64,000 nucleotides of DNA from Thermoplasmatota archaeon (GTDB lineage: Archaea > Thermoplasmatota > Poseidoniia > Poseidoniales > Thalassarchaeaceae). Both the position numbers and the translations under genes were made by a program. The DNA lies in assembly GCA_030828405.1 (NCBI GenBank), contig JAURCP010000005.1, forward strand, positions 18,945 to 82,944, in the 5' to 3' direction. Below, in pieces: positions 1 to 64,000 of the stretch. The notes beneath the pieces were generated by a model. That model made no database searches. It had not been told where the DNA came from and worked only from the letters and a program-made list of their open reading frames with translations. Positions within the stretch are counted from its first letter, which is position 1, and every line of letters starts with the position of its first letter.

Positions 1-2
1 AT

Positions 3-659
3 ATGAATTTAATTCCCTTAACTCGTGCTTTCAGAGTTAAAATTAGAGATATTTCATCTAAAATTCCAGCTAGGAATGTAGTTCTAGTGGGCGGGGGGAT
101 AGGTCACTTAGCAGCTTGGCTACTTGATTTATGGAATGGTGACCCTGCTAATCCTCCTTCTGAACCTAGACCGAGACCTGATACATTTAGAATAGTTGAA
201 CCAGCAGGGAAATTTGGAGTTATAATTGATCGTCTTGTCCGTCGTCATTCTTCAGAACAATGGACACAGGTTTTGACTAGATCATGGCAAGAAATAACTG
301 CTGAAACGTCATCTTGGGCTGTCGCAACAGCAGCATTGCCTTCCAGTGCTCAACCTTCTCCTTTGCCCCAGCCGATTGATCTAATAATCATCGATTTACC
401 CGAAAATCAGAGACCTAATGCGACAATTGCCGCCTTAGAAGTAATTTCTCATGGTGGTTTCATCTTAGTCAAAGAGCCAGAGGTGCCTACTGGTGATGTT
501 GGTGTTCCCGAAGATGGAGATGAACCTAATGATGCTCAAAGGAAAGTTGAATCTTTTAATCAATGGATGAAAGTGATACGAGAATGCAACGAAAATCATT
601 CAATGGCATTCATAGAATTATCTGGTGGGACACTAGCTGTTATACGTCGTTCAACTTGA
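3..659 (+). CDS. putative SAM-dependent O-methyltransferase-like protein (COG4122/YrrM-like), tentative
   Basis: 218-aa ORF starting 2 nt into the window. It has a Gly-rich motif VVLVGGGIGHLAAWLLD, IDLIIIDLPE (resembles FDLIFIDADK of YrrM-type O-methyltransferases) and GGFILVKE. The family call is from motif memory only. Its 3' end overlaps the convergent protease gene by 64 nt. Confidence 0.4.
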   Translation: MNLIPLTRAFRVKIRDISSKIPARNVVLVGGGIGHLAAWLLDLWNGDPANPPSEPRPRPDTFRIVEPAGKFGVIIDRLVRRHSSEQWTQVLTRSWQEITAETSSWAVATAALPSSAQPSPLPQPIDLIIIDLPENQRPNATIAALEVISHGGFILVKEPEVPTGDVGVPEDGDEPNDAQRKVESFNQWMKVIRECNENHSMAFIELSGGTLAVIRRST

Positions 660-1930
660 AAAATATCAAAAATATTTCTTTCAATAGTTATATTTCTTTT
701 TACTAGATCCTCTTTAGTATCTGACGAACTAGAGTTAACTGCTTGTATTAATGTATCAATTCTAAATATCCCATATCCAAAATTATCATCATGTTGACTT
801 TGTCCATCTTTCATTTGTGAGTTCTCACTTAATAGAATTTTTATTTCTTCAATTTTCGATTCATCACTATTACTATTTCTTTGAAAATCGGGATTTTCTT
901 GTAGGAATAATGCCAATCCTCCAGAAACCCACGCTGTTGAAGCAGAAGTACCACTAGACCAACCCCACCAAGAATCTGAATTAGTCATTAATACCGGTAC
1001 CTCAAGAGCGGGTGCGATTATCTCTGGTTTTTTGTCAGGATCATTTCTCGGCAGATTAAAATTGGGCCACAATCTTCCGTTGTTATCTCCTTTAGAACTT
1101 CCAGACCATAAGTTTCCAAGTCTTGTGACACCTCCAACGCAAATCACATTCTCAACTGAACCTGGTGATGATACATCTCCATCATCATCTTCTCCATCGT
1201 TTCCCGCTGCTGCAACTACATATACACCCTGTTCTATTGCATTTTCAACAGCGATTTCAAGTGAATCGGTGGTGAATAAACCTCCACCAATACTTTGCCC
1301 TCCTCCTAGACTTAAAGAGATAATGTCACTATCTTGTGAAACACACCAATCCACGGCTTCTGCAATGCCATCGTCGGTACCTGAACCATCTGAATTAATT
1401 GCTTTTGCAACATACAAATCAACATTTTTCGCTATTCCATTTAATCCCCCATCTGCTACAATAATTCCAGCCATTGCGGTTCCATGACCGTCATCATCAT
1501 ATGGGTTTGGACTAGAATTAATGACGTCATTCCACCCTAGAAGGTTAATTTTTTCTAAATCAGGATGTGATGTATCAATTCCAGAATCAACTATACATAA
1601 TGAGATTCCAGAACCGTCTAATCCATTTATTTCATTAACACCGGTCATCTCTCTGTACTCATCTTCCCAAGTGATTAGTGATTGTGGTGGACTGAACCCA
1701 AATGCTTCACCATTCATTGTAATAAATAGCCATAGAAGTATTACAGCTAAGATAAATCCCGAAATTAACGTTACAGAGAAGCCAACAAGTAATTTGAATA
1801 CATCGTCTTCTCGAGTTTTTGAGGCATTAATCACATTGATTACATTTTTTCCATTAAGAAAAACTACATCTTTTTCCGTCTCTGAATCACTCTGTGAGTC
1901 ATTATCTGATTGTGAATCATCTCGAATCAT
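596..1930 (-). CDS. membrane-anchored subtilisin-like serine protease (peptidase S8)
   Basis: 444 aa. Catalytic triad motifs are CIVDSGIDTSHPD (Asp), DDDGHGTAMAGII (His) and SGTSASTAWVSGGLAL (Ser); the oxyanion Asn lies in AAAGNDG. An acidic Ser/Asp-rich head is followed by one hydrophobic helix, LLVGFSVTLISGFILAVILLWLFI. Confidence 0.85.
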   Translation of the reverse strand: MIRDDSQSDNDSQSDSETEKDVVFLNGKNVINVINASKTREDDVFKLLVGFSVTLISGFILAVILLWLFITMNGEAFGFSPPQSLITWEDEYREMTGVNEINGLDGSGISLCIVDSGIDTSHPDLEKINLLGWNDVINSSPNPYDDDGHGTAMAGIIVADGGLNGIAKNVDLYVAKAINSDGSGTDDGIAEAVDWCVSQDSDIISLSLGGGQSIGGGLFTTDSLEIAVENAIEQGVYVVAAAGNDGEDDDGDVSSPGSVENVICVGGVTRLGNLWSGSSKGDNNGRLWPNFNLPRNDPDKKPEIIAPALEVPVLMTNSDSWWGWSSGTSASTAWVSGGLALFLQENPDFQRNSNSDESKIEEIKILLSENSQMKDGQSQHDDNFGYGIFRIDTLIQAVNSSSSDTKEDLVKRNITIERNIFDIFQVERRITASVPPDNSMNAIE

Positions 1931-1962
1931 TTGACAACCAACTATGAGATATTAAGCACCTA

Positions 1963-3093
1963 TTACCATGCATCTTGTCTACTAAAATGACTTGAAATAG
2001 TAGTATTAGATTTACAATTAGTACAATCGAATCTAGTGGGTAATGTCATTTCACATATATTACACACAGAACCAGGAGACCCGAGTCCTCCACAATTATA
2101 TTGACAAGGTACGGTAATCTTACCATTACCTTTCTGAATAGCGGGAGTTTCTTCTCTACAGATAGGGCAAATACCTTGCATATCCTTTAAATTTTGTTGA
2201 CTTATTTCACCAGAAACCTCCCTTGCTCTAACTGATTGAATCCTATCTTCAGCAGCACCGAGCATGAATTGAGGATACCATATAATATGTATTAATAGGA
2301 AAATTGAAAGTATACTACAGATAAGATAAAGCCAAGGGAAATAGAAAACAGTTGCCTCGGAAGATAATGGTCTCAGTGCTATAGATTTTGATGAAGACCA
2401 AGAAAAAATATTGACCATTATCATCCAGATTCCTAGTCCTAAACTCCATAATCTTAGACTATGATCTTTCCAAGCAGTTTCGACTACTCTCGGGTCGGGG
2501 TGTGAATGTCTTTCAATCACATGAACGTCCCTTGTCTCAATAACAGATTTGTGTACGACAAAAATCACTAGGAATGTAAAAATTAAATTCACTAAAATAA
2601 TAGGTGCTAACATTCCTATATCCAGATTTTCTGGGAAGTTTGGATTACTGGCAAATGTGTAGATGTAGCCTATTTGTATTGCAATCATACCTATCATCAT
2701 GTAAACAAGATTTTCTCTCATAATAGGGAAACGAATAAACAACTGAATCACAAACCCAATCCATGCAATCATAGATAACAGCGATAGAATTAGAGACAAA
2801 TCCTCTAAGAATAACATACCTTCGGTTCCAACTCTATTATAATCTCCACCGCTTTTCAACTCGCCTATACCTAAATCCCATGACCCTAAAAATATCGCTA
2901 GAACGCCTACTCCAAATATTGAAAATTCAAATGCCCCCCAACCTCTTAAAATCATTTTTATATGAAATTTAGACTCTTGCATAATTTTATCCAAGAAATC
3001 TAGTCTTTTGTTATATTCGGAGAACTTGTAGTTTATTGTGATTTCACTAAGTCTGATTGGCTCTCGGTTTCTAATTTCTGTTTCATCAGTCAT
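1963..3093 (-). CDS. polytopic membrane protein with C-terminal Cys-rich double zinc-ribbon tail
   Basis: 376 aa with about 8-9 hydrophobic segments. The last 68 aa (nt 1963-2169) carry CPIC...CQYNC...CNIC...CTNC, i.e. paired CxxC knuckles. Confidence 0.65.
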   Translation of the reverse strand: MTDETEIRNREPIRLSEITINYKFSEYNKRLDFLDKIMQESKFHIKMILRGWGAFEFSIFGVGVLAIFLGSWDLGIGELKSGGDYNRVGTEGMLFLEDLSLILSLLSMIAWIGFVIQLFIRFPIMRENLVYMMIGMIAIQIGYIYTFASNPNFPENLDIGMLAPIILVNLIFTFLVIFVVHKSVIETRDVHVIERHSHPDPRVVETAWKDHSLRLWSLGLGIWMIMVNIFSWSSSKSIALRPLSSEATVFYFPWLYLICSILSIFLLIHIIWYPQFMLGAAEDRIQSVRAREVSGEISQQNLKDMQGICPICREETPAIQKGNGKITVPCQYNCGGLGSPGSVCNICEMTLPTRFDCTNCKSNTTISSHFSRQDAW

Positions 3094-3217
3094 TGAACCG
3101 AGCCCCCTTATGTATGTGCGACATGAAATACTGCATTAAGTAACTCCCTCATAGGGATTCAGAAATCACGATATTCGATAGTGTTTTATGACCTAGAATA
3201 AACATTAGTAGGGCTGA

Positions 3218-3303
3218 TGGCGCCGAGAGGGAGATTTGAACTCCCGAGGGAAAATCCCACATGATTTCCAGTCATGCGCAATACCAGGCTATGCGACCTC
3301 GGC
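3218..3303 (-). tRNA. tRNA-Ser(GGA): tRNA-Ser (anticodon GGA), class II with long variable arm, CCA encoded
   Basis: The reverse complement GCCGAGGTCGCATAGCCTGGTATTGCGCATGACTGGAAATCATGTGGGATTTTCCCTCGGGAGTTCAAATCTCCCTCTCGGCGCCA folds as a cloverleaf. Acceptor is GCCGAGG/TCTCGGC with one G-U pair. Anticodon stem is CATGA/TCATG with loop CTGGAAA. The variable arm is GGG-ATTTT-CCC and the T arm is GGGAG-TTCAAAT-CTCCC. Confidence 0.9.
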
Positions 3304-3411
3304 TTCATGGTCTCGGAGACTTGATGACATTTTGAGTCTGTTGCTTTTCAATTGTGATTTTGAATCTCTCTCCGTAGTGATTAAATCGAAATTGTTTTTC
3401 GATTAGACGCC

Positions 3412-3486
3412 GCCACTGTGGCTTAGGGGTATAGCATCCCATTGGTAATGGGAAGGTCGGGAGTTCAATTCTCCCCAGTGGCTCCA
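3412..3486 (+). tRNA. tRNA-Thr(GGT): tRNA-Thr (anticodon GGT), CCA encoded
   Basis: GCCACTGTGGCTTAGGGGTATAGCATCCCATTGGTAATGGGAAGGTCGGGAGTTCAATTCTCCCCAGTGGCTCCA. Acceptor is GCCACTG/CAGTGGC. Anticodon stem is TCCCA/TGGGA with loop TTGGTAA. T arm is GGGAG-TTCAATT-CTCCC. A TTAAAT box at 3381-3386 lies 26-31 nt upstream and is a possible TATA box. Confidence 0.9.
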
Positions 3487-3491
3487 TTTTT
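3487..3491 (+). terminator. oligo-T tract directly after tRNA-Thr (archaeal-type terminator candidate)
   Basis: TTTTT immediately follows the encoded CCA. Archaeal RNA polymerase terminates at oligo-T tracts. Confidence 0.3.
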
Positions 3492-3572
3492 CAAATTAAA
3501 AACATAATTTTTCAGTACCTTCATCGACCTTAGAGAAATAACTTCATAATCTAACAAACAAACGATAGAGAT

Positions 3573-6500
3573 ATGTCTGACCGCCGTAGGACTGCACTTG
3601 CTCTAGTGCTATTGATGATAATCGCCCCGCTAACATCCGCTGCTACAACTTCTTGGACAGGACCAAGCTCAGTAAATCCTCCCGATGAGGGCATTACTCT
3701 GACTGGTTTCCGAGTCCCTGGAAATGCTACAGTTCAGGATGGTTGGCTTCATATAACTAACACTGAAACAGCAACATCCATGGATCCTGGTATTGTTTGG
3801 GAAGGTGCAGATTTAGATTCAGGTAGATTTTTTGGAACTAATTTCGTTGAAGACATTGAACAAATCACTTTACTTGACGATGGTTCTCGGTCAAATATTA
3901 GTACTTTCGATGACGGTGATATCGATGTATCAATGAATGACATTTACACTTATTCTCCTGGATGGGAACATGTTTATTCGGTTTCTTCCTCAACATCAGT
4001 GGTAGAATGTAACAACCTTTCAGGTGCATGGGTGGATCATGGATATGACAATAATTTCGATGGATCTCTGTCAACTGGGGAAACGACTGAAACTTTGATG
4101 TATTGCAGTGGTAATGCGCTAGAAGACAGTGTTACAACACTAAATGTAACTAGTGGAGGTAGTGGCTACTCTGCTGGAACATTATCTGCAACTGGAGGTT
4201 CAGGTAGTGGATTCTCTGGAACTTATTCAATCAGTAGTGCAATCGATAGTATTTCAATTATAAGCGGAGGTACAGGATATGCTGTAGGAGATTCTCTATC
4301 TTTTGTATGCCCTGGTGGATGTACTGGATCAGGTGCTAATGCATCAGTAGGCAGTGTTGCTAGTAATGGCTCTATAACCTCGATTAATCTAAATAATGGT
4401 GGTTCTGGTTACATCTCACAACAAACAATGTATGTTTTGGTATCCAGTAGTGGTGGAGGTAGCGCTCAACTTTCTAGCGTACTGGAAACCACTGGTTCAA
4501 TTTACGAGGCGTCTGTAACCAACGGAGGTAGTGGCTACACTAGTGCACCCACAATTGTGCCTAGTTCAAGCGGTACTTCTGCATCAATTAGTGCAGGTTT
4601 GGGAGGATTTTTCGATTATGAGATTACAGTTACATCGATTAGTTCAGGTTCTACATCTCAATGCATGTTAGGTGGATATGTAGTCAATGCAGGAATGGAT
4701 ACTGACGAAGATTCCATGTTAGATGCAAACGAAATTTCTGATACAAATTACCTCTGTAACATTCAAGAAATGTGGGGTGCTACAACATTCAACCATAATG
4801 GGACGAATCTTGGTAGCGAACAAACAATGTCGTATGGAACTATTCCATCATCTGCAGTAGAGGGGATTGTGGCAGTAGGTACAATGCCTGGGTCCGCAGT
4901 TCCACGAGGTACAAGCAGCTCTTTCTTATTACCTCCAGTCGATTTACCTGATTCTGAAACATACAATGGACTTTACATGACTTTCGACCATTGGTATCAT
5001 TTGGATAGCACGGCTTCAGGCGGTGGAGATGGAGCATGGGTTGAATATAGGATTAATACTGGTAGTTGGAATGATTGGACCTATGTTACGCCTGATGGCG
5101 GATACACTAGTACTATGTCTACAGAAGCCCCTTCTCCTAACGGTGCTCCCAGTGGAGCAGTTCCAGTATTTGCTTCTGCAACTCATAGTGGATGGCTAAG
5201 TGAGAACATAAGCATATCTTCAATTCCAGAAATTGATAATGCTTCTAAGATTCAATTTAGATTCCATATTTGGACATCTCCAAACGCGTCCTATGAGAGA
5301 CCTGGTTGGTTTTTGGATAATATAGATTTTAATAATGATGGAGTTGATTTTGGAGTTTGGCATCATGGATGTATGTCTGCAACCTCTTCATCCTGTAACT
5401 ATGCTGCAAACTCATACGGTGCTCTCCAAAGAACAATTGATTTATCAGGTACCAACTCTACTTCGCTGCTCGAAATAGATATGGAATGGGATTTACAGGG
5501 TTCTACCCAAGATAATGCCTGCATTGAATTATCTTTGAATAACGTAACTTGGTATGATCTTTCTTCAACAGGAACTACATCTACCTCGCAAGCCTGTGAA
5601 GATCGTTCTGGAGCAATTCCAGGTTACCCCTCATATGATGGAGTATTTGGTGACCAGAGTAATGCAATTAGGACTGTTGAATATAGTATTCCTACAGCTT
5701 ATCAAAATCAAGCAAATGTATATATTAGATTTGTAGTCGATACTGACTCTTGGACTAATTATGGTGGTACTTATCCAGGTGATACGCAAGAAGGATTTAC
5801 TCTCGAAGATATTCGTGTGGTAGATGATTCAGGAACGATATTATTTAGAGATGATTTGGAAAATCAATTCTCAATGAGTCATTACCCTGTTACTTTTGGT
5901 ACTGTTACAGGATACGATGATTGGAATTACTACATTCTTACTGGAGGAATTTTAAGCGAAGTATATGGATTTGAAGATTCTACTGCAGGAAATCCATCCT
6001 CCAGTAACGCTCCGGGTTGGTCAAAACAATCCGCATGGAACTATGGTCAATTGGGTACTAGTGCAGGTCCTAGTGATGAACCTTCGTTCCCTTACGTATA
6101 TGGTACAAATTTAAATGGTAACTATGGAAATAATCAAAACTCATTGTTAACATCTCCAACATACAATATTCCGAACGATGGCTTAGCATACGTGACATTT
6201 GATAAGTGGATATGTACAGAAAATAGTTGGGATGCAGTCGGTCTTCAAATACAGGTTAATGGTGGTTCTTGGAATTATTTCGATCCTCAAATTCCTGGTT
6301 GGTATGATGGTTCGCCTGGATTTTCTGGTAATCAGATGTATGGTCATGATGCATGGATGAATGGAGATTGTAATCAACAAGAGTTTGAAAATAGACAGGC
6401 ACCTCTATCTAGCTATGCTGGCGATGAGTTAAGGTTCAGATTCCGACTATCTACAGATACTTCAGTAACTTATCAGGGTGCCTACATTGATAATTTTGGT

Positions 6501-9500
6501 ATCCTAATTGCTAATTATGGAGCAGGTGGGTACTGGTTGAGTAATGCTGTAGACATGAGCAATATTGATACTTTCAATTATGGCTGGGTAGATATTGAGG
6601 CCACAATCCCTGAGAATACTTCAATTACAGGGAGTTTAATAGATATTAACGATAATGTTGTGCCAGGTTACGATAATCTTACCTTCCCATTCTCTTTGGC
6701 AGGAGTTGATTCTGAAGAATATGAATTAGTTAGAATTAAGGTTCTAATGGACACAAGTGATGAAGAAGTTTCACCTAAATTAACCAAAATAAGTATTGGT
6801 GGTAAGAGATATCTTGCGGCATCAAGTGCAGATTATAATGGATGGTCTTTCAGCCCGAGCATCGAGGTAGTAGATGAATTACTGAATGCTACAACTATTG
6901 CCGGTACAATTACTTCCGATTATGTCCATTCATCTAGGCCAATCAAGAGCGTGACACTATCTGGTAACTTTTCTAGTGGTTTAATGGTGACTGCATATTC
7001 ATTCACCGGTGCAACATTGGGACAAACCTCTCAAGGATCAATACCCTTTGCTATCCCTCAAACTGGTTTCTCTCTATCTGTATCCCTACCTACTAATGGC
7101 TGGATTGATAGAATGGTCATTTCATCTAATTTCGTTGAGCCAGCAGAAAATCCTGCAGTTGATATACTTAATGATGGTTCAGTAGATTGGTCATTCTCAA
7201 TGGGTACTGATTACGGGCATTATGGATGGCAATCGCTTGTTTCAGATGGTATTGATTCTCATACAACTAGTACAAGTGTAAGCTTAGATTCTGGCACTCC
7301 GTCTTCAATAATGGTGAGAATACCATCTCTGGCTGCGGTCAATAATGGAATAATCTCTATTGCACCTGATTCAGATGGTCAATTCGAGTCACCGGTTACC
7401 TTGACAGTAGGGTCATCCAGTCAGACTAGTTCTTCTTCTTCAGAGATATTCCATTGCATATTAGATTACAGTCAAATTGCAGGAATTAACTCTCTAACTA
7501 CATCCCATACAGACACAGACACAGGAAGGCAATGGCGAGATGTTTCCATTACTTTAGAGTCAAATTATGCACAAACGGTGTCTATTTCAACAATTGGAAT
7601 AGGTTATTTGATATTTGAAAATGTTTCAGGTTTAGGTGCATCAATATCTGATTATCACGAATCTATGACTCAAGATGATCCTCCGCCCACTCAGGTATCA
7701 ATTCCAGTAAATATTACTGCAGATAAGGGATCAGTTTCCATTGATGGTGACGTAAAGTTCGATTATATAGTAACCAACAGAGATTTCGTGGTTCCAAATA
7801 CACTTTATCCTAATGGTGAGACAGTTGAAATAATTACTCAACACCATCACTTAATGGATAATTCTAATTTGGAAAAGATTTCTCTCAGAGGCATCGCTTC
7901 TGATGGCGAAATCTTGATGTTTGAGGTTACTAATAGTGCAGATGGTTTGTGGGGTCAAGGTTCAGATGCGGTATCCTTTATGCAAATTTCTGGTTCATCC
8001 GTTGCTCCAATGAATCCTTCAACATATTTAGAAATTACAACTCATAATGATGGCTATGATGATGTCACCATACACTGGATGTTTGATGTTAACTGGATGT
8101 GGGATGATGTTAATTCAATACGTTGGGTATCTCAGGCATTCGATGCCTCAGGAGAATCAGTATGGCCATCAGTATCTCACAGTGGTGAATCTGGAAAGAA
8201 TGCTGTTGAAAACGATTTGATGATTGATTCATTCGAAGTCAGAGATCAATTTGGAAGGCTTCTATCAAATCAGTATTCTACATTCTATCCGTTTACAATG
8301 ACTGATGGTAGTGAATTAAATATCACAGGTACCGTCAAGTTCCAAGACTCTACTGCAGTTAGACCGCAAGCAGTTGATTTTACAGTTGGTTTGAATATTT
8401 CTGGTCTAAGTTATCTTTTGACTTCTGAAGAAGCCGGGAAATTTACAGGTCTAATTTCATCTCCAACCGGTCTCTCTAACGTTTATCTATCACCTATGAT
8501 GAATACAGTGGGACCTACTGGTTACTCGCTTGGTGCAGAGGATGTTACTGGAACTCCGCCATCTGTAAATGTTCGAGTTGATCATGAGCCTCCTGTAGCA
8601 GGGCCACTTGAAGTAAATACTCCATCTGGTTTGAAAGCAGCTCATGGTAAAGTTTGGGAACCAATGGACCCCTTGTCTCTTTTCATAACAGTCGAAGAAT
8701 CTGAGGCTAGAGGTGAAATTTTGACACTCAGATATTGGCGAGGTTCAGTAGATGATATCAATGGGGATGGGGTCGCTGATGAAGACGAATACTTGTCAAT
8801 GGTACAGCCATTAACACCTGGTATGACAGGTCAGCAACAAGTTAATTTCGTAGGGATTGATGTTTCTCAACAAACTTTTAATTCTCCAGTCCACATGTAC
8901 ATTGAGGGTACTGATTGGGCAGGTCTCAGTTACCAAGATGGAGGTACGGGTGGAGGACCTGGTGCATCTAACTCTTGGGCAACTGTTGTTGTAGCAACTG
9001 ATGAACCAACTAGCATTAAGTCTGCAGGGTATTCATTGGACCGTGATTTAGGGTATTTACTGCCAGGTGAACAACATACATTCACCATGCAAATTGAAGA
9101 AGCTAATGGGCTAAATACATTGGATAATATATCGATAATGCTATGTGGAGATGGAATAAGTGAACTTGGAAAGATGAGCTACGATCCTTCGAGAGGAACT
9201 ATTTGGTCAGATACAACTAGTTTCGTGACACCACTTTCTGTGCAGACAATGCAAGTCTCTTCAGATATTACTCAACTTTCAATGATATTCGAAGTCTCTT
9301 GGGACTTCCCTTGGGAGGATAATCAGAACTCCTGTAAGCCTAGTGTATCAATACTTGATGATTTCACTACTGTAGCGTATCAGAATAACATTGGTGAATT
9401 ATCTTGGTATCTTGATAACAAGTATGTAGCAATCCCAGATAATATAGAAGATCTTACTCCTCCTCAGGCAGAATCTCAAGGAGTTTCGGTATACTTGGGA

Positions 9501-10724
9501 CAGGGAGATGAATTCCGAATGAGTGGATTTGTTTATCATTCTGGTTCAGGTGCATTAGCAGCAAATATTCCAGAAAATCTTGAAGTTGAATTCAAAGTAG
9601 TTTATGGGACACAAGAAATTAAGATGGTCACATCAGTAAATGGAGATGCCAGTTTCGATGGTTCAATGATTTTACCTTCAAGAGTCCCTCTAAATCCAAC
9701 TATGTCTGTTTCAACTGAAGTTTTGAATATCCCTGGTGGTGGTTCATCAGATATTAATTCAGATGCTTCTGTGACTGTTGACAGTAAAGCACCAACGGTA
9801 CTATTTGATCAATCAACATATCCTGATTCATCATTAGTTTTGTTAGAATCGGATTTAATCAATGATGTATTTGTCACAGTAACGATGGTCGATGAAATTG
9901 GTATGATTGAAGGACCTCTTGATGTCGCTTGGGTAATTCTAAGATCGGGTACTGCAGTGGCTGGTTCAGAAAATACCGGACAACTAACTATGATTGATGA
10001 TGGAGAGTCGAAAGATGTTTATCAAGGCTATATTGATTTTACACCACTAAATGGTATGTCAATTGAACAAGGTGACCAGATTGCTTTCTGGGTCACTTCA
10101 ACCGATAGAGCAGGAAATGTTGTCACAGGTCTAGGTAGTGAATCCGCACCAAGAATGCCTACTCTTAGAATAATGAAGTTTAATCCCGAATATACTAGAG
10201 TAGTCATCAATCCAACCTCTACTCCAATGGTTGGAGAGATGTTAACTCTGCAAACATTCTGGGAAAATGATGGTAAGAGAGAAGGCTCTATCACAGTTGG
10301 TCTATATGAATTAAATCCAGAGAGTGGTCAATGGTCACCGGCCTTAACTACCTTATCCTTTGGCCCTACTGAAATTATTCTAGGTGCGCAGTCTTCGAGT
10401 GTCAATGCACAATTCCAATGGGAGTCTTGGTCTGAGGGGCAACCTCTATTGGTATTGATTATGGAAGATCCTGAAACAGGTGAGATGGACTGGAATAATG
10501 ATAATGGAAACAATATCGACTTATCAGGTATTAATGTCCAACCATTACCGGTAGAAGCAGAATCAAACACTGGCCTTTACATGGTCATTGGTGTTGCAGT
10601 TATCGCTGTAGCACTTGTTGCAATACTTGTAATGCGGAGCCGTGGTGATGAAGATTATTACTATGATGATGATGAAGATGAATACGAAGAAGACGATTGG
10701 GAATACGAAGAAGAAGAGGATTAG
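3573..10724 (+). CDS. giant cell-surface protein (2383 aa): signal peptide, GG(S/T)GY repeats, MAM/InhA-like jelly-roll modules, C-terminal TM anchor and acidic tail
   Basis: Signal-like N-terminus RRRTALALVLLMIIAPLTSAAT. Four GG(S/T)GY repeats span residues 188-342. At least three modules have an F-x-W...G-x-W signature: LYMTFDHWYHLD..GAWVEYRINTGSW; EIDMEWDLQG..IELSLNNVTW; YVTFDKWICTE..LQIQVNGGSW. N-x-S/T sequons are dense. The C-terminal TM is GLYMVIGVAVIAVALVAILVM, followed by the tail RSRGDEDYYYDDDEDEYEEDDWEYEEEED. Confidence 0.85.
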   Translation: MSDRRRTALALVLLMIIAPLTSAATTSWTGPSSVNPPDEGITLTGFRVPGNATVQDGWLHITNTETATSMDPGIVWEGADLDSGRFFGTNFVEDIEQITLLDDGSRSNISTFDDGDIDVSMNDIYTYSPGWEHVYSVSSSTSVVECNNLSGAWVDHGYDNNFDGSLSTGETTETLMYCSGNALEDSVTTLNVTSGGSGYSAGTLSATGGSGSGFSGTYSISSAIDSISIISGGTGYAVGDSLSFVCPGGCTGSGANASVGSVASNGSITSINLNNGGSGYISQQTMYVLVSSSGGGSAQLSSVLETTGSIYEASVTNGGSGYTSAPTIVPSSSGTSASISAGLGGFFDYEITVTSISSGSTSQCMLGGYVVNAGMDTDEDSMLDANEISDTNYLCNIQEMWGATTFNHNGTNLGSEQTMSYGTIPSSAVEGIVAVGTMPGSAVPRGTSSSFLLPPVDLPDSETYNGLYMTFDHWYHLDSTASGGGDGAWVEYRINTGSWNDWTYVTPDGGYTSTMSTEAPSPNGAPSGAVPVFASATHSGWLSENISISSIPEIDNASKIQFRFHIWTSPNASYERPGWFLDNIDFNNDGVDFGVWHHGCMSATSSSCNYAANSYGALQRTIDLSGTNSTSLLEIDMEWDLQGSTQDNACIELSLNNVTWYDLSSTGTTSTSQACEDRSGAIPGYPSYDGVFGDQSNAIRTVEYSIPTAYQNQANVYIRFVVDTDSWTNYGGTYPGDTQEGFTLEDIRVVDDSGTILFRDDLENQFSMSHYPVTFGTVTGYDDWNYYILTGGILSEVYGFEDSTAGNPSSSNAPGWSKQSAWNYGQLGTSAGPSDEPSFPYVYGTNLNGNYGNNQNSLLTSPTYNIPNDGLAYVTFDKWICTENSWDAVGLQIQVNGGSWNYFDPQIPGWYDGSPGFSGNQMYGHDAWMNGDCNQQEFENRQAPLSSYAGDELRFRFRLSTDTSVTYQGAYIDNFGILIANYGAGGYWLSNAVDMSNIDTFNYGWVDIEATIPENTSITGSLIDINDNVVPGYDNLTFPFSLAGVDSEEYELVRIKVLMDTSDEEVSPKLTKISIGGKRYLAASSADYNGWSFSPSIEVVDELLNATTIAGTITSDYVHSSRPIKSVTLSGNFSSGLMVTAYSFTGATLGQTSQGSIPFAIPQTGFSLSVSLPTNGWIDRMVISSNFVEPAENPAVDILNDGSVDWSFSMGTDYGHYGWQSLVSDGIDSHTTSTSVSLDSGTPSSIMVRIPSLAAVNNGIISIAPDSDGQFESPVTLTVGSSSQTSSSSSEIFHCILDYSQIAGINSLTTSHTDTDTGRQWRDVSITLESNYAQTVSISTIGIGYLIFENVSGLGASISDYHESMTQDDPPPTQVSIPVNITADKGSVSIDGDVKFDYIVTNRDFVVPNTLYPNGETVEIITQHHHLMDNSNLEKISLRGIASDGEILMFEVTNSADGLWGQGSDAVSFMQISGSSVAPMNPSTYLEITTHNDGYDDVTIHWMFDVNWMWDDVNSIRWVSQAFDASGESVWPSVSHSGESGKNAVENDLMIDSFEVRDQFGRLLSNQYSTFYPFTMTDGSELNITGTVKFQDSTAVRPQAVDFTVGLNISGLSYLLTSEEAGKFTGLISSPTGLSNVYLSPMMNTVGPTGYSLGAEDVTGTPPSVNVRVDHEPPVAGPLEVNTPSGLKAAHGKVWEPMDPLSLFITVEESEARGEILTLRYWRGSVDDINGDGVADEDEYLSMVQPLTPGMTGQQQVNFVGIDVSQQTFNSPVHMYIEGTDWAGLSYQDGGTGGGPGASNSWATVVVATDEPTSIKSAGYSLDRDLGYLLPGEQHTFTMQIEEANGLNTLDNISIMLCGDGISELGKMSYDPSRGTIWSDTTSFVTPLSVQTMQVSSDITQLSMIFEVSWDFPWEDNQNSCKPSVSILDDFTTVAYQNNIGELSWYLDNKYVAIPDNIEDLTPPQAESQGVSVYLGQGDEFRMSGFVYHSGSGALAANIPENLEVEFKVVYGTQEIKMVTSVNGDASFDGSMILPSRVPLNPTMSVSTEVLNIPGGGSSDINSDASVTVDSKAPTVLFDQSTYPDSSLVLLESDLINDVFVTVTMVDEIGMIEGPLDVAWVILRSGTAVAGSENTGQLTMIDDGESKDVYQGYIDFTPLNGMSIEQGDQIAFWVTSTDRAGNVVTGLGSESAPRMPTLRIMKFNPEYTRVVINPTSTPMVGEMLTLQTFWENDGKREGSITVGLYELNPESGQWSPALTTLSFGPTEIILGAQSSSVNAQFQWESWSEGQPLLVLIMEDPETGEMDWNNDNGNNIDLSGINVQPLPVEAESNTGLYMVIGVAVIAVALVAILVMRSRGDEDYYYDDDEDEYEEDDWEYEEEED

Positions 10725-10843
10725 TTGGAATAAATTCAAACCTCTACTAATCTCTATCTTCATGTAATTTCTTACTATTGTCTTTATAGGCTATTTACTG
10801 ACCTAATTGTTTCTGAGGAAGAAATTCCTTAGATGGGATTGGG

Positions 10844-11014
10844 ATGGATAAGACTAGCGACGCTGTAAGTGTGGAAGAACTAAAAAACGAAGTTGAAGAC
10901 TTGAAAGTGTTAGTAAATACTCTATTGACAGTTATCATGGAAGAGGCTGACGGTGTGCAATCAGGAGCAGCTCCTACTATTCCTAATCAGCCAAAACGTG
11001 GATATTGCATGTAA
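10844..11014 (+). CDS. candidate small ORF (56 aa), coiled-coil-like; below the ORF-track cutoff
   Basis: Hand translation gives MDKTSDAVSVEELKNEVEDLKVLVNTLLTVIMEEADGVQSGAAPTIPNQPKRGYCM. It fills an otherwise empty 290-nt gap. Its stop abuts the stop of the convergent glycosylase gene (TAATTA at 11012-11017). I recognise no homology. Confidence 0.3.
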   Translation: MDKTSDAVSVEELKNEVEDLKVLVNTLLTVIMEEADGVQSGAAPTIPNQPKRGYCM

Positions 11015-11668
11015 TTAATATTCAACGGGCTCTGGGTCTACTGTTCTCCACATGTAACAACAAGCTACAGTACGCCAAGGCTTCCATTTTTCTGAAATAG
11101 CGTATAACTCATCATTAGACATTTTCACCCCTGAATTATATGTTTTTTCAATACCTCTAATCATGCCTATATCTCCTATTGGAAATACATCCGGGCGGAG
11201 TAGAGTAAATATCAAAATCATCTCTGCAGTCCATTTCCCTACACCTCTCAATTTGATCAATTCTTCAATAATCTCTCCATCATCCATTTCCTCCCAATCA
11301 AACGACCTATATTCATGCCAAGATTCCGAGATTCCTATTACATATTCTGCCTTTCTTTGAGATAATCCACAACTTCTCAATTCTTCAAAGTCAACCGATA
11401 GTATATTCACAGGAGTAATATTTCCAACTCTTTCAGTAAATCTTGACCACACCGTAGATGCGGCTTTAACAGAAATTTGTTGGCCGATTACTGATCTAAT
11501 TAAAGTGAAAAAAATATCACCTCTTGAAATTAATTCTAGATCATCAAATTTATCTATTATTCTTGAAAGTATTATGTCATTATCAGATAGTTCTTTTTTC
11601 GCTATTTCCCAATAGTCGGGTCTATCTCCTAACAATCTCATTGATACTCCTATGACCTCATAGTTCAA
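11015..11668 (-). CDS. DNA-3-methyladenine glycosylase II-like HhH-GPD base-excision repair protein
   Basis: 217 aa. The helix-hairpin-helix/GPD signature is LRGVGKWTAEMILIFTLLRPDVFPIGDIGMIRG, with the conserved Asp after the HhH as in AlkA-family glycosylases. Confidence 0.8.
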   Translation of the reverse strand: MNYEVIGVSMRLLGDRPDYWEIAKKELSDNDIILSRIIDKFDDLELISRGDIFFTLIRSVIGQQISVKAASTVWSRFTERVGNITPVNILSVDFEELRSCGLSQRKAEYVIGISESWHEYRSFDWEEMDDGEIIEELIKLRGVGKWTAEMILIFTLLRPDVFPIGDIGMIRGIEKTYNSGVKMSNDELYAISEKWKPWRTVACCYMWRTVDPEPVEY

Positions 11669-11692
11669 GAGAACTGCCTTGTTCGCATTAAC

Positions 11693-12184
11693 ATGGATTT
11701 TGAGAAAATCATGTTCGGTGGTGCAATTGCTGCTACTGTAATTTTTATTATTTTAAGTACAACTGGAAATACTGATTTGATAGAAAATGAGTCTTGGGCT
11801 ATAGAAGAAACCTGTCTAGGAAGTCATTCTAGCGACCTTAGTCACACTCATAGTAGTTTATCGATAATAATTAATGGAAATGAGCAATATATATCTCAGA
11901 ATATTGGCATACAGGATTCTGAGTGTCCTGATGGAATGCGAGGAATACATACTCATGATGATTCAGGAAGGCTACATATTGAAACACCAAGCCAAATATC
12001 AGCTCCCATTGGAGCATTTTTCAATATCTGGGGTGAGGTATTCAATTCAGAACAGATTCTTGATAACAAGGTAGACTCTAATCATGAAATTGTGATGTTT
12101 GTTAATGGAGAAATTAATCAAGATTTTGAAAATTATGTGATGTTAAATAATGATGTAATAGAGATACATTATCAGAATAAGTAA
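11693..12184 (+). CDS. conserved-looking hypothetical protein, N-terminal TM anchor, His-rich HTH(S/D) motifs
   Basis: 163 aa. TM is GGAIAATVIFIILS. Motifs are HTHSSLSIIINGNEQYIS and GIHTHDDSGRLHIE..FFNIWG. I recall this pattern from uncharacterised exported proteins; the function is unknown. Confidence 0.6.
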   Translation: MDFEKIMFGGAIAATVIFIILSTTGNTDLIENESWAIEETCLGSHSSDLSHTHSSLSIIINGNEQYISQNIGIQDSECPDGMRGIHTHDDSGRLHIETPSQISAPIGAFFNIWGEVFNSEQILDNKVDSNHEIVMFVNGEINQDFENYVMLNNDVIEIHYQNK

Positions 12185-13681
12185 TTACCCCTTAATTACA
12201 GCAAATGGTTTCATTCTGGCTACAGGTCTGGCGAGTCCAGCCTCACATGTTAATCTAATTACTTCGTCAACATCTTTGTATGCATCCGGGGCTTCTTCTG
12301 AAAGAACATTGGGTGTTTTTGTATGAACATTAATTCCATTATTTTCAAGTTGCTTCTTTAATTCTAATGAATCAATTTGATTCCTTGCAGCGGTTCTGGA
12401 AAGTTTTCTTCCTGCGCCATGACACGATGAAGAAAAAGCATCATTGCCTCCGCTTTCTGGACCAGATAAAATCCATGAAGCGGTCCCCATATCACCAGGT
12501 ACAAGGACAGGTTGACCAACTCCTGAAAACTTTCCAGCCAACTCTGCGTGGTCCCCACCAAGTGCTCTTGTAGCGCCTTTTCTATGAACACAGCATTCAC
12601 ATGAAATTCCATGTACTTTGTGATTTTCAATCTTTGCTATATTGTGACTAACATCATAGATTACTTCAAGATCACTATCCATTCGAATTTCTTCCCTTAG
12701 AATATTCCTTAATCTTTGAGTTAAGGTTGAACGATTTGCAAAGGCGAAATTCCCTGCAGCGGACATGGAATCGAAATATTGTTGCCCTTCATTACTGAAT
12801 ATTGGAGCTGCTGCTAATTGCCTATCTGGTATCGACATATCCCATTTTTCGGCGAACCACAAATTATCCTTTTTTACATAATTTTGTTCTATATTTGATA
12901 CATGATCAGAACAAACTTGATGCCCTAAACCCCTGGACCCAGTATGGATCATTGCGGTGATTTGTCCTTCTCGAATTCCAAAAGCTTTGGCGGCCTTTTC
13001 ATCTACAATTCTATCAACGACTTGCAGTTCTAAGAAGTGATTGCCAGAACCCAACGTCCCCATAGATTTACTCCCTCTCTTTTTGGCTCTTTCACCTAAA
13101 TTTCTTTCATTAGTTTCCAGAACTCCATTTGATTCAATAAACTCAAGATCTCTGTATTCTCCCCAACCCATTTCAATTGCCGCATTTGCTCCTTCAGAAA
13201 GTACCATGTCAATTTCTGTTGGATCTAAAATTACTCCTCCCTTGCTTGTTGCCCCAGCAGGAATTGAATCCGCTAATTTCCTAGCTAATGATTTGGGATC
13301 GATATCTCTATATTCGATATCAAGAGTGCATAATCGCACACCACAGTTGATGTCAAATCCAACCCCTCCTGGTGAAATAGCGCCTCCTTGATTCCCTGAA
13401 TTGATGTCTGTTGCAACAACTCCTCCAATCGGAAAGCCGTATCCAAAATGCCAGTCTGCCATAGCCCAAGCATTACCTACTATACCATCTAAGGACGCAG
13501 TATTGACTAACTGATTAGGGGATCTATCATCTGAATGTTCATCTAGATGATCTGAATCTGCAACCATTATCGCATCCGTTTTCATTGAACCGTGTTTACC
13601 AATGCGCATTCTTCCGGGACCATCAGGCTGCAAATGTTCTCTCCACTCCCCTGACACACTCTTCCGAATTATAGTATACAT
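12185..13681 (-). CDS. rtcB: RNA-splicing ligase RtcB (3'-phosphate/5'-OH tRNA ligase)
   Basis: 498 aa with RtcB hallmark blocks: GFDINCGVRL, GSGNHFLELQ, HTGSRGLGHQV, HNIAKIENH, SSSCHGAGR. I see no intein. Confidence 0.95.
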   Translation of the reverse strand: MYTIIRKSVSGEWREHLQPDGPGRMRIGKHGSMKTDAIMVADSDHLDEHSDDRSPNQLVNTASLDGIVGNAWAMADWHFGYGFPIGGVVATDINSGNQGGAISPGGVGFDINCGVRLCTLDIEYRDIDPKSLARKLADSIPAGATSKGGVILDPTEIDMVLSEGANAAIEMGWGEYRDLEFIESNGVLETNERNLGERAKKRGSKSMGTLGSGNHFLELQVVDRIVDEKAAKAFGIREGQITAMIHTGSRGLGHQVCSDHVSNIEQNYVKKDNLWFAEKWDMSIPDRQLAAAPIFSNEGQQYFDSMSAAGNFAFANRSTLTQRLRNILREEIRMDSDLEVIYDVSHNIAKIENHKVHGISCECCVHRKGATRALGGDHAELAGKFSGVGQPVLVPGDMGTASWILSGPESGGNDAFSSSCHGAGRKLSRTAARNQIDSLELKKQLENNGINVHTKTPNVLSEEAPDAYKDVDEVIRLTCEAGLARPVARMKPFAVIKG

Positions 13682-13761
13682 TTCAATAGGTCGGACAGGT
13701 CTTTCAACAATTGTATTAAAGTTAGTTTAACTATTCCGAGTCATGTAAGGTTGTGCATGAG

Positions 13762-16632
13762 ATGGTGTTTGGAGAAGTTCATATTCCGTTTTGGGATGAA
13801 TCTGGGCACATGCGAAGAACTTGTTCAGTAACTGGACTTTACTTTTGGACTCGGGATAAAAACAGAACAACTTCTGGAGATACTCATGAAGATCCATATA
13901 CATTCATAGGAAGTCCAATAATTGATAATTTTCCTATGAGGGGCAAAGAACTAAAAGATTCGATGAGGTCTTCATTTCTGGATTATTTCTCTGAGAATAG
14001 TCACTCCCAAATCGATCCTTATCCAGTAATAGCAAGATGGAGAGATGATATACATCTGACAATAGCAAGTATTGCAGATTTTCAACCTCACGTGACTAGT
14101 GGGCAGGTCCCTCCACCTGCTAATCCCTTGTGTATTTCTCAACCGTGCATAAGGTTGACTGATGTTGCAGCAGTTGGACGTTCAGGAAGGCACTTGACAA
14201 CTTTCGAAATGATGGCCCATCATGCTTTCAATAGACCCAATGATGGTGAGGTGGTATACTGGATAGATCAATGTGTTAGATTTTGTGACGACATGTTAGT
14301 CAACACATTTGGAATTAACCCTATTGAAATCACCTATGTAGAGAATCCTTGGTCAGGAGGGGGGAATGCTGGAGCAGCACTCGAAGTAATAGTTGGAGGG
14401 TTAGAATTAGCAACTCTCGTGTTCATGAATTTAGAAGAACATGAAGAAGGGGAAATTGTAATCAAAGGATTAAACTATCGAGAGATGGACTTACAGATAA
14501 TTGATACAGGTTATGGACTAGAAAGATTTTGTTGGGCAGCAGCAGGTACTCCAACAATTTATGAAGCGATATATCCTGAATCTGTATCTTGGTTAAAAGA
14601 AACTATTGGCTTTGAATCAATGGTGAATGATTTAAATTTAAATGTTGATACAACTGTATTATTTTCTGAATTATCAAGATTAGCAGGGATACTAAATATC
14701 GATGTAGGAACGGATGTAGATTCACTTTACAGCACATTAATTGAAAGATTGAATGCTCAGGAAATTAAGATATCAGTTTCTGATTTGAAACGCCTTACAG
14801 AGCCATTATCTGCTATTTATGCTATACCTGATCACATGCACGCGCTGTGTAACATGTTAGGAGACGGATTGATACCCAGTAATACAAAAGCAGGTTACCT
14901 AGCAAGAATGCTCGCCAGAAGAGTTTGTCGTATGAAATCGGATTTAAATCTGAATGTGACTTTAGCAGAACTTGGAAAGCATCATATTGAAACACATCTA
15001 GACTTAGAAAATTTTACACAAAATGAAGATGGAATACTTTTAATGTTACAATTAGAAGAATCACGTTACTATGAAATGTTGAGAAAAGGTCAATCTGCTG
15101 TTAATACCGCTTTACAAAATATCCCAAAGAATGCAACCGAAGTACCTGATTCAATTTTATTCAGATTGTCTGAAGAAAGAGGAATCAATCCAGATATGGT
15201 TATGGCTATTTCTAATGATTTAGGTTGGGAAAATCTATCTGTTAGAGTTGGATTTTCTGCAGATATGGCGGATAGAAATGCTAGAATGACCAAAGATGCA
15301 GCAAAAATTAGAGATAAAAATAATTTTCTCAAAGAGGAATTCCCAGTAACCTTTCAAGATTACTATTTAGACACAAATAAGACACATTTCACTGCTGAAG
15401 TACTACATTGTGGTCAAATAAATCATGAATCTAATAAGGTTTCATTTTCTAATGAAGTAATTTCCACCCCCACTCATTTTGTAATTCTCGATAGAACACT
15501 TTTCTATCCAGAAGGCGGTGGTCAGTTGGGTGATCAAGGATATTTCCATCTAGATGAAACAAGAACGATTAGTGTGTTAGATACTAAAATAGAGGAAGGT
15601 GTAATCATTCATTTTACAGATGGTTTCCTAAACAATGGACGAATTGATGCTGAAGTAGATAGTATTCGAAGACGACAATTAATGGATCACCACACTGCTA
15701 TACATATTGTGGGTGGAGCGGCCAGGGATATTCTGGGTCCTCATATCCGACAAGCAGGTTCTAACAAAGGACAAAGGTACGCTAGAATTGACTTGACTCA
15801 TTACTCTAGAATATCTAGAGATTTGCTGGATAAAATTGAAGATAGGGCTAATGATATTGTACAATTAAATCCTAGAATAGAGAAGATAATTCTAGATAGG
15901 GTCGAAGCGGATTCTAGATTTGGTTTCGACATATATCAGGGAGGACCTCCAAAACATCAGGAAATTAGAATTATCAAGATTGGAGATTTTGACATCCAAG
16001 CTTGTGGAGGGACCCACCATGATGAAGCAGGTAATATTGGAGAATTACGGATAGTTCGTTCCAGTCAAGTCCAAGACGGAGTAGAGCGTCTGCAAATCGT
16101 GGCAGGGGATACGGCGAGAGACCATGCGAGGAAGCAAGAGCGTATTCTTAGTGAAGCATCTGAGATTTTGGGAGTTCAGTCTGATGATCTACCTAAGGCA
16201 GTAATGAAGTTCTTCCAAGAATGGAAATCACAACAAAAAAAGATTTCTAATTTAGAAGCAGAAATTGTCAGGTTAAGAACAAGTGGAGGAGGCGATGAAG
16301 CAATTCATAAAGATGGAATAAGGTATGTGATCATGGAATCTTCAGGAGATTCCAAGCAATTAATGAAAATGCTTTCTGAATTGACAAGGGATGAATCTAA
16401 CCCTACATTAGCAATAATTGGAAGCAAGGATGCCGGAGGCAAAATAATCGTTGCAACTACTGAGAATACGAAGGCTTCTGAGATGTATAATTCTGTGGAA
16501 ATTTTGAATTCAATTTCATCCCATATCAATGGTGGAGGTGGTGGAAAACCAACCTTTGCCCAAGGGGGGGGGTCAAACCCTGAGGGGATTCCCGCGGCTC
16601 TTGAAGCCGCTAAAAAAATGCTAGATGTTTGA
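13762..16632 (+). CDS. alaS: alanine--tRNA ligase, archaeal type
   Basis: PVIARWRDDIHLTIASIADFQPHVTSG, the class II core, the editing-domain HxxxH (HHTAIH) and CGGTH, and a C-terminal DHHA1-like GGGGGKPTFAQGGG. The ORF track opens at GTG 13753; the first ATG is at 13762, so the start is uncertain by 3 codons. Confidence 0.95.
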   Translation: MVFGEVHIPFWDESGHMRRTCSVTGLYFWTRDKNRTTSGDTHEDPYTFIGSPIIDNFPMRGKELKDSMRSSFLDYFSENSHSQIDPYPVIARWRDDIHLTIASIADFQPHVTSGQVPPPANPLCISQPCIRLTDVAAVGRSGRHLTTFEMMAHHAFNRPNDGEVVYWIDQCVRFCDDMLVNTFGINPIEITYVENPWSGGGNAGAALEVIVGGLELATLVFMNLEEHEEGEIVIKGLNYREMDLQIIDTGYGLERFCWAAAGTPTIYEAIYPESVSWLKETIGFESMVNDLNLNVDTTVLFSELSRLAGILNIDVGTDVDSLYSTLIERLNAQEIKISVSDLKRLTEPLSAIYAIPDHMHALCNMLGDGLIPSNTKAGYLARMLARRVCRMKSDLNLNVTLAELGKHHIETHLDLENFTQNEDGILLMLQLEESRYYEMLRKGQSAVNTALQNIPKNATEVPDSILFRLSEERGINPDMVMAISNDLGWENLSVRVGFSADMADRNARMTKDAAKIRDKNNFLKEEFPVTFQDYYLDTNKTHFTAEVLHCGQINHESNKVSFSNEVISTPTHFVILDRTLFYPEGGGQLGDQGYFHLDETRTISVLDTKIEEGVIIHFTDGFLNNGRIDAEVDSIRRRQLMDHHTAIHIVGGAARDILGPHIRQAGSNKGQRYARIDLTHYSRISRDLLDKIEDRANDIVQLNPRIEKIILDRVEADSRFGFDIYQGGPPKHQEIRIIKIGDFDIQACGGTHHDEAGNIGELRIVRSSQVQDGVERLQIVAGDTARDHARKQERILSEASEILGVQSDDLPKAVMKFFQEWKSQQKKISNLEAEIVRLRTSGGGDEAIHKDGIRYVIMESSGDSKQLMKMLSELTRDESNPTLAIIGSKDAGGKIIVATTENTKASEMYNSVEILNSISSHINGGGGGKPTFAQGGGSNPEGIPAALEAAKKMLDV

Positions 16633-16644
16633 AACTCTATCCGT

Positions 16645-17880
16645 TTGATTCATCAAACTTCACCTCTTCCCGAGGTTATGTCGGAACCAGTCAAGGTATC
16701 AAATCGTGCTTCTTCAATCGAATATGCGATAAGAGATGTAGTGGTTCCAGCTATTGAATTAGAGAAACAAGGCCATGACATTATCCGTCTAAATATTGGC
16801 GATCCACTCGCTTATGAAGGACTCCCAACACCAGTTCATATGATTGAAAAATACAAGAATGCTCTAGACAGGCAAGACAATGGTTATGGACCTTCATACG
16901 GATTAGATGAATTAAGAGATGCAATTTCTCAATCGGAGTTATCTAAGGGTTGGAATTGTAATCCTGATGATGTTTATGTGACTCATGGAGTTACTGAGGC
17001 ATTGCAAGTAATTTTTGCAGCATTTCTTGAAGAAAATGACATAGTATTAGCTCCAGGTCCCCATTACCCTCCATACATGGCTTATCCACAGATGTACGGT
17101 GCTAAGACAGTAGAATATAGGTTAAAATCATCTGACGAGTGGAAGATTGATTTAGATGATATCAGTGATAAGATGAATGATTCAGTCAAATTATTAGTTC
17201 TCATAAATCCAAATAACCCTACTGGGAATATTGCTACAGAAAGTGAGATTGATAAATTAATTAATATCGCTGAGAAATGGCCTAATTGTACAATTATAGC
17301 AGATGAAATATACGACGGATTAGATTTCTCAGATAATTTTATCTCAGTAGCATCTCGTTCAAATAGTGTACCAATAATTACACTAAATGGTGTCTCTAAA
17401 GTGTATTTCGCTCCAGGATGGAGGATTGGATACATGGCTTGGCATGATCCTAATAATCGCCTCAGATTGGTTAGAGATGGGGTGGAGAGAATTCTTAGAA
17501 GTCGCTTATGTGCATCAACACCAGCACAATATGGATATTTAGCAGGTCTAAGAGAGTCTAAAGATTGGCTTGACAAACACCGTAAATTGACAGAGGAAAG
17601 AATGAATTTTTGTCTCAAAAGAATAGAAGAAATTGATGGTATTTCTTGTGAGAGCCCAAAAGGTGCTTTCTATTTATTTGTTAAATTAACTAATCTTGAA
17701 GATCAGAGAGATGATAAAAAATGGGTGTTAGATCTTTTACATCAGGAGCATGTATTAGTCGTCCATGGTTCTGGTTTTTCTCCTGAGTTCGGTTCGGGTC
17801 ATTTTAGAATGGTCTGCTTACCCCCCATTCCAGTACTTGAAGAAGCATTCCAAAGGATTGAAAGGTTCTTGAGAAGTTGA
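16645..17880 (+). CDS. class I/II pyridoxal-phosphate aminotransferase (alanine/aspartate aminotransferase-like)
   Basis: NPNNPTG and the SKVYFAPGWRIGY block, which contains the PLP lysine. The ORF opens at TTG 16645; the first ATG is at 16678 (MSEPVKV...), so the start is uncertain. Confidence 0.85.
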   Translation: MIHQTSPLPEVMSEPVKVSNRASSIEYAIRDVVVPAIELEKQGHDIIRLNIGDPLAYEGLPTPVHMIEKYKNALDRQDNGYGPSYGLDELRDAISQSELSKGWNCNPDDVYVTHGVTEALQVIFAAFLEENDIVLAPGPHYPPYMAYPQMYGAKTVEYRLKSSDEWKIDLDDISDKMNDSVKLLVLINPNNPTGNIATESEIDKLINIAEKWPNCTIIADEIYDGLDFSDNFISVASRSNSVPIITLNGVSKVYFAPGWRIGYMAWHDPNNRLRLVRDGVERILRSRLCASTPAQYGYLAGLRESKDWLDKHRKLTEERMNFCLKRIEEIDGISCESPKGAFYLFVKLTNLEDQRDDKKWVLDLLHQEHVLVVHGSGFSPEFGSGHFRMVCLPPIPVLEEAFQRIERFLRS

Positions 17881-17884
17881 TAAT

Positions 17885-18979
17885 ATGAGTTTTTTCGGTA
17901 AAAAAATTTCTGATGAGTCACTGGTTTCAGGTATCAAAAAAAGATGGCTAACTAGTAATTGCGGATTAATTTTAGATTCTAAAAGAATTTTTCATCCAGT
18001 ATGGAGAGTAGATTCAATACTTTTTGATGATTTTCTTTCAGGAATTGAAAGACGCAGTGGACTTAGTTTAGGAAGACGCTTAGCGCATGCTTCATCTGAA
18101 TCTGAAGAATGGATTTCCATAGTTTCGAAAAATTCTTTTCCCAAAGGAAGAAACCCTGACAGATGGAAAAACACAAGATTAGATTGGTTAGAAAGAGGTA
18201 TTGGTAACTTTGAGCTATTAGATGATGGCGATGAAATCAGGTTCCTTGTAAAATATCCGCTTAATGGGCCGTTATGTTCGGGTGTTTTTACTGCTAATTG
18301 GGAAAGGGCAACTGGTAAGAGACATAGGTTCAGGTGGAATCATAATAACATTGAAAGCTTAATTCTAATGATTTCAGAGGATGATATGAAAATACCTCAA
18401 CCAAGTAGAATTTCTCTACCTTGGTTCTATGAAAAGCCAATTGTTTCACAAAGCAAAGGTCTTGATTTTTGGGATTCGCTAGATGTTGAGTCAGGTAAAT
18501 TTTGGTCAATAATGGGTAGAAGATTTGCAATGATTAATCAAGATCTCATACTTCGTTTTGAGGATTATTTCCTACCATATTTGGAAGAGATTCATGAAGG
18601 CCGTAAGGATTCTTTTATTTGGGTTGGTGTTGATAAAAAGCGAAGTCTATTATGGACAATATTTTCAGATACTATTAGAGAAATATTCTATAATCAAAAA
18701 CATCATATTTTAATTTCTGAAAATACAGATTGGGCCTATGTTAGTAAACGTCATTTGGAGAGACAAGGTCTCGGGAAAATCGACTCTGTTAGTTCGATAG
18801 ATGAGTTTGGTGGAATAGAGATTTCTTTCAGTTCATGTTATCATCCAGCAATATTCTCAGGGATAATGAGCGGTTGTTGGGAAAGGGCGAATGGACGAAG
18901 TGTCAAATGTAATTTTTCTTATGGGAAAAATTCTAACACAATTAAATTAGTATCAATGAACGAGATTTATCTTGATTAA
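17885..18979 (+). CDS. hypothetical protein built from two homologous halves (possibly V4R-like ligand-binding modules)
   Basis: 364 aa. Internal duplication: LERGIGNFELLDDGDEIRFLVKYPLNGPLCSGVFTANWERATGKRHRFRW versus LERQGLGKIDSVSSIDEFGGIEISFSSCYHPAIFSGIMSGCWERANGRSVKCNF. Confidence 0.6.
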   Translation: MSFFGKKISDESLVSGIKKRWLTSNCGLILDSKRIFHPVWRVDSILFDDFLSGIERRSGLSLGRRLAHASSESEEWISIVSKNSFPKGRNPDRWKNTRLDWLERGIGNFELLDDGDEIRFLVKYPLNGPLCSGVFTANWERATGKRHRFRWNHNNIESLILMISEDDMKIPQPSRISLPWFYEKPIVSQSKGLDFWDSLDVESGKFWSIMGRRFAMINQDLILRFEDYFLPYLEEIHEGRKDSFIWVGVDKKRSLLWTIFSDTIREIFYNQKHHILISENTDWAYVSKRHLERQGLGKIDSVSSIDEFGGIEISFSSCYHPAIFSGIMSGCWERANGRSVKCNFSYGKNSNTIKLVSMNEIYLD

Positions 18980-19030
18980 TTTCAGCACATCAGTAATGAA
19001 ACATTATATCATATCTTTGAGTCAACTGTA

Positions 19031-19055
19031 CGCCCCCAAGGGGGCGCGAGGTGAT
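19031..19055 (+). promoter_or_regulatory. GC-rich perfect hairpin followed by a strong Shine-Dalgarno sequence upstream of a TTG-initiated gene
   Basis: CGCCCCCAAGGGGGCG (19031-19046) is a perfect inverted repeat in an AT-rich spacer. GAGGTGAT (19048-19055) matches the canonical anti-SD complement. TTG codons at 19059 and 19065 are the only plausible starts that retain the N-terminal TM. Confidence 0.4.
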
Positions 19056-19058
19056 TAA

Positions 19059-22000
19059 TTGGCTTTGACACATAACCAATATGCCGTTGCAGCCATTGCT
19101 GCAACCTTGATTTTAGCAGGATTTTACACGATCATTGGAGCCGGTTTAGCTACAGTTTCTGGATGGGAAGATGGTTCAGTAGACATAGAAACTTCTGATA
19201 ATGAAATTCACATAGAAGGTAAAGATACAGACGGTGATGGTTTACCTGACAGAATGGAGCAGACACTTTACGGTACTGATTGGAGACTCTCAGATACAGA
19301 TAATGATGGTTTAGAAGATGGATGGGAGATTGACAATGGCTTAGATCCATTAGATAGTGGTGAAGCCGCTGAACCTGATCCACAAACTACTAATCCGGAT
19401 GAGAACGATGAAAATACTGAGTTAAATGAAACATTCCCTAATCCTGATAATGGCCCATTTGGAGACCCAGATAGAGATGGGCTAATCAATGTGGATGAGG
19501 CAGCACTTGGTACAAATCCAAACTTACAAGATTCTGACGGAGATGGGTTAAATGACCGTTGGGAATCTCTCTATACTTACACTGTAGAGACACCTCAAGG
19601 GCCAATTAAACTTCTTGACCCTCTCGATGGGAATTGGGATTGCTACATTTTGACCCCTGAAGTCAAGGCACAAATCAAGGCAGATATTGGAGCCAGTACA
19701 TTTGATGAAATGGGTAATCAATTCGGCCATTCTTGCGATGCATTATTAGATTTGGAACAACCTGAACCAGATAGTCTCAGAAATTATGTAGAAGAAAGAT
19801 ATGATACTAATCCATTGGAAGAAGATAGTGATGGTGACTTGATTGCTGATAGATATGAAATAGCATTCGGTAACATCGATCTTTCAGTCCATTGTGGAGT
19901 GGTACAATTTGGTACATTGACATTACAGGCACCATATCACGAATACATGAGCGGCCCTGGAGATATGACTTGGTTTGAGGAAGATATGGATGGCGATGGA
20001 CGCCTCAACGGCCCTGGAGATTGGGATTCTGATGGCGATGGAATGCCCGATGGGTACGAATATTGTTATGCACTAGATCAAGAAAGTAAGAGATTCCTTA
20101 ATCCTGCTAATGCAACAGATGCCTATGGCGATAGGGATGAAGACGGTCTAAATAATGTAGAAGAGTATGAAGTCGCATACACATGGGGTCCTGAAAATTT
20201 CACTAGCCCATTAATGTCTGATACTGATAATGATGGCATGCCTGATGGTTGGGAGCATTTGAATGGAATACACCCTAATGACGATGGCGCTAATGCTTTA
20301 GAAGACCCCGATTTTGATGGGTATGATTCTGATGGTGATGGCGGGGTTCGTTATGACGATCTTGTAGGGGTGAGTACTGTTCATTTGATTTCCGTAGAAT
20401 TGGGGGAATATGTCCCAGTCAATAAAACAATTCTCTGGGTCAGAACAGTTCAAAACAGTGTTTATGTAAATATTCCTGTGAAAACACAAACCGAAGGCTG
20501 GGTTTATGAGATTAATGTTGATGTTGGTGATGAGGTACTTACTAGGACTCAAGATTTAGCTATTATTGTAGAACAGGATGAAAGGTTCACAAACTTAGAT
20601 GAGTATAACGCTAGAGATAGAGATGGAGATGGTATTACTGACGGAAGGTCGACAAATCCTCTCGTAGCTGACACAGACAATGACGGGCTAATTGATGGAA
20701 TAGAGGTTATTGGTTGGACAATCAGAGTCGTTGACAATGGTGTCAAAGACGTATTAGTTCGTAGCGACCCTGGTGTATTTGATACAGATAGTGACGGTCT
20801 TTCTGATGCAGTTGAATATTATGAAACGTTTACTAATGCTACGGATAGAGATACTGATAGCGACGGTTTGGAAGATTTTACTGAAGCCGTGGATGGATTC
20901 TACTGGAATGTCACAGAAAAATATTTCACTAATGCTTCTTCATTTGATACAGATAATGATGGATTAGCAGACGGAGAAGAAGTGGTAGATGGACAGGATC
21001 AGTACATCACTCATGGTAATAATGCAGACAGCGATGGTGATGGATTAGATGATGGTGGAGAAGTATTATTCATTCCACGACCGTGGCAAGCAGCTACCAA
21101 TCCGTTGATTAATGATACAGATGAAGACGGACAACCCGATGGATGGGAAATGCAAGTATTTTCAATACAACAGAATACTAATAGTCACAGCTTGTGGATT
21201 AGTAGTACTAATTGGCTTCCACCTGGATGTGATAATATGTTTGAATGTGGGTTAGGACCGGGCGGTTGGGTCTGGACAAATTATGTCCAAGGTTTCTCTA
21301 CATCTGGAGATAGAGATGGTGATGGAGTAATGGACCCGAAATATTTCCTTCATGAAATGAATCTATCAGGTTTTGTAATTCCTAATGATGGAAGATGGGC
21401 TTTAGATCCGGCTTATGGTTCTATGACAGATAATATATTTGACATTGACAATGATACTCTAATGAATCAACTAGAAGCACCTGACAGGTGGAATACTAAT
21501 CCTGTTAATGACGATACTGATGGCGATAAACTTCCAGATGGATGGGAAGTTTTCTATTCGGGAGAAGCAATTTCTTTAGGTATAGTAGACAATAATTCAC
21601 TGAATGCATTAGGTGCACGAGGACCAATGGATCCTGCAATGATTGACTCTGATTTAGACGGTGTGGATGACGGACAGGAAGACTTTGATAGAGACGGACT
21701 AAATCGTACAAATCTGTTGTACCGTTATTGCCCGGGTTGGGACGATCCTCAAAATGCAGAGTGCCACATAGATCCAATGGGAGATTATGGAAAAAGGTTC
21801 TATGATGACCTTGAAAATTATACTAACTTCGAAGAAATGCAAAATGGAACAAGCCCAATTTTGAATGATACTGACGGTGATCAGTGGTTCGATGGCTCAG
21901 AAGTTTTCCACCAAGATCAAGATGGAGATGGAATGTGGGCAGGATGGGAATATTTCTTCGACTTTGATCCATTCGATCCTGCAGATGCAAATATCGATTC

Positions 22001-22106
22001 TGACGGTGATGGTTCTCTGAATAAATGTGAGAATAAATGGAATACTAATCCAAAGGATCCTGTGAGCTTCCCCAGTCAGGGTGAATTATGCAATCAATTT
22101 GAGTGA
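19059..22106 (+). CDS. thrombospondin type-3 (TSP3) calcium-binding repeat protein, N-terminally membrane-anchored (1015 aa)
   Basis: N-terminal hydrophobic helix AVAAIAATLILAGFYTIIGAGLA. Dozens of DxDxDG-type loops are present (DTDGDGLPD, DTDNDGLEDGWE, DSDGDGLNDRWE, DTDNDGMPDGWE, DSDGDGLDDGGE). It needs a non-ATG (TTG) start. Confidence 0.85.
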   Translation: MALTHNQYAVAAIAATLILAGFYTIIGAGLATVSGWEDGSVDIETSDNEIHIEGKDTDGDGLPDRMEQTLYGTDWRLSDTDNDGLEDGWEIDNGLDPLDSGEAAEPDPQTTNPDENDENTELNETFPNPDNGPFGDPDRDGLINVDEAALGTNPNLQDSDGDGLNDRWESLYTYTVETPQGPIKLLDPLDGNWDCYILTPEVKAQIKADIGASTFDEMGNQFGHSCDALLDLEQPEPDSLRNYVEERYDTNPLEEDSDGDLIADRYEIAFGNIDLSVHCGVVQFGTLTLQAPYHEYMSGPGDMTWFEEDMDGDGRLNGPGDWDSDGDGMPDGYEYCYALDQESKRFLNPANATDAYGDRDEDGLNNVEEYEVAYTWGPENFTSPLMSDTDNDGMPDGWEHLNGIHPNDDGANALEDPDFDGYDSDGDGGVRYDDLVGVSTVHLISVELGEYVPVNKTILWVRTVQNSVYVNIPVKTQTEGWVYEINVDVGDEVLTRTQDLAIIVEQDERFTNLDEYNARDRDGDGITDGRSTNPLVADTDNDGLIDGIEVIGWTIRVVDNGVKDVLVRSDPGVFDTDSDGLSDAVEYYETFTNATDRDTDSDGLEDFTEAVDGFYWNVTEKYFTNASSFDTDNDGLADGEEVVDGQDQYITHGNNADSDGDGLDDGGEVLFIPRPWQAATNPLINDTDEDGQPDGWEMQVFSIQQNTNSHSLWISSTNWLPPGCDNMFECGLGPGGWVWTNYVQGFSTSGDRDGDGVMDPKYFLHEMNLSGFVIPNDGRWALDPAYGSMTDNIFDIDNDTLMNQLEAPDRWNTNPVNDDTDGDKLPDGWEVFYSGEAISLGIVDNNSLNALGARGPMDPAMIDSDLDGVDDGQEDFDRDGLNRTNLLYRYCPGWDDPQNAECHIDPMGDYGKRFYDDLENYTNFEEMQNGTSPILNDTDGDQWFDGSEVFHQDQDGDGMWAGWEYFFDFDPFDPADANIDSDGDGSLNKCENKWNTNPKDPVSFPSQGELCNQFE

Positions 22107-22114
22107 CGCTAAAT

Positions 22115-22591
22115 ATGTCTTGGTGGATTCTTCCGACTACTGCAGATATTGGAATTAGAGCATTTTCATCTACTGCTGTGGGCGCTATTACTGAATGTGT
22201 ACTCGGCCTCCAATCAATTCAGTTAGAGGATAAGAATCCTGAATCTCTAAATAATTTAACAAGATTTAATGGAGTATGGGCAGTGGTGATAAAAAATAAT
22301 GATTTGGAAAGAGGACTTGTCAAGTTTTTAGAAGAAATACTTTACAGAGGCTCTGTTGAAAATCAGTGGCTAGTTGATTTAGCAGTTAAAATCGATGAAA
22401 AATCTATTTCTGCCCATGTTTCTTGGGTTAAGTCAGATTTTGTAGTTCGTGAAATTGAAATCAAGGCAGTGACATTACATGAACTAGTATTTAGAGAAAT
22501 TAAAATGGGAGAAATAGTTACTGGGGTTGAACCAAATATTCCTATCTTTGAAGGACCGGGTTGGATGGCTCAAGTAGTCTTGGATATATGA
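22115..22591 (+). CDS. archease (RtcB activator / tRNA-modification chaperone)
   Basis: The N-terminal TADIGIRAF corresponds to the archease HTAD-I-x-x-x-A motif. The C-terminal EIKAVTLHELVF matches the conserved VKAVTYH block. Start taken at ATG 22115; the ORF track opens at GTG 22103. Confidence 0.85.
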   Translation: MSWWILPTTADIGIRAFSSTAVGAITECVLGLQSIQLEDKNPESLNNLTRFNGVWAVVIKNNDLERGLVKFLEEILYRGSVENQWLVDLAVKIDEKSISAHVSWVKSDFVVREIEIKAVTLHELVFREIKMGEIVTGVEPNIPIFEGPGWMAQVVLDI

Positions 22592-22592
22592 T

Positions 22593-24359
22593 TCAGATAT
22601 CTTCTTCATTTTTATCAGATTTATTATAATTATCTAGAATTTCAGCAGTTTCTTCTGCATTTTTTGATAAATTATGTACAAAGTAAACTCCTGCAGAGAT
22701 CATTATAATTATTATGACAATAAGGATTGGAATCATGTTGAAACTTTCATCATTAATTTCTTCCCAAAGGATGGGTTCTGTAGACATAGTGCCCCCTCCA
22801 AATGCCTGTGAGTTTTCATAATCAACTAATTGACTAGGCGTTAATACCTCACATGTTAAACTCAATGTTCCAGGCTCATTATTTCTCCAACCGAAGAAAA
22901 CTTCTACTTCTTCTCCGGCATCAATCATTACGTTCTGATACCCCCCAATATCTGCTGACATACCTGTTTCTGTAATATTACAATTAAAGTATAAATTAGC
23001 AGAAGCACCGCCTCTATTCGCTAAAATAGCGGATATTTGTTGAGATACCCCGGTTTGCAAATTTTCCTCTGATGTAGAATCATCTAAGTTTACGGTAAGA
23101 GAAACCCATTCTATGTTCGGGACATTAATTGAAGTCAAATCTATTTCCTTTTCCCATGTTAATTCAAAATTCGCTGGACCATAATTGTTGATACCACTAG
23201 ATTCTGTATTCCAAGCAGTCCTATATTCTAAAATTGAAATGACTGCATTTTCTGTAGTAATTTCTCCATTTGCCCAACCTATCTCAATTACTCTAGAATC
23301 ACCTTGAGTGTTGATTACAGATTTACCATCAAATCCGCTATAATTATTGATTTCTAATACTCCGTTTGGGCTGTTTCCAGTTATACTAAAATAAACTCCT
23401 TCGGAATCTAAAATAATGACTTGGTCGGAAATAATTCGCTCCCATCTATCAATTAAATTTCCTTTTATTGAAACAGCAGTATTGTCTTCTGAAGTGCCCC
23501 ATTCAATATTTGTTAGCGGCTGTGCTTGTACATAGTGATCGTCGCTACTACCTGAGATTTCACTGTTTTGAATAATCAATGAGGCATCATCACTGGTTAA
23601 TATCATTGGGCTACTATCTTTGATAAATCCTTCCTTTATCACAGTCTCACTGCTAGAAATTATATTCACACCATACAATGTTGAGTTCTCTATTATCTCA
23701 ATTTTTCCATCAGAGTTTATTGTAAGCCCATTCTCTCCATGAAGTAACATATTCTGATACGGTAATTCATTAGCTTTGTATTCATAATTCCCAGATTCTG
23801 TCTCAAGAATAATTGATTTAATAATAGGGAACTGTCCGTATCCGGTGAAACCTAGGACCGTATCTCCCTGTGAATCAGGAACATTCAATGAGAAGTTCAT
23901 TCCACTCATTAAAACAGGTTCCATATCCCCTAAGTATACATTACTACCGTCTAATAATGCTCCCTCTTCGGCGTTAATTATGACATTTATGTCTCCATTA
24001 TGAATTGAGCTTGGTATAATTATTGCCGACCTATTTTGTTCATCAATAGCTCCTAATGTTTTCAACGAAGTCGCCCTTTTTTCAGAAATTAATTCTGAGG
24101 ATTCTATTAATCTCAATTCCCCACCTTGGTCAATGATTATTGTAGATGTTGACGAGAAAGTTATAGAAGAACTAATGGTCAACTTACCTTCACTGGTTAT
24201 GTGAATATTTTGATTAATATTTTGGTCAGTCGTCCAATCAACAATCTCATCAATTATTATGTCTCCTTGATGATTGTCTGCAACTGTTGGTACAGTGAAA
24301 AAAACTAGAATTAATAATATTGAGATAAAACCAGTTTTCATCTTTAGTATGGTACTCAT
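22593..24359 (-). CDS. surface protein: signal peptide, beta-rich ectodomain with C-terminal CARDB-like module, TM anchor, acidic tail (588 aa)
   Basis: Signal-like KTGFISILLILVFFTVPTVA. CARDB-like ISAILANRGGASANLYFNCNITETG..GEEVEVFFGW. TM is MIPILIVIIIIMISAGVYFV. The tail is HNLSKNAEETAEILDNYNKSDKNEEDI. Confidence 0.75.
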   Translation of the reverse strand: MSTILKMKTGFISILLILVFFTVPTVADNHQGDIIIDEIVDWTTDQNINQNIHITSEGKLTISSSITFSSTSTIIIDQGGELRLIESSELISEKRATSLKTLGAIDEQNRSAIIIPSSIHNGDINVIINAEEGALLDGSNVYLGDMEPVLMSGMNFSLNVPDSQGDTVLGFTGYGQFPIIKSIILETESGNYEYKANELPYQNMLLHGENGLTINSDGKIEIIENSTLYGVNIISSSETVIKEGFIKDSSPMILTSDDASLIIQNSEISGSSDDHYVQAQPLTNIEWGTSEDNTAVSIKGNLIDRWERIISDQVIILDSEGVYFSITGNSPNGVLEINNYSGFDGKSVINTQGDSRVIEIGWANGEITTENAVISILEYRTAWNTESSGINNYGPANFELTWEKEIDLTSINVPNIEWVSLTVNLDDSTSEENLQTGVSQQISAILANRGGASANLYFNCNITETGMSADIGGYQNVMIDAGEEVEVFFGWRNNEPGTLSLTCEVLTPSQLVDYENSQAFGGGTMSTEPILWEEINDESFNMIPILIVIIIIMISAGVYFVHNLSKNAEETAEILDNYNKSDKNEEDI

Positions 24360-24409
24360 GTATACTGCGAATCACCAATAGGAAATTAATACTTGGGCGC
24401 CATGAGGGA

Positions 24410-25132
24410 ATGTTTCATGTCCGAAAGTCTTTTCGACAGGTTGTGGATGTCTCTTCCCCTCCTTTCCAATCGAATGGTCCTGAATCATTTTTTGTGAATG
24501 TATTATGTGTGTTATTGATGTATGGTTCCGCATATTTAGCCAATACTGGTGCTATGTTATTCGGTAAATGGATACCTGATAAAACTGGAATGTCTGTTAT
24601 TATTATTGATCGTGGAAAGAATTATTCGGATGGTCATAGGATATTGGGAGATGGAAAGTCTTGGAATGGTTTGATAGGAGGAGGTATATTTAGTGGAATA
24701 TTATTTATTTTAGCCCACAATCTCTGGAATGATAATGGTACAGATGCACCATTTATTGACCCTCTAATTTATGCCGACTCTGGTGATTGGTTCTGGTTTT
24801 TCGGAGGAGAACTTAGTTCATCTTTTGCCGCATTTACAATGGGTTTTATACTTGGTTTTTCTTGCATGATAGGAGATATGTGTGGTTCATTTGTTAAGCG
24901 TAGAAGGGGATTGAAAAGAGAAGGTGATGAAAGTTCAGAAGCTCCTCTTTTGGATACAATTCCATTTGCGATTGCTATATTTGCTACTGCTTTTTTACTA
25001 TTCGATGGCCAGATTATCACTCATCCCAATTTAGTTGAAGAAATTATTTTCCTTTTGATTATCACTCCCGTAATTCACCGTTCATTCAATATTTTAGGCT
25101 ATAAATTCGGCTTAAAAGAAGTTCCGTACTAG
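24410..25132 (+). CDS. carS: CDP-archaeol synthase (CDP-2,3-bis-O-geranylgeranyl-sn-glycerol synthase, DUF46)
   Basis: ILGDGKSWNGLIGGG, GDMCGSFVKRRRG and the C-terminal GYKFGLKEVPY match the CarS blocks I recall (ILGDGKTWRG, GDLCGSFIKRR, LKEVPW). The start may lie downstream of 24410, because the N-terminus is about 25 aa longer than expected. Confidence 0.88.
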   Translation: MFHVRKSFRQVVDVSSPPFQSNGPESFFVNVLCVLLMYGSAYLANTGAMLFGKWIPDKTGMSVIIIDRGKNYSDGHRILGDGKSWNGLIGGGIFSGILFILAHNLWNDNGTDAPFIDPLIYADSGDWFWFFGGELSSSFAAFTMGFILGFSCMIGDMCGSFVKRRRGLKREGDESSEAPLLDTIPFAIAIFATAFLLFDGQIITHPNLVEEIIFLLIITPVIHRSFNILGYKFGLKEVPY

Positions 25133-25183
25133 TTTTATTTTACAATACGGCATTAGAATTCATTAATTCCTTTACTCCATCGG

Positions 25184-26458
25184 ATGAACGTGTCTGGCAT
25201 GGAAGTACTCATTGTAGGTAGTGGTGGTCGAGAGCATGCTCTAGCCCTCCGTCTCTCAGAATCGGACTCAGTAAATCATGTTCATTCATGCCCTGGGAAT
25301 GCAGGCACGGCTATTTCAGGGACTAATTATAAAGTAGATTCAATGGATATTGAGGGAATCATTGATTTGACTAAAAAATTGAATATTGATTTGGTAGTAG
25401 TTGGTCCTGAAGCGCCACTAGTTGCGGGCTTATCTGATAGACTCTCGGAAGAAGAAATTCCTTGTTTTGGTCCTAATTCAATAGGTGCTAAATTAGAAGG
25501 TTCGAAATTGTATGCAAAGGAGGTCATGCAATCGATGAAAGTTCCGACAGCTGGTCTGATATTGATAGAAAAAATAGATCAAATTAATGACTCATTAGAT
25601 ACCTATTCTCCTCCTTGGGTGGTGAAGAGAGATGTCCTAGCAGGTGGCAAAGGAGTAGTTGTAACATCTGATCGTAATGAAGCCTTTAATGCTCTGAAAG
25701 ATGGAATAAAGTTGGATGGGAAAGTACTTCTTGAAGAATTCCTATTTGGTGAAGAAGCATCAGTTTTGGTAGTAATGGACGAATCAGGTTATGTTTGTTT
25801 ACCTGCAAGTCAAGACCATAAACGTCTTCTGGACGGTGATAATGGCCCAAATACAGGTGGAATGGGTGCTTATGCTCCTGCTCCCGTTTACACTGCTGCT
25901 GTAGAACAGAGGACAATTTCTGAAATTGTTGAGCCTATGCACCATTTCCTCAGGAATCAGGATGTACCTTATCGTGGTTGCCTATATGTTGGGCTAATGA
26001 TAGATCAGAATGGAGCCCCTTTTGTAGTAGAATTTAATGTCCGTTTTGGAGATCCAGAAACACAAGTAACGTTACCATTAATCTCAAGTGATTTAGGAGA
26101 GTTATTGATGTCTTGTGCAAATGGCAAAATTTCTGAATGTAAATATACTACATTTCCGTATTCATCGGCAACCATTGTTTTATGTTCAGAAGGCTATCCT
26201 TCCAATTCAATTACTGGTAGAGTAATCACAGGTACAGAAACAAGAATTGAGGAAGGGGAAATCAGTGCTTTTGTCCATTATGCCGGTACCATGATTTCTG
26301 ATGAGGGGACATTAATTTCTAATGGTGGTCGTGTGCTCGCAGCAACCGGAATAGCGCCTAATCTAGGTTTAGCAGTTGAAGCCGCGTATGAAGTAATTGA
26401 GAATATAGAATTGGAAGGTTCATATTTCAGAAAAGACATTGCCCATAAAGGGCTCTGA
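25184..26458 (+). CDS. purD: phosphoribosylamine--glycine ligase (GAR synthetase)
   Basis: VLIVGSGGREHALA, the ATP-grasp core, GPNTGGMGAY, EFNVRFGDPE and GGRVLA. An alternative ATG at 25199 (MEVLIVGSGG) is probably the true start. Confidence 0.95.
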   Translation: MNVSGMEVLIVGSGGREHALALRLSESDSVNHVHSCPGNAGTAISGTNYKVDSMDIEGIIDLTKKLNIDLVVVGPEAPLVAGLSDRLSEEEIPCFGPNSIGAKLEGSKLYAKEVMQSMKVPTAGLILIEKIDQINDSLDTYSPPWVVKRDVLAGGKGVVVTSDRNEAFNALKDGIKLDGKVLLEEFLFGEEASVLVVMDESGYVCLPASQDHKRLLDGDNGPNTGGMGAYAPAPVYTAAVEQRTISEIVEPMHHFLRNQDVPYRGCLYVGLMIDQNGAPFVVEFNVRFGDPETQVTLPLISSDLGELLMSCANGKISECKYTTFPYSSATIVLCSEGYPSNSITGRVITGTETRIEEGEISAFVHYAGTMISDEGTLISNGGRVLAATGIAPNLGLAVEAAYEVIENIELEGSYFRKDIAHKGL

Positions 26459-26474
26459 AGGTAATATTTAGTCA

Positions 26475-26515
26475 TATTTTATTTTTATCTGAAAACCGTT
26501 GTCCCACTAACGGTT
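26475..26515 (+). terminator. T-rich tract plus 7-bp hairpin downstream of purD
   Basis: The T-rich run TATTTTATTTTTATCT (26475-26490) is followed by AACCGTT-N8-AACGGTT (26494-26515). A second small hairpin, GAGCC-TACA-GGCTC, lies at 26545-26558. Confidence 0.3.
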
Positions 26516-26577
26516 ATAACATCCTCAATTTTCGCCGGAACTCTGAGCCTACAGGCTCGACAACATGGTGATGAATA

Positions 26578-29500
26578 ATGAACGATGATAATAATGCGAC
26601 AAAGGGAGGTTTTTCAAATAAGAATTTACTCCCAGTCCCTGCTGTACTAGCAACTTTGATGGTACTTTTCTTTGGGACTGATTTTGTTGCTAATGGTGGA
26701 ATTGAGAACGACGGATATGCTGACCTCCTGATCCTACCGGTTATCGCTGCTTTTGCCGCGTTTATCGGTAGAATCGTTTTGGATCAATCGTCAAAAAGTA
26801 ATTTGATTATTATTCTTAGTTCTTTGTCCGCGATTATATTTTCCTTGTTAGCGCCAGAGTTTACTCCAATAGTACCTATGGAAGGATTTACGTTCGCTTT
26901 CGTTTTTGTTTCTACTATTTTCTTATACAAAAATAATTGGAATGAGGAATCATCAATTTTACTTTCAGTGGTACTTGGTTTCCATCTAGCAATTTCTTTT
27001 GCAACTAGATATACTCTTGACGAATCTTCATGGAGTGGAAGTCCAGATGAATTAGTTGATTTAATTAGAGGCTCTATTGCTTCTGTTTTCTTCGCTTTCT
27101 GGATTGCATCAATCACATTGGGAATACTTGTTACTTTAGCAATTAGAGGTAGGGTGTCAAATCCAGGGCAAGGGCCATGGTTCCGAGACCTCCCTTCTGT
27201 AATGCCTCAAGCCGGTTTAATCACTGCAGGAATTATATTTTTAATCAACTTAATTCCATTAATTTGGCTGAGCACCATAGATGATGTCAATTCATATAAC
27301 AATCATCACTACTTGGGCTCAGTTTGGGCATTATTTACTTCAATAGTAGTTCTTTTCGTTTCTTTTTGTAATTCAGAAAGATGGCATGTATTGGGTACAG
27401 TTGTTGCCCTAAATTGGTTAATGTATACTTTGGCTCATTTACAAGAGATTGGAAATGAATTACCACTTTCAACTTTGAATGGTGATGACAACGTCAGTAT
27501 GTTCACCTGGTTCTTGCTAGTTTTCTGGCTTAATGTAGGGGCAATGATGGTAGCTGGTCGTGGTATGTTCGGAGATATTTCTCCTCGTAGAGAACATTCA
27601 GATTTCCGTAAATGGTGGAATCAAAACTCTTACGGTATTATGATAGGTTCAGCACTAATTATTGGTTTAGCAGTTCGAACAGGTTGGAATGTTCTACCTG
27701 CAATGAATGCATCTGGTACTGGACTATGGGATATGTCAGGAGGATCTGATCCATGGTACATGAAACGTGTAGTAGATTATGTCGTATACCAAAAGAGCCA
27801 TCTGATTATTGACGCAGATAGAGCTTACCCGATGGTAGCAATCAATCCTAGACCACCACTATTCTCATGGTCTTTAGCACTTGGAGGACTTTTCCTTTCT
27901 TGGTTATCTGGGATGTCTTTGGAAACCTCTGTGTGGTGGAGCGTAGCCTCTTTACCTGCAATTTTTGGAGCATTAATTGTGTTACCAATTGCTGGTCTTG
28001 CTAGGAAATTACACAGTAACATGGCAGGAATAGTTGCAGCCTGGCTAATCGCATTAATGCCTGGCCATATCGGCCATTCGACATTCGGACTTGCCGATCA
28101 CGACGCATTCGCAATGCTGTTCTTAGCAATAGCATTTTACTATTGGGTCAAGGCCATGGATGAACTGAAGAATGAGAGATTATTCAAAACACCAAGTCTA
28201 AGCCCTCTCTACATTATTGCAGGTATTAGACAAATGTGGTCAACAAATCCTGTAGTTATGTCTAATGCTACTTTATCAGGTGTATCTTTCGCTGTTGTAG
28301 CTTTAGGGTGGAAAGGTTTCGTTTATGGTCCAGGAATTTTATTCATTGCTTTCGCATTCCAGATATTTTTCAATATGTTCCGTAGAAGGGACAGCCTTCC
28401 AATTACTGCAGCATCTTTGCAAATGATGCTTACTGCATTTGTAATCCCATTGCCTTTCTATTGCTGGCCTGGACTAAGTTTATTGTTCGACCCTAGTGGA
28501 TTCCAACCTATGTTTTACATTATTGGTTTCACGCTAGCTTTGGGTTGGATTTCTTCATCCTATCGAGATAAACCTTGGTTATTGGTTCTAGGCAGCACTA
28601 CTGTATTAATGGGGTCAATTTTGCTTGTATTATATATTTTACAACAGGCAAACATCTATGATGGGTGGGATGTTTTATTCACTGGAGGATTCTATTTCTC
28701 AAAGAATAAAATATTCGGAACCATTGGAGAGGCTCAGGCACCTAGTAGAGGTGTTTTATTCGCTTCTTATGGTCCAATCGTTTCACTAATTGCAATATTT
28801 GTTGCTGTAATGTTGTTGTGGAGAGGCGCAAGAAAAGAAAAACAAAGCCATATCCTCTTGGGATTATGGGTTTTAATTGCTATTTACATGGCTTGGTCTG
28901 CTGGAAGATTCATCTTCAACGCAACACCAGCAATTTCGGTAGTTGGAGGAATTGGTATTGCTATGATGTGGAATTATGCTAACTTCTCAGGATTCCTCAA
29001 GGAATGGAGAAAGTCTGGTATTTCAACACCAAGGTCACGTTTCTGGGCCAATTGGAAAGCATCGAGAAGACACCCTGGAGTTCCTGCTTTGATGATGGTA
29101 TTGATGCTGGTTTGTTCTCAGCACATGACATATGGAATTGATTCAGGAATTCCTCGCGGTGAACAATCTGCATCCGATGTCGATCAAACAATTCATGATA
29201 TAACTCCTGATATATTCAGACAGGAAGTTCTAGGGTTTTCATTATTAAATAGCGAGAACTATGATGCGAACGGTGATTTATGGTATATGGGAACATTCGG
29301 ACCCGGTTTTAATTCAGGATCATGGAATTTAGCTTATGAATGGCTATCTGAACAAGATACTGAAGTCAGCTTTTCTGAACGTCCTGCTTTCGTATCATGG
29401 TGGGATTATGGTTTTCAGGCGCTTGCTCAGGGTGAGCACCCTACGGTAGCAGATAACTTCCAGTCAGGGATACCTAATAGCGGTGCTATGTTACTTTCTG

Positions 29501-32500
29501 CTAGTCAAGAAGATACCGTTTCCCTATTCATTACCACTTTAGCCCAAGGAGATCGTAGGTCTAATGCTCCATCTGGATTTACTGATGATTTCAGAAATTT
29601 ACTCTTGGACGGGCACATGGATGATTCACAACTAAGCGAATTTGATAAAATTATGAGTCTTGGTATGGGTGATTCAAAAATAGTACTTGATCGCTCTATG
29701 TCTGTAGTAGCAGTGGATGGTGAACATGAATTATTACGAGGATTCCATTTAGAATCTAACGGTCTACCTAGTGAATCCGAAGTTTGGGTTGTTTTAGAAG
29801 ACGGGGAGATGATTGTTGATGGATTATCTAACGAAGAATCAGCAATTGATAGCTTCAATGATGCTAGAAACTCAGTTTCAGAATTAGATAGGTATGAAAA
29901 AGGCGCAAACAAAGGTGAATTAATAATTCAGTATTACGATATTTCTGGATACAGATATACTCCTGATTTGATTGAAGACTTTGACGATGTATCTACTGGA
30001 TTGCACAGAGTTAATGCAAAGTTAGCATTAAGCCGTGCTTTACTATTAGAGATATTCAATTCCGAAGAAATTAACGATTTATACCACGATATGTCAACTA
30101 AACTTGTGTATGAAGTCCAAGATTATGAAGGAGTTCTTGGAGAAACAATTTCTAGAAATAATGAAATCAGATATTTCGCAGTTGATAATCGTCTTTATCC
30201 CCTAGGTGGCCAGTATTACGAAGACTATGGTTATCACCAAGGTCAAACTACTGGAATTTTCCATGCACCTACTTCACTGTCTGGTTTAGATACTGAAACT
30301 TACATCTCATCCGTTTATCAAACGCAGAGGGGGGACGGCCCCATTATTCCTAGAACCGGTGAGGAATATGAAAGTGAATATCTAAACGATGTTATTCGTC
30401 AACAATCTGGTGCATTAACAGATGTAAATGAAATGATTAGAATGGTTGATATCGACTACCAACACCAGCCTGAGTTCTTCGATACTATGGTTGCTAGAAT
30501 TTATGTAGGATATGGAAGCTCTACCTTAGGTTTACCTGGTGAAGCAGAACAACCAGCGCCTCATTTCTACACCTCCGGGGCCCCTGGTTCATACCTAGAG
30601 AATGCATATCCACTCCCAGGTGCTATGATGAATCACCTAGTTCTTTCAAATTGGTATACTCCTGACTGTGAAACTGATGAGAACGGCACCCAATTAGATT
30701 CAGAATGTGAAAATCTGGGTATAGGAAGTGCTAATACCCAAGTCAAAGTCATGAAATATTACAGTGGTGCCACTATAGAAGGAAAAGTGGAACTAGAGGG
30801 GATAGGTCCTGTGCCCAATGCTAGGCTTCTAATTGAAAGAGATGCATTTAGTGGTGATGAAGTAGAAATAGATGGCAAGGTTACAGATAGGGACCAAAGA
30901 ACTTACTGGATTCCAATAGGAACTGCAGATGCAGATTCAAACGGTGATTTCAGTTTCTTAGCACCTTCGGGAAAGATTCGCGTTTCTGCATTTTATGGAG
31001 AATCCGATCTTGAAGTAGCAAGAACTCAAATAATGACCTCAAATGTAGGTCAATCTTTGGGAGATATTTTCGAGACTGAAACTACTGGTGTACGTACTCT
31101 AAATCCAATTACTGGTATATTGGGCAATGTGTCGGGATCAACTTGGCTTTCAGAAACCATAGTGAATATTTCTGGAGAAGATGGTCACAGTAACGGTGAA
31201 TCAATTATCCCTGTATCTATTTCTGTCAGCCCGGCTTCCTCGATAGGAAGACTAGTTTGGTCTGGTTCAGAAGTATTTTCAGGTAACTCTCTTGAAGATG
31301 CTACCATTGAACTTTCACCTTCTTGGGATTCTATAGTGACATCACCATATTTGATTTCAACATCAAATGGATCGATAATGGGTGATGATTTGAGGTTTGA
31401 TGGTACTGGTGAGGTTACCTTTACCGGAGAAGGTGATGTGATTACATCAACCATAGCAACAATTTCTGATTTCACTGGAAATTACACTCAAACCATATTC
31501 AATAACTACAGCATAACTGGAGAAGGTGAATTTGCAGGTAAAGGAATTATTGATGGAATTATCAATGACGATTTCGAGAATATTGTTGACTGTGATGTTA
31601 ATGAAACCATGCCTGAAAATAATAGTTTGTGTATGCAATCTGATGGGAAATATCTTCTCGATGGAATTGTAAATGCAAGCGGACTTTTCACAGCAGATGG
31701 AGTAGCATCATTTACACAAAAGCTAGTCCAATCAACTCTAATTGGTTCAGGAGTATTTTCAACAGATACATCTAATAAAAATTTGAGTAGTTATGGTACA
31801 ATCAACGCAACTGGCTCATTCTCGGGAATGGGGATATTCAGTGGCGTAATGGTTCAGCCAGGTACATTCCATGTAGTAGATGCAATCCCTGGTTCTTATG
31901 ACGTTGCAGTAATTTTCAGCGACAATACACGCGTAGAAATTGATGATGGGTTCTTCATCTCTCAAACTCTTTCTAGTACCCCAACAGATATAGACATCAA
32001 TGGTGGATTAATTTCAGGAATATTGATAGATGAATCAGGGAACTACCTTGATTCTCATGTTCTTCTTCAATCCGCTGACGGTTCTTCTAATGTAGAAAAT
32101 ATTGGTGATTGTGAAGTTGTTAAATATGCGCCGTGCAATATTCATCCAGAATTAACTTATGAAAATGATTTACTTACTGGTTCTAAGATTGAGTTCGGTC
32201 CAATTATGCCGGGTTCATACATTGCATCAATCGATATCGATGGAGATAATTTCCCAGAAACTTCGTTGGAGTTCACAGTAGATTCTAATGCGGAATCATC
32301 AATTATTCTTCCTTCTCCAATGCCACTTACTACGGATCTTACATTCCAACTAATTAATCCAGATAATGGCACTGATAATCTTGTAGAAGGACTTGATTTA
32401 ACCTTTAATCAGAAGAATGGTTCAGGGTCTTCAGTAGATTCGGAATATGATAATTTATCGGGTCATTATTATGTCGAGTTAACTCCTGGGACTTGGATTT

Positions 32501-34668
32501 TAAACTACACATTATCCGCAACCGAACAATTATGGGAAGAAATTGAAGTTGTAGCTAATTCTGACTTTACAGACATATTTAGTTTCTATACAAGTCAGAC
32601 TGTAAATGGTACTCTATACTATGATGAAAATATTCAATCAGACACTATCGATACAGATAAAACATTAGATTTCGTATCCATTGATTTCTATTGGGATGAT
32701 TTTAGCACAACAGTTGAAACTTCATCAGATGGTACATTCAGTATTGTTTTGCCTGTAGGCTCTGAAGTTGATGCAATTGCTCAATTAGGTGTGGATTTGA
32801 AGTTAGTAAATGGTACGAAATTTACAGTTGAAGAAAATATGGATAAGATTACGATGGTTGCTCGCCCGGGGCAAGCAATTGATGGAGCAGTAAGTGTAAA
32901 TCGAGAAAACAACCTATTCAATTCAGAGATTGGTGGTTGGGAGCCTGTTACAGTAATAGCAGAGAGTGATGAATATGATGTCACATGGCGTTCAGAAACA
33001 GATGATGGTGGTTTCTTTACTATGGTTTTACCTAAGGGCGAATGGGAATTCACAGTTTTATCTGATGAAATTACTTCAGGAACCAATACCACAAATGTAG
33101 ATAATAACAATAATACAATTGAAGTAATAATCTATCCAGATGATTCAATATTAACTATAGATTTCTTCCTAGATAATTCTGCAGATAATAATATGTCTAA
33201 CGGTACTCCAGTAACTTATGATTTCAGTTTATTATCTTTAGTTGACGGAATTGACTACCATATCAATTCCACTTCAAGCAATTGGACTGATGAAGGAATT
33301 GCCCAAGTATCAATAGAACCAGGAATTTATAGAGTATCTGTAGATATTGCAGATCCTAACTCCGGAGATTTATTCGGAACTAGAATAATGAGTGGAGATG
33401 TTGATGTCAGAGTAGGAATTGACTCAACAGATATTACAAGAAGTATTGGATTTGATCCTGAATGGAGAGTAGAAATGTCATTTACCAATGAAAGTGGAGG
33501 TGAGTTGTCTGAACAATTAGTTAGATTCACTAATGTTGAAAATGGCTGGGTTCTTTCTCGAACTACCGACTCCAATGGAAGTATTATTGATTTCTTCCCT
33601 CAGGGTGATTGGATTGCTACTGCCGAGATAGTAAACAATGATATTAAAGAAGGTTTAAGAGATTTGATTTCAGTCTCATCTGAGATATCTTCTGAAAGTT
33701 TAACATTATCTACTAGTCAACTCGCAGAGATTTCATTCAATATTTCAGAAGATTCTTCTAACTCTCCTTTGTCTGGAGTTAGTTTGTTAATGGAGTCTGC
33801 AAGTGACCTAGGTTCTTTCAGTATCGAGGCAACAAATAGTAGTGGATTAACTACAGTTGATGTGGTAGAGGGAGATTGGTTAGTCTCTCTTAACTACACC
33901 AAAGATGGAAAGAGATGGATTGTAGAAAGTTATCCCGTTACTATTTCAGTAGGTGAAAATCATGTTGATTTAACTGCTAACCTTTATGTTGCTTTAACTG
34001 GGACCGTTTTCTGGGATTTGAATAACAACAATGCTTCTAATATTGGTGAAGGAATTTCTGATGTACAGATGACGTTTACAGCTACATCTGATTCAAACGA
34101 TTATTCAATTTCAACGGACAATACGGGGGAATGGGAATTATTCGTACCATACAATACAAGTTGGCAGATTGAAACTATTTATGATGGGTTTGAAAGCATT
34201 AATGAAAGTATATCTGTTTCAGACTCTCCTAACGATGTACAATTGGAATTGGTTGCAGGTTTAGTTGATGTTTATGGAAATATTACTTATGCACTTGGTA
34301 TTTCCAGCATTCCTGTCGAAGATATCGAATTAATGATAATACCTACTGAGGGTCTAGTTAGAGACACAGTAGCAATTGAAATCAACGATAATTGGTCTGG
34401 AAGCTGGTCTACAGTACTGGAACCAGGTCTATGGATAGTAAGTGCTAGCGTACCGAGTCAAGACTTGATAATAATGGGTCTGTTGGATGTTGATGTTACT
34501 GGTAATTCAAATAATTTAGATATGGCACTAACTAGTGGTGGTATTCTTGAAGTTCAAACAGAATGGTTAGATTATGACGGCAACTCACGTAATCTAGGAG
34601 ATATTTCAGATGCGAATTTATTAGTCGATGTTGGATTTGGAATGAAATGGATACAAAGCGATGGATGA
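26578..34668 (+). CDS. aglB: giant AglB/STT3-family oligosaccharyltransferase (2696 aa) with N-terminal multi-TM extension and long C-terminal beta-sandwich array
   Basis: WWDYG catalytic motif at residues 941-945 (nt 29398-29412), followed by PTVADNFQSG. The EL1-type acidic motif GGSDPWYMKR is at about residue 388-397, and GLADHDAF is also present. About 10 hydrophobic helices lie in residues 1-345, before the canonical TM1. After about residue 1000 there are repeated carboxypeptidase-regulatory-like units (e.g. IEGKVELEGIGPVPNARLLIERD...DSNGDFSFLAPSGKIRVSA; LTGTVFWDLNNN...TDNTGEWELFVPYNTSWQIE). Confidence 0.9.
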   Translation: MNDDNNATKGGFSNKNLLPVPAVLATLMVLFFGTDFVANGGIENDGYADLLILPVIAAFAAFIGRIVLDQSSKSNLIIILSSLSAIIFSLLAPEFTPIVPMEGFTFAFVFVSTIFLYKNNWNEESSILLSVVLGFHLAISFATRYTLDESSWSGSPDELVDLIRGSIASVFFAFWIASITLGILVTLAIRGRVSNPGQGPWFRDLPSVMPQAGLITAGIIFLINLIPLIWLSTIDDVNSYNNHHYLGSVWALFTSIVVLFVSFCNSERWHVLGTVVALNWLMYTLAHLQEIGNELPLSTLNGDDNVSMFTWFLLVFWLNVGAMMVAGRGMFGDISPRREHSDFRKWWNQNSYGIMIGSALIIGLAVRTGWNVLPAMNASGTGLWDMSGGSDPWYMKRVVDYVVYQKSHLIIDADRAYPMVAINPRPPLFSWSLALGGLFLSWLSGMSLETSVWWSVASLPAIFGALIVLPIAGLARKLHSNMAGIVAAWLIALMPGHIGHSTFGLADHDAFAMLFLAIAFYYWVKAMDELKNERLFKTPSLSPLYIIAGIRQMWSTNPVVMSNATLSGVSFAVVALGWKGFVYGPGILFIAFAFQIFFNMFRRRDSLPITAASLQMMLTAFVIPLPFYCWPGLSLLFDPSGFQPMFYIIGFTLALGWISSSYRDKPWLLVLGSTTVLMGSILLVLYILQQANIYDGWDVLFTGGFYFSKNKIFGTIGEAQAPSRGVLFASYGPIVSLIAIFVAVMLLWRGARKEKQSHILLGLWVLIAIYMAWSAGRFIFNATPAISVVGGIGIAMMWNYANFSGFLKEWRKSGISTPRSRFWANWKASRRHPGVPALMMVLMLVCSQHMTYGIDSGIPRGEQSASDVDQTIHDITPDIFRQEVLGFSLLNSENYDANGDLWYMGTFGPGFNSGSWNLAYEWLSEQDTEVSFSERPAFVSWWDYGFQALAQGEHPTVADNFQSGIPNSGAMLLSASQEDTVSLFITTLAQGDRRSNAPSGFTDDFRNLLLDGHMDDSQLSEFDKIMSLGMGDSKIVLDRSMSVVAVDGEHELLRGFHLESNGLPSESEVWVVLEDGEMIVDGLSNEESAIDSFNDARNSVSELDRYEKGANKGELIIQYYDISGYRYTPDLIEDFDDVSTGLHRVNAKLALSRALLLEIFNSEEINDLYHDMSTKLVYEVQDYEGVLGETISRNNEIRYFAVDNRLYPLGGQYYEDYGYHQGQTTGIFHAPTSLSGLDTETYISSVYQTQRGDGPIIPRTGEEYESEYLNDVIRQQSGALTDVNEMIRMVDIDYQHQPEFFDTMVARIYVGYGSSTLGLPGEAEQPAPHFYTSGAPGSYLENAYPLPGAMMNHLVLSNWYTPDCETDENGTQLDSECENLGIGSANTQVKVMKYYSGATIEGKVELEGIGPVPNARLLIERDAFSGDEVEIDGKVTDRDQRTYWIPIGTADADSNGDFSFLAPSGKIRVSAFYGESDLEVARTQIMTSNVGQSLGDIFETETTGVRTLNPITGILGNVSGSTWLSETIVNISGEDGHSNGESIIPVSISVSPASSIGRLVWSGSEVFSGNSLEDATIELSPSWDSIVTSPYLISTSNGSIMGDDLRFDGTGEVTFTGEGDVITSTIATISDFTGNYTQTIFNNYSITGEGEFAGKGIIDGIINDDFENIVDCDVNETMPENNSLCMQSDGKYLLDGIVNASGLFTADGVASFTQKLVQSTLIGSGVFSTDTSNKNLSSYGTINATGSFSGMGIFSGVMVQPGTFHVVDAIPGSYDVAVIFSDNTRVEIDDGFFISQTLSSTPTDIDINGGLISGILIDESGNYLDSHVLLQSADGSSNVENIGDCEVVKYAPCNIHPELTYENDLLTGSKIEFGPIMPGSYIASIDIDGDNFPETSLEFTVDSNAESSIILPSPMPLTTDLTFQLINPDNGTDNLVEGLDLTFNQKNGSGSSVDSEYDNLSGHYYVELTPGTWILNYTLSATEQLWEEIEVVANSDFTDIFSFYTSQTVNGTLYYDENIQSDTIDTDKTLDFVSIDFYWDDFSTTVETSSDGTFSIVLPVGSEVDAIAQLGVDLKLVNGTKFTVEENMDKITMVARPGQAIDGAVSVNRENNLFNSEIGGWEPVTVIAESDEYDVTWRSETDDGGFFTMVLPKGEWEFTVLSDEITSGTNTTNVDNNNNTIEVIIYPDDSILTIDFFLDNSADNNMSNGTPVTYDFSLLSLVDGIDYHINSTSSNWTDEGIAQVSIEPGIYRVSVDIADPNSGDLFGTRIMSGDVDVRVGIDSTDITRSIGFDPEWRVEMSFTNESGGELSEQLVRFTNVENGWVLSRTTDSNGSIIDFFPQGDWIATAEIVNNDIKEGLRDLISVSSEISSESLTLSTSQLAEISFNISEDSSNSPLSGVSLLMESASDLGSFSIEATNSSGLTTVDVVEGDWLVSLNYTKDGKRWIVESYPVTISVGENHVDLTANLYVALTGTVFWDLNNNNASNIGEGISDVQMTFTATSDSNDYSISTDNTGEWELFVPYNTSWQIETIYDGFESINESISVSDSPNDVQLELVAGLVDVYGNITYALGISSIPVEDIELMIIPTEGLVRDTVAIEINDNWSGSWSTVLEPGLWIVSASVPSQDLIIMGLLDVDVTGNSNNLDMALTSGGILEVQTEWLDYDGNSRNLGDISDANLLVDVGFGMKWIQSDG

Positions 34669-36085
34669 AACCGGAAGTCTTGATATTTTACTTCCTAACG
34701 GTAATGTTCAATTTTCTGGTGACTTTGAAGTAGAGCAAAGAGGGTTAACCATGGAGTTTACTGCAGGAAGAGGCTTTGATGTTTATCCAGGTCTCAACAC
34801 AAGTTTCGACCTATTATTCAATAGAGTTTCAAATCACGAAATTGAAATTACTACACTGAATGAAACCTCAGGTCACGAAAATTATGTTGGATCATTGGGT
34901 GATGTTTCATTAGTAGTTGATGATACGAATGGATTTGTCCCAGTTAATTTCACTCTCGCTGTAGATTACCTCGGTCATGAATCATATGATGTATTTAACG
35001 TCGGAGGTATTGTTTCTGGAACTGATAGTTCTGAATGGACAGTTCAATTCCATAACGGTACAGGAAACTGGACCACTTCAACGCAATTTGAAGTAGGTTT
35101 AGACAACAGCGTTGATTTCGATAATTTGAATATTCGTGTTATCGCACCTAATCAATCTGTAGCACATTCTTTCGAAGACGGGCATAAGATTACGATCAGT
35201 ATCTCAACTCTAGATGGTTATCAGGCCACACATGATTTGATAGTCAGAGTCCCTCAAATACATGGTTTCGAACTTACAACTCCTATGTCCGAAGTATACG
35301 GAGTCTCTCCAGGAGAATTAATTACTATACCAATAGAGTTTACAAATGCTGGGAATGGCGATGAAAAATATGAGTTTGAGTTTGACGATTCAGAATTGCC
35401 CGATGGTTGGAGTAGGACAGGTCCAACTTCACACACACTCGGTAGCTTCGTTAGTACTTCTCATAGTGTGACTGTTGCTTCTCCAAGCGACGCCATGCCG
35501 AATGAAGAGTTTTCAATTTATGTTACAGTGACAGATAAAGTCGGAAACTCATACGATACTATTGAAATTAAGGTTCGAAGTTCTGAACCAGTATTGAAGA
35601 TTGAAGGTATTCAAGCATTGGGGGGTGGAGAACCAGAAGCTGGTGGTCAAATAACATATATCGCTACAATATCTAATAGTGGATTAGTTGATGCTGAAAA
35701 TGTGCAGCTTAATGCTCAACTTTGTAGGGATGTAGTTTGTAATTCGCCAACTTCTGTCAATGCTACGACGACAATGGGTATACCTGCTGAATCATCCACT
35801 CAGTTCAGTTTCTTGTTTGATTTATCAGATATTCAAGTTGACCAATATTATATCATGCTTGATATAAACTCAACTGGATTTAATGAAGAAAATATTGATG
35901 ATGACTCGTGGCACGTTAGTGATGGTGTAGAACAGGGAGTCATGAATGTAGATGTTAGATCTCCAAGTGTTGATGATGATGAAAATACAGATATTATTGC
36001 TTATATTCTAATTATTGGATTAGTGATAATTGGTCTTTATCTGACTAAAGGTCGTTCCGGCCGCCGTCCAGGCGCACCGTTCTGA
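34661..36085 (+). CDS. CARDB/NEW3-like beta-sandwich protein with C-terminal TM anchor and no signal peptide; may be the detached C-terminus of the AglB ORF
   Basis: 474 aa. ITIPIEFTNAGNGDEKYEFEFDDSELPDGWS and GGQITYIATISNSGLVDAENVQLNA are CARDB-like. The C-terminal TM is IIAYILIIGLVIIGLYL, followed by KGRSGRRPGAPF. The start overlaps the AglB stop within ATGGATGA (34661-34668). Confidence 0.7.
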   Translation: MDETGSLDILLPNGNVQFSGDFEVEQRGLTMEFTAGRGFDVYPGLNTSFDLLFNRVSNHEIEITTLNETSGHENYVGSLGDVSLVVDDTNGFVPVNFTLAVDYLGHESYDVFNVGGIVSGTDSSEWTVQFHNGTGNWTTSTQFEVGLDNSVDFDNLNIRVIAPNQSVAHSFEDGHKITISISTLDGYQATHDLIVRVPQIHGFELTTPMSEVYGVSPGELITIPIEFTNAGNGDEKYEFEFDDSELPDGWSRTGPTSHTLGSFVSTSHSVTVASPSDAMPNEEFSIYVTVTDKVGNSYDTIEIKVRSSEPVLKIEGIQALGGGEPEAGGQITYIATISNSGLVDAENVQLNAQLCRDVVCNSPTSVNATTTMGIPAESSTQFSFLFDLSDIQVDQYYIMLDINSTGFNEENIDDDSWHVSDGVEQGVMNVDVRSPSVDDDENTDIIAYILIIGLVIIGLYLTKGRSGRRPGAPF

Positions 36086-36162
36086 TATGAAATGATTAGC
36101 AGACGTTAAGAACAGGGATTCTTATACTGAATCTATGCCCTTAAGTTAGGTGGTAATTTTTT

Positions 36163-37401
36163 ATGAGGTCTTTAGAGAATCTTGATTTACTTCCTGAGCC
36201 CGATGACCACCGTATCTTAACCACGATTGATAATCAAGCATTAGGCTATTCTGGGGAAGATTATGGCCTTACTGACGAGGAAGCCAAACAGCTTCGTTGG
36301 CCACTAGGCCCGATGAGAAAGTCAGAAACTCCTACCGGTGCTATTTTTTTCTCTTTATTGACTCTATTGTTAATTGCTGGTTGGCCATGGGTTAACTCAT
36401 ATCTCGTACCAATTCTTCCTAACTCCGAATGGGCATATGAAGATACAGGAATCAGGCAATTACAATCAGAGGGATATTTTGGTCAAGGAGTACATGTCTG
36501 TATTGTAGATACTGGGATTGATATGAATCATCCTGACTTTTCTCATCAACAATTATTAGGATTCAGAGATTTTGTAGGTGGCAATCATGAGTTAATTAGA
36601 GACATCGGTGAAAGTTCACATGGGACATTAATGGCTGGAATTTTGATATCTAACGGTACTTTCAGAGGGGTTGCTCCAGAAGTAGGTTTGTCAGTTGCTT
36701 TAGCATTGGATTCAGAAGGCACATCTGGTTCAACCGATCGAGTCGCACAAGCTATTAGGTGGTGTCGAATTACTCAGAAAGTAGATATTATTTCATTGAG
36801 CCTTGGTGGGTTCCCTAGTGATTCCACTTCAAATATTAATTCTCAAACTAACCTAGCAGTTCAAGAAGCATTAGATTCAGGGATTTTCGTTGTAGCTGCT
36901 GCAGGAAATACTGGTCTCGATTTAGACATAAATGATGTTTCTCAACCTTCCAGCCTTCCGGGAGTAATTTCGGTAGGAGCTATATCTAAATCGGGATTTG
37001 TATGGGGTAGTAGTGCCTTTGGTTCATCGATTGATCCAGCAACAGGAGATGAAAGGATTTTCCCTAATCAAAAACCAGAAGTTGTGGCTCCAGGCGTTAA
37101 TATCTTCTCTACAGCCTCAAGCACATTATCATCACCATATGCTTACTCTTCTGGGACGAGTGATTCCACAGTATTTGTCACAGGAGCTTTAGCATTGATT
37201 ATTCAACAATGTAGGGATTCCATTGAAGGTTCGGATGGCTATATTGATGAGAATGAAATGAGACTTGTCAAACATGCATTAGCAAGGTCTTCCGATAGGA
37301 GTAACTTTGATTCTGCTAATCACAATTCCCATTCAGGTTATGGCACTTTGGACATAGTCAAGTGGTCTCAGGAAATCTCTTTTACATTTAATGTAGAATA
37401 A
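36163..37401 (+). CDS. membrane-anchored subtilisin-like serine protease (peptidase S8), paralog of 596-1930
   Basis: VCIVDTGIDMNHPD (Asp), SSHGTLMAGILIS (His), AAAGNTG (Asn), SGTSDSTVFVTGALALI (Ser). N-terminal TM is GAIFFSLLTLLLIAGWPW. The SD-like AGGTGGT at 36148-36154 lies 8 nt before the ATG. Confidence 0.85.
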   Translation: MRSLENLDLLPEPDDHRILTTIDNQALGYSGEDYGLTDEEAKQLRWPLGPMRKSETPTGAIFFSLLTLLLIAGWPWVNSYLVPILPNSEWAYEDTGIRQLQSEGYFGQGVHVCIVDTGIDMNHPDFSHQQLLGFRDFVGGNHELIRDIGESSHGTLMAGILISNGTFRGVAPEVGLSVALALDSEGTSGSTDRVAQAIRWCRITQKVDIISLSLGGFPSDSTSNINSQTNLAVQEALDSGIFVVAAAGNTGLDLDINDVSQPSSLPGVISVGAISKSGFVWGSSAFGSSIDPATGDERIFPNQKPEVVAPGVNIFSTASSTLSSPYAYSSGTSDSTVFVTGALALIIQQCRDSIEGSDGYIDENEMRLVKHALARSSDRSNFDSANHNSHSGYGTLDIVKWSQEISFTFNVE

Positions 37402-37408
37402 TTTTTTT
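37402..37408 (+). terminator. T7 tract immediately after the protease stop codon
   Basis: TAA (37399-37401) is followed by TTTTTTT. An oligo-T tract is the archaeal intrinsic terminator signal. Confidence 0.4.
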
Positions 37409-37420
37409 CAATATTTGAAA

Positions 37421-37486
37421 TTGATACAAATACGCTTTGTTGATACATTATTCTCAAATGTAACTCTAGCATTGATAAATGATACA
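37421..37486 (+). promoter_or_regulatory. array of TTGATACA-type direct repeats in the promoter/leader of the 1407-aa surface protein gene
   Basis: TTGATACA at 37421-37428 and 37440-37447, the variant TTGATAAA at 37472-37479, and ATGATACA at 37479-37486. The last copy ends 14 nt before the ATG at 37501. Confidence 0.4.
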
Positions 37487-37500
37487 TAATACGGTAAAAC

Positions 37501-40500
37501 ATGTCCAAGCGCCGAGTAAGAAGTTCCTTCCTAGTATTTCTCATGTTATCTAGCGTGTTAATCGCCCTAGTAGGGCCTGCAAGCCCTGTAATGGCTAATA
37601 ATGAAACTACTTCTGGAACTATTACAACTTCAGAAACATGGTCAGGAACTCATCAGCTAACCGGAGACATTACAATCGCATCAGGTGCTAAGTTAATTAT
37701 TCAACCAGGAACCACTGTTATTTTCCCAAATGGAACATATCTTGATGTAAGAGGAAATCTATGTGCTGGTTCTAGTTCTTGTGGTTCCTCCGGTGATGCA
37801 AGTTTGGCAAATAAAATCACTTTCCGATGGACTGATCCTTCAAATGCTAGTGAAATTGGAGAGTGTAAAGGTATGAAACAAGGCACTCAAGAAATACAGG
37901 TTGAAGATGCTTCATGCTTCGAGGGTGTACTAATTCGAAGTTCTATTGATTTATCTGAAACAGGCTTTAGGCATATTACAATAGATGATGCTTGGGGAAT
38001 TCCTTACTACATTGATTCAATTAACAGATGGCGATATGGGGCTATGGTAATTGATGGAGCATCCCCCACCTTAACTCAAATGAGATTTAGTAATGTAAAT
38101 ACAAGCAGTGTATTGACAACTAATCTTGCTCAACCAATATTTGAGGGGGGCACTTATGTTGCAGGAAACGATGAGAAAAGTGGAGTAGGTGGTTCAGCAG
38201 TTCAAATTTATGGTTCAGGTACACAAATCACTCCTCTTGAGATGAATTCTCCATTCTTTATTGGAACTGACAATGGCTGTGGAAATAATGATGGGGGCCG
38301 TCCAACATTATGGGCTCAAGAAACATTCATAGAAATTAATGATGCTACAGTAAATACTGGCGATTATGGATTTGCGTTCGTGAGTTCCTCAGGACTTCTT
38401 ACTAACTCCGACATAAATGTGAATTGTAACGGAGTAGATATCAATGGTGTCAAAGCGATACAAGGAGTCAGATATACGTTTGAAGTAGGGAATAATGAAA
38501 TAAATACGGATGAGGGTTCTGGAATCACTGTTTATGATGGCGGTGATGCTGAATTACATAATAATCAAATTTCAGGAGTAGCAGACCGTTCAGGAATTAC
38601 CGTACAATCAAGCAAGGCTCATATTCACAATAATGAGATCGGGCCAATAGGTGGTTGGAATGGACTTTGGTTAACAGGTTCCTTTGATGTTATTGCCGAA
38701 TATAATACAATTATTGATACTGCGAAAACTCCGGTTCAAGTTGGTGAATTATCTAGTTCAGGACCTGCACCAGCTGCATCTAGGCTTCATTTTACGAATA
38801 ATACAGTGAGTGTTAATTCGCCAGGAACCTGTTCTAGCTTCAAGTACTGGGGTGGCGAATATACTTGCCCCGCAGTAAGTGTATTCCGTTCAGGTGTAAC
38901 GCTCTATGACAATGAGTTTAGCTTAGGCGGAGACGCCGATGGTATCAGAGCAATAGGCGGATTGATGGATGTCCAAAGAAATTTGTTTAACACTCCAGGA
39001 ACTGGAGCAGTAATCCGAAATTATGATAGCGGATTTGCAAATACACAGCAATATGGTTCTCTTGGCTTCTTTTCATTGAATACTTGGAATGGTATTGAAA
39101 CAGCTTATAATATTACTAAATCTTCTGTAACAGTTCAATCTGAGTTCATTCCAAGTGCATCTCCTGGTGAGTATCCTATAATACTAGACTGGCCTGATCA
39201 AGAGGCTTGGCCTGCAAATGGATTCCAGGGTGCTATAATCCCAACACCAATTTCTGAATGTTCTAGTTGTGATAATTTAACTCCTAGGGACTTCCCATTG
39301 GCAGTTAATATGGATAATAACTCTACAGTCTTTACATTCGCTAACCTTTCAAATGTCGACACCTCGAAGATTTTTATTAAGTCTCAGCCAACTCAATTTG
39401 CAGTCCAAGTAAGAAGGGCAGAAATGGTGAGATTCCAAACCTTGGTAGATGGGATGAAAGTAGATAATGCAAATGTGCTAATAGAAGATGCTCTAGGGAA
39501 TGATATTTACTCTCTTTACACAGATGAAGATGGATATACTCCCTGGTTTGCCCTAGCATCAGACTCGCATCTTGATTTCCGAGGCCTTGCTGGAGGAGAT
39601 AACCCTGATGGTTTTGCAGACGATGAATATGAAGATTCATGTTCCGATGGGATAGACAATGATGGTGATTTAACGATTGATAATAATGATGATGATTGTG
39701 ATTATAGTGCAGGAACTAGGGAGCTTTCTCGTTATTACTACACTGCATACAAATTTGGCTTTGGTTATGATAGAAATGACTTTACTATTCAAGATAATAC
39801 GTATCAAGATATAATAAATTTAGTAAATATAGGCCCGTCTATATCAGTAATTCAAGAAACAGGTCATTCGTTCAGGAAAGTAGTGAATTTTACTGGTTCT
39901 GCGCATGACGGTCAGTTAGCTGGATTTTATGCTACAGATGAATTAGCTCAATGGGATCAAAAAGGATATATCCATTCAGTTGAAGTAAGAGACCCTTTCA
40001 CTAGTGAATGGACCTCTGCTGGTATGGCAGTTGATGACAGTGGGGCTGAGCCTGGGACCGTTACGCGTTTTAATCACCCATTCAATTCTTGGTATTTTTC
40101 ATTTGACATGTCTGGGTATCAAGAAACTGACTATACATTTGAGTTTAGATCGTTTGATGGAATCGACTACAGTCCAATTATTACAAGGACAATTAAGTTG
40201 AACGCGGCTCCTCCTGTAATCAGTGTAAGTACTCCAAGCGATGGCTCAACTTGGTCAGATGGCACCGTCACATTCGAGGGAACTGCTTACGATCAATATG
40301 GTTGCCCTATTGCTTGTAGTCAAGATGTAGGGGAAATTTATTTCTACATTAGCGGGCCTAACTTCGAAGGTACAACTCCAACAACTGGTGGTGCTGATTG
40401 GTCATGGACATGGGACTTTAGTGGCCAACCAAGAGTTGTTTCTGAATACACATTCACAATTTGGGCATCAGATTCAGATTTTTGTCTTAGTGTTATAGAT

Positions 40501-41724
40501 GAATGCGAACCAGTAACAATGACATTGACTATTGACAATTCTAATTCAGCACCTTTCGTAAGTTTACTGACACCTATGGATGGCGAAAGGCTCTCAGTCT
40601 CTGATAATACGATTGAGGGTGTTGCAAGAGATAATGATGGCTCTGTTTCTAGAGTAGATATAACTGTCAGAGATATTTTCAACGGAGATATCATTGTTCA
40701 TCAACAATCAGTATTTGATTTTGAAACTAATGGAGCATGGTCAACTACTTGGGACCCAACAATATTACAACATGACTTCGAATATGAGATTGATGTCCAA
40801 TCATATGACGGATATGATTTCAGTGATTTGACTACAATTTCAATAATTGCTGATAATCCTTCAGATGCTGGAAATAACCAACCTGTTTTCAATTCAGAAA
40901 ATTGGATGCAAGAAATAACTCTTTACTGTGAAATTGAGTCCCAATCACAAGATAGGTGTACTAAGGCTGAGATAGATCTTAATCAATTCTTCACTGAGAT
41001 AGATAATGGACAAGACCTAATTTTATCTGTCTTTGATTCTGAAGCAACTTCCGATGATAATTTCGCATTAGTAATTAATGTAGGTCAGGATGGAATCGCT
41101 GTCTATGATCCAATTTCTATGTTCTTCTATGACTCCGATATGGATGCATGGACATTAGAAAATGTAATTTTCGTAGCTACTGATCCATTTGGTTCCAAAG
41201 AAATTTCATTGGACGTTACTTTCACAGTAATACCAATAAGTTTCCAAATTGATGTCCCTGATGTTACTGTTGTTAAAGAGGGAGAAAGTATAACATTCTC
41301 GGGTGTCGGATTACCTGGAAAAACAGTCACTGCTCTGATTAACAAGGTGCCTGCCAATAATACTGTAGTAAATAGTGACTCTACATGGTCTCTAGATATT
41401 CCATCCTCTCGATTTGATGAAGGCCCAGTTACACCTGATTTCAGATATGTTGGTTCGGACTACTCAAGTGGTGTTCAGATTTCAGTAGGTGCTGCAGATG
41501 AAGGAATGTCAACCTTAATGATTGGAATGATTTCAATAGTAATCTTGGCTATCTTAGGAGGGGTCTTTGTATATTTCTTTGTAGAAATTGAAGATGATGA
41601 TGAAAGTGATGATACCTCTTCTATTGACTCCACGGCGAATATGACTTCTAACGTTGAAGAATCTACTGACGGATGGATTTGGGATGAAGAATCAAATGAA
41701 TGGATTGAAGACCCAAATTATTAA
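37501..41724 (+). CDS. giant surface protein (1407 aa): signal peptide, right-handed parallel beta-helix (PbH1/NosD-like) region, Ig-like modules, C-terminal TM anchor and acidic tail
   Basis: Signal-like RSSFLVFLMLSSVLIALVGPASPVMA. Beta-helix repeats: SGITVYDGGDAELHNNQISGVADRSGITVQSSKAHIHNNEIG. A Cys-flanked calcium-loop-like CSDGIDNDGDLTIDNNDDDC lies at nt 39640-39699. Ig-like units include PPVISVSTPSDGSTWSDGTVTFEGTAYD and APFVSLLTPMDGERLS..IEGVARDNDGSVSRVDITV. TM is LMIGMISIVILAILGGVFVYFFV. The 46-aa acidic tail contains DGWIWDEESNEWIEDPNY. Confidence 0.85.
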   Translation: MSKRRVRSSFLVFLMLSSVLIALVGPASPVMANNETTSGTITTSETWSGTHQLTGDITIASGAKLIIQPGTTVIFPNGTYLDVRGNLCAGSSSCGSSGDASLANKITFRWTDPSNASEIGECKGMKQGTQEIQVEDASCFEGVLIRSSIDLSETGFRHITIDDAWGIPYYIDSINRWRYGAMVIDGASPTLTQMRFSNVNTSSVLTTNLAQPIFEGGTYVAGNDEKSGVGGSAVQIYGSGTQITPLEMNSPFFIGTDNGCGNNDGGRPTLWAQETFIEINDATVNTGDYGFAFVSSSGLLTNSDINVNCNGVDINGVKAIQGVRYTFEVGNNEINTDEGSGITVYDGGDAELHNNQISGVADRSGITVQSSKAHIHNNEIGPIGGWNGLWLTGSFDVIAEYNTIIDTAKTPVQVGELSSSGPAPAASRLHFTNNTVSVNSPGTCSSFKYWGGEYTCPAVSVFRSGVTLYDNEFSLGGDADGIRAIGGLMDVQRNLFNTPGTGAVIRNYDSGFANTQQYGSLGFFSLNTWNGIETAYNITKSSVTVQSEFIPSASPGEYPIILDWPDQEAWPANGFQGAIIPTPISECSSCDNLTPRDFPLAVNMDNNSTVFTFANLSNVDTSKIFIKSQPTQFAVQVRRAEMVRFQTLVDGMKVDNANVLIEDALGNDIYSLYTDEDGYTPWFALASDSHLDFRGLAGGDNPDGFADDEYEDSCSDGIDNDGDLTIDNNDDDCDYSAGTRELSRYYYTAYKFGFGYDRNDFTIQDNTYQDIINLVNIGPSISVIQETGHSFRKVVNFTGSAHDGQLAGFYATDELAQWDQKGYIHSVEVRDPFTSEWTSAGMAVDDSGAEPGTVTRFNHPFNSWYFSFDMSGYQETDYTFEFRSFDGIDYSPIITRTIKLNAAPPVISVSTPSDGSTWSDGTVTFEGTAYDQYGCPIACSQDVGEIYFYISGPNFEGTTPTTGGADWSWTWDFSGQPRVVSEYTFTIWASDSDFCLSVIDECEPVTMTLTIDNSNSAPFVSLLTPMDGERLSVSDNTIEGVARDNDGSVSRVDITVRDIFNGDIIVHQQSVFDFETNGAWSTTWDPTILQHDFEYEIDVQSYDGYDFSDLTTISIIADNPSDAGNNQPVFNSENWMQEITLYCEIESQSQDRCTKAEIDLNQFFTEIDNGQDLILSVFDSEATSDDNFALVINVGQDGIAVYDPISMFFYDSDMDAWTLENVIFVATDPFGSKEISLDVTFTVIPISFQIDVPDVTVVKEGESITFSGVGLPGKTVTALINKVPANNTVVNSDSTWSLDIPSSRFDEGPVTPDFRYVGSDYSSGVQISVGAADEGMSTLMIGMISIVILAILGGVFVYFFVEIEDDDESDDTSSIDSTANMTSNVEESTDGWIWDEESNEWIEDPNY

Positions 41725-41791
41725 TTTTGTTGACTTGAGTCAGAGACTTCACCACCGAAACTTCTTCTATTGATTCAGATTGCTGTACTAT

Positions 41792-44320
41792 ATGAGCAAC
41801 ATAGCCGTGCCAAGGCCGGGCGTCCAAGAGAGGATATTATTACACCTCAGAGACTATGTTGAACATGCTGGTAGAGTCGAAGTACCATTCGCATTATCGC
41901 AGATGGGCATCGCTAACTCGGTAGCAATTGCGAGATCTAATGTCCCTAGAGCAATTTCTGGTATGAGGGAACAGGGTCTTCTAATTGAAAGGCAGGCACA
42001 TGTAACTGGAGTTTCCCGTAAGCGGAAGGCGTATTTCCTTACCGACGATGGGATAAAAGTAGCTAATGGAATTTGGGAAAAAGTAAGTACTCAAAATGTA
42101 AGGCTGAAATTTCTCGATGGAAGTTCAAAAAGCGTGGCTTTAATTAATGCTCTTGAGCTAACTGATTTACCATTGAGACATGTGGATATCTTGAGATATA
42201 TCGATGATAATGGTAGTTTAGATTTATCGGTACTTTCAGCTGAATTAATTGAGAGAGATTTATCAAAACATATTGAGAAGCAATTAGTAACCTCTTTCAA
42301 TGACCTACCAAGAACTAGAAAATTTTTCGGTAGAGAGAAAGAAGTTGATGACATGTTTAATCTTCTTGAAAAAAGGTCATCCTCAATATTAGTTCCAGGA
42401 ATTGCTGGCATCGGAAAGACCGCTCTTGCTGGAAAAATTCTTGAGAGATTCACTCATGAAAGAAATTTGCTATATCATCGCTGTCAAGATTGGGAAGGTT
42501 CGAGAGCATTTCTTGAGGCTACTGCGGAATGGCAAGCAACAATGGGCAATAATGGACTTTCAGATTACTTAGCTGCAACACCAATACCGCAGTCCAATGT
42601 CACGATTGACTTAATCATAGAAGGGCTTAGGAATTCTCCAAGTTTAATTGTAATTGACGATTTACATAAAGTTGGCGATGAAACTCTAATTACTATCTTG
42701 AGAGGTATAGCAACAAGAATTCCTAACCTCAGTCAAGTAGGTGTAATTATGTTCTCAAGATCTTTTAGAATGGTTGTACCTGAGAAAGACTCTGAAGGAA
42801 AAATTCTCACTTTAGTAATGCCTCTTGAAGGATTAGATAAAGAGTCAAGCAAACAGATTCTCTCCGCTATGCCAGATATGGACGCCCCTCAATTCCTTCA
42901 TATTTATTCGCTTTCTAGAGGTCACCCACTAGTTTTAGAATTGATAAATAGAGGTAGTGTAGGGGGAACTTTTCACGCTACATTAGAAACATTTGTTGAG
43001 AAAGAAATCTTTAGTAGGTTATCAGGTCCACAAAAGAGGCTTCTAGGTGCTATCGCAGTTTTCCGTGAACCAATGCCTCTGAGTGCATTGAGTGATCTTG
43101 ATGCAGCAATAGATCTTTTAGACGATTTAGTTGAGAAAGGTCTAGCAAGGCAAGCAGACAGCGAAAATTACGATGTTCACGATTTAGTTAGAGAATTTTT
43201 AGTACTATCAATGGAGCAAAATTTACGTCATGAGTTACATAATAATGCAGTGAATTGGTATCGTAGTCGTAAAGCAAGTCCTACCGACAGGATAGAATTT
43301 ATTCACCATTTACATAATTCAGATCAAATTGAAGAATTAGCAAAAGTTCTTTCTTCAGAAGGACCAAATCTGGTACAATCTGGACACACAGAACTTCTAG
43401 GAATTTTAAGATCTTTGGATAGGGAAGGTTTCGATTCTATATCCTGGGGAATTGTAAGAGAACTTAGAGGAGATATTCTATCGATCCAGGGGCATTGGGA
43501 CGCGGCAGAGAAAGAATATGATGCGGCAATTCCTATAGCACGTAAAAACAAACAAAATAAGGAATTAGCTAGATTATTATCTTCTAGGGCTGATATTGCT
43601 GTTAAAAGAGGTGCAATGGATGATGCATTAGAATTACACAGGCAGGCATTAGAAATTCAAATTAAGACCAGAGATGCAGTTTCTGCAGCGCGTTCTTACA
43701 ATAACATGGGTTATATTTTCCGTCGCCGTAGAGATAATAGGCACGCCTTAGAAGTATACGGTAACGTGGAAGAGTTGTTAGATTCAGAAAGTAATCCGGA
43801 ATTATGTGATTCAAGAATACGTCTCGCATCTGCATTTTTAGAGATGGGAGAATTCGATCGTGCTCGAGATCACGCAATGTTGGCTCATGACGAAACTAAG
43901 GATAATGGGCAAGAAACCCTTCACGCCAGAGCAAGAGCAGTATTAGGGAGATATTATGCTAAAATTAAGGATAATGATTTAGCAATGTTACATTACTCCG
44001 GTGCTCTAGAGATTCTATCTGAACAGGCGGACCCTCATAGTGCGGTTGAAGTTGAAATGCTATTAGGTCAAGTGTTAAGCGATGCGGGTAGGAAAGAGGA
44101 AGCTTCTCAACATTATTTAGAAGGATTAGCACTAGCAGAAGCGAATGACTTCCGTCATCTGAAGGGGGAGCTACTTGCCCGTCTCGGTGAAGTTGAGACC
44201 GATCGCTCTCAGAGGATGGAGTATCTGCAAAAAGCTCTTTCAGTATTCCGCGAACTTGGTGCAAACGCTCGTATGAAGGAAGTCCAAAACTCTGTTCACA
44301 GAGTAGTCATGGGTCACTAA
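41792..44320 (+). CDS. STAND-class NTPase with N-terminal winged-helix DNA-binding domain and C-terminal TPR repeats (MalT/AfsR-like architecture)
   Basis: wHTH-like LSQMGIANSVAIARSNVPRAISGMREQGLLIERQ..KRKAYFLTDDG. Walker A is PGIAGIGKT (nt 42398-42421) and Walker B is LIVIDDLHKV. An NB-ARC-like SRGHPLVLELI is present. TPR-like units include ARSYNNMGYIFRRRRDNRHALEVY and VLGRYYAKIKDNDLAMLHY. The ORF track opens at TTG 41780; the first ATG is at 41792. Confidence 0.8.
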   Translation: MSNIAVPRPGVQERILLHLRDYVEHAGRVEVPFALSQMGIANSVAIARSNVPRAISGMREQGLLIERQAHVTGVSRKRKAYFLTDDGIKVANGIWEKVSTQNVRLKFLDGSSKSVALINALELTDLPLRHVDILRYIDDNGSLDLSVLSAELIERDLSKHIEKQLVTSFNDLPRTRKFFGREKEVDDMFNLLEKRSSSILVPGIAGIGKTALAGKILERFTHERNLLYHRCQDWEGSRAFLEATAEWQATMGNNGLSDYLAATPIPQSNVTIDLIIEGLRNSPSLIVIDDLHKVGDETLITILRGIATRIPNLSQVGVIMFSRSFRMVVPEKDSEGKILTLVMPLEGLDKESSKQILSAMPDMDAPQFLHIYSLSRGHPLVLELINRGSVGGTFHATLETFVEKEIFSRLSGPQKRLLGAIAVFREPMPLSALSDLDAAIDLLDDLVEKGLARQADSENYDVHDLVREFLVLSMEQNLRHELHNNAVNWYRSRKASPTDRIEFIHHLHNSDQIEELAKVLSSEGPNLVQSGHTELLGILRSLDREGFDSISWGIVRELRGDILSIQGHWDAAEKEYDAAIPIARKNKQNKELARLLSSRADIAVKRGAMDDALELHRQALEIQIKTRDAVSAARSYNNMGYIFRRRRDNRHALEVYGNVEELLDSESNPELCDSRIRLASAFLEMGEFDRARDHAMLAHDETKDNGQETLHARARAVLGRYYAKIKDNDLAMLHYSGALEILSEQADPHSAVEVEMLLGQVLSDAGRKEEASQHYLEGLALAEANDFRHLKGELLARLGEVETDRSQRMEYLQKALSVFRELGANARMKEVQNSVHRVVMGH

Positions 44321-45149
44321 TCTCGCTATCAATACGGCTGCAGATTTTTTCCTCTCCAATCATAATTTTAAATTCTGGTCCTGACTGCTCAGAGATAAAA
44401 ATCATACCTTTGAAATCCTCACCAATTCTCATCAATACCTCACTCTCAGCGAGGTGTGGTGCATTATTTTTATCTGAAAGGTGACATAAAACAACTGTCC
44501 TAAGTTTTGGAGTCATGATTTCATATAAAATTTCTGCAGTTTGGCTATTGGATAAGTGCCCACCACGGCCAGTAATTCGTCTTTTTAGTGAATCAGGATA
44601 GGGTCCCTGCATTAATTTGTTATGGTCATAATTCGCTTCAATTGAAATATGTGAACACCCTTTCAAATGTCTTTTCAATTCTACAGTTGCCTCTCCTAGA
44701 TCTGTGACGAAACCCGCTCTATTCCCATCACCGTTACTCACTATCAAAGCAATGTTTTCAGCATCATCATGTGGGATTGGTATTGGAAGAACACTTATTT
44801 CATCATTAATATTTATCCGTTCTAAATTGCCGAATGTTCTACAATCTGACATAGGATTCCAACCCATTTTTATTGCAGTTTCAATATTACAGTATAGATT
44901 TGAACCCCATTTTTGAGACGCTTTCAGTGCGGATTTTGAATGATCTCCATGATGATGAGTAATAAAAATAGCATCTATTGAACTTGGTTCAATTTTTATT
45001 GTTGATAACCTCTTTTCAGTTTGTTTCAACGAGAACCCACAATCAATTAGTATTTTACAACTATTTGATTCTAGTAAGGTAGAATTACCTCTGCTACCTG
45101 AACCTAAATGAGTAATCTGTAACCCCATATCAATCATCTCTTGAGCCAA
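44307..45149 (-). CDS. metallo-beta-lactamase-fold hydrolase (YycJ/RNase Z-like subgroup, function unassigned)
   Basis: 280 aa. LGSGSRGNSTLLES..ILIDCG, the HxHxDH motif ITHHHGDHS, and a later H in LCHLS. Its stop overlaps the STAND gene 3' end by 14 nt. Confidence 0.85.
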   Translation of the reverse strand: MAQEMIDMGLQITHLGSGSRGNSTLLESNSCKILIDCGFSLKQTEKRLSTIKIEPSSIDAIFITHHHGDHSKSALKASQKWGSNLYCNIETAIKMGWNPMSDCRTFGNLERININDEISVLPIPIPHDDAENIALIVSNGDGNRAGFVTDLGEATVELKRHLKGCSHISIEANYDHNKLMQGPYPDSLKRRITGRGGHLSNSQTAEILYEIMTPKLRTVVLCHLSDKNNAPHLAESEVLMRIGEDFKGMIFISEQSGPEFKIMIGEEKICSRIDSEISDP

Positions 45150-45314
45150 CGTTTAGTCCTTCAATTAATCTGTTTCAAATAACAAAAATATTGTTTTTAT
45201 ACACCATTTCGATACCACCACAATGTATCAATCATATGCATTTGTCCGAACGACGCTCCATCATGGTCATAAATGCATGAAAGTCGCTAAGGGTAGTTAA
45301 GACGAGGTCATAGC

Positions 45315-48300
45315 ATGAGGCGTAAACAGACAGCACTTCTAATGACAGTTCTAATTTTGTCAAGTTTAGCCTTTGTTTCTCAAACCCGGCCACAAGCACC
45401 GGTAGAAAATGTCGACCCAGGTGAAGCCGCAGGGGGCGGACCTCCAGTAACTGATGAAGACGGAGATAAGATACCGGATTTCCATGAAGAAATATTGTTC
45501 GGAGAAGATATAATCATAGATTTAGGAACTGAAATAATTAGTATATCTGGACTTGATTCCAGAAATGGCACAGACAATATGTCTGATCATGATAATGATG
45601 GTGCTAGTGCCCTCCTTGAGTATTGTTGGCCATACACGCTAGACAGATGCTTTACTGATAGAGTATCTTTAACGGGCAAGCCAGGAGATTTAACTGATTC
45701 AGGAATGAGAGAATGGCTGGACCCGAGAGTAGCAGATACAGACGGTGATGGTCTACCTGACGGGTATGAAATTTATATGTGTACTGAAGGTGGTCTTGGT
45801 TATCTCAATACGACAAATGCATGGACATGTCTTTGGTTCGACCCTTTAGACTCTAGCGATATGTGGGAAGATATTGATAGATGTGCTGATTTTACATTTG
45901 GATGTGGAGATGGTTTTGATGTCGATAGAAATGGTATTATAGATGATGCTGAGAAGTATACCAATTCAGAAGAGTATCTTTTTGGAACCCCAGATAATTG
46001 GGTAACTGAGAGAGATGGTTTGTGGTGTTTTGGAGAAATTAATTTATTAAATTCTGACTCCTGTCAGAAATCAGTAGAGAGAGAAACCGGAGATGGATGG
46101 CTTGGAAGTGACCCTACTGAATCAGATTCCGATTATTATTCTTGGGCAGAAGTTATTTCTGTAGGTTTAGCAGTTCCAGGAGATGGTATTCCTGATGGCT
46201 GGGAAGTACATTATGGCCTTGATCCAAGAAATGCTAGTGATGCAATTCTAGATTCAGATTCAGATGGTTGGGATCTTGATAGAGATGGATACATTATTCC
46301 TGATACTTCAGTAGCAACATCTAGTTGGGGGGAATCATTTAGCAATTATGAAGAGTACATGATATTTTATGACCAAGGAGTATCTGTTACTCCTGGTCTA
46401 AGAAGTATAGAGTTATCTCACTCTGACGATAGTTTCTCGACATACGATCAGTCTACCTCACCGCAATTAGTTGATGCGGCTGTTCATAGTATCATTTCAG
46501 ATAATCAGAGAGATAGATTGCTCGTAGGTTCTGAATTTGGGATTACAATACTGGACCCCTTTAACGAAGTATCTTCAATGATTAATCTACCATCTGGTTT
46601 AGTTTTGAATTCAATGATGGATTGGTCGAATGAGGATGGCGACTATCTAATATTGTTAACTAATCAAGGAATATCAATAGTAGAAATGCAGAACGGAGTT
46701 CCACAAATAGATTCAACGACTTTTGAAGACTCTGAATCTAGCGTTTCTGTCGGTTCGATTAATGAGATGGTTGTACTTAGTACAGGTAGTGGAAGTTTAG
46801 ATCTAATGCTTTTCTCGGGACAAGATGTTTGGACTGTATCAATATCCGGGCAATCAATAAACTCTCTAATTTATCTTGAATCAACATCTGAGATTTTATC
46901 CAATAATGCGGCTAATGTCAATACTGCTTTGCATATGGAAATGGATGGACGTGGACCCTTACTCCTCATTGGAACTGATGGAGGACTAATGGCTTGGAAT
47001 ACCACAGATGGCACTGATTCAGTAGGTGCTCCTTGGTGGGTATTTAACCGAGAAAACGCAGAAAATTTCGTTCAAAAAGCAGATTTACTCAATGTTTCAA
47101 AGTCGGCCATAGTAAATATTCTACAACCCGCAGGCCCTAAAGACTCATCTGGTAATTTTGAATTAATTACAGGTGCTTGGATTGGCACATCAGGAGGTTT
47201 ACATTTGATTGATGTTGATAAATTGATATCAATGCCACTAACTGCTTTTGATTCAGAGAGGATGTGGAATCAGGAAAATTGGCTATCAGGATCAAATGAT
47301 GTTCATTCAATTCATACATTTGGCAATCAAGTAATTGTGGGTTCTAAAGATGGAACTTGGGTTCTTGAAGGAGGCTATCAAGGAGTAACAGGAATGTCTG
47401 ACAATCAAACATTCCTTCCTGGTTTAGTCAGTTCATTAGCTACTTTAGAGTCTTCTGAATCAATAATCTTGTTTGCCGGTATTTCTCCTGGAAATTACAT
47501 GAATATCATGCCCATTGACCCTCAATCTACTGATTCCGATCTTGATGGGATGCCTGATGGTTGGGAATTTATTCATGGTCTTGATCCAACGGATCCATAT
47601 GACCGTGATAGAGATGCTGACGCGGATGGAATTCTATACGATTCAGAGTTTGGTGAGGGAATTGACAGGAGCTGGACTAATTTGGATGAATTCAGATTTA
47701 TCACTAACTCTGAAAATGGTTTCAATGGAACAGATCCAAGAAATACTGATACTGATGGAGATGGACTAACTGATGGTGAAGAATATTGGGGTTGGTTCAC
47801 AGAATCTACTAACTTTGACTGTCACTACTTAAATCAAGAATATATTTGTGATGAAGGAGTAGGTTCTGAAGCGTTATCAGTCCATCTTGAAGGATGGCTT
47901 GGTTCTGGTGCAGGCGGAGGAACAGACGGTCCTACAGACCCGACCGATACTGATTCTGATGGAGATGGAATGCCTGATGGATGGGAAATTGAGAACCGAA
48001 GATGGATTGGAGATGTTTACAATGGAGGTAATCTATGGACATTAGATCCAAGAAATCCTAACGATGCTGACGAAGATGCTGATAACGACGGTCTTTCTAA
48101 TCTATGCGAATATAAGTGGTCAAATTTACTCCAATCAGTTATCAACGAAGGATTACCCTCTCATGGTGAAAGTTCAGATGCAGCATTAAATTGGATAGCC
48201 ACTGACCCAAACAATGTTGATTCAGATGGAGATACATTACCTGATGGTTGGGAAGCAAGGTATTCTTGCTCCTGGTCTGTTGATGCTGCCGGATTGAATC

Positions 48301-51035
48301 CTTTGAATGGCTCTGATGCATTAAATAACCCTGATGGAGATGGATACGATGTAAATCATAACGGCATCTTAGAACTTGAAGAGAGACTCGTAAATTGGAT
48401 GGAGTTCCATTTGAAATCAGAACTTATATTTTCAGATAGTACTGACAATGGGATACCTTTCCCGGAGAATTTCACTACATTATTATTCAATGATACATGG
48501 GAAGATTTTGCAGGCGGTTCATTCGGTAAGTATGCCAGTAATTCTTACAATAATCTAATCAATGCTACTTCTGAAATAGACATTGGTTCGGGTAATCCAC
48601 TTAGTTCAGATTCTGATCAAGACGGAATGCCAGATGGCTGGGAGTTTTTCCATGCTCGATGGAGTCTTTTTGATAGTGCTTGGACTCTAAATCCAGTCAA
48701 TGAAAATGACCGTGTAGGAGACCCAGACGGAGATGGAATGAATAACTGGGAAGAATATAATGTAATTTCTAGTAATCTTTCAGAGATAGACACTCTAATT
48801 ACAGTTCCACAATTCTATCTACTTTACTTTGGAGGAGAGTATCTACCTAATCCTTGGTTATCTGCGGAATCCTCCAGTTCCTTTGGTTCATTTTTGTCAC
48901 CTGAACAGATAAATCTAACGGGTTTTACAGCAGATCCAAATAATCCAGATACTGACTCAGACGGATTACTTGACGGTATGGAGTTAATTTTCACAAGATG
49001 GAATTCAACAGATGGTGTTTGGACCCTAAATCCACTTGTTCCAAATGATGGTAATTATGACTCTGATAATGACGGTATCTCCGATCAAATTGAACTTAAT
49101 TTAACATTAAACAATCCATTTAATGGGGGTCTATCTCCTCCCGATGCTCCTCGTCTTTGGGAAGAAGCAGAGTACCTTGACCCCTCTGAGGCTGAAAATA
49201 GAGTGTACCGGATTCTATTTAACAAAGAAGGGAGAGCTCAACTCGCGCTTCAGCAGTTTACTGATTGGCAAGGCGGGGCTACTGCAAAACCTCTATTGAA
49301 AGCATTGTTTGGAGTTTCTGATCCTACTACTGAAGACACAGATAGAGATGGAATGAGTGACGGTTACGAATATTGGTTCACTGAATGGAATCTCGAAGAC
49401 AATCGTTGGGAGATGAATCTTCTTACAGGTACAGATATTTCTGTTGATAGTGACGATGACTCTTATGATTGTAATGGAGATGGAATAATTACCCCCTCTG
49501 AATCTTTCGATAATCTGGCAGAATTTGAGTCTAGGATATATGGCAAAAAATTGGCAATAGACAGCATTCCGAATGGAACAGGTTTAGTATCATACGGAGC
49601 CGATACTGTGAATGCATACATGGATGAGCAATCTATGAGTTACTCCTTGGCTCTGAGTCAATTATATGTTACTTTCTCTACGAAATCTATATCTTCTTTC
49701 GAGAAAACTGGATTGATTAACCAGCTTAATCCTGATAATTTCAATATTAGTTTGGCTGGAATTAGTGACCCTACAGATTCAGATTCGGATAGAGATGGGA
49801 TGCCTGATGGTTGGGAATATTGTTACTCGATATATGGCCAGTACTTACCAGTCAATGACTATAGATGGTCAATGAACCCAATAAACCCTCTCGATGTAAA
49901 TTATGACCCTGATGAAGATGGTTGGTATGACAGGCAATGGGAAGATGTACCTGCAACTCAAGGTAAATGGGAAAATAGACAATTTACTCCCGCGAATATA
50001 GAAAATCAAATTAGTAATGGGCTCGTCCCTCTATTCTTTAGCAATATTATGGAATATGAAAATGGAACATTCCCATTAGATGCTGATTCAGATGATGATT
50101 CTATGGTTATGAAACCAGTATTCACTAATGGTGAAGTTACAGACTATATTCAAGATATGAATTTAAGTGATGGTAGAGAAGTTTTCAAATATGGTACTAA
50201 TCCTTTAGATAACGATACAGATGGAGATATGATGCCTGACTTCTATGAATATTACAGGGGTTGGAACGAAACTAATGACAATTGGTCATCATATCTCAAA
50301 ATTCAAGTCCAATGGGAACAAATTTCAGCGAATAATCTGAAACCAGTTTTGATTTCTAATAATGTCATATCCAGACCAGTTCTGAATTGGGTATGGTTTA
50401 CACATGATGCAACAGACGCGAATGATGCGGGCCAAGATGCAGATAATGATGGAGGGTGGGACTGTTCAGGAGGGAATTGTGTCTACCAACCTTACAATAA
50501 TTTCCAAGAATATTATGGAGTTGTAAATGCTTCATTATCTTCTCCTACATTGGTTCGTCAATCTTTATTAAATGATTGTTCAGGAAATTATGTCCAAGAA
50601 TGGTGGCAATTAAGAGAGTCTTTGTTAGGTACATGCTCCGGTTCATCTGCCTTGGCATCCAATTACTTCAGAATGTATAAAATCAATAATAATGACCAAC
50701 TCTTTGCTTTAATAGTTGATGATAATGATTTAGATTATCAGTATTTAGATACAACTGACGATGAGACCCTATGTAGCGGTGAATGGGCAGATTCCTATGA
50801 GAGATTTGCAGGCGATCAGTATCATTTCCCTAATATTGGACTCGGCGAATATGTATATGGGTGGTGGACTTTAGATATTGATGGAGATCAGATCGCAGAT
50901 GGTACAGATCCAACTAAATGGGATACTGATGGAGACTGGTTAAATGACTTCTTTGAGATCGAGGATGATATGTTAGATGGAGTCCGTGGAAATAGTGCTT
51001 CGCCGATAAGATATGACGATAGAACTACTACCTGA
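45315..51035 (+). CDS. giant secreted TSP3-repeat protein with central beta-propeller (1906 aa)
   Basis: Signal-like KQTALLMTVLILSSLAFVSQ. Many DxDxDG-x-x-DGWE loops are present (DTDGDGLPDGYE, DSDLDGMPDGWE, DSDGDGMPDGWE, DSDQDGMPDGWE, DSDRDGMPDGWE). Residues about 365-735 (nt about 46407-47519) carry Reg_prop-like blades: LLVGSEFGITILD, LLIGTDGGLMAWN, AWIGTSGGLHLID, VIVGSKDGTWVLE. I see no C-terminal TM. Confidence 0.85.
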   Translation: MRRKQTALLMTVLILSSLAFVSQTRPQAPVENVDPGEAAGGGPPVTDEDGDKIPDFHEEILFGEDIIIDLGTEIISISGLDSRNGTDNMSDHDNDGASALLEYCWPYTLDRCFTDRVSLTGKPGDLTDSGMREWLDPRVADTDGDGLPDGYEIYMCTEGGLGYLNTTNAWTCLWFDPLDSSDMWEDIDRCADFTFGCGDGFDVDRNGIIDDAEKYTNSEEYLFGTPDNWVTERDGLWCFGEINLLNSDSCQKSVERETGDGWLGSDPTESDSDYYSWAEVISVGLAVPGDGIPDGWEVHYGLDPRNASDAILDSDSDGWDLDRDGYIIPDTSVATSSWGESFSNYEEYMIFYDQGVSVTPGLRSIELSHSDDSFSTYDQSTSPQLVDAAVHSIISDNQRDRLLVGSEFGITILDPFNEVSSMINLPSGLVLNSMMDWSNEDGDYLILLTNQGISIVEMQNGVPQIDSTTFEDSESSVSVGSINEMVVLSTGSGSLDLMLFSGQDVWTVSISGQSINSLIYLESTSEILSNNAANVNTALHMEMDGRGPLLLIGTDGGLMAWNTTDGTDSVGAPWWVFNRENAENFVQKADLLNVSKSAIVNILQPAGPKDSSGNFELITGAWIGTSGGLHLIDVDKLISMPLTAFDSERMWNQENWLSGSNDVHSIHTFGNQVIVGSKDGTWVLEGGYQGVTGMSDNQTFLPGLVSSLATLESSESIILFAGISPGNYMNIMPIDPQSTDSDLDGMPDGWEFIHGLDPTDPYDRDRDADADGILYDSEFGEGIDRSWTNLDEFRFITNSENGFNGTDPRNTDTDGDGLTDGEEYWGWFTESTNFDCHYLNQEYICDEGVGSEALSVHLEGWLGSGAGGGTDGPTDPTDTDSDGDGMPDGWEIENRRWIGDVYNGGNLWTLDPRNPNDADEDADNDGLSNLCEYKWSNLLQSVINEGLPSHGESSDAALNWIATDPNNVDSDGDTLPDGWEARYSCSWSVDAAGLNPLNGSDALNNPDGDGYDVNHNGILELEERLVNWMEFHLKSELIFSDSTDNGIPFPENFTTLLFNDTWEDFAGGSFGKYASNSYNNLINATSEIDIGSGNPLSSDSDQDGMPDGWEFFHARWSLFDSAWTLNPVNENDRVGDPDGDGMNNWEEYNVISSNLSEIDTLITVPQFYLLYFGGEYLPNPWLSAESSSSFGSFLSPEQINLTGFTADPNNPDTDSDGLLDGMELIFTRWNSTDGVWTLNPLVPNDGNYDSDNDGISDQIELNLTLNNPFNGGLSPPDAPRLWEEAEYLDPSEAENRVYRILFNKEGRAQLALQQFTDWQGGATAKPLLKALFGVSDPTTEDTDRDGMSDGYEYWFTEWNLEDNRWEMNLLTGTDISVDSDDDSYDCNGDGIITPSESFDNLAEFESRIYGKKLAIDSIPNGTGLVSYGADTVNAYMDEQSMSYSLALSQLYVTFSTKSISSFEKTGLINQLNPDNFNISLAGISDPTDSDSDRDGMPDGWEYCYSIYGQYLPVNDYRWSMNPINPLDVNYDPDEDGWYDRQWEDVPATQGKWENRQFTPANIENQISNGLVPLFFSNIMEYENGTFPLDADSDDDSMVMKPVFTNGEVTDYIQDMNLSDGREVFKYGTNPLDNDTDGDMMPDFYEYYRGWNETNDNWSSYLKIQVQWEQISANNLKPVLISNNVISRPVLNWVWFTHDATDANDAGQDADNDGGWDCSGGNCVYQPYNNFQEYYGVVNASLSSPTLVRQSLLNDCSGNYVQEWWQLRESLLGTCSGSSALASNYFRMYKINNNDQLFALIVDDNDLDYQYLDTTDDETLCSGEWADSYERFAGDQYHFPNIGLGEYVYGWWTLDIDGDQIADGTDPTKWDTDGDWLNDFFEIEDDMLDGVRGNSASPIRYDDRTTT

Positions 51036-51076
51036 GATTCATTGCATTAATTTGCTAATTTACTTTCGGTTGACAC

Positions 51077-51547
51077 ATGGACAGTGAAGGGGAGATGCCA
51101 TCTCCTGCAGATTCTTTGGAAGAGAAACTGCTTTTTCTACAAGAGAATCTATCTAATTTCGTTAAGCAGTATAATCTACCAATAATTGAATCTGCATTAG
51201 TCGTCTCAAAATATATCAATATTCTCCTTTATGAATTAAAAAAGAAAGCATCTCTTGAGATGGAAAATCTACCTCTGGAAATAACTGATTCATGGCCTAT
51301 CACAGGTGAGATAAAAACTCCAAAAATAGAGGATTTCCCATTAGATAAACTGATACAAAACATAGACCAAGACCGCATGGACATATTTGACACAATTATC
51401 AGAACTATAATCAATGGCTCTGAGATTCCCTTTGTAAATGCGATAATGCTACTAAGGGACTGGGAGAGAGTAATTAGAACCCAATTAGTGAAATCTACAA
51501 GCCCCGGTCATCTATTCAGTCCCCTAGAGTTAGATGACAATTTTTAA
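51077..51547 (+). CDS. hypothetical cytoplasmic protein (156 aa)
   Basis: Intact ORF with no competing frame, 41 nt after the giant TSP3 gene. I recognise no motifs. Confidence 0.5.
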   Translation: MDSEGEMPSPADSLEEKLLFLQENLSNFVKQYNLPIIESALVVSKYINILLYELKKKASLEMENLPLEITDSWPITGEIKTPKIEDFPLDKLIQNIDQDRMDIFDTIIRTIINGSEIPFVNAIMLLRDWERVIRTQLVKSTSPGHLFSPLELDDNF

Positions 51548-51880
51548 TCATTCATTTTCGGCTTTAGCAACTATTCTGCTCGAAACAAAAAATGCATCTC
51601 CAATAGACCAAACATATAGTAGAAACCACAAAATCACTGTGAAGAGTAATGGTAACTGTATCAAGAACCAGCCATTTGCTTTCTCGTGTTGCCGATTAAA
51701 ATGTTGACCTAAAAAAAGAAACGGTATAAGGGCTAGAATAATTGAGAATAACGGTCTCAAAGTCCCCCATGGTCCAATTCCACCATTGAGTTCAATCCAA
51801 ATAACTCCAATAACACCTAATCTACTTACTTTTTCTAGCTCTTCGTCTTCAGCAATATTGACTACAAGCTCCTCTGCCAT
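51548..51880 (-). CDS. small membrane protein (110 aa, about 3 TM)
   Basis: Hydrophobic segments are RLGVIGVIWIEL, LFSIILALIPFLFLG and LPLLFTVILWFLLYVW. Its stop abuts the stop of the upstream gene (51545-51550). Confidence 0.5.
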   Translation of the reverse strand: MAEELVVNIAEDEELEKVSRLGVIGVIWIELNGGIGPWGTLRPLFSIILALIPFLFLGQHFNRQHEKANGWFLIQLPLLFTVILWFLLYVWSIGDAFFVSSRIVAKAENE

Positions 51881-51967
51881 ATACCCGTGCTAGGAATACC
51901 TGAATGATGAATATAGCGATTGTATGTATGGGAAAACACCAACTATCTCCTACTTATCCAAATTATC

Positions 51968-52966
51968 ATGGATGCCCCCAGTGTGTTAATTACAGGCTAT
52001 CCAAAATTTTCTAATTTCGAACATAACGTGTCTGAAAAGATATTATCATTACTAAAACAGATAGATTTTGGAAAAACCAAAATTTTTACAGAATTATTAT
52101 CTGTTGATGAATTTGGTAGTAATTTAACTGCTAATAAGATCAAATCTGGAGAAACTTTTGATGTAATTATACATTTAGGATTTTCGTCAAAATCTGATAA
52201 AATTCGTTTTGAAAAATATGCATATAATGAGTATAAAATGTCCCAACCTGATAATTCAGGGCGTTGTATACCTAACGGTAAAATAATTAAAAATCAGAAG
52301 GAAAGGCATCATACAAATGCTGATTTATTACCTCTTAATTCTGAGTTTAAAGCAGAATCTCATATAGAATGGAGTGAAGATCCCGGGCGATATATTTGTA
52401 ATGAAACCTACTTTAACACACTAAATACCATTAATAATATTTCAATTTATAATGATATTAAAGTTATTTTTGTTCATCTTCCCCCTGAGTACATTCTAGA
52501 TATTTCAAAACAAACTGAAATTATTGTCCGCTTAATTAAATGTATGACTAAGCCTTATCTGGAAGTTGTTGCAGGATTGATATTTGATGCAAATAATAGA
52601 ATTTTGTCTTGTCGTCGCCCCAAAGAAAAATCATGGCCATCGTGGTGGGAATTCCCTGGAGGCAAAATTGAGTTTGGCGAAACTCCTCAGATTGCATTAT
52701 CTAGAGAGTTAAAAGAAGAACTTTCTCTAAATGTGTCCCCCTCAGGAATAATAGCTGAGCAATTTTTTAACTATGATGATAGATATGTGAAGTTAATGAT
52801 TTTAAATTGTGGAATTATCGAAGAGGATAGAATTAAGTTATTAGAGCATGATGAAATGAAATGGCTATCAAAAGAGGAGTTATTTGATGTAAATTGGTTG
52901 CCTGCTGACTTACCAATAGTCGAAAAATGGTCTAATGAAGGATTTCCTAATCCTCATCAATATTAA
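51968..52966 (+). CDS. fusion protein: pyroglutamyl-peptidase I-like (C15) N-terminal domain plus MutT-type Nudix hydrolase C-terminal domain
   Basis: N-terminal half: VLITGYPKF, IHLGFSSKSDKIRFEKYAYN (Glu), DPGRYICNETYFN (Cys), IFVHLPP (His). C-terminal half: WWEFPGGKIEFGETPQIALSRELKEELSL (Nudix box, MutT-like WEFPGGK). Start taken at ATG 51968; the track opens at TTG 51920. Confidence 0.8.
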   Translation: MDAPSVLITGYPKFSNFEHNVSEKILSLLKQIDFGKTKIFTELLSVDEFGSNLTANKIKSGETFDVIIHLGFSSKSDKIRFEKYAYNEYKMSQPDNSGRCIPNGKIIKNQKERHHTNADLLPLNSEFKAESHIEWSEDPGRYICNETYFNTLNTINNISIYNDIKVIFVHLPPEYILDISKQTEIIVRLIKCMTKPYLEVVAGLIFDANNRILSCRRPKEKSWPSWWEFPGGKIEFGETPQIALSRELKEELSLNVSPSGIIAEQFFNYDDRYVKLMILNCGIIEEDRIKLLEHDEMKWLSKEELFDVNWLPADLPIVEKWSNEGFPNPHQY

Positions 52967-53465
52967 TTGTTGGATTTCCTCTTTTATCAAACCATTCTGT
53001 TGGTTCACCATCTCTCCTCATAGCAAATTCATCTCCAGAAAATCTTGGAAACTCATTCCTTCCTTCGTGCCAGGTTTGTTGTTCCAACCAAATATCGATA
53101 TCTTCACCCGAAATTTCAATTTTAATCATACCACCAAGTGTCCCTTCATCTACAACAAAAGAAACTTTGCCTGCGATAGCAGCTTGTCTTGAGATTAAAA
53201 AATAGGTATAACTATTATCCGAATTTATCGTCATAACATCAAGGGCTGTATCTAAAATTCGTTGTATTCTGATTTGTTTCAATATAATATCAAAAATTGT
53301 TGAAGTTCCATGAATTTTTTGCTCTTTATTTTTAGTTGGAAAATCTCCTTTTCCAGGTATTTCATCAATTTCACAATCAGGGAAAAACATTTTTATTGAC
53401 TGCAAAATCTTTTCAGCATCTTCATATGGTTGTACCGTTGAAGAAATTCTAATCACTGGTTCCAT
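52947..53465 (-). CDS. UPF0201/COG1931-family protein (predicted RNA-binding, dsRBD-like fold)
   Basis: From the internal Met: MEPVIRISSTVQPYEDAEKILQSIKMFFPD ... IRIQRILDTALDVM ... FLISRQAAIAGKVSF ... LGGMIKIEISGEDIDIWLEQ. This matches my recollection of the family pattern (QRILDxAR, NKQAAxxGK, LGPIxVxI..WL). The 78-codon upstream extension in the ORF track (to 53699) would overlap the divergent gene and is probably not translated. Confidence 0.6.
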   Translation of the reverse strand: MEPVIRISSTVQPYEDAEKILQSIKMFFPDCEIDEIPGKGDFPTKNKEQKIHGTSTIFDIILKQIRIQRILDTALDVMTINSDNSYTYFLISRQAAIAGKVSFVVDEGTLGGMIKIEISGEDIDIWLEQQTWHEGRNEFPRFSGDEFAMRRDGEPTEWFDKRGNPTINIDED

Positions 53466-53559
53466 GTATGTCCGTCCAGCCCACCAGTCATGAGTTCTCT
53501 GTATGAATAATCTCCCACTAACACGAATGATTGAAATTGAATAGTTGCTGAGGCGTATC

Positions 53560-54315
53560 ATGGCAGAGCGCTCTAGTACCATCTCCGGAGCGTTATTATT
53601 GGCACCAACACTTTGTATAGTAGCATTAAGATTCGGCCTTACTAGAATCAATGAAGTAATTTCAAACGATATAATAATCGAATTTTCTATACACACCATT
53701 GCACTTATTGTCGGTTTGGTTATGTTTTCTAGGTATAGAGTAATAGAAGATCATGAATACCATCGCTCTGCAACCATAAAGAGACTTCGTAAATCATATT
53801 CTCAAGAAGATAAAGGGTTGTGGGATAAATCTGAAATCGCTATTAAAAAACTCGAAGAACAATCTTCTCAACAAGTAAAGGGCCGTAAAGGGGCATTAAT
53901 ACAGGCTAAAATGTCTGGAAATATAGGTTCATTGAATGCAGAATCATTTGAGAAAGAGGTCGATACCGATGATGAAATTGAAGTAGTCACTCATCATAGA
54001 AATATAGGTACAATTATAGATGAAGTAATAATTGAAAAAAATAATACTGAGACCTCTAAATCATTTTTATCAAAGAGATTAGAAAAATCCGCTCTCAAGA
54101 GATTGGAGAAAAAAAGACTCAAAGTTGCTAAGAAAGAAATTAAGAAATCAAATAATAAGCCTAAAGTAAAGGGATATAATCAAAATGACGAAAACCAATG
54201 GGATGTCTCTTCAAAAACTCAATTAACACCAACAGTTACTTCGTGCAAAGAATGCGGCACTCTGAATAACTCAACTAATCCTTATTGTACCTCATGTGGG
54301 ACATACTTATCGTGA
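53560..54315 (+). CDS. membrane protein with Lys-rich cytoplasmic region and C-terminal zinc ribbon
   Basis: Two hydrophobic helices (GALLLAPTLCIVALRFGL, IHTIALIVGLVMF), a KKRLKVAKKEIKKSNNKPK stretch, and the terminal CKECGTLNNSTNPYCTSCGTYLS (nt 54244-54312). The first ATG is at 53560; the track opens at TTG 53545. Confidence 0.6.
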   Translation: MAERSSTISGALLLAPTLCIVALRFGLTRINEVISNDIIIEFSIHTIALIVGLVMFSRYRVIEDHEYHRSATIKRLRKSYSQEDKGLWDKSEIAIKKLEEQSSQQVKGRKGALIQAKMSGNIGSLNAESFEKEVDTDDEIEVVTHHRNIGTIIDEVIIEKNNTETSKSFLSKRLEKSALKRLEKKRLKVAKKEIKKSNNKPKVKGYNQNDENQWDVSSKTQLTPTVTSCKECGTLNNSTNPYCTSCGTYLS

Positions 54316-54365
54316 AAATAAAATAATTCATAGGAATAGATAATAAAATAAATTTAGGTGAGTTA

Positions 54366-55517
54366 ATGTCAGTGAAAAGAGATTATTATGAGGTTCTAGA
54401 TATTAAAAGAGATGCTAGTCAATCAGAAATTAAGAAATCATTTCGTAGTTTAGCAAGAAAATTTCATCCAGATAAGAATCCTAATGATCCAGAATCTGAA
54501 TTAAAATTCAAAGAAGTTCAAGAAGCGTATGCGATTCTTTCAAATCCTAGTGAAAAGAAAAAATATGACACTTATGGGCACAACGGTCCCGGGGGATCAC
54601 CATTTGGAGCTGGCGGATTCCAAGGCGTGAATATTAGTGTTGAAGATTTGTTTGGAGGAGGTTTTGAGAGTGTTTTCAGTTCAATCTTTGGTTCTTCCAG
54701 TCCAAGAAGAAATAAGAGGCAAAGAGGTTCTGATTTACTTGTCAGTCATTCAATTCCATTCGAAGCTGTAATGAATGGATGTGAAGAATCATTAGAATTT
54801 GAGGTATTAAAAACATGTGAAGATTGCAATGGTTTTGGTTCAAAAAATATGGATGATGTTAGAGAATGTCCTGCTTGTGATGGGCGTGGGCGTATCCAAA
54901 GAATAGAGAGATTAGGGCCATTTACTCAACAAGTAGTTTCTGATTGTACATCATGCAGAGGAGAGGGTAGAATTATTCAGAACCCTTGCTCTAATTGTAG
55001 AGGCGAAGGCCGTGCTAATCAGACTAAAAAAGTACAATTTACAGTCCCTCCAGGTATAGAAAACGGTCAAAGACTTAGGATGTCAGGTTATGGGGAATCA
55101 TCTAAATCTGAAAACGGTGAATCTGGCCATTTGTATATTGAGATAGATGTTCAAGAACATGAATGGTTTGAAAGAGATGGTGCTGATTTACTGATGGCAT
55201 TACCTTTAACATTCACAGATTTGGTACTAGGTACTACGGTAGAAATCCCTCATTTAGATGGTGAAATTCTGAAAATTAAAATTCCTCCTGGCTCAAAACC
55301 TAGTCAAACAATTTCTGTAAAAGGTCGTGGTTTACCCAGTAATCGAGCACGTAATGGGCGTGGTTCAATTATGGTACTTTTAAAATTAGATATGCCCGAA
55401 AAAATCACCAGAACCTTCAAGAAAAAATTGATTAACATCAGAGATGAAATGAACTACTCTAATGAAGAACTCGAAGAAAAAATCCGTAAAGAAGCTAGAT
55501 CAAGACGCAATGGTTAA
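54366..55517 (+). CDS. dnaJ: molecular chaperone DnaJ (type I Hsp40)
   Basis: J domain DYYEVLDIKRDASQSEIKKSFRSLARKFHPDKN, a G/F-rich linker, and four CxxCxGxG repeats (CEDCNGFG, CPACDGRG, CTSCRGEG, CSNCRGEG). SD AGGTGA at 54356-54361. Confidence 0.95.
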   Translation: MSVKRDYYEVLDIKRDASQSEIKKSFRSLARKFHPDKNPNDPESELKFKEVQEAYAILSNPSEKKKYDTYGHNGPGGSPFGAGGFQGVNISVEDLFGGGFESVFSSIFGSSSPRRNKRQRGSDLLVSHSIPFEAVMNGCEESLEFEVLKTCEDCNGFGSKNMDDVRECPACDGRGRIQRIERLGPFTQQVVSDCTSCRGEGRIIQNPCSNCRGEGRANQTKKVQFTVPPGIENGQRLRMSGYGESSKSENGESGHLYIEIDVQEHEWFERDGADLLMALPLTFTDLVLGTTVEIPHLDGEILKIKIPPGSKPSQTISVKGRGLPSNRARNGRGSIMVLLKLDMPEKITRTFKKKLINIRDEMNYSNEELEEKIRKEARSRRNG

Positions 55518-57637
55518 TCCCATTCAATAATTTTATTTGGTGTCGCAGCCAACGGCTCTCCTTCAACTAGTCCAGATAACTCTAAAGCTATGTTTGCAGA
55601 CTCACCCTCTAATGCAACTCTCAGGAATATTTGTGATTTCTTAGGCAAAGTATCTATGAATATCTCATCTTTTTTTGAGAGATAATTAGGTGAAACATCA
55701 GTTATTGAGAGTTTACTACCTTCTGGATAATTAAGTCTGATTGACGCAACTTCCCACGCCCAATCAGAGGTTTTTAATCCCAAAAGAAGATTATTATTAT
55801 CTTCAGAAATCTTCCAAGCACAAATTTCAATTTGTTCAGTCAGATGTCTTAGTTCAGGCAGACCCCATATTTCATTTATTGAACTCCAGGGGCTTTCCCC
55901 TAACTGCATTAAAGCAGAATCCAATATCCCTTGGAAATCCCCATTCTCATTTTTTTGTTGAGATATTCTTTCTCTAATTCTAATTAATTTTTTTCTTTCA
56001 TGCTGTTGCATTTCTATCGAACCATCTCCAAGCCGTAAAATCACGCCTCTATTCCAGAATAATACTATCATAAGAGGACTTAACATCAAAATTCCAATCA
56101 AGATATAGAAATTATTGAACATCCAAGAAAGATCTTCATAATCTTCAATAATTGGGGCTTCATATTCTCCAAGATATTCTAATTTAAATATATAATCAAT
56201 TTCAACATTTTCAGCGGCTCTTCTTTCTATCCTTAGTGAATGGTTTCCGTAAGGTAAAACAATGACCTGTCCATTAGATGTGTTTACAAGTGCACCGTTA
56301 TTTTGATTAATCTCTTGTATGGTGTAGTTTACTTCAGATTTAATTACTTCATTCAGATAAACTTTTGAGCCATTTTCGTCTAAAATTTTGATCCAAAAGA
56401 TATCTATATTATCTCCATTATGGAGGCTTCCTGATATCTCAGAATCCAATTCTACTTCATTCCATCTTTCATCCGGTGCTTCTATCCATTTGGACTCTGG
56501 TGCATCAGAAAATTTCATTCCATCCATAGCTCTTAATGGATTTAATGAAAGGTTCCATCTAGTTGTTTCACTTGATTTAATCCAAATTTCCAAAGAAGAG
56601 GTATTTCCATTTGATTCAATTATATCGGGGCAAAGTCCATTTGTCAAAGAGATATTCTCTTTATTTCCGTAATAGTCGATCAAAAATAATCCAAATACAA
56701 CGCCCTCATTGCTAGCGGTACAAATTAGTGATATTTTCATATCTGCACCCATACTAAACAAGATAGAATCTCCATTTGAATCAGATTTAGCGATATATGA
56801 TTCATAGTTCCAAGAAGTATGATAGGTTAATGGCTTTCCATGATTCCAAGGAATTTGTAGTTCTTCCCCATTACCATATTCATTAGTCTGATTATTCCTA
56901 TATAATTCAAATTTGTATGGTTGAACGTCTTCATCGGAAGTAGAAATAATTCGAATCCATAATTCGCTTTCTTTTGGGTATTCTAAAAGATTCTCTTGTT
57001 CGCTTAAGTCATTTGAAACTAACTGTTTCACACTGTCATTTCGATGCCATAGTTCAATTTTAATGTCATTTCCACCAGTAATTTCAGAGATTACAATAAT
57101 ATCGCCTGGTTCTCCAAAAATTCTAATGGAATCTTTGTCAGAATGATTGTCTAAGACTCCTATGAACTCAATATTTCTTTGATTTCCTTCAATTAACGAG
57201 TTACAATTTCCAAGAAAACAATCGTCTTGGGTAATTAATGTATGGAAATCTCCTGGATTCCCTGGTGAAGGTATTGAATCTATTAAATCTGAATCTTCAA
57301 TGTTAGAAAAATCATTGACCATTACCATATTAATTAAAATATCATTAATACTCAAATCAGTACTTGAAAATAAACTAACAATCGCTCCATCTTCAAGAAT
57401 TCCACCCCATTCTAATTCATGGCTATCTTCTAAACTAATTATATCTCCATTGTTATTAATTTCAAGAGTTAATCCGGAACAACTAACTTTCAAGCATGTA
57501 GCACTGTACCAGAAAGGTCCTTCAAAATCAATAATTTCTTCAAAAATTATACTATTTTCTTCATTTTGCCCGCTAACGATCATAATACTTGAACTGATAA
57601 ATAGTACAGTTATCAGTAGTGCAGCGGTACGTCTCAC
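55514..57637 (-). CDS. single-pass membrane protein: signal peptide, PPC-like beta-sandwich ectodomain, TM, about 200-aa cytoplasmic domain (707 aa)
   Basis: GTG start. Signal-like RRTAALLITVLFISSSIMIVSG. Pre-peptidase-C-terminal-like DKDSIRIFGEPGDIIVISEI. TM is FYILIGILMLSPLMIVLFW. The function is unknown. Confidence 0.7.
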   Translation of the reverse strand: MRRTAALLITVLFISSSIMIVSGQNEENSIIFEEIIDFEGPFWYSATCLKVSCSGLTLEINNNGDIISLEDSHELEWGGILEDGAIVSLFSSTDLSINDILINMVMVNDFSNIEDSDLIDSIPSPGNPGDFHTLITQDDCFLGNCNSLIEGNQRNIEFIGVLDNHSDKDSIRIFGEPGDIIVISEITGGNDIKIELWHRNDSVKQLVSNDLSEQENLLEYPKESELWIRIISTSDEDVQPYKFELYRNNQTNEYGNGEELQIPWNHGKPLTYHTSWNYESYIAKSDSNGDSILFSMGADMKISLICTASNEGVVFGLFLIDYYGNKENISLTNGLCPDIIESNGNTSSLEIWIKSSETTRWNLSLNPLRAMDGMKFSDAPESKWIEAPDERWNEVELDSEISGSLHNGDNIDIFWIKILDENGSKVYLNEVIKSEVNYTIQEINQNNGALVNTSNGQVIVLPYGNHSLRIERRAAENVEIDYIFKLEYLGEYEAPIIEDYEDLSWMFNNFYILIGILMLSPLMIVLFWNRGVILRLGDGSIEMQQHERKKLIRIRERISQQKNENGDFQGILDSALMQLGESPWSSINEIWGLPELRHLTEQIEICAWKISEDNNNLLLGLKTSDWAWEVASIRLNYPEGSKLSITDVSPNYLSKKDEIFIDTLPKKSQIFLRVALEGESANIALELSGLVEGEPLAATPNKIIEWD

Positions 57638-57699
57638 ACCTCATCGGACACGGCCTCCTCTTAGAATGCTTCAAGCGAAATGCTTCGTCCGCACTATGT

Positions 57700-59484
57700 A
57701 TGGAAGAGAGGCCGTTAGCCCGAAGCGTAGTCGCTAGACAGCGTTTTGGGCGTTTATTTAGCTTAGGTGACCGAAATTCACCTAGTTCTTGGACTCCTGC
57801 TATTATTCTAGGTAATGATGATGAAAAATTACCATATTCAATGGCGCCTTTTGAATATTCTAGAGATTCTAGTAGTTTACCTGCTAAAATTTCTATTAAG
57901 ACAAGAACAAATCTTACTTTGCCCTTTGATCAGTTAGATACATGGGCTGCCAGTGAAGGATTAGTTCTCCCGCCAAGTTTAGTAGAATCTAATTCTGGAG
58001 AATTTGGTATTGGAAAAGAAATTTTGCCTGTCTCTTGGCAATCTCTACATCATGATTTAAGTCTCAATAATAAAAATCTAGTCCCATCTATAATTATCCT
58101 AACTGATGCTCCACAATTAGCCAATCAAAAAGGCTTACTATCTGAAGCGTTATATATTATCCGAACGCGTTTCCCATCATCATTAATTTGGACACCAGGG
58201 ATAGGTGGCCCAGATAACTGTGCAATTTTAACATGGATGGGTGTTGACATTTTTGATCTAGGGAGATCAAAGCACGCCAGTTCTCTCGGAGTTATTTTAT
58301 CAGAAAATGGTCCTAGAGAAGTCGAGGAGTCAATAGATGAAGATTCCTCTATGAAATATCAAATTCAATCTTGGAAAAACTCACTTGCAGCAACTAGAGT
58401 TGCGATTAGAGAAGGTAATCTGCGTGAATTAGTAGAGAAACAGTCTATTTCCAGTCCAAGGTCAGTAGAGAGATTGAGAGTCCATGATGCTAGAATGTCT
58501 AATTTAGATGGTGGAAAATCAGGCTTAGCAAGAGTCAAAGGTCAATTTCATGAACTCAGATGTCACAGTTTTTCTAGTCGTAACGACCCCCTTATCCAAG
58601 ATTGGCGTAGAAGAGTCTCTGATAACCATCAACCTCCATCTCACCAATCCAAAGTGATGGTATTGTTACCTTGTTCAGCGACCAAGCCTTATCGTCTATC
58701 TGCTTCACATAAGAGATTTAGCCGTTCAATCACATCCAACACAATCCATGAGGTAATAGTTACTGCACCACTTGGTTTAGTACCAAGAGAACTTGAAGAC
58801 ATTTGGCCCGCTGCCAACTATGATATTCCTGTCACTGGGGACTGGGATATTGATGAACTCAATACAATCCGTGAAATGACTCATCAGTATATTTCTAGAA
58901 ATAAATTTTCAAGAGTTTTAAACCATAGTGGGATTGATATAGTGCATGAATCGATAGAGATTATTGATACTAGGAAGGGATTGACTGCAGGCTCTTCCGA
59001 CGCTCTAGAATACCTTCAAAAAATGGTTGAAAAATCTGTAAATGACTTTTCCTTGGAAGATCCTAAAGAAAGTAAACATAGGCTTGGAAAACTGCGTGCT
59101 CTTTCTAGATTTCAACATAATACTGATGATTGGTTGGATGGAACCGGAATACAAGGAAGGCCCCCAATTTTCACAATCCGTAAAGAAGGTAAACAATTAG
59201 CATTATGGAATCCTAGACTAGGTCGTTTCTCATTCACTAAAGCATGCCTTCCATTATTAGCAGAAAGTAATAAATTTCCAATTGTTAATATTATACCTGA
59301 GATAGATTGGCGCGGTGATTTGTTTTCTTCTAATGTAATAGATTATCAAGGTAGTATCCGGATTGGAGATGAAGTTTTAGTATACCAGAATAATCAACTT
59401 ATAGGGTCTGCTAGAGCCGAAGCTGCAGGCTGGGAATGGCCAAATGGGCCCAGTAGATTGGCGCGCGCTCAACACAGATTGTAA
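57700..59484 (+). CDS. arcS: archaeosine synthase ArcS (TGT-like fold plus DUF5591 plus PUA)
   Basis: LLPCSATKPYRLSASH reproduces the ArcS-specific PC-x3-KPY-x2-S-x2-H motif. The C-terminus is PUA-like: GDEVLVYQNNQLIGSARAEA. Start taken at ATG 57700; the track opens 27 codons upstream and would overlap the divergent gene. Confidence 0.85.
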   Translation: MEERPLARSVVARQRFGRLFSLGDRNSPSSWTPAIILGNDDEKLPYSMAPFEYSRDSSSLPAKISIKTRTNLTLPFDQLDTWAASEGLVLPPSLVESNSGEFGIGKEILPVSWQSLHHDLSLNNKNLVPSIIILTDAPQLANQKGLLSEALYIIRTRFPSSLIWTPGIGGPDNCAILTWMGVDIFDLGRSKHASSLGVILSENGPREVEESIDEDSSMKYQIQSWKNSLAATRVAIREGNLRELVEKQSISSPRSVERLRVHDARMSNLDGGKSGLARVKGQFHELRCHSFSSRNDPLIQDWRRRVSDNHQPPSHQSKVMVLLPCSATKPYRLSASHKRFSRSITSNTIHEVIVTAPLGLVPRELEDIWPAANYDIPVTGDWDIDELNTIREMTHQYISRNKFSRVLNHSGIDIVHESIEIIDTRKGLTAGSSDALEYLQKMVEKSVNDFSLEDPKESKHRLGKLRALSRFQHNTDDWLDGTGIQGRPPIFTIRKEGKQLALWNPRLGRFSFTKACLPLLAESNKFPIVNIIPEIDWRGDLFSSNVIDYQGSIRIGDEVLVYQNNQLIGSARAEAAGWEWPNGPSRLARAQHRL

Positions 59485-59558
59485 TAGGAATTGGTTGTTT
59501 GAGTTTGCGTAGCGATTAAAGAGGGGCAGCAAGTCGGGCGGCTACCTGAGGTCTTCAT

Positions 59559-60014
59559 ATGGCACGCATGCACAGTAAAGGAAAAGGAACTAGCGGGTCT
59601 TCTAAGCCCAATAATGATACAGCACCTTCATGGTCTGAATCAGATAAAGGAACTGTTGAAGAATTAATATTAAAATACGCTAATGAAGGTCATTCTTCAG
59701 CAAAAATTGGAACTTTACTTAGAGATATGCACGCAGTACCAGATGTCAGATTAGTTATGGGTGAAAGAATTTCTCAGACACTTTCACGTAATAATTTAGA
59801 TTCTACATATCCTGAAGACATGATGAATTTGATGCGTAAAGCATTGAGCCTCATAGATCATCTTTCAAGTAACAAGAAAGATTTACATAATCGCCGTCAA
59901 TTAGAACTTTGCGAATCAAGGCTTCGCCGTCTAGCAAAGTACTACGTTGGAACAGGGCGTATATCTTCAACATGGACATACAAACGCGATCAATTGAGAT
60001 TGATGGTTGAATGA
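59559..60014 (+). CDS. rps15: 30S ribosomal protein S15 (uS15, archaeal S15P/S13e type)
   Basis: 151 aa. MARMHSKGKGTSGS N-terminus and the C-terminal DLHNRRQLELCESRLRRLAKYY S15 helix block. SD-like GAGGT lies 6 nt before the ATG. Confidence 0.95.
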   Translation: MARMHSKGKGTSGSSKPNNDTAPSWSESDKGTVEELILKYANEGHSSAKIGTLLRDMHAVPDVRLVMGERISQTLSRNNLDSTYPEDMMNLMRKALSLIDHLSSNKKDLHNRRQLELCESRLRRLAKYYVGTGRISSTWTYKRDQLRLMVE

Positions 60015-60056
60015 TTTCTGCGTATAAGATTTAACTACTCCCTCACTCGAAGTATT

Positions 60057-60911
60057 ATGAGGCTACTAGTCGATGAGACTCAGTTTTCCTTGGTCTCAGA
60101 AATTTTATCTTCGGCCTCGAAAGAAATTGGAAGGTTAAATGAACCATTATTACTACTCTGCTTACCTACTTTATCTTCATCTTTTTCGATGGCAGCTATA
60201 GAATCATCTTTAGTAGATAACGGAGTAACCTATCGTAGAAAATTTTCCATTGAGGAACCTGATAATTCTCCTTGGATTAAGATAATAGATGATAATTCAG
60301 AAAAGACTACTCTCCAAACTAACCCATTTAGATTGACAATATCTACATTGATTGTTGACGGATTAATTAGTCATAAAGGAGACTCTAGAAAAGGACCCTT
60401 GACATCTGTTGCACAAGCCCATGCCCTTGCTCAATTAATATCCCCAAATGGTCACAGAATACGTAGATTACGCCCATGGTTAATATCTGGGAATTGGATT
60501 AATTCTGCTATGGATAATACCTACGATCCCCTTTATTCTGCATTAAGAGATATTCTCTTAGAGGAGGGAATAATTAAGGTAGTTCCAATTCCAGAAGTCC
60601 CTGAACCAAATATCTCAGAATATGAATGGATAGATGAAAATGTATTAAACGCGATTTCTTCAAGGTGGATAAGTCTTGATTTGGAAGGTAAAGCTAGAGT
60701 TTTATCTAATTTAGTTAGAGATTCATTAATTAAATCAAAGCCTTCAACTTCTAGATTAGAAGAAATTGTTTGGCATTGTGTTTTGGCACCGGGATGGTCT
60801 ACAGATTTAGCAGGGCAGATTTCCTCTGCTAGATTATATTGGGATGAAAATAATTCTAATATCGCATCTAGTAAAGTTATTGATAAATTAATTAGAGATG
60901 GAGTGATATAG
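60057..60911 (+). CDS. hypothetical protein (284 aa); possibly a degenerate DHH/RecJ-like domain
   Basis: Intact ORF directly after rps15. LLLLCLPTLSSSFSMAAIESSLVDNG and TLIVDGLISH loosely resemble DHH motifs I-III with the catalytic Asp/His residues replaced. This call is weak. Confidence 0.5.
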   Translation: MRLLVDETQFSLVSEILSSASKEIGRLNEPLLLLCLPTLSSSFSMAAIESSLVDNGVTYRRKFSIEEPDNSPWIKIIDDNSEKTTLQTNPFRLTISTLIVDGLISHKGDSRKGPLTSVAQAHALAQLISPNGHRIRRLRPWLISGNWINSAMDNTYDPLYSALRDILLEEGIIKVVPIPEVPEPNISEYEWIDENVLNAISSRWISLDLEGKARVLSNLVRDSLIKSKPSTSRLEEIVWHCVLAPGWSTDLAGQISSARLYWDENNSNIASSKVIDKLIRDGVI

Positions 60912-62927
60912 TTACTCTTCAATTCTAAGCATAACTTCGCATCCAGCACATTCTATCCTTAATGGCCTAACTTTTGATTCGACAGTATTACTCGTGCCAC
61001 AAGCCGGACATTCGATTCTAGGTAATTTATTTCTTCTATTTCTATCTTTATTTAATTTCGGAGACACAAGTGAAATTGGGAATACTAACAAGACACTCGA
61101 GGCAACAATTGCGAGAACTATTTGCATTGGCATACCCAATACATAGATTACCAACGATAATCCACCTAAGGATGATACAGAGATTAGAGCTGGTACACTG
61201 CTTCTATTCCTAGTCAAGAATAATCCTATACCGATTGCTATACACAAGGCGAAAACACATAGCATCGCAGAAATTAGAGGGCTGAATGCCATGTTTCCAG
61301 ATGGTAGAAACTCAATTCTGAAATTTTCATCTACATCTATATCATTTTGTTTAATATTAATTGTTTCTAAGAAAATCCATCTTCTATGTTCGAAATCAAG
61401 ATTCTCTGCTGAAACAGGACCTAATCCTGCTAACATAGAAGTTTTAATTTCTAAATCTATATTCGCCTCATCCCAATAATTATTTGAAGGATTACGAATA
61501 AAATTTTCAATTATCAGCTGTCTTTCATTATCGACTACGGGATACGAAGTTTCAATCTTAATAGTAATTTTTTCGGCAGCAAAAGATCTTGTTCCACCCA
61601 TATCTATTTGATACTCAGTAGGGTTTAAATCAACAGGATTTATTCCAATAATCGATTCAATATCTAATGATAAACCATTTTGCATAAATGATCTCATGTC
61701 TGAAGATGAACCGGTAATGTGAGATGTTAATGCTAGTAATTCATCATCGTCTACTTTACCATTATTTCTATGAGATGTTGCAACAGAATCAGAATACGAA
61801 TTTAAATTTTTCCACCAACTGTTTGAGTCTAAACTTGAATTACCGATGTTATCCATCCCCCACCTCATCCATTGAGACATAGCACTGTCAAAGGAGATTT
61901 CAATTTTCTTTTCTATTACATCTCCTTGAAAATCCATATCTATTTCAACACTGATTTCAGAACCGCTATCTCTTAGAGGTTCTGAAGACGGATAATAACT
62001 TCCTCCTCCTCCATTTTCATCATCAACATCTATATTGTGATTTTTTGATGCAGATATTTCTAATCCTGATTGTGGTGACAAAATGAATTCAGTAGAATAA
62101 GTGCCGCTATCTGTTAAAGCGGGCATTTCCCAGACAAATGTTACTTCAACACCTGATTCCAGAGGAGTTGCAATTGGGCTTAGAGTTAATGGGGTGCCTT
62201 GTAGGTTGAAATTACCACTAGATAGAGACCACATTTCTCCTCCAAATCCTGAATTCAGTACAATCGGGAAATATACAAGACCTGAAGTCACACTGGCTTC
62301 TTTAATTCTGATATCTACTAATGGCATTTTCACTGTGACTTTCCCTACGGAATCCTCTGAACCCCATTTGAATGTCAAACCTGCGTCTTGTGTGGGATTC
62401 GAGAAAAGTAAACTATTAACAAAAAGAGATACCTCTACCCTATCTCCATCATTTAAAGAACCAGAAGATACTTGTACTGTGATTTCTAAATCTCCTTCGG
62501 CGTTAAGAAATGGTTCTACACCATTAAGTCCTGAATTCCCTGAATAGAACGACCCTCCAATCCTAATATCTAAAGTCGCATTAATTGTGACACCTGCTGC
62601 TCCCTCAACCAAGTAAGGAATAGTGAAAGTCCAGGTTTCTGCAGGATAATCCCCCTCTGCCCCCCAAATGATTTCCCAAGAACCAACTTCAACTTCGCCT
62701 TGTTGCCATGCTGTGACGGTTGCTTCTTGCTCATCAGAAAGTTCATTCTCAAATGGTGAAAGTTTACCATTAGAAGACTCATCTAACAAAAATAAGTCAA
62801 AACTCGTATCGCTGCAACAAGATATGTCTTCTCCTACTGCATCTTGAGCATATGCGGGGGCCGTACAAAAAGAGAGCAACAATAGTCCAACTATGGTCAA
62901 GGACCTAGTGACCAAGTCCCCGTTCAT
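60912..62927 (-). CDS. surface/membrane protein: signal peptide, about 540-aa ectodomain, 2-3 TM, C-terminal zinc ribbon (671 aa)
   Basis: Signal-like LTIVGLLLLSFCTAPAYA. TMs are FSPLISAMLCVFALCIAIGIGLFL and LSLVIYVLGMPMQIVLAIVASSVLLVFPI. The terminal CPACGTSNTVESKVRPLRIECAGCEVMLRIEE is at nt 60915-61010. Confidence 0.7.
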   Translation of the reverse strand: MNGDLVTRSLTIVGLLLLSFCTAPAYAQDAVGEDISCCSDTSFDLFLLDESSNGKLSPFENELSDEQEATVTAWQQGEVEVGSWEIIWGAEGDYPAETWTFTIPYLVEGAAGVTINATLDIRIGGSFYSGNSGLNGVEPFLNAEGDLEITVQVSSGSLNDGDRVEVSLFVNSLLFSNPTQDAGLTFKWGSEDSVGKVTVKMPLVDIRIKEASVTSGLVYFPIVLNSGFGGEMWSLSSGNFNLQGTPLTLSPIATPLESGVEVTFVWEMPALTDSGTYSTEFILSPQSGLEISASKNHNIDVDDENGGGGSYYPSSEPLRDSGSEISVEIDMDFQGDVIEKKIEISFDSAMSQWMRWGMDNIGNSSLDSNSWWKNLNSYSDSVATSHRNNGKVDDDELLALTSHITGSSSDMRSFMQNGLSLDIESIIGINPVDLNPTEYQIDMGGTRSFAAEKITIKIETSYPVVDNERQLIIENFIRNPSNNYWDEANIDLEIKTSMLAGLGPVSAENLDFEHRRWIFLETINIKQNDIDVDENFRIEFLPSGNMAFSPLISAMLCVFALCIAIGIGLFLTRNRSSVPALISVSSLGGLSLVIYVLGMPMQIVLAIVASSVLLVFPISLVSPKLNKDRNRRNKLPRIECPACGTSNTVESKVRPLRIECAGCEVMLRIEE

Positions 62928-63007
62928 GAACTCCTGTGGTTAACTTATTAGACTTCAATGCGACGCTTAATAGATACAAATTAATACAATTTAACCTTAT
63001 TATTAAT

Positions 63008-64000
63008 TTATCCGTGCAACCAAAGTAGTTCTATGAATTCATCATTAATAGATTCGATTTTAGCATATCCTACCCTCTCTAATTGAACTATATTATTTTT
63101 CACGATTTGAATGTCCTCAATCACACCTTCTTGGATAATTAATTCATTACCATTTGGGATAGTCAAAACTGCTTTTTTACAAATTGATTTCGGAACCCAA
63201 TGTACAATTGGTCTCTTATCGACACGATCTATCGATTGAATAATTCCAACAGATTTTTCTATTTTAATATCTGCAAAATCTTTCAAACGAATATGTGTTT
63301 TCTCTAAATCTTCACTTTCTACATAAATTTCTAAATCTTCCAAATCCCATTCTCTGTGACCCTCAATTTCATTTAGCGGATGCTTATTTAGAATCAATTT
63401 TTTTTGTATTTCAAAATTATTACTATCTAATTTTATTTTTTTAGGATTTCTGACAAAAATCCTTCTTTCACATTTCGAATCAATTTTACTAGAGTTAAAT
63501 GACTCAATTGTTTGTAGAGATACAGAAATATCTTTTTGCGTCAATCCTAAATCTATCCAATAACTTCTCATTGCCTCGGAATCAAAACCTCTTCTCCTAA
63601 GGGCTCTGAGTGTTGGTAACCTCGGGTCATCCCATCCTGAATAATTCTTATTTTCTATTTCTTTTCTCATACCGGATGTAGAAAAACTTCCAAATTCATG
63701 AATCTTTACTCTACCCCAATACATAGTTTCAGGATAATTCCAACCAAAATGATTGTACAGCAAAGTTTGTTTCCTAGTAGAGTCCATCAAATCTTTACCT
63801 CGGATAATATGGGTGACTCCTTGTTCGTGATCTTCTATTGCACTTTGGAAGTCTAATAGAGGCCAAACCTTGTATTTATCACCAACCATTGGATGGTAAG
63901 AATGTTGTATTCTTAACGCTGGCCAGTCTCTAAGTGCTGGATTGGGGAGGTTCATGTCTGTTTTTACTCTTACAACAGCCATACCCTCGGTAAGTTCCCC
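63008..64000 (-). CDS. gltX: glutamate--tRNA ligase, archaeal/eukaryal type (5' end lies beyond the window)
   Basis: AVVRVKTDMNLPNPALRDWPALRI and THIIRGKDLMDSTRKQTLLYNHFGW are GluRS/GlnRS class I core blocks. The frame stays open to position 64000 (..GELTEGMAVV..), so the gene is truncated by the window edge. Confidence 0.9.
   Translation of the reverse strand, partial: GELTEGMAVVRVKTDMNLPNPALRDWPALRIQHSYHPMVGDKYKVWPLLDFQSAIEDHEQGVTHIIRGKDLMDSTRKQTLLYNHFGWNYPETMYWGRVKIHEFGSFSTSGMRKEIENKNYSGWDDPRLPTLRALRRRGFDSEAMRSYWIDLGLTQKDISVSLQTIESFNSSKIDSKCERRIFVRNPKKIKLDSNNFEIQKKLILNKHPLNEIEGHREWDLEDLEIYVESEDLEKTHIRLKDFADIKIEKSVGIIQSIDRVDKRPIVHWVPKSICKKAVLTIPNGNELIIQEGVIEDIQIVKNNIVQLERVGYAKIESINDEFIELLWLHG

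What the first reader, a model, noticed from the sequence alone, without database searches (positions are those of the whole stretch)
26578..34668. 2696-aa AglB/STT3 oligosaccharyltransferase with an extra N-terminal ~10-helix membrane module and a ~1700-aa extracellular beta-sandwich array
Seen: the STT3 catalytic signature WWDYG sits at residues 941-945 (nt 29398-29412). The EL1-type acidic motif (GGSDPWYMKR) appears only at about residue 390, after roughly ten hydrophobic helices (residues 1-345, nt 26578-27612). After about residue 1000 the ORF continues for about 1700 residues of repeated carboxypeptidase-regulatory/SdrD-B-like beta-sandwich units. Established: characterised AglB/PglB/STT3 catalytic subunits are roughly 600-1000 aa, with TM1 at the extreme N-terminus. 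Inference: the N-glycosylation enzyme is fused to a second membrane module of unknown function and to a very long surface stalk. This could couple glycosylation to envelope architecture in a wall-less or S-layer-poor archaeon. I know of no described OST with this architecture.
Basis: partly seen in the sequence, partly recalled or inferred. Interest (0 to 1): 0.78.

Follow-up and report, generated by a model that had tools for sequence, protein, structure and literature searches.

The report
Giant oligosaccharyltransferase of Marine Group II archaea
This is the protein N-glycosylation enzyme (AglB/STT3) of a Marine Group II ocean archaeon, which throughout that lineage is a conserved ~3170-residue giant with an extra 10-helix membrane domain of unknown fold and a long, sugar-site-rich, membrane-tethered surface stalk; in this window a one-base insertion cuts it into two reading frames.

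Summary
The stop codon, however, comes from a single extra A at 34661. Six close relatives lack that base. In 52 related Poseidoniales genomes the gene is one ORF of 3145-3320 aa. In the window this corresponds to 26578..36085, that is the 2696-aa ORF plus the next 474-aa ORF.

Architecture:
- Residues 1-345 form a 10-helix membrane module. It has no sequence or structural relative outside this family and is never found as a separate protein.
- Residues ~351-1389 are a complete STT3/AglB unit with all catalytic motifs invariant and a ~230-aa insertion.
- Residues ~1390-3125 are an acidic array of diverged transthyretin/CnaB-like beta-sandwiches, with twice the N-X-S/T sites expected by chance.
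- The protein ends in a conserved transmembrane anchor with a basic tail ending in Phe.

Every segment is under purifying selection. The architecture occurs in both MGIIa and MGIIb. The Marine Group III ortholog has the array but lacks the N-module.

It needs correcting on the gene end, the start of the array and the missed C-terminal anchor. Databases call these proteins "hypothetical" or "STT3 domain-containing", and I found no paper describing them. Verdict: a new variant of a known kind.

The parts
26578..36085 (+). Whole gene: giant AglB/STT3 oligosaccharyltransferase, 3168 aa once the extra base at 34661 is removed
   Evidence: ORFs 26578..34668 and 34661..36085. Orthologs are single ORFs of 3145-3320 aa. 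The corrected translation is 3168 aa with no internal stop.
26578..27612 (+). N-terminal 10-TM module (residues 1-345), lineage-specific, fold without a match
   Evidence: AF2 gives pLDDT 81, pTM 0.78 and 10 helices. Foldseek against PDB finds nothing (best E 0.5, TM-score <=0.24). The profile against 1.84e9 proteins returns only N-termini of ~3150-3230-aa proteins or fragments. No hit in PDB sequences, Pfam or NCBIfam. Invariant residues are F171, E267, W269, W280, G292, W311, F316 and G332. dN/dS is 0.09-0.12.
27613..29067 (+). STT3 transmembrane domain (residues ~346-830), preceded by a basic cytoplasmic linker at 328-350
   Evidence: Pfam STT3 E 5.7e-16. TIGR04154 matches 355-980. Aligns to A. 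fulgidus AglB-L 3WAJ residues 17-286. dN/dS is 0.02-0.04.
27739..27759 (+). EL1 acidic motif GGSDPWY (D391)
   Evidence: Position. Aligned to GGNDPWY of 3WAJ. Invariant in 15 homologs.
28093..28104 (+). Second acidic motif A-D507-H508-D509
   Evidence: Aligned to NDHH of 3WAJ. D507, H508 and D509 are invariant.
28720..28731 (+). TIXE motif (TIGE, residues 715-718) in the EL5 region
   Evidence: Position. Conserved as TIxEA in every homolog that covers it and in the MGIII relative.
29068..30744 (+). External catalytic domain (residues 831-1389) with a ~230-aa insertion (~985-1200)
   Evidence: AglB_core-like hit at 934-979. The profile matches AglB-S C-terminal domains 3VU0 and 3VGP at E 5e-7, up to about residue 985 only. 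The insertion is shorter in MGIII, where query residues 1026-1142 are unmatched.
29398..29412 (+). WWDYG catalytic signature (residues 941-945)
30247..30273 (+). Candidate DK/MI-type Ser/Thr-pocket motif TTGIFHAPT (residues 1224-1232), following IRYFAVDNRLYP
   Evidence: G, I, F, A, P and T are invariant in alignment A5. Also present in MGIII as NTGILYAPVT. Assigning it to the DK/MI motif is my inference from its position after the conserved beta-strand.
30745..31017 (+). First transthyretin/CarboxypepD_reg-like beta-sandwich (residues 1390-1480); probably equivalent to the AglB-L peripheral domain
   Evidence: AglB_L1 and CarboxypepD_reg hits in orthologs. Predicted all-beta with pLDDT 70-89.
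30745..34660 (+). Beta-sandwich array, part upstream of the frameshift (residues 1390-2694)
   Evidence: Sequon enrichment.
31372..31848 (+). Glycine-patterned segment (residues ~1599-1757, G-x-G-x-F repeats) predicted as unusually long beta-strands
   Evidence: AF2 strands E769-810, E815-832, E861-899 and E910-926 of the model, pLDDT ~80-89. Many invariant Gly.
34661..34661 (+). Single extra A (+1 frameshift) that creates the stop at 34666-34668 and the ATG of the next ORF
   Evidence: blastn against L011, L016, L003 and L004. L085 and L086 carry the undisrupted sequence.
34662..35953 (+). Beta-sandwich array, part downstream of the frameshift (residues ~2695-3125), with CARDB/DUF11/Big_1-like units
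   Evidence: dN/dS is 0.07-0.15.
35993..36043 (+). C-terminal transmembrane anchor (IIAYILIIGLVIIGLYL)
   Evidence: Present in all 52 full-length orthologs.
36044..36082 (+). Conserved basic cytoplasmic tail TKGRSGRRPGAPF ending in Phe
   Evidence: The tail ends ...RRPGAPF or ...RRVSAPF in MGIIb and ...RF or ...PF in more distant members. No other ORF in the window ends this way.

Best explanation
This gene is the AglB (archaeal STT3) oligosaccharyltransferase of a Thalassarchaeaceae (Marine Group IIb) archaeon. Throughout Marine Group II it is a single ~3170-residue polypeptide with about 24 TM helices.

Shown:
- A complete STT3 unit is present, with the EL1 Asp, the D-H-D motif, TIXE and WWDYG all invariant.
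- It is preceded by a 10-helix module found only in this protein family.
- It is followed by ~1735 residues of diverged beta-sandwich domains.
- The protein ends in a conserved TM helix and a basic tail.
- In this window a 1-nt insertion breaks the gene 474 codons before its natural end.

Inferred mechanism:
- The STT3 core transfers a dolichol-phosphate-linked glycan to Asn in N-X-S/T on the outer face of the membrane, as in characterised AglB enzymes.
- An even number of helices with positive-inside loops puts both ends of the N-module in the cytoplasm. The module therefore adds ten helices beside the STT3 bundle. It most likely acts as a built-in accessory membrane subunit, for stabilisation, lipid-carrier handling or docking of partners. 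This would be analogous, not homologous, to the non-catalytic membrane subunits of eukaryotic OST.
- The acidic, sequon-enriched array is probably N-glycosylated itself. Because it is anchored at both ends, it would form a large glycoprotein loop or stalk on the cell surface. This would couple the enzyme physically to the envelope.
For: ORF and motifs:
-.
- STT3 family hits and alignment to 3WAJ, 3VU0 and 3VGP.

Conservation of the fusion:
- Relatives occur in 455 species-representative genomes, and 52 complete single ORFs are 3145-3320 aa with the EL1 motif 375-414 residues from the start.
- Identical-length proteins appear on many independent contigs.
- The architecture is present in MGIIa: P0196, named 'Candidatus Poseidonia sp.', is 82% identical to the 3185-aa P0042 (single ORF in L083).
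- Identity to the window protein is high along the whole length and dN/dS is 0.02-0.15 in every segment.

N-module:
- Ten helices, pLDDT 81.
- No structural, profile or family match.
- Absent from the MGIII ortholog, whose TM1 starts at about residue 45.

Array:
- CarboxypepD_reg in most orthologs.
- Fold matches to CnaB/Ig-type pilins and SlaB.
- 270 acidic against 54 basic residues.
- Sequons average 36.8 against 18.6 expected, z 4.9, over 53 sequences, with 9 positions conserved in at least 80% of them.
- The enrichment is absent from the catalytic domain and, apart from a weaker signal in ORF 19059..22106 (z 2.7), from the other giant ORFs of the window.

C-terminal anchor and tail.

Frameshift.

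Expression: an oligosaccharyltransferase gene was among transcripts enriched when MGIIb genus O1 was active (PMC9723583). Whether that gene is this ortholog was not checked.
Against: - No biochemical data exist for any member.
- The roles proposed for the N-module and the array are inferences from topology, composition and analogy.
- I could not inspect model coordinates or PAE, so packing of the N-module against STT3 is not shown.
- Foldseek is weak on all-helical membrane folds, and no AlphaFold DB library was available, so 'no structural relative' holds only for PDB.
- The external catalytic domain modelled poorly (pLDDT below 50 for residues 831-977 and parts of 1180-1395).
- The DK/MI motif assignment is not verified.
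- TIGR04154 scores far below its cut-off (164 against 450 bits), so the protein is not a member of that curated subfamily.
- I could not check whether these genomes also carry a second, ordinary-sized AglB.
Confidence: 0.72

Rival explanations
1. The frameshift is a real mutation in this strain. The cell then makes a 2696-aa OST lacking the last part of the array and the C-terminal anchor. It may also make a separate 474-aa product from the ATG that the insertion creates, or the gene may be on its way to becoming a pseudogene.
For: The inserted A is not in a homopolymer run. It creates an ATG four bases upstream of the TGA, an overlap typical of coupled ORFs.
Against: Six relatives at 81-96% nucleotide identity lack the base. 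The downstream 1.4 kb has no further stops or indels, and its dN/dS against L011 is 0.15. The lesion is therefore either very recent or an assembly or consensus error. The 474-aa product would have no signal sequence.
Confidence: 0.3
2. The fusion is a delivery device. The array is the real product, an S-layer-like envelope glycoprotein. It is glycosylated in cis by its own OST and then cut free, possibly by the subtilase always encoded immediately downstream. A conventional-sized enzyme is left in the membrane.
For: The array is acidic, sequon-enriched and C-terminally anchored like archaeal S-layer glycoproteins. The fold search includes SlaB. An S8 peptidase gene sits directly downstream in MGIIb and MGIIa loci.
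Against: No cleavage site or conserved linker was identified. The S8 protein has no obvious signal peptide. No known sorting signal such as PGF-CTERM was detected. The synteny may reflect no more than a surface-protein gene neighbourhood.
Confidence: 0.15
3. The N-terminal module has an independent catalytic or transport activity in the same pathway, for example flipping the lipid-linked glycan or recycling the dolichol phosphate carrier. The protein would then be a fused two-step machine.
For: It is a compact, confidently predicted 10-TM bundle. It has invariant polar or aromatic residues E267, W269 and W280 and nearly invariant E123, R164 and E290. It is under purifying selection. From my own knowledge, the archaeal LLO flippase has not been firmly identified.
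Against: No similarity to MOP/Wzx, ABC, GtrA, PAP2 or UppP folds or families appeared in any search. It has no internal repeat of the kind typical of transporters. It is never found alone. It is absent from MGIII, which has the same type of OST.
Confidence: 0.15
4. The STT3 unit is a catalytically dead scaffold and the protein is purely structural.
For: It is very divergent from curated archaeal STT3 models (164 bits against a 450 cut-off).
Against: All metal-binding and substrate-binding motifs are invariant across the family. The STT3 core is the most constrained segment, with dN/dS 0.02-0.04.
Confidence: 0.03
5. The architecture is an assembly chimera that joins unrelated genes at about 27.6 kb and 29.6 kb.
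For: None found.
Against: The same colinear ORF occurs in MAGs, single-cell genomes and long-read assemblies from many studies.
Confidence: 0.01

Closest known systems
AglB-L of Archaeoglobus fulgidus (PDB 3WAJ/5GMY) and archaeal AglB in general
   Same: The STT3 core is shared, with TM1 followed by the EL1 GG(N/S)DPWY motif, the D-x-H/D motif, TIXE and WWDYG. The external central-core unit also aligns. A first peripheral beta-sandwich follows the core, with AglB_L1 hits in orthologs.
   Different: This protein has 345 extra N-terminal residues forming 10 TM helices. It has a ~230-aa insertion between WWDYG and the DK/MI-like motif. It carries ~1650 further residues of beta-sandwiches, a C-terminal TM anchor and a conserved tail. 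The total is 3168 aa against 868 aa.
AglB of Marine Group III archaea (cluster of P0213/P0236; loci L087, L088)
   Same: This is the closest relative outside MGII, with 33-36% identity over the STT3 core. It has the same external-domain motifs and a C-terminal CarboxypepD_reg/SdrD_B-type array.
   Different: It has no N-module: TM1 starts at about residue 45, after a basic segment. Its insertion in the external domain is shorter. Its full length is unknown because the contigs end.
Eukaryotic OST holo-complex (STT3 with ribophorin I/Ost1, OST48/Wbp1, ribophorin II/Swp1, Ost3/6, DAD1/Ost2, Ost4, Ost5/TMEM258)
   Same: By analogy from my own knowledge, the catalytic STT3 is surrounded by extra TM helices. 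It is also accompanied by luminal beta-rich domains held by C-terminal TM anchors.
   Different: In eukaryotes these are separate subunits, whereas here everything is one chain. No sequence or fold similarity to any of those subunits was detected.
NOMO (BOS complex subunit; PDB 9C7V) and Gram-positive pilins/CnaB arrays (BcpA, RrgB, SpaD)
   Same: All are rods of tandem transthyretin/CnaB/Ig-like beta-sandwiches, and NOMO also ends in a single TM helix. NOMO2 gives weak profile hits (E 0.006 and 0.044). The pilins give Foldseek E values of 1e-9 to 1e-6.
   Different: None of these carries an enzyme domain. Global TM-scores are low (0.05-0.12 normalised to the query), so only the domain type is shared.
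Archaeal S-layer glycoproteins (e.g. Haloferax volcanii SLG, Sulfolobus SlaB)
   Same: They share an acidic, N-X-S/T-rich, beta-sandwich-based extracellular region with a C-terminal membrane anchor.
   Different: The array here is covalently fused to the OST. No PGF-CTERM or other recognised sorting signal is present. No evidence of lattice formation was obtained.

Membership tests
STT3/AglB oligosaccharyltransferase (GT-C, Pfam PF02516) | Significant match to the STT3 profile above the curated threshold | tested here: met
   PF02516 scores 59.5 bits against a cut-off of 24.5, E 5.7e-16, over residues 389-650.
STT3/AglB oligosaccharyltransferase | First acidic motif in EL1 (Asp of GG-x-D-P-W-Y) | tested here: met
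   D391 in GGSDPWY aligns to GGNDPWY of 3WAJ and is invariant.
STT3/AglB oligosaccharyltransferase | Second acidic/His motif (DxD / DxH) in the TM domain | tested here: met
   D507-H508-D509 aligns to N-D-H-H of 3WAJ and is invariant.
STT3/AglB oligosaccharyltransferase | TIXE/SVSE motif in EL5 | tested here: met
   TIGE at 715-718. It is conserved in all homologs that cover it and in MGIII.
STT3/AglB oligosaccharyltransferase | WWDYG motif in the external domain | tested here: met
   Residues 941-945, aligned to 3WAJ, 3VU0 and 3VGP.
STT3/AglB oligosaccharyltransferase | DK or MI motif forming the +2 Ser/Thr pocket | tested here: inconclusive
   A family-invariant TTGIFHAPT (1224-1232) follows the IRYFAVDNRLYP strand, at the expected relative position. 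No profile or structural alignment reached it, and the model is low-confidence there.
STT3/AglB oligosaccharyltransferase | Glycan transfer from a lipid carrier to Asn of N-X-S/T | not testable with these tools
   Requires biochemistry or genetics.
NCBIfam TIGR04154 (archaeosortase A-associated archaeal STT3 subfamily) | Score above the curated cut-off | tested here: not met
   164.2 bits against a cut-off of 450. The protein is related to this subfamily but is not a member.
CarboxypepD_reg / transthyretin-like beta-sandwich (PF13620) | Profile match above the gathering score | tested here: inconclusive
   In the window protein the score is 28.5 bits against a cut-off of 32.3, with pieces at 22.7-23.8 bits. 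Among orthologs 17/23 and 19/22 members match, with best E 8e-12 and 3e-11. The fold-level matches are to CnaB-type pilins.
Archaeosortase/exosortase-type C-terminal sorting signals (PGF-CTERM and relatives) | Signature motif followed by a TM helix and a basic cluster, recognised by the NCBIfam models | tested here: not met
   A TM helix and basic tail are present, but there is no PGF-like motif and no NCBIfam sorting-signal hit.
Any known membrane-protein family, for the N-module | Sequence-profile or structural similarity | tested here: not met
   Pfam, NCBIfam, PDB sequences and Foldseek against PDB all gave nothing, and the 1.84e9-protein profile search found only this family. AlphaFold DB was not available.

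The most novel reading that the evidence does not exclude
Marine Group II archaea may have merged a whole glycosylation station into one chain. A new-fold 10-TM domain would supply a pathway step that other archaea provide in trans, such as lipid-linked glycan flipping or carrier handling. The STT3 core would transfer the glycan. The ~1700-residue sequon-rich array, tethered at both ends, would be both a cis-substrate and a main structural element of the cell envelope. The OST would then itself be an envelope-building glycoprotein.
Probability: 0.15. Interest if true: 0.85.

Novelty: new variant of a known kind. Interest (0 to 1): 0.62.

Why it matters
Marine Group II archaea are among the most abundant archaea in the surface ocean and remain uncultured, and their cell envelope is essentially uncharacterised. 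Their only recognisable N-glycosylation enzyme in this locus is three to four times larger than any characterised AglB, PglB or STT3. It carries a membrane domain with no detectable relative and a self-anchored, glycosylation-site-rich surface array.

This gives concrete handles on three questions:
1. How catalytic STT3 subunits acquire accessory membrane and luminal parts. Here this happened by fusion, in eukaryotes by added subunits.
2. What the MGII envelope is made of.
3. What a new 10-TM fold does.

The MGII/MGIII contrast dates the N-module to the MGII stem, while the array is older. There is also a practical point: annotation pipelines split or truncate this gene, as in this window and in long-read assemblies.

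Tried and rejected
- **Chimeric assembly.** Rejected, because the architecture is colinear in 52 complete orthologs.
- **Stand-alone N-module genes.** The only candidate (P0040, 359 aa) ends in translated Nextera adapter at a contig end. All other short hits are fragments.
- **N-module as a duplication of the STT3 TM domain, or as an internally repeated transporter-like fold.** hhalign found nothing.
- **N-module against known families and structures.** Pfam, NCBIfam, PDB sequence profiles and Foldseek against PDB were all negative.
- **Recent tandem repeats in the array.** HMMs built from three individual domains find each other only at E 1e-4 to 0.5, so the array consists of old, diverged domains.
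- **Known C-terminal sorting signal.** None detected.
- **Structure prediction with locus-derived orthologs (alignment A3).** It was redone with database proteins (A5).
- **Independent occurrence of the frameshift allele.** A metagenome scan found only the undisrupted allele.
- **Literature.** Seven searches found no description of this architecture.
- **Not done.** I did not run the viral structure library, which I judged irrelevant.
Full report
**Observation**

The window has an ATG-to-stop ORF at 26578..34668 on the + strand that encodes 2696 aa. WWDYG is at residues 941-945 (nt 29398-29412). GGSDPWYMKR is at residues 388-397.

The STT3 profile does not start at residue 1:
- Pfam STT3 (PF02516) matches residues 389-650 to profile positions 31-253, with E 5.7e-16.
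- NCBIfam TIGR04154 matches residues 355-980 to profile positions 3-576.
- The closest solved structure is Archaeoglobus fulgidus AglB-L (3WAJ). Its residue 17 aligns with residue 360 here.

The STT3 unit therefore starts at about residue 350, and the first ~345 residues lie outside every known profile. The flanking genes are archaeal: CDP-archaeol synthase, purD and archease.

**The ORF end is not the gene end**

A genome scan found relatives in 455 species-representative genomes. The best 80 are Poseidoniales (Marine Group II) MAGs and single-cell genomes, mostly Thalassarchaeaceae, which is MGIIb. In 52 of those loci the ORF is complete and 3145-3320 aa long. The EL1 motif always lies 375-414 residues from the start codon.

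In the window, the 2696-aa ORF plus the next ORF (34661..36085, 474 aa, overlapping by 8 nt) add up to 3170 aa. Nucleotide alignment with four relatives at 81-96% identity shows a single extra A at 34661 in the window: GCGaTGGATG against GCG-TGGATG. Two metagenome contigs at 94-95% identity also lack it. Removing that base gives one 3168-aa ORF.

The segment downstream of the lesion has no other defect, and its dN/dS is 0.07-0.15. The lesion is therefore either an assembly error or a very recent mutation. The sequence alone cannot decide between these.

**Anatomy of the intact protein**

*1. N-module (residues 1-345).*
- AlphaFold2 with a 21-sequence alignment gives a confident model (pLDDT 81, pTM 0.78) with ten TM helices.
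- An even helix count, acidic loops on alternate sides and an Arg/Lys-rich linker at 328-350 are what the sequence shows. They fit an N-in/C-in topology that hands over to STT3 TM1 from the cytoplasm.
- Foldseek against PDB finds nothing (best E 0.5, TM-score at most 0.24).
- A profile search of 1.84 billion representative proteins returns only 88 hits. All are N-termini of ~3150-3230-aa proteins or contig-end fragments.
- The one apparently free-standing copy ends in translated sequencing adapter.
- PDB sequence profiles, Pfam and NCBIfam are all negative.
- hhalign shows no internal repeat and no relation to the STT3 TM domain.
- Invariant residues include F171, E267, W269, W280, G292, W311, F316 and G332. 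dN/dS is 0.09-0.12.

*2. STT3 unit (residues ~351-1389).*
- D391, D507-H508-D509, TIGE 715-718 and WWDYG are present and invariant across the family.
- After the central-core unit, which aligns to 3VU0 and 3VGP, comes a ~230-residue insertion.
- Then follows an invariant IRYFAVDNRLYP...TTGIFHAPT block. I take this block to be the DK/MI-type pocket motif, which is an inference.
- This is the most constrained segment, with dN/dS 0.02-0.04.

*3. Beta-sandwich array (residues ~1390-3125).*
- The window protein gives only sub-threshold CarboxypepD_reg hits.
- Among orthologs the family is hit in 17 of 23 members for residues 1385-2250 and in 19 of 22 members for residues 2251-3125. AglB_L1, DUF4198, Big_1, CARDB and DUF11 are hit occasionally.
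- A model of residues 831-2030 is confident only for ~1400-2010, where it is all-beta.
- Foldseek matches that model to CnaB/Ig-type arrays such as BcpA, RrgB and SpaD, and to SlaB. NOMO2 is a weak sequence-profile hit.
- The domains are old and diverged.
- The region is strongly acidic, with 270 D/E against 54 K/R.
- It carries about twice the N-X-S/T sequons expected from its composition: mean 36.8 against 18.6 over 53 sequences, z 4.9. Nine positions are conserved in at least 80% of the sequences.
- The external catalytic domain is depleted in sequons. Three of the other four giant surface ORFs in the window are not enriched, and ORF 19059..22106 shows a weaker signal, z 2.7.

*4. C-terminal anchor.*
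- A TM helix (nt 35993-36043) and a basic tail ending in Phe are conserved in every full-length ortholog. The tail ends ...RRPGAPF or ...RRVSAPF in MGIIb and ...RF or ...PF in distant members.
- No recognised sorting signal is present.

**Distribution and origin**

Full-length members at 33-51% identity keep the same architecture. Identical-length proteins recur on many independent contigs.

A partial protein annotated as Candidatus Poseidonia sp. (MGIIa) is 82% identical to the 3185-aa P0042, which is a single ORF in L083. Both MGII families therefore have this protein. Gene order is also conserved across this range: purD, giant STT3, S8 peptidase, giant beta-helix protein, AAA/TPR protein.

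Long-read assemblies show the gene broken into frame-shifted pieces. purD and the S8 gene are broken in the same way there, so this is an assembly artefact.

The nearest outgroup is a Marine Group III cluster. It shares the STT3 core at 33-36% identity and has a CarboxypepD_reg array. Its TM1 starts at about residue 45, after a short basic segment. The N-module is thus an MGII-specific addition, while the array predates the MGII/MGIII split.

**Interpretation**

The protein is the lineage's AglB. Catalysis presumably works as in characterised AglB enzymes, which follows from established knowledge of STT3/AglB. The two additions are real, conserved and selected, but their functions are inferred.

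I favour a built-in accessory membrane subunit for the N-module. For the array I favour a glycosylated, doubly anchored surface loop or stalk. The rival readings are scored separately in this report:
- a real split allele in this strain;
- proteolytic release of the array as an envelope glycoprotein;
- an independent pathway activity in the N-module;
- a catalytically dead scaffold;
- an assembly chimera.

**Known or new**

Public records call these proteins 'hypothetical', 'STT3 domain-containing' or 'Stt3/uncharacterized membrane protein'. Seven full-text searches found no paper that describes the architecture. One metatranscriptome study lists an oligosaccharyltransferase among transcripts enriched when MGIIb genus O1 was active (PMC9723583).

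I rate this a new variant of a known kind. It is a bona fide STT3/AglB with a new-fold membrane module and an unusually long, self-anchored array.

Noticed in passing
window 36163-37401, 37501-41724, 41780-44320: An S8 subtilase, a 1407-aa beta-helix/Big_7 surface protein and an HTH-AAA_16-TPR protein follow the giant STT3 gene. The same order appears in MGIIb and MGIIa loci (L001, L002, L083), so this looks like a conserved surface-biogenesis neighbourhood. The subtilase has no obvious signal peptide.
   Followed up: partly
window 31372-31848 (residues ~1599-1757): This segment has G-x-G-x-F(T/S)G-type repeats and many invariant glycines. AlphaFold2 predicts beta-strands up to ~40 residues long here at pLDDT ~80-89. 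That suggests a long beta-ribbon or solenoid-like element rather than an ordinary sandwich domain. No coordinates were available to inspect.
   Followed up: partly
window 36044-36082 and orthologs: The extreme C-terminus is a conserved basic tail that always ends in Phe (...RRPGAPF, ...RRVSAPF, ...SRF, ...KPF). No other ORF in the window ends this way. It might be a recognition or docking motif.
   Followed up: partly
L087 2257-6465 vs L088 9643-13215 (Marine Group III): In L087 the MGIII ortholog is interrupted by one in-frame TGA after residue 757, exactly where the external-domain insertion begins. It then continues in the same frame. In L088 the ORF reads through that point, so this is probably a sequence error or a strain-specific lesion.
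   Followed up: partly
L084 (P0040); also the C-termini of P0001, P0007, P0014: Public metagenome contigs end in untrimmed Nextera adapter. This is translated as ...CLLYTSPSPRD or ...SLIHI and creates false short 'proteins'.
   Followed up: yes
L001, L002: Pilon-polished long-read assemblies fragment the giant gene into 2-7 overlapping frame-shifted calls. They also split purD and the S8 peptidase gene. Gene counts from such assemblies would misreport this locus.
   Followed up: yes
window 22593-24359 (- strand): A 588-aa protein with a signal-like N-terminus and a C-terminal TM helix has no family match. A protein of similar size (555-601 aa) sits in the same position in L001, L002 and L083, next to CarS in L001 and L002 and next to purD in L083.
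   Followed up: no
window 19059-22106: This 1015-aa protein with bacterial TSP3 repeats is the only other large ORF in the window with N-X-S/T enrichment (15 against 7.9 expected, z 2.7).
   Followed up: no
window 3573-10724 and 45315-51035: Two further giant ORFs (2383 and 1906 aa) have signal-peptide-like N-termini. The first ends in a TM helix followed by a poly-acidic tail. Neither is sequon-enriched.
   Followed up: no
window 3218-3303 (-) and 3412-3486 (+): tRNA-Ser(GGA) and tRNA-Thr(GGT) are divergently oriented. They are the only RNA genes detected in the window.
   Followed up: no
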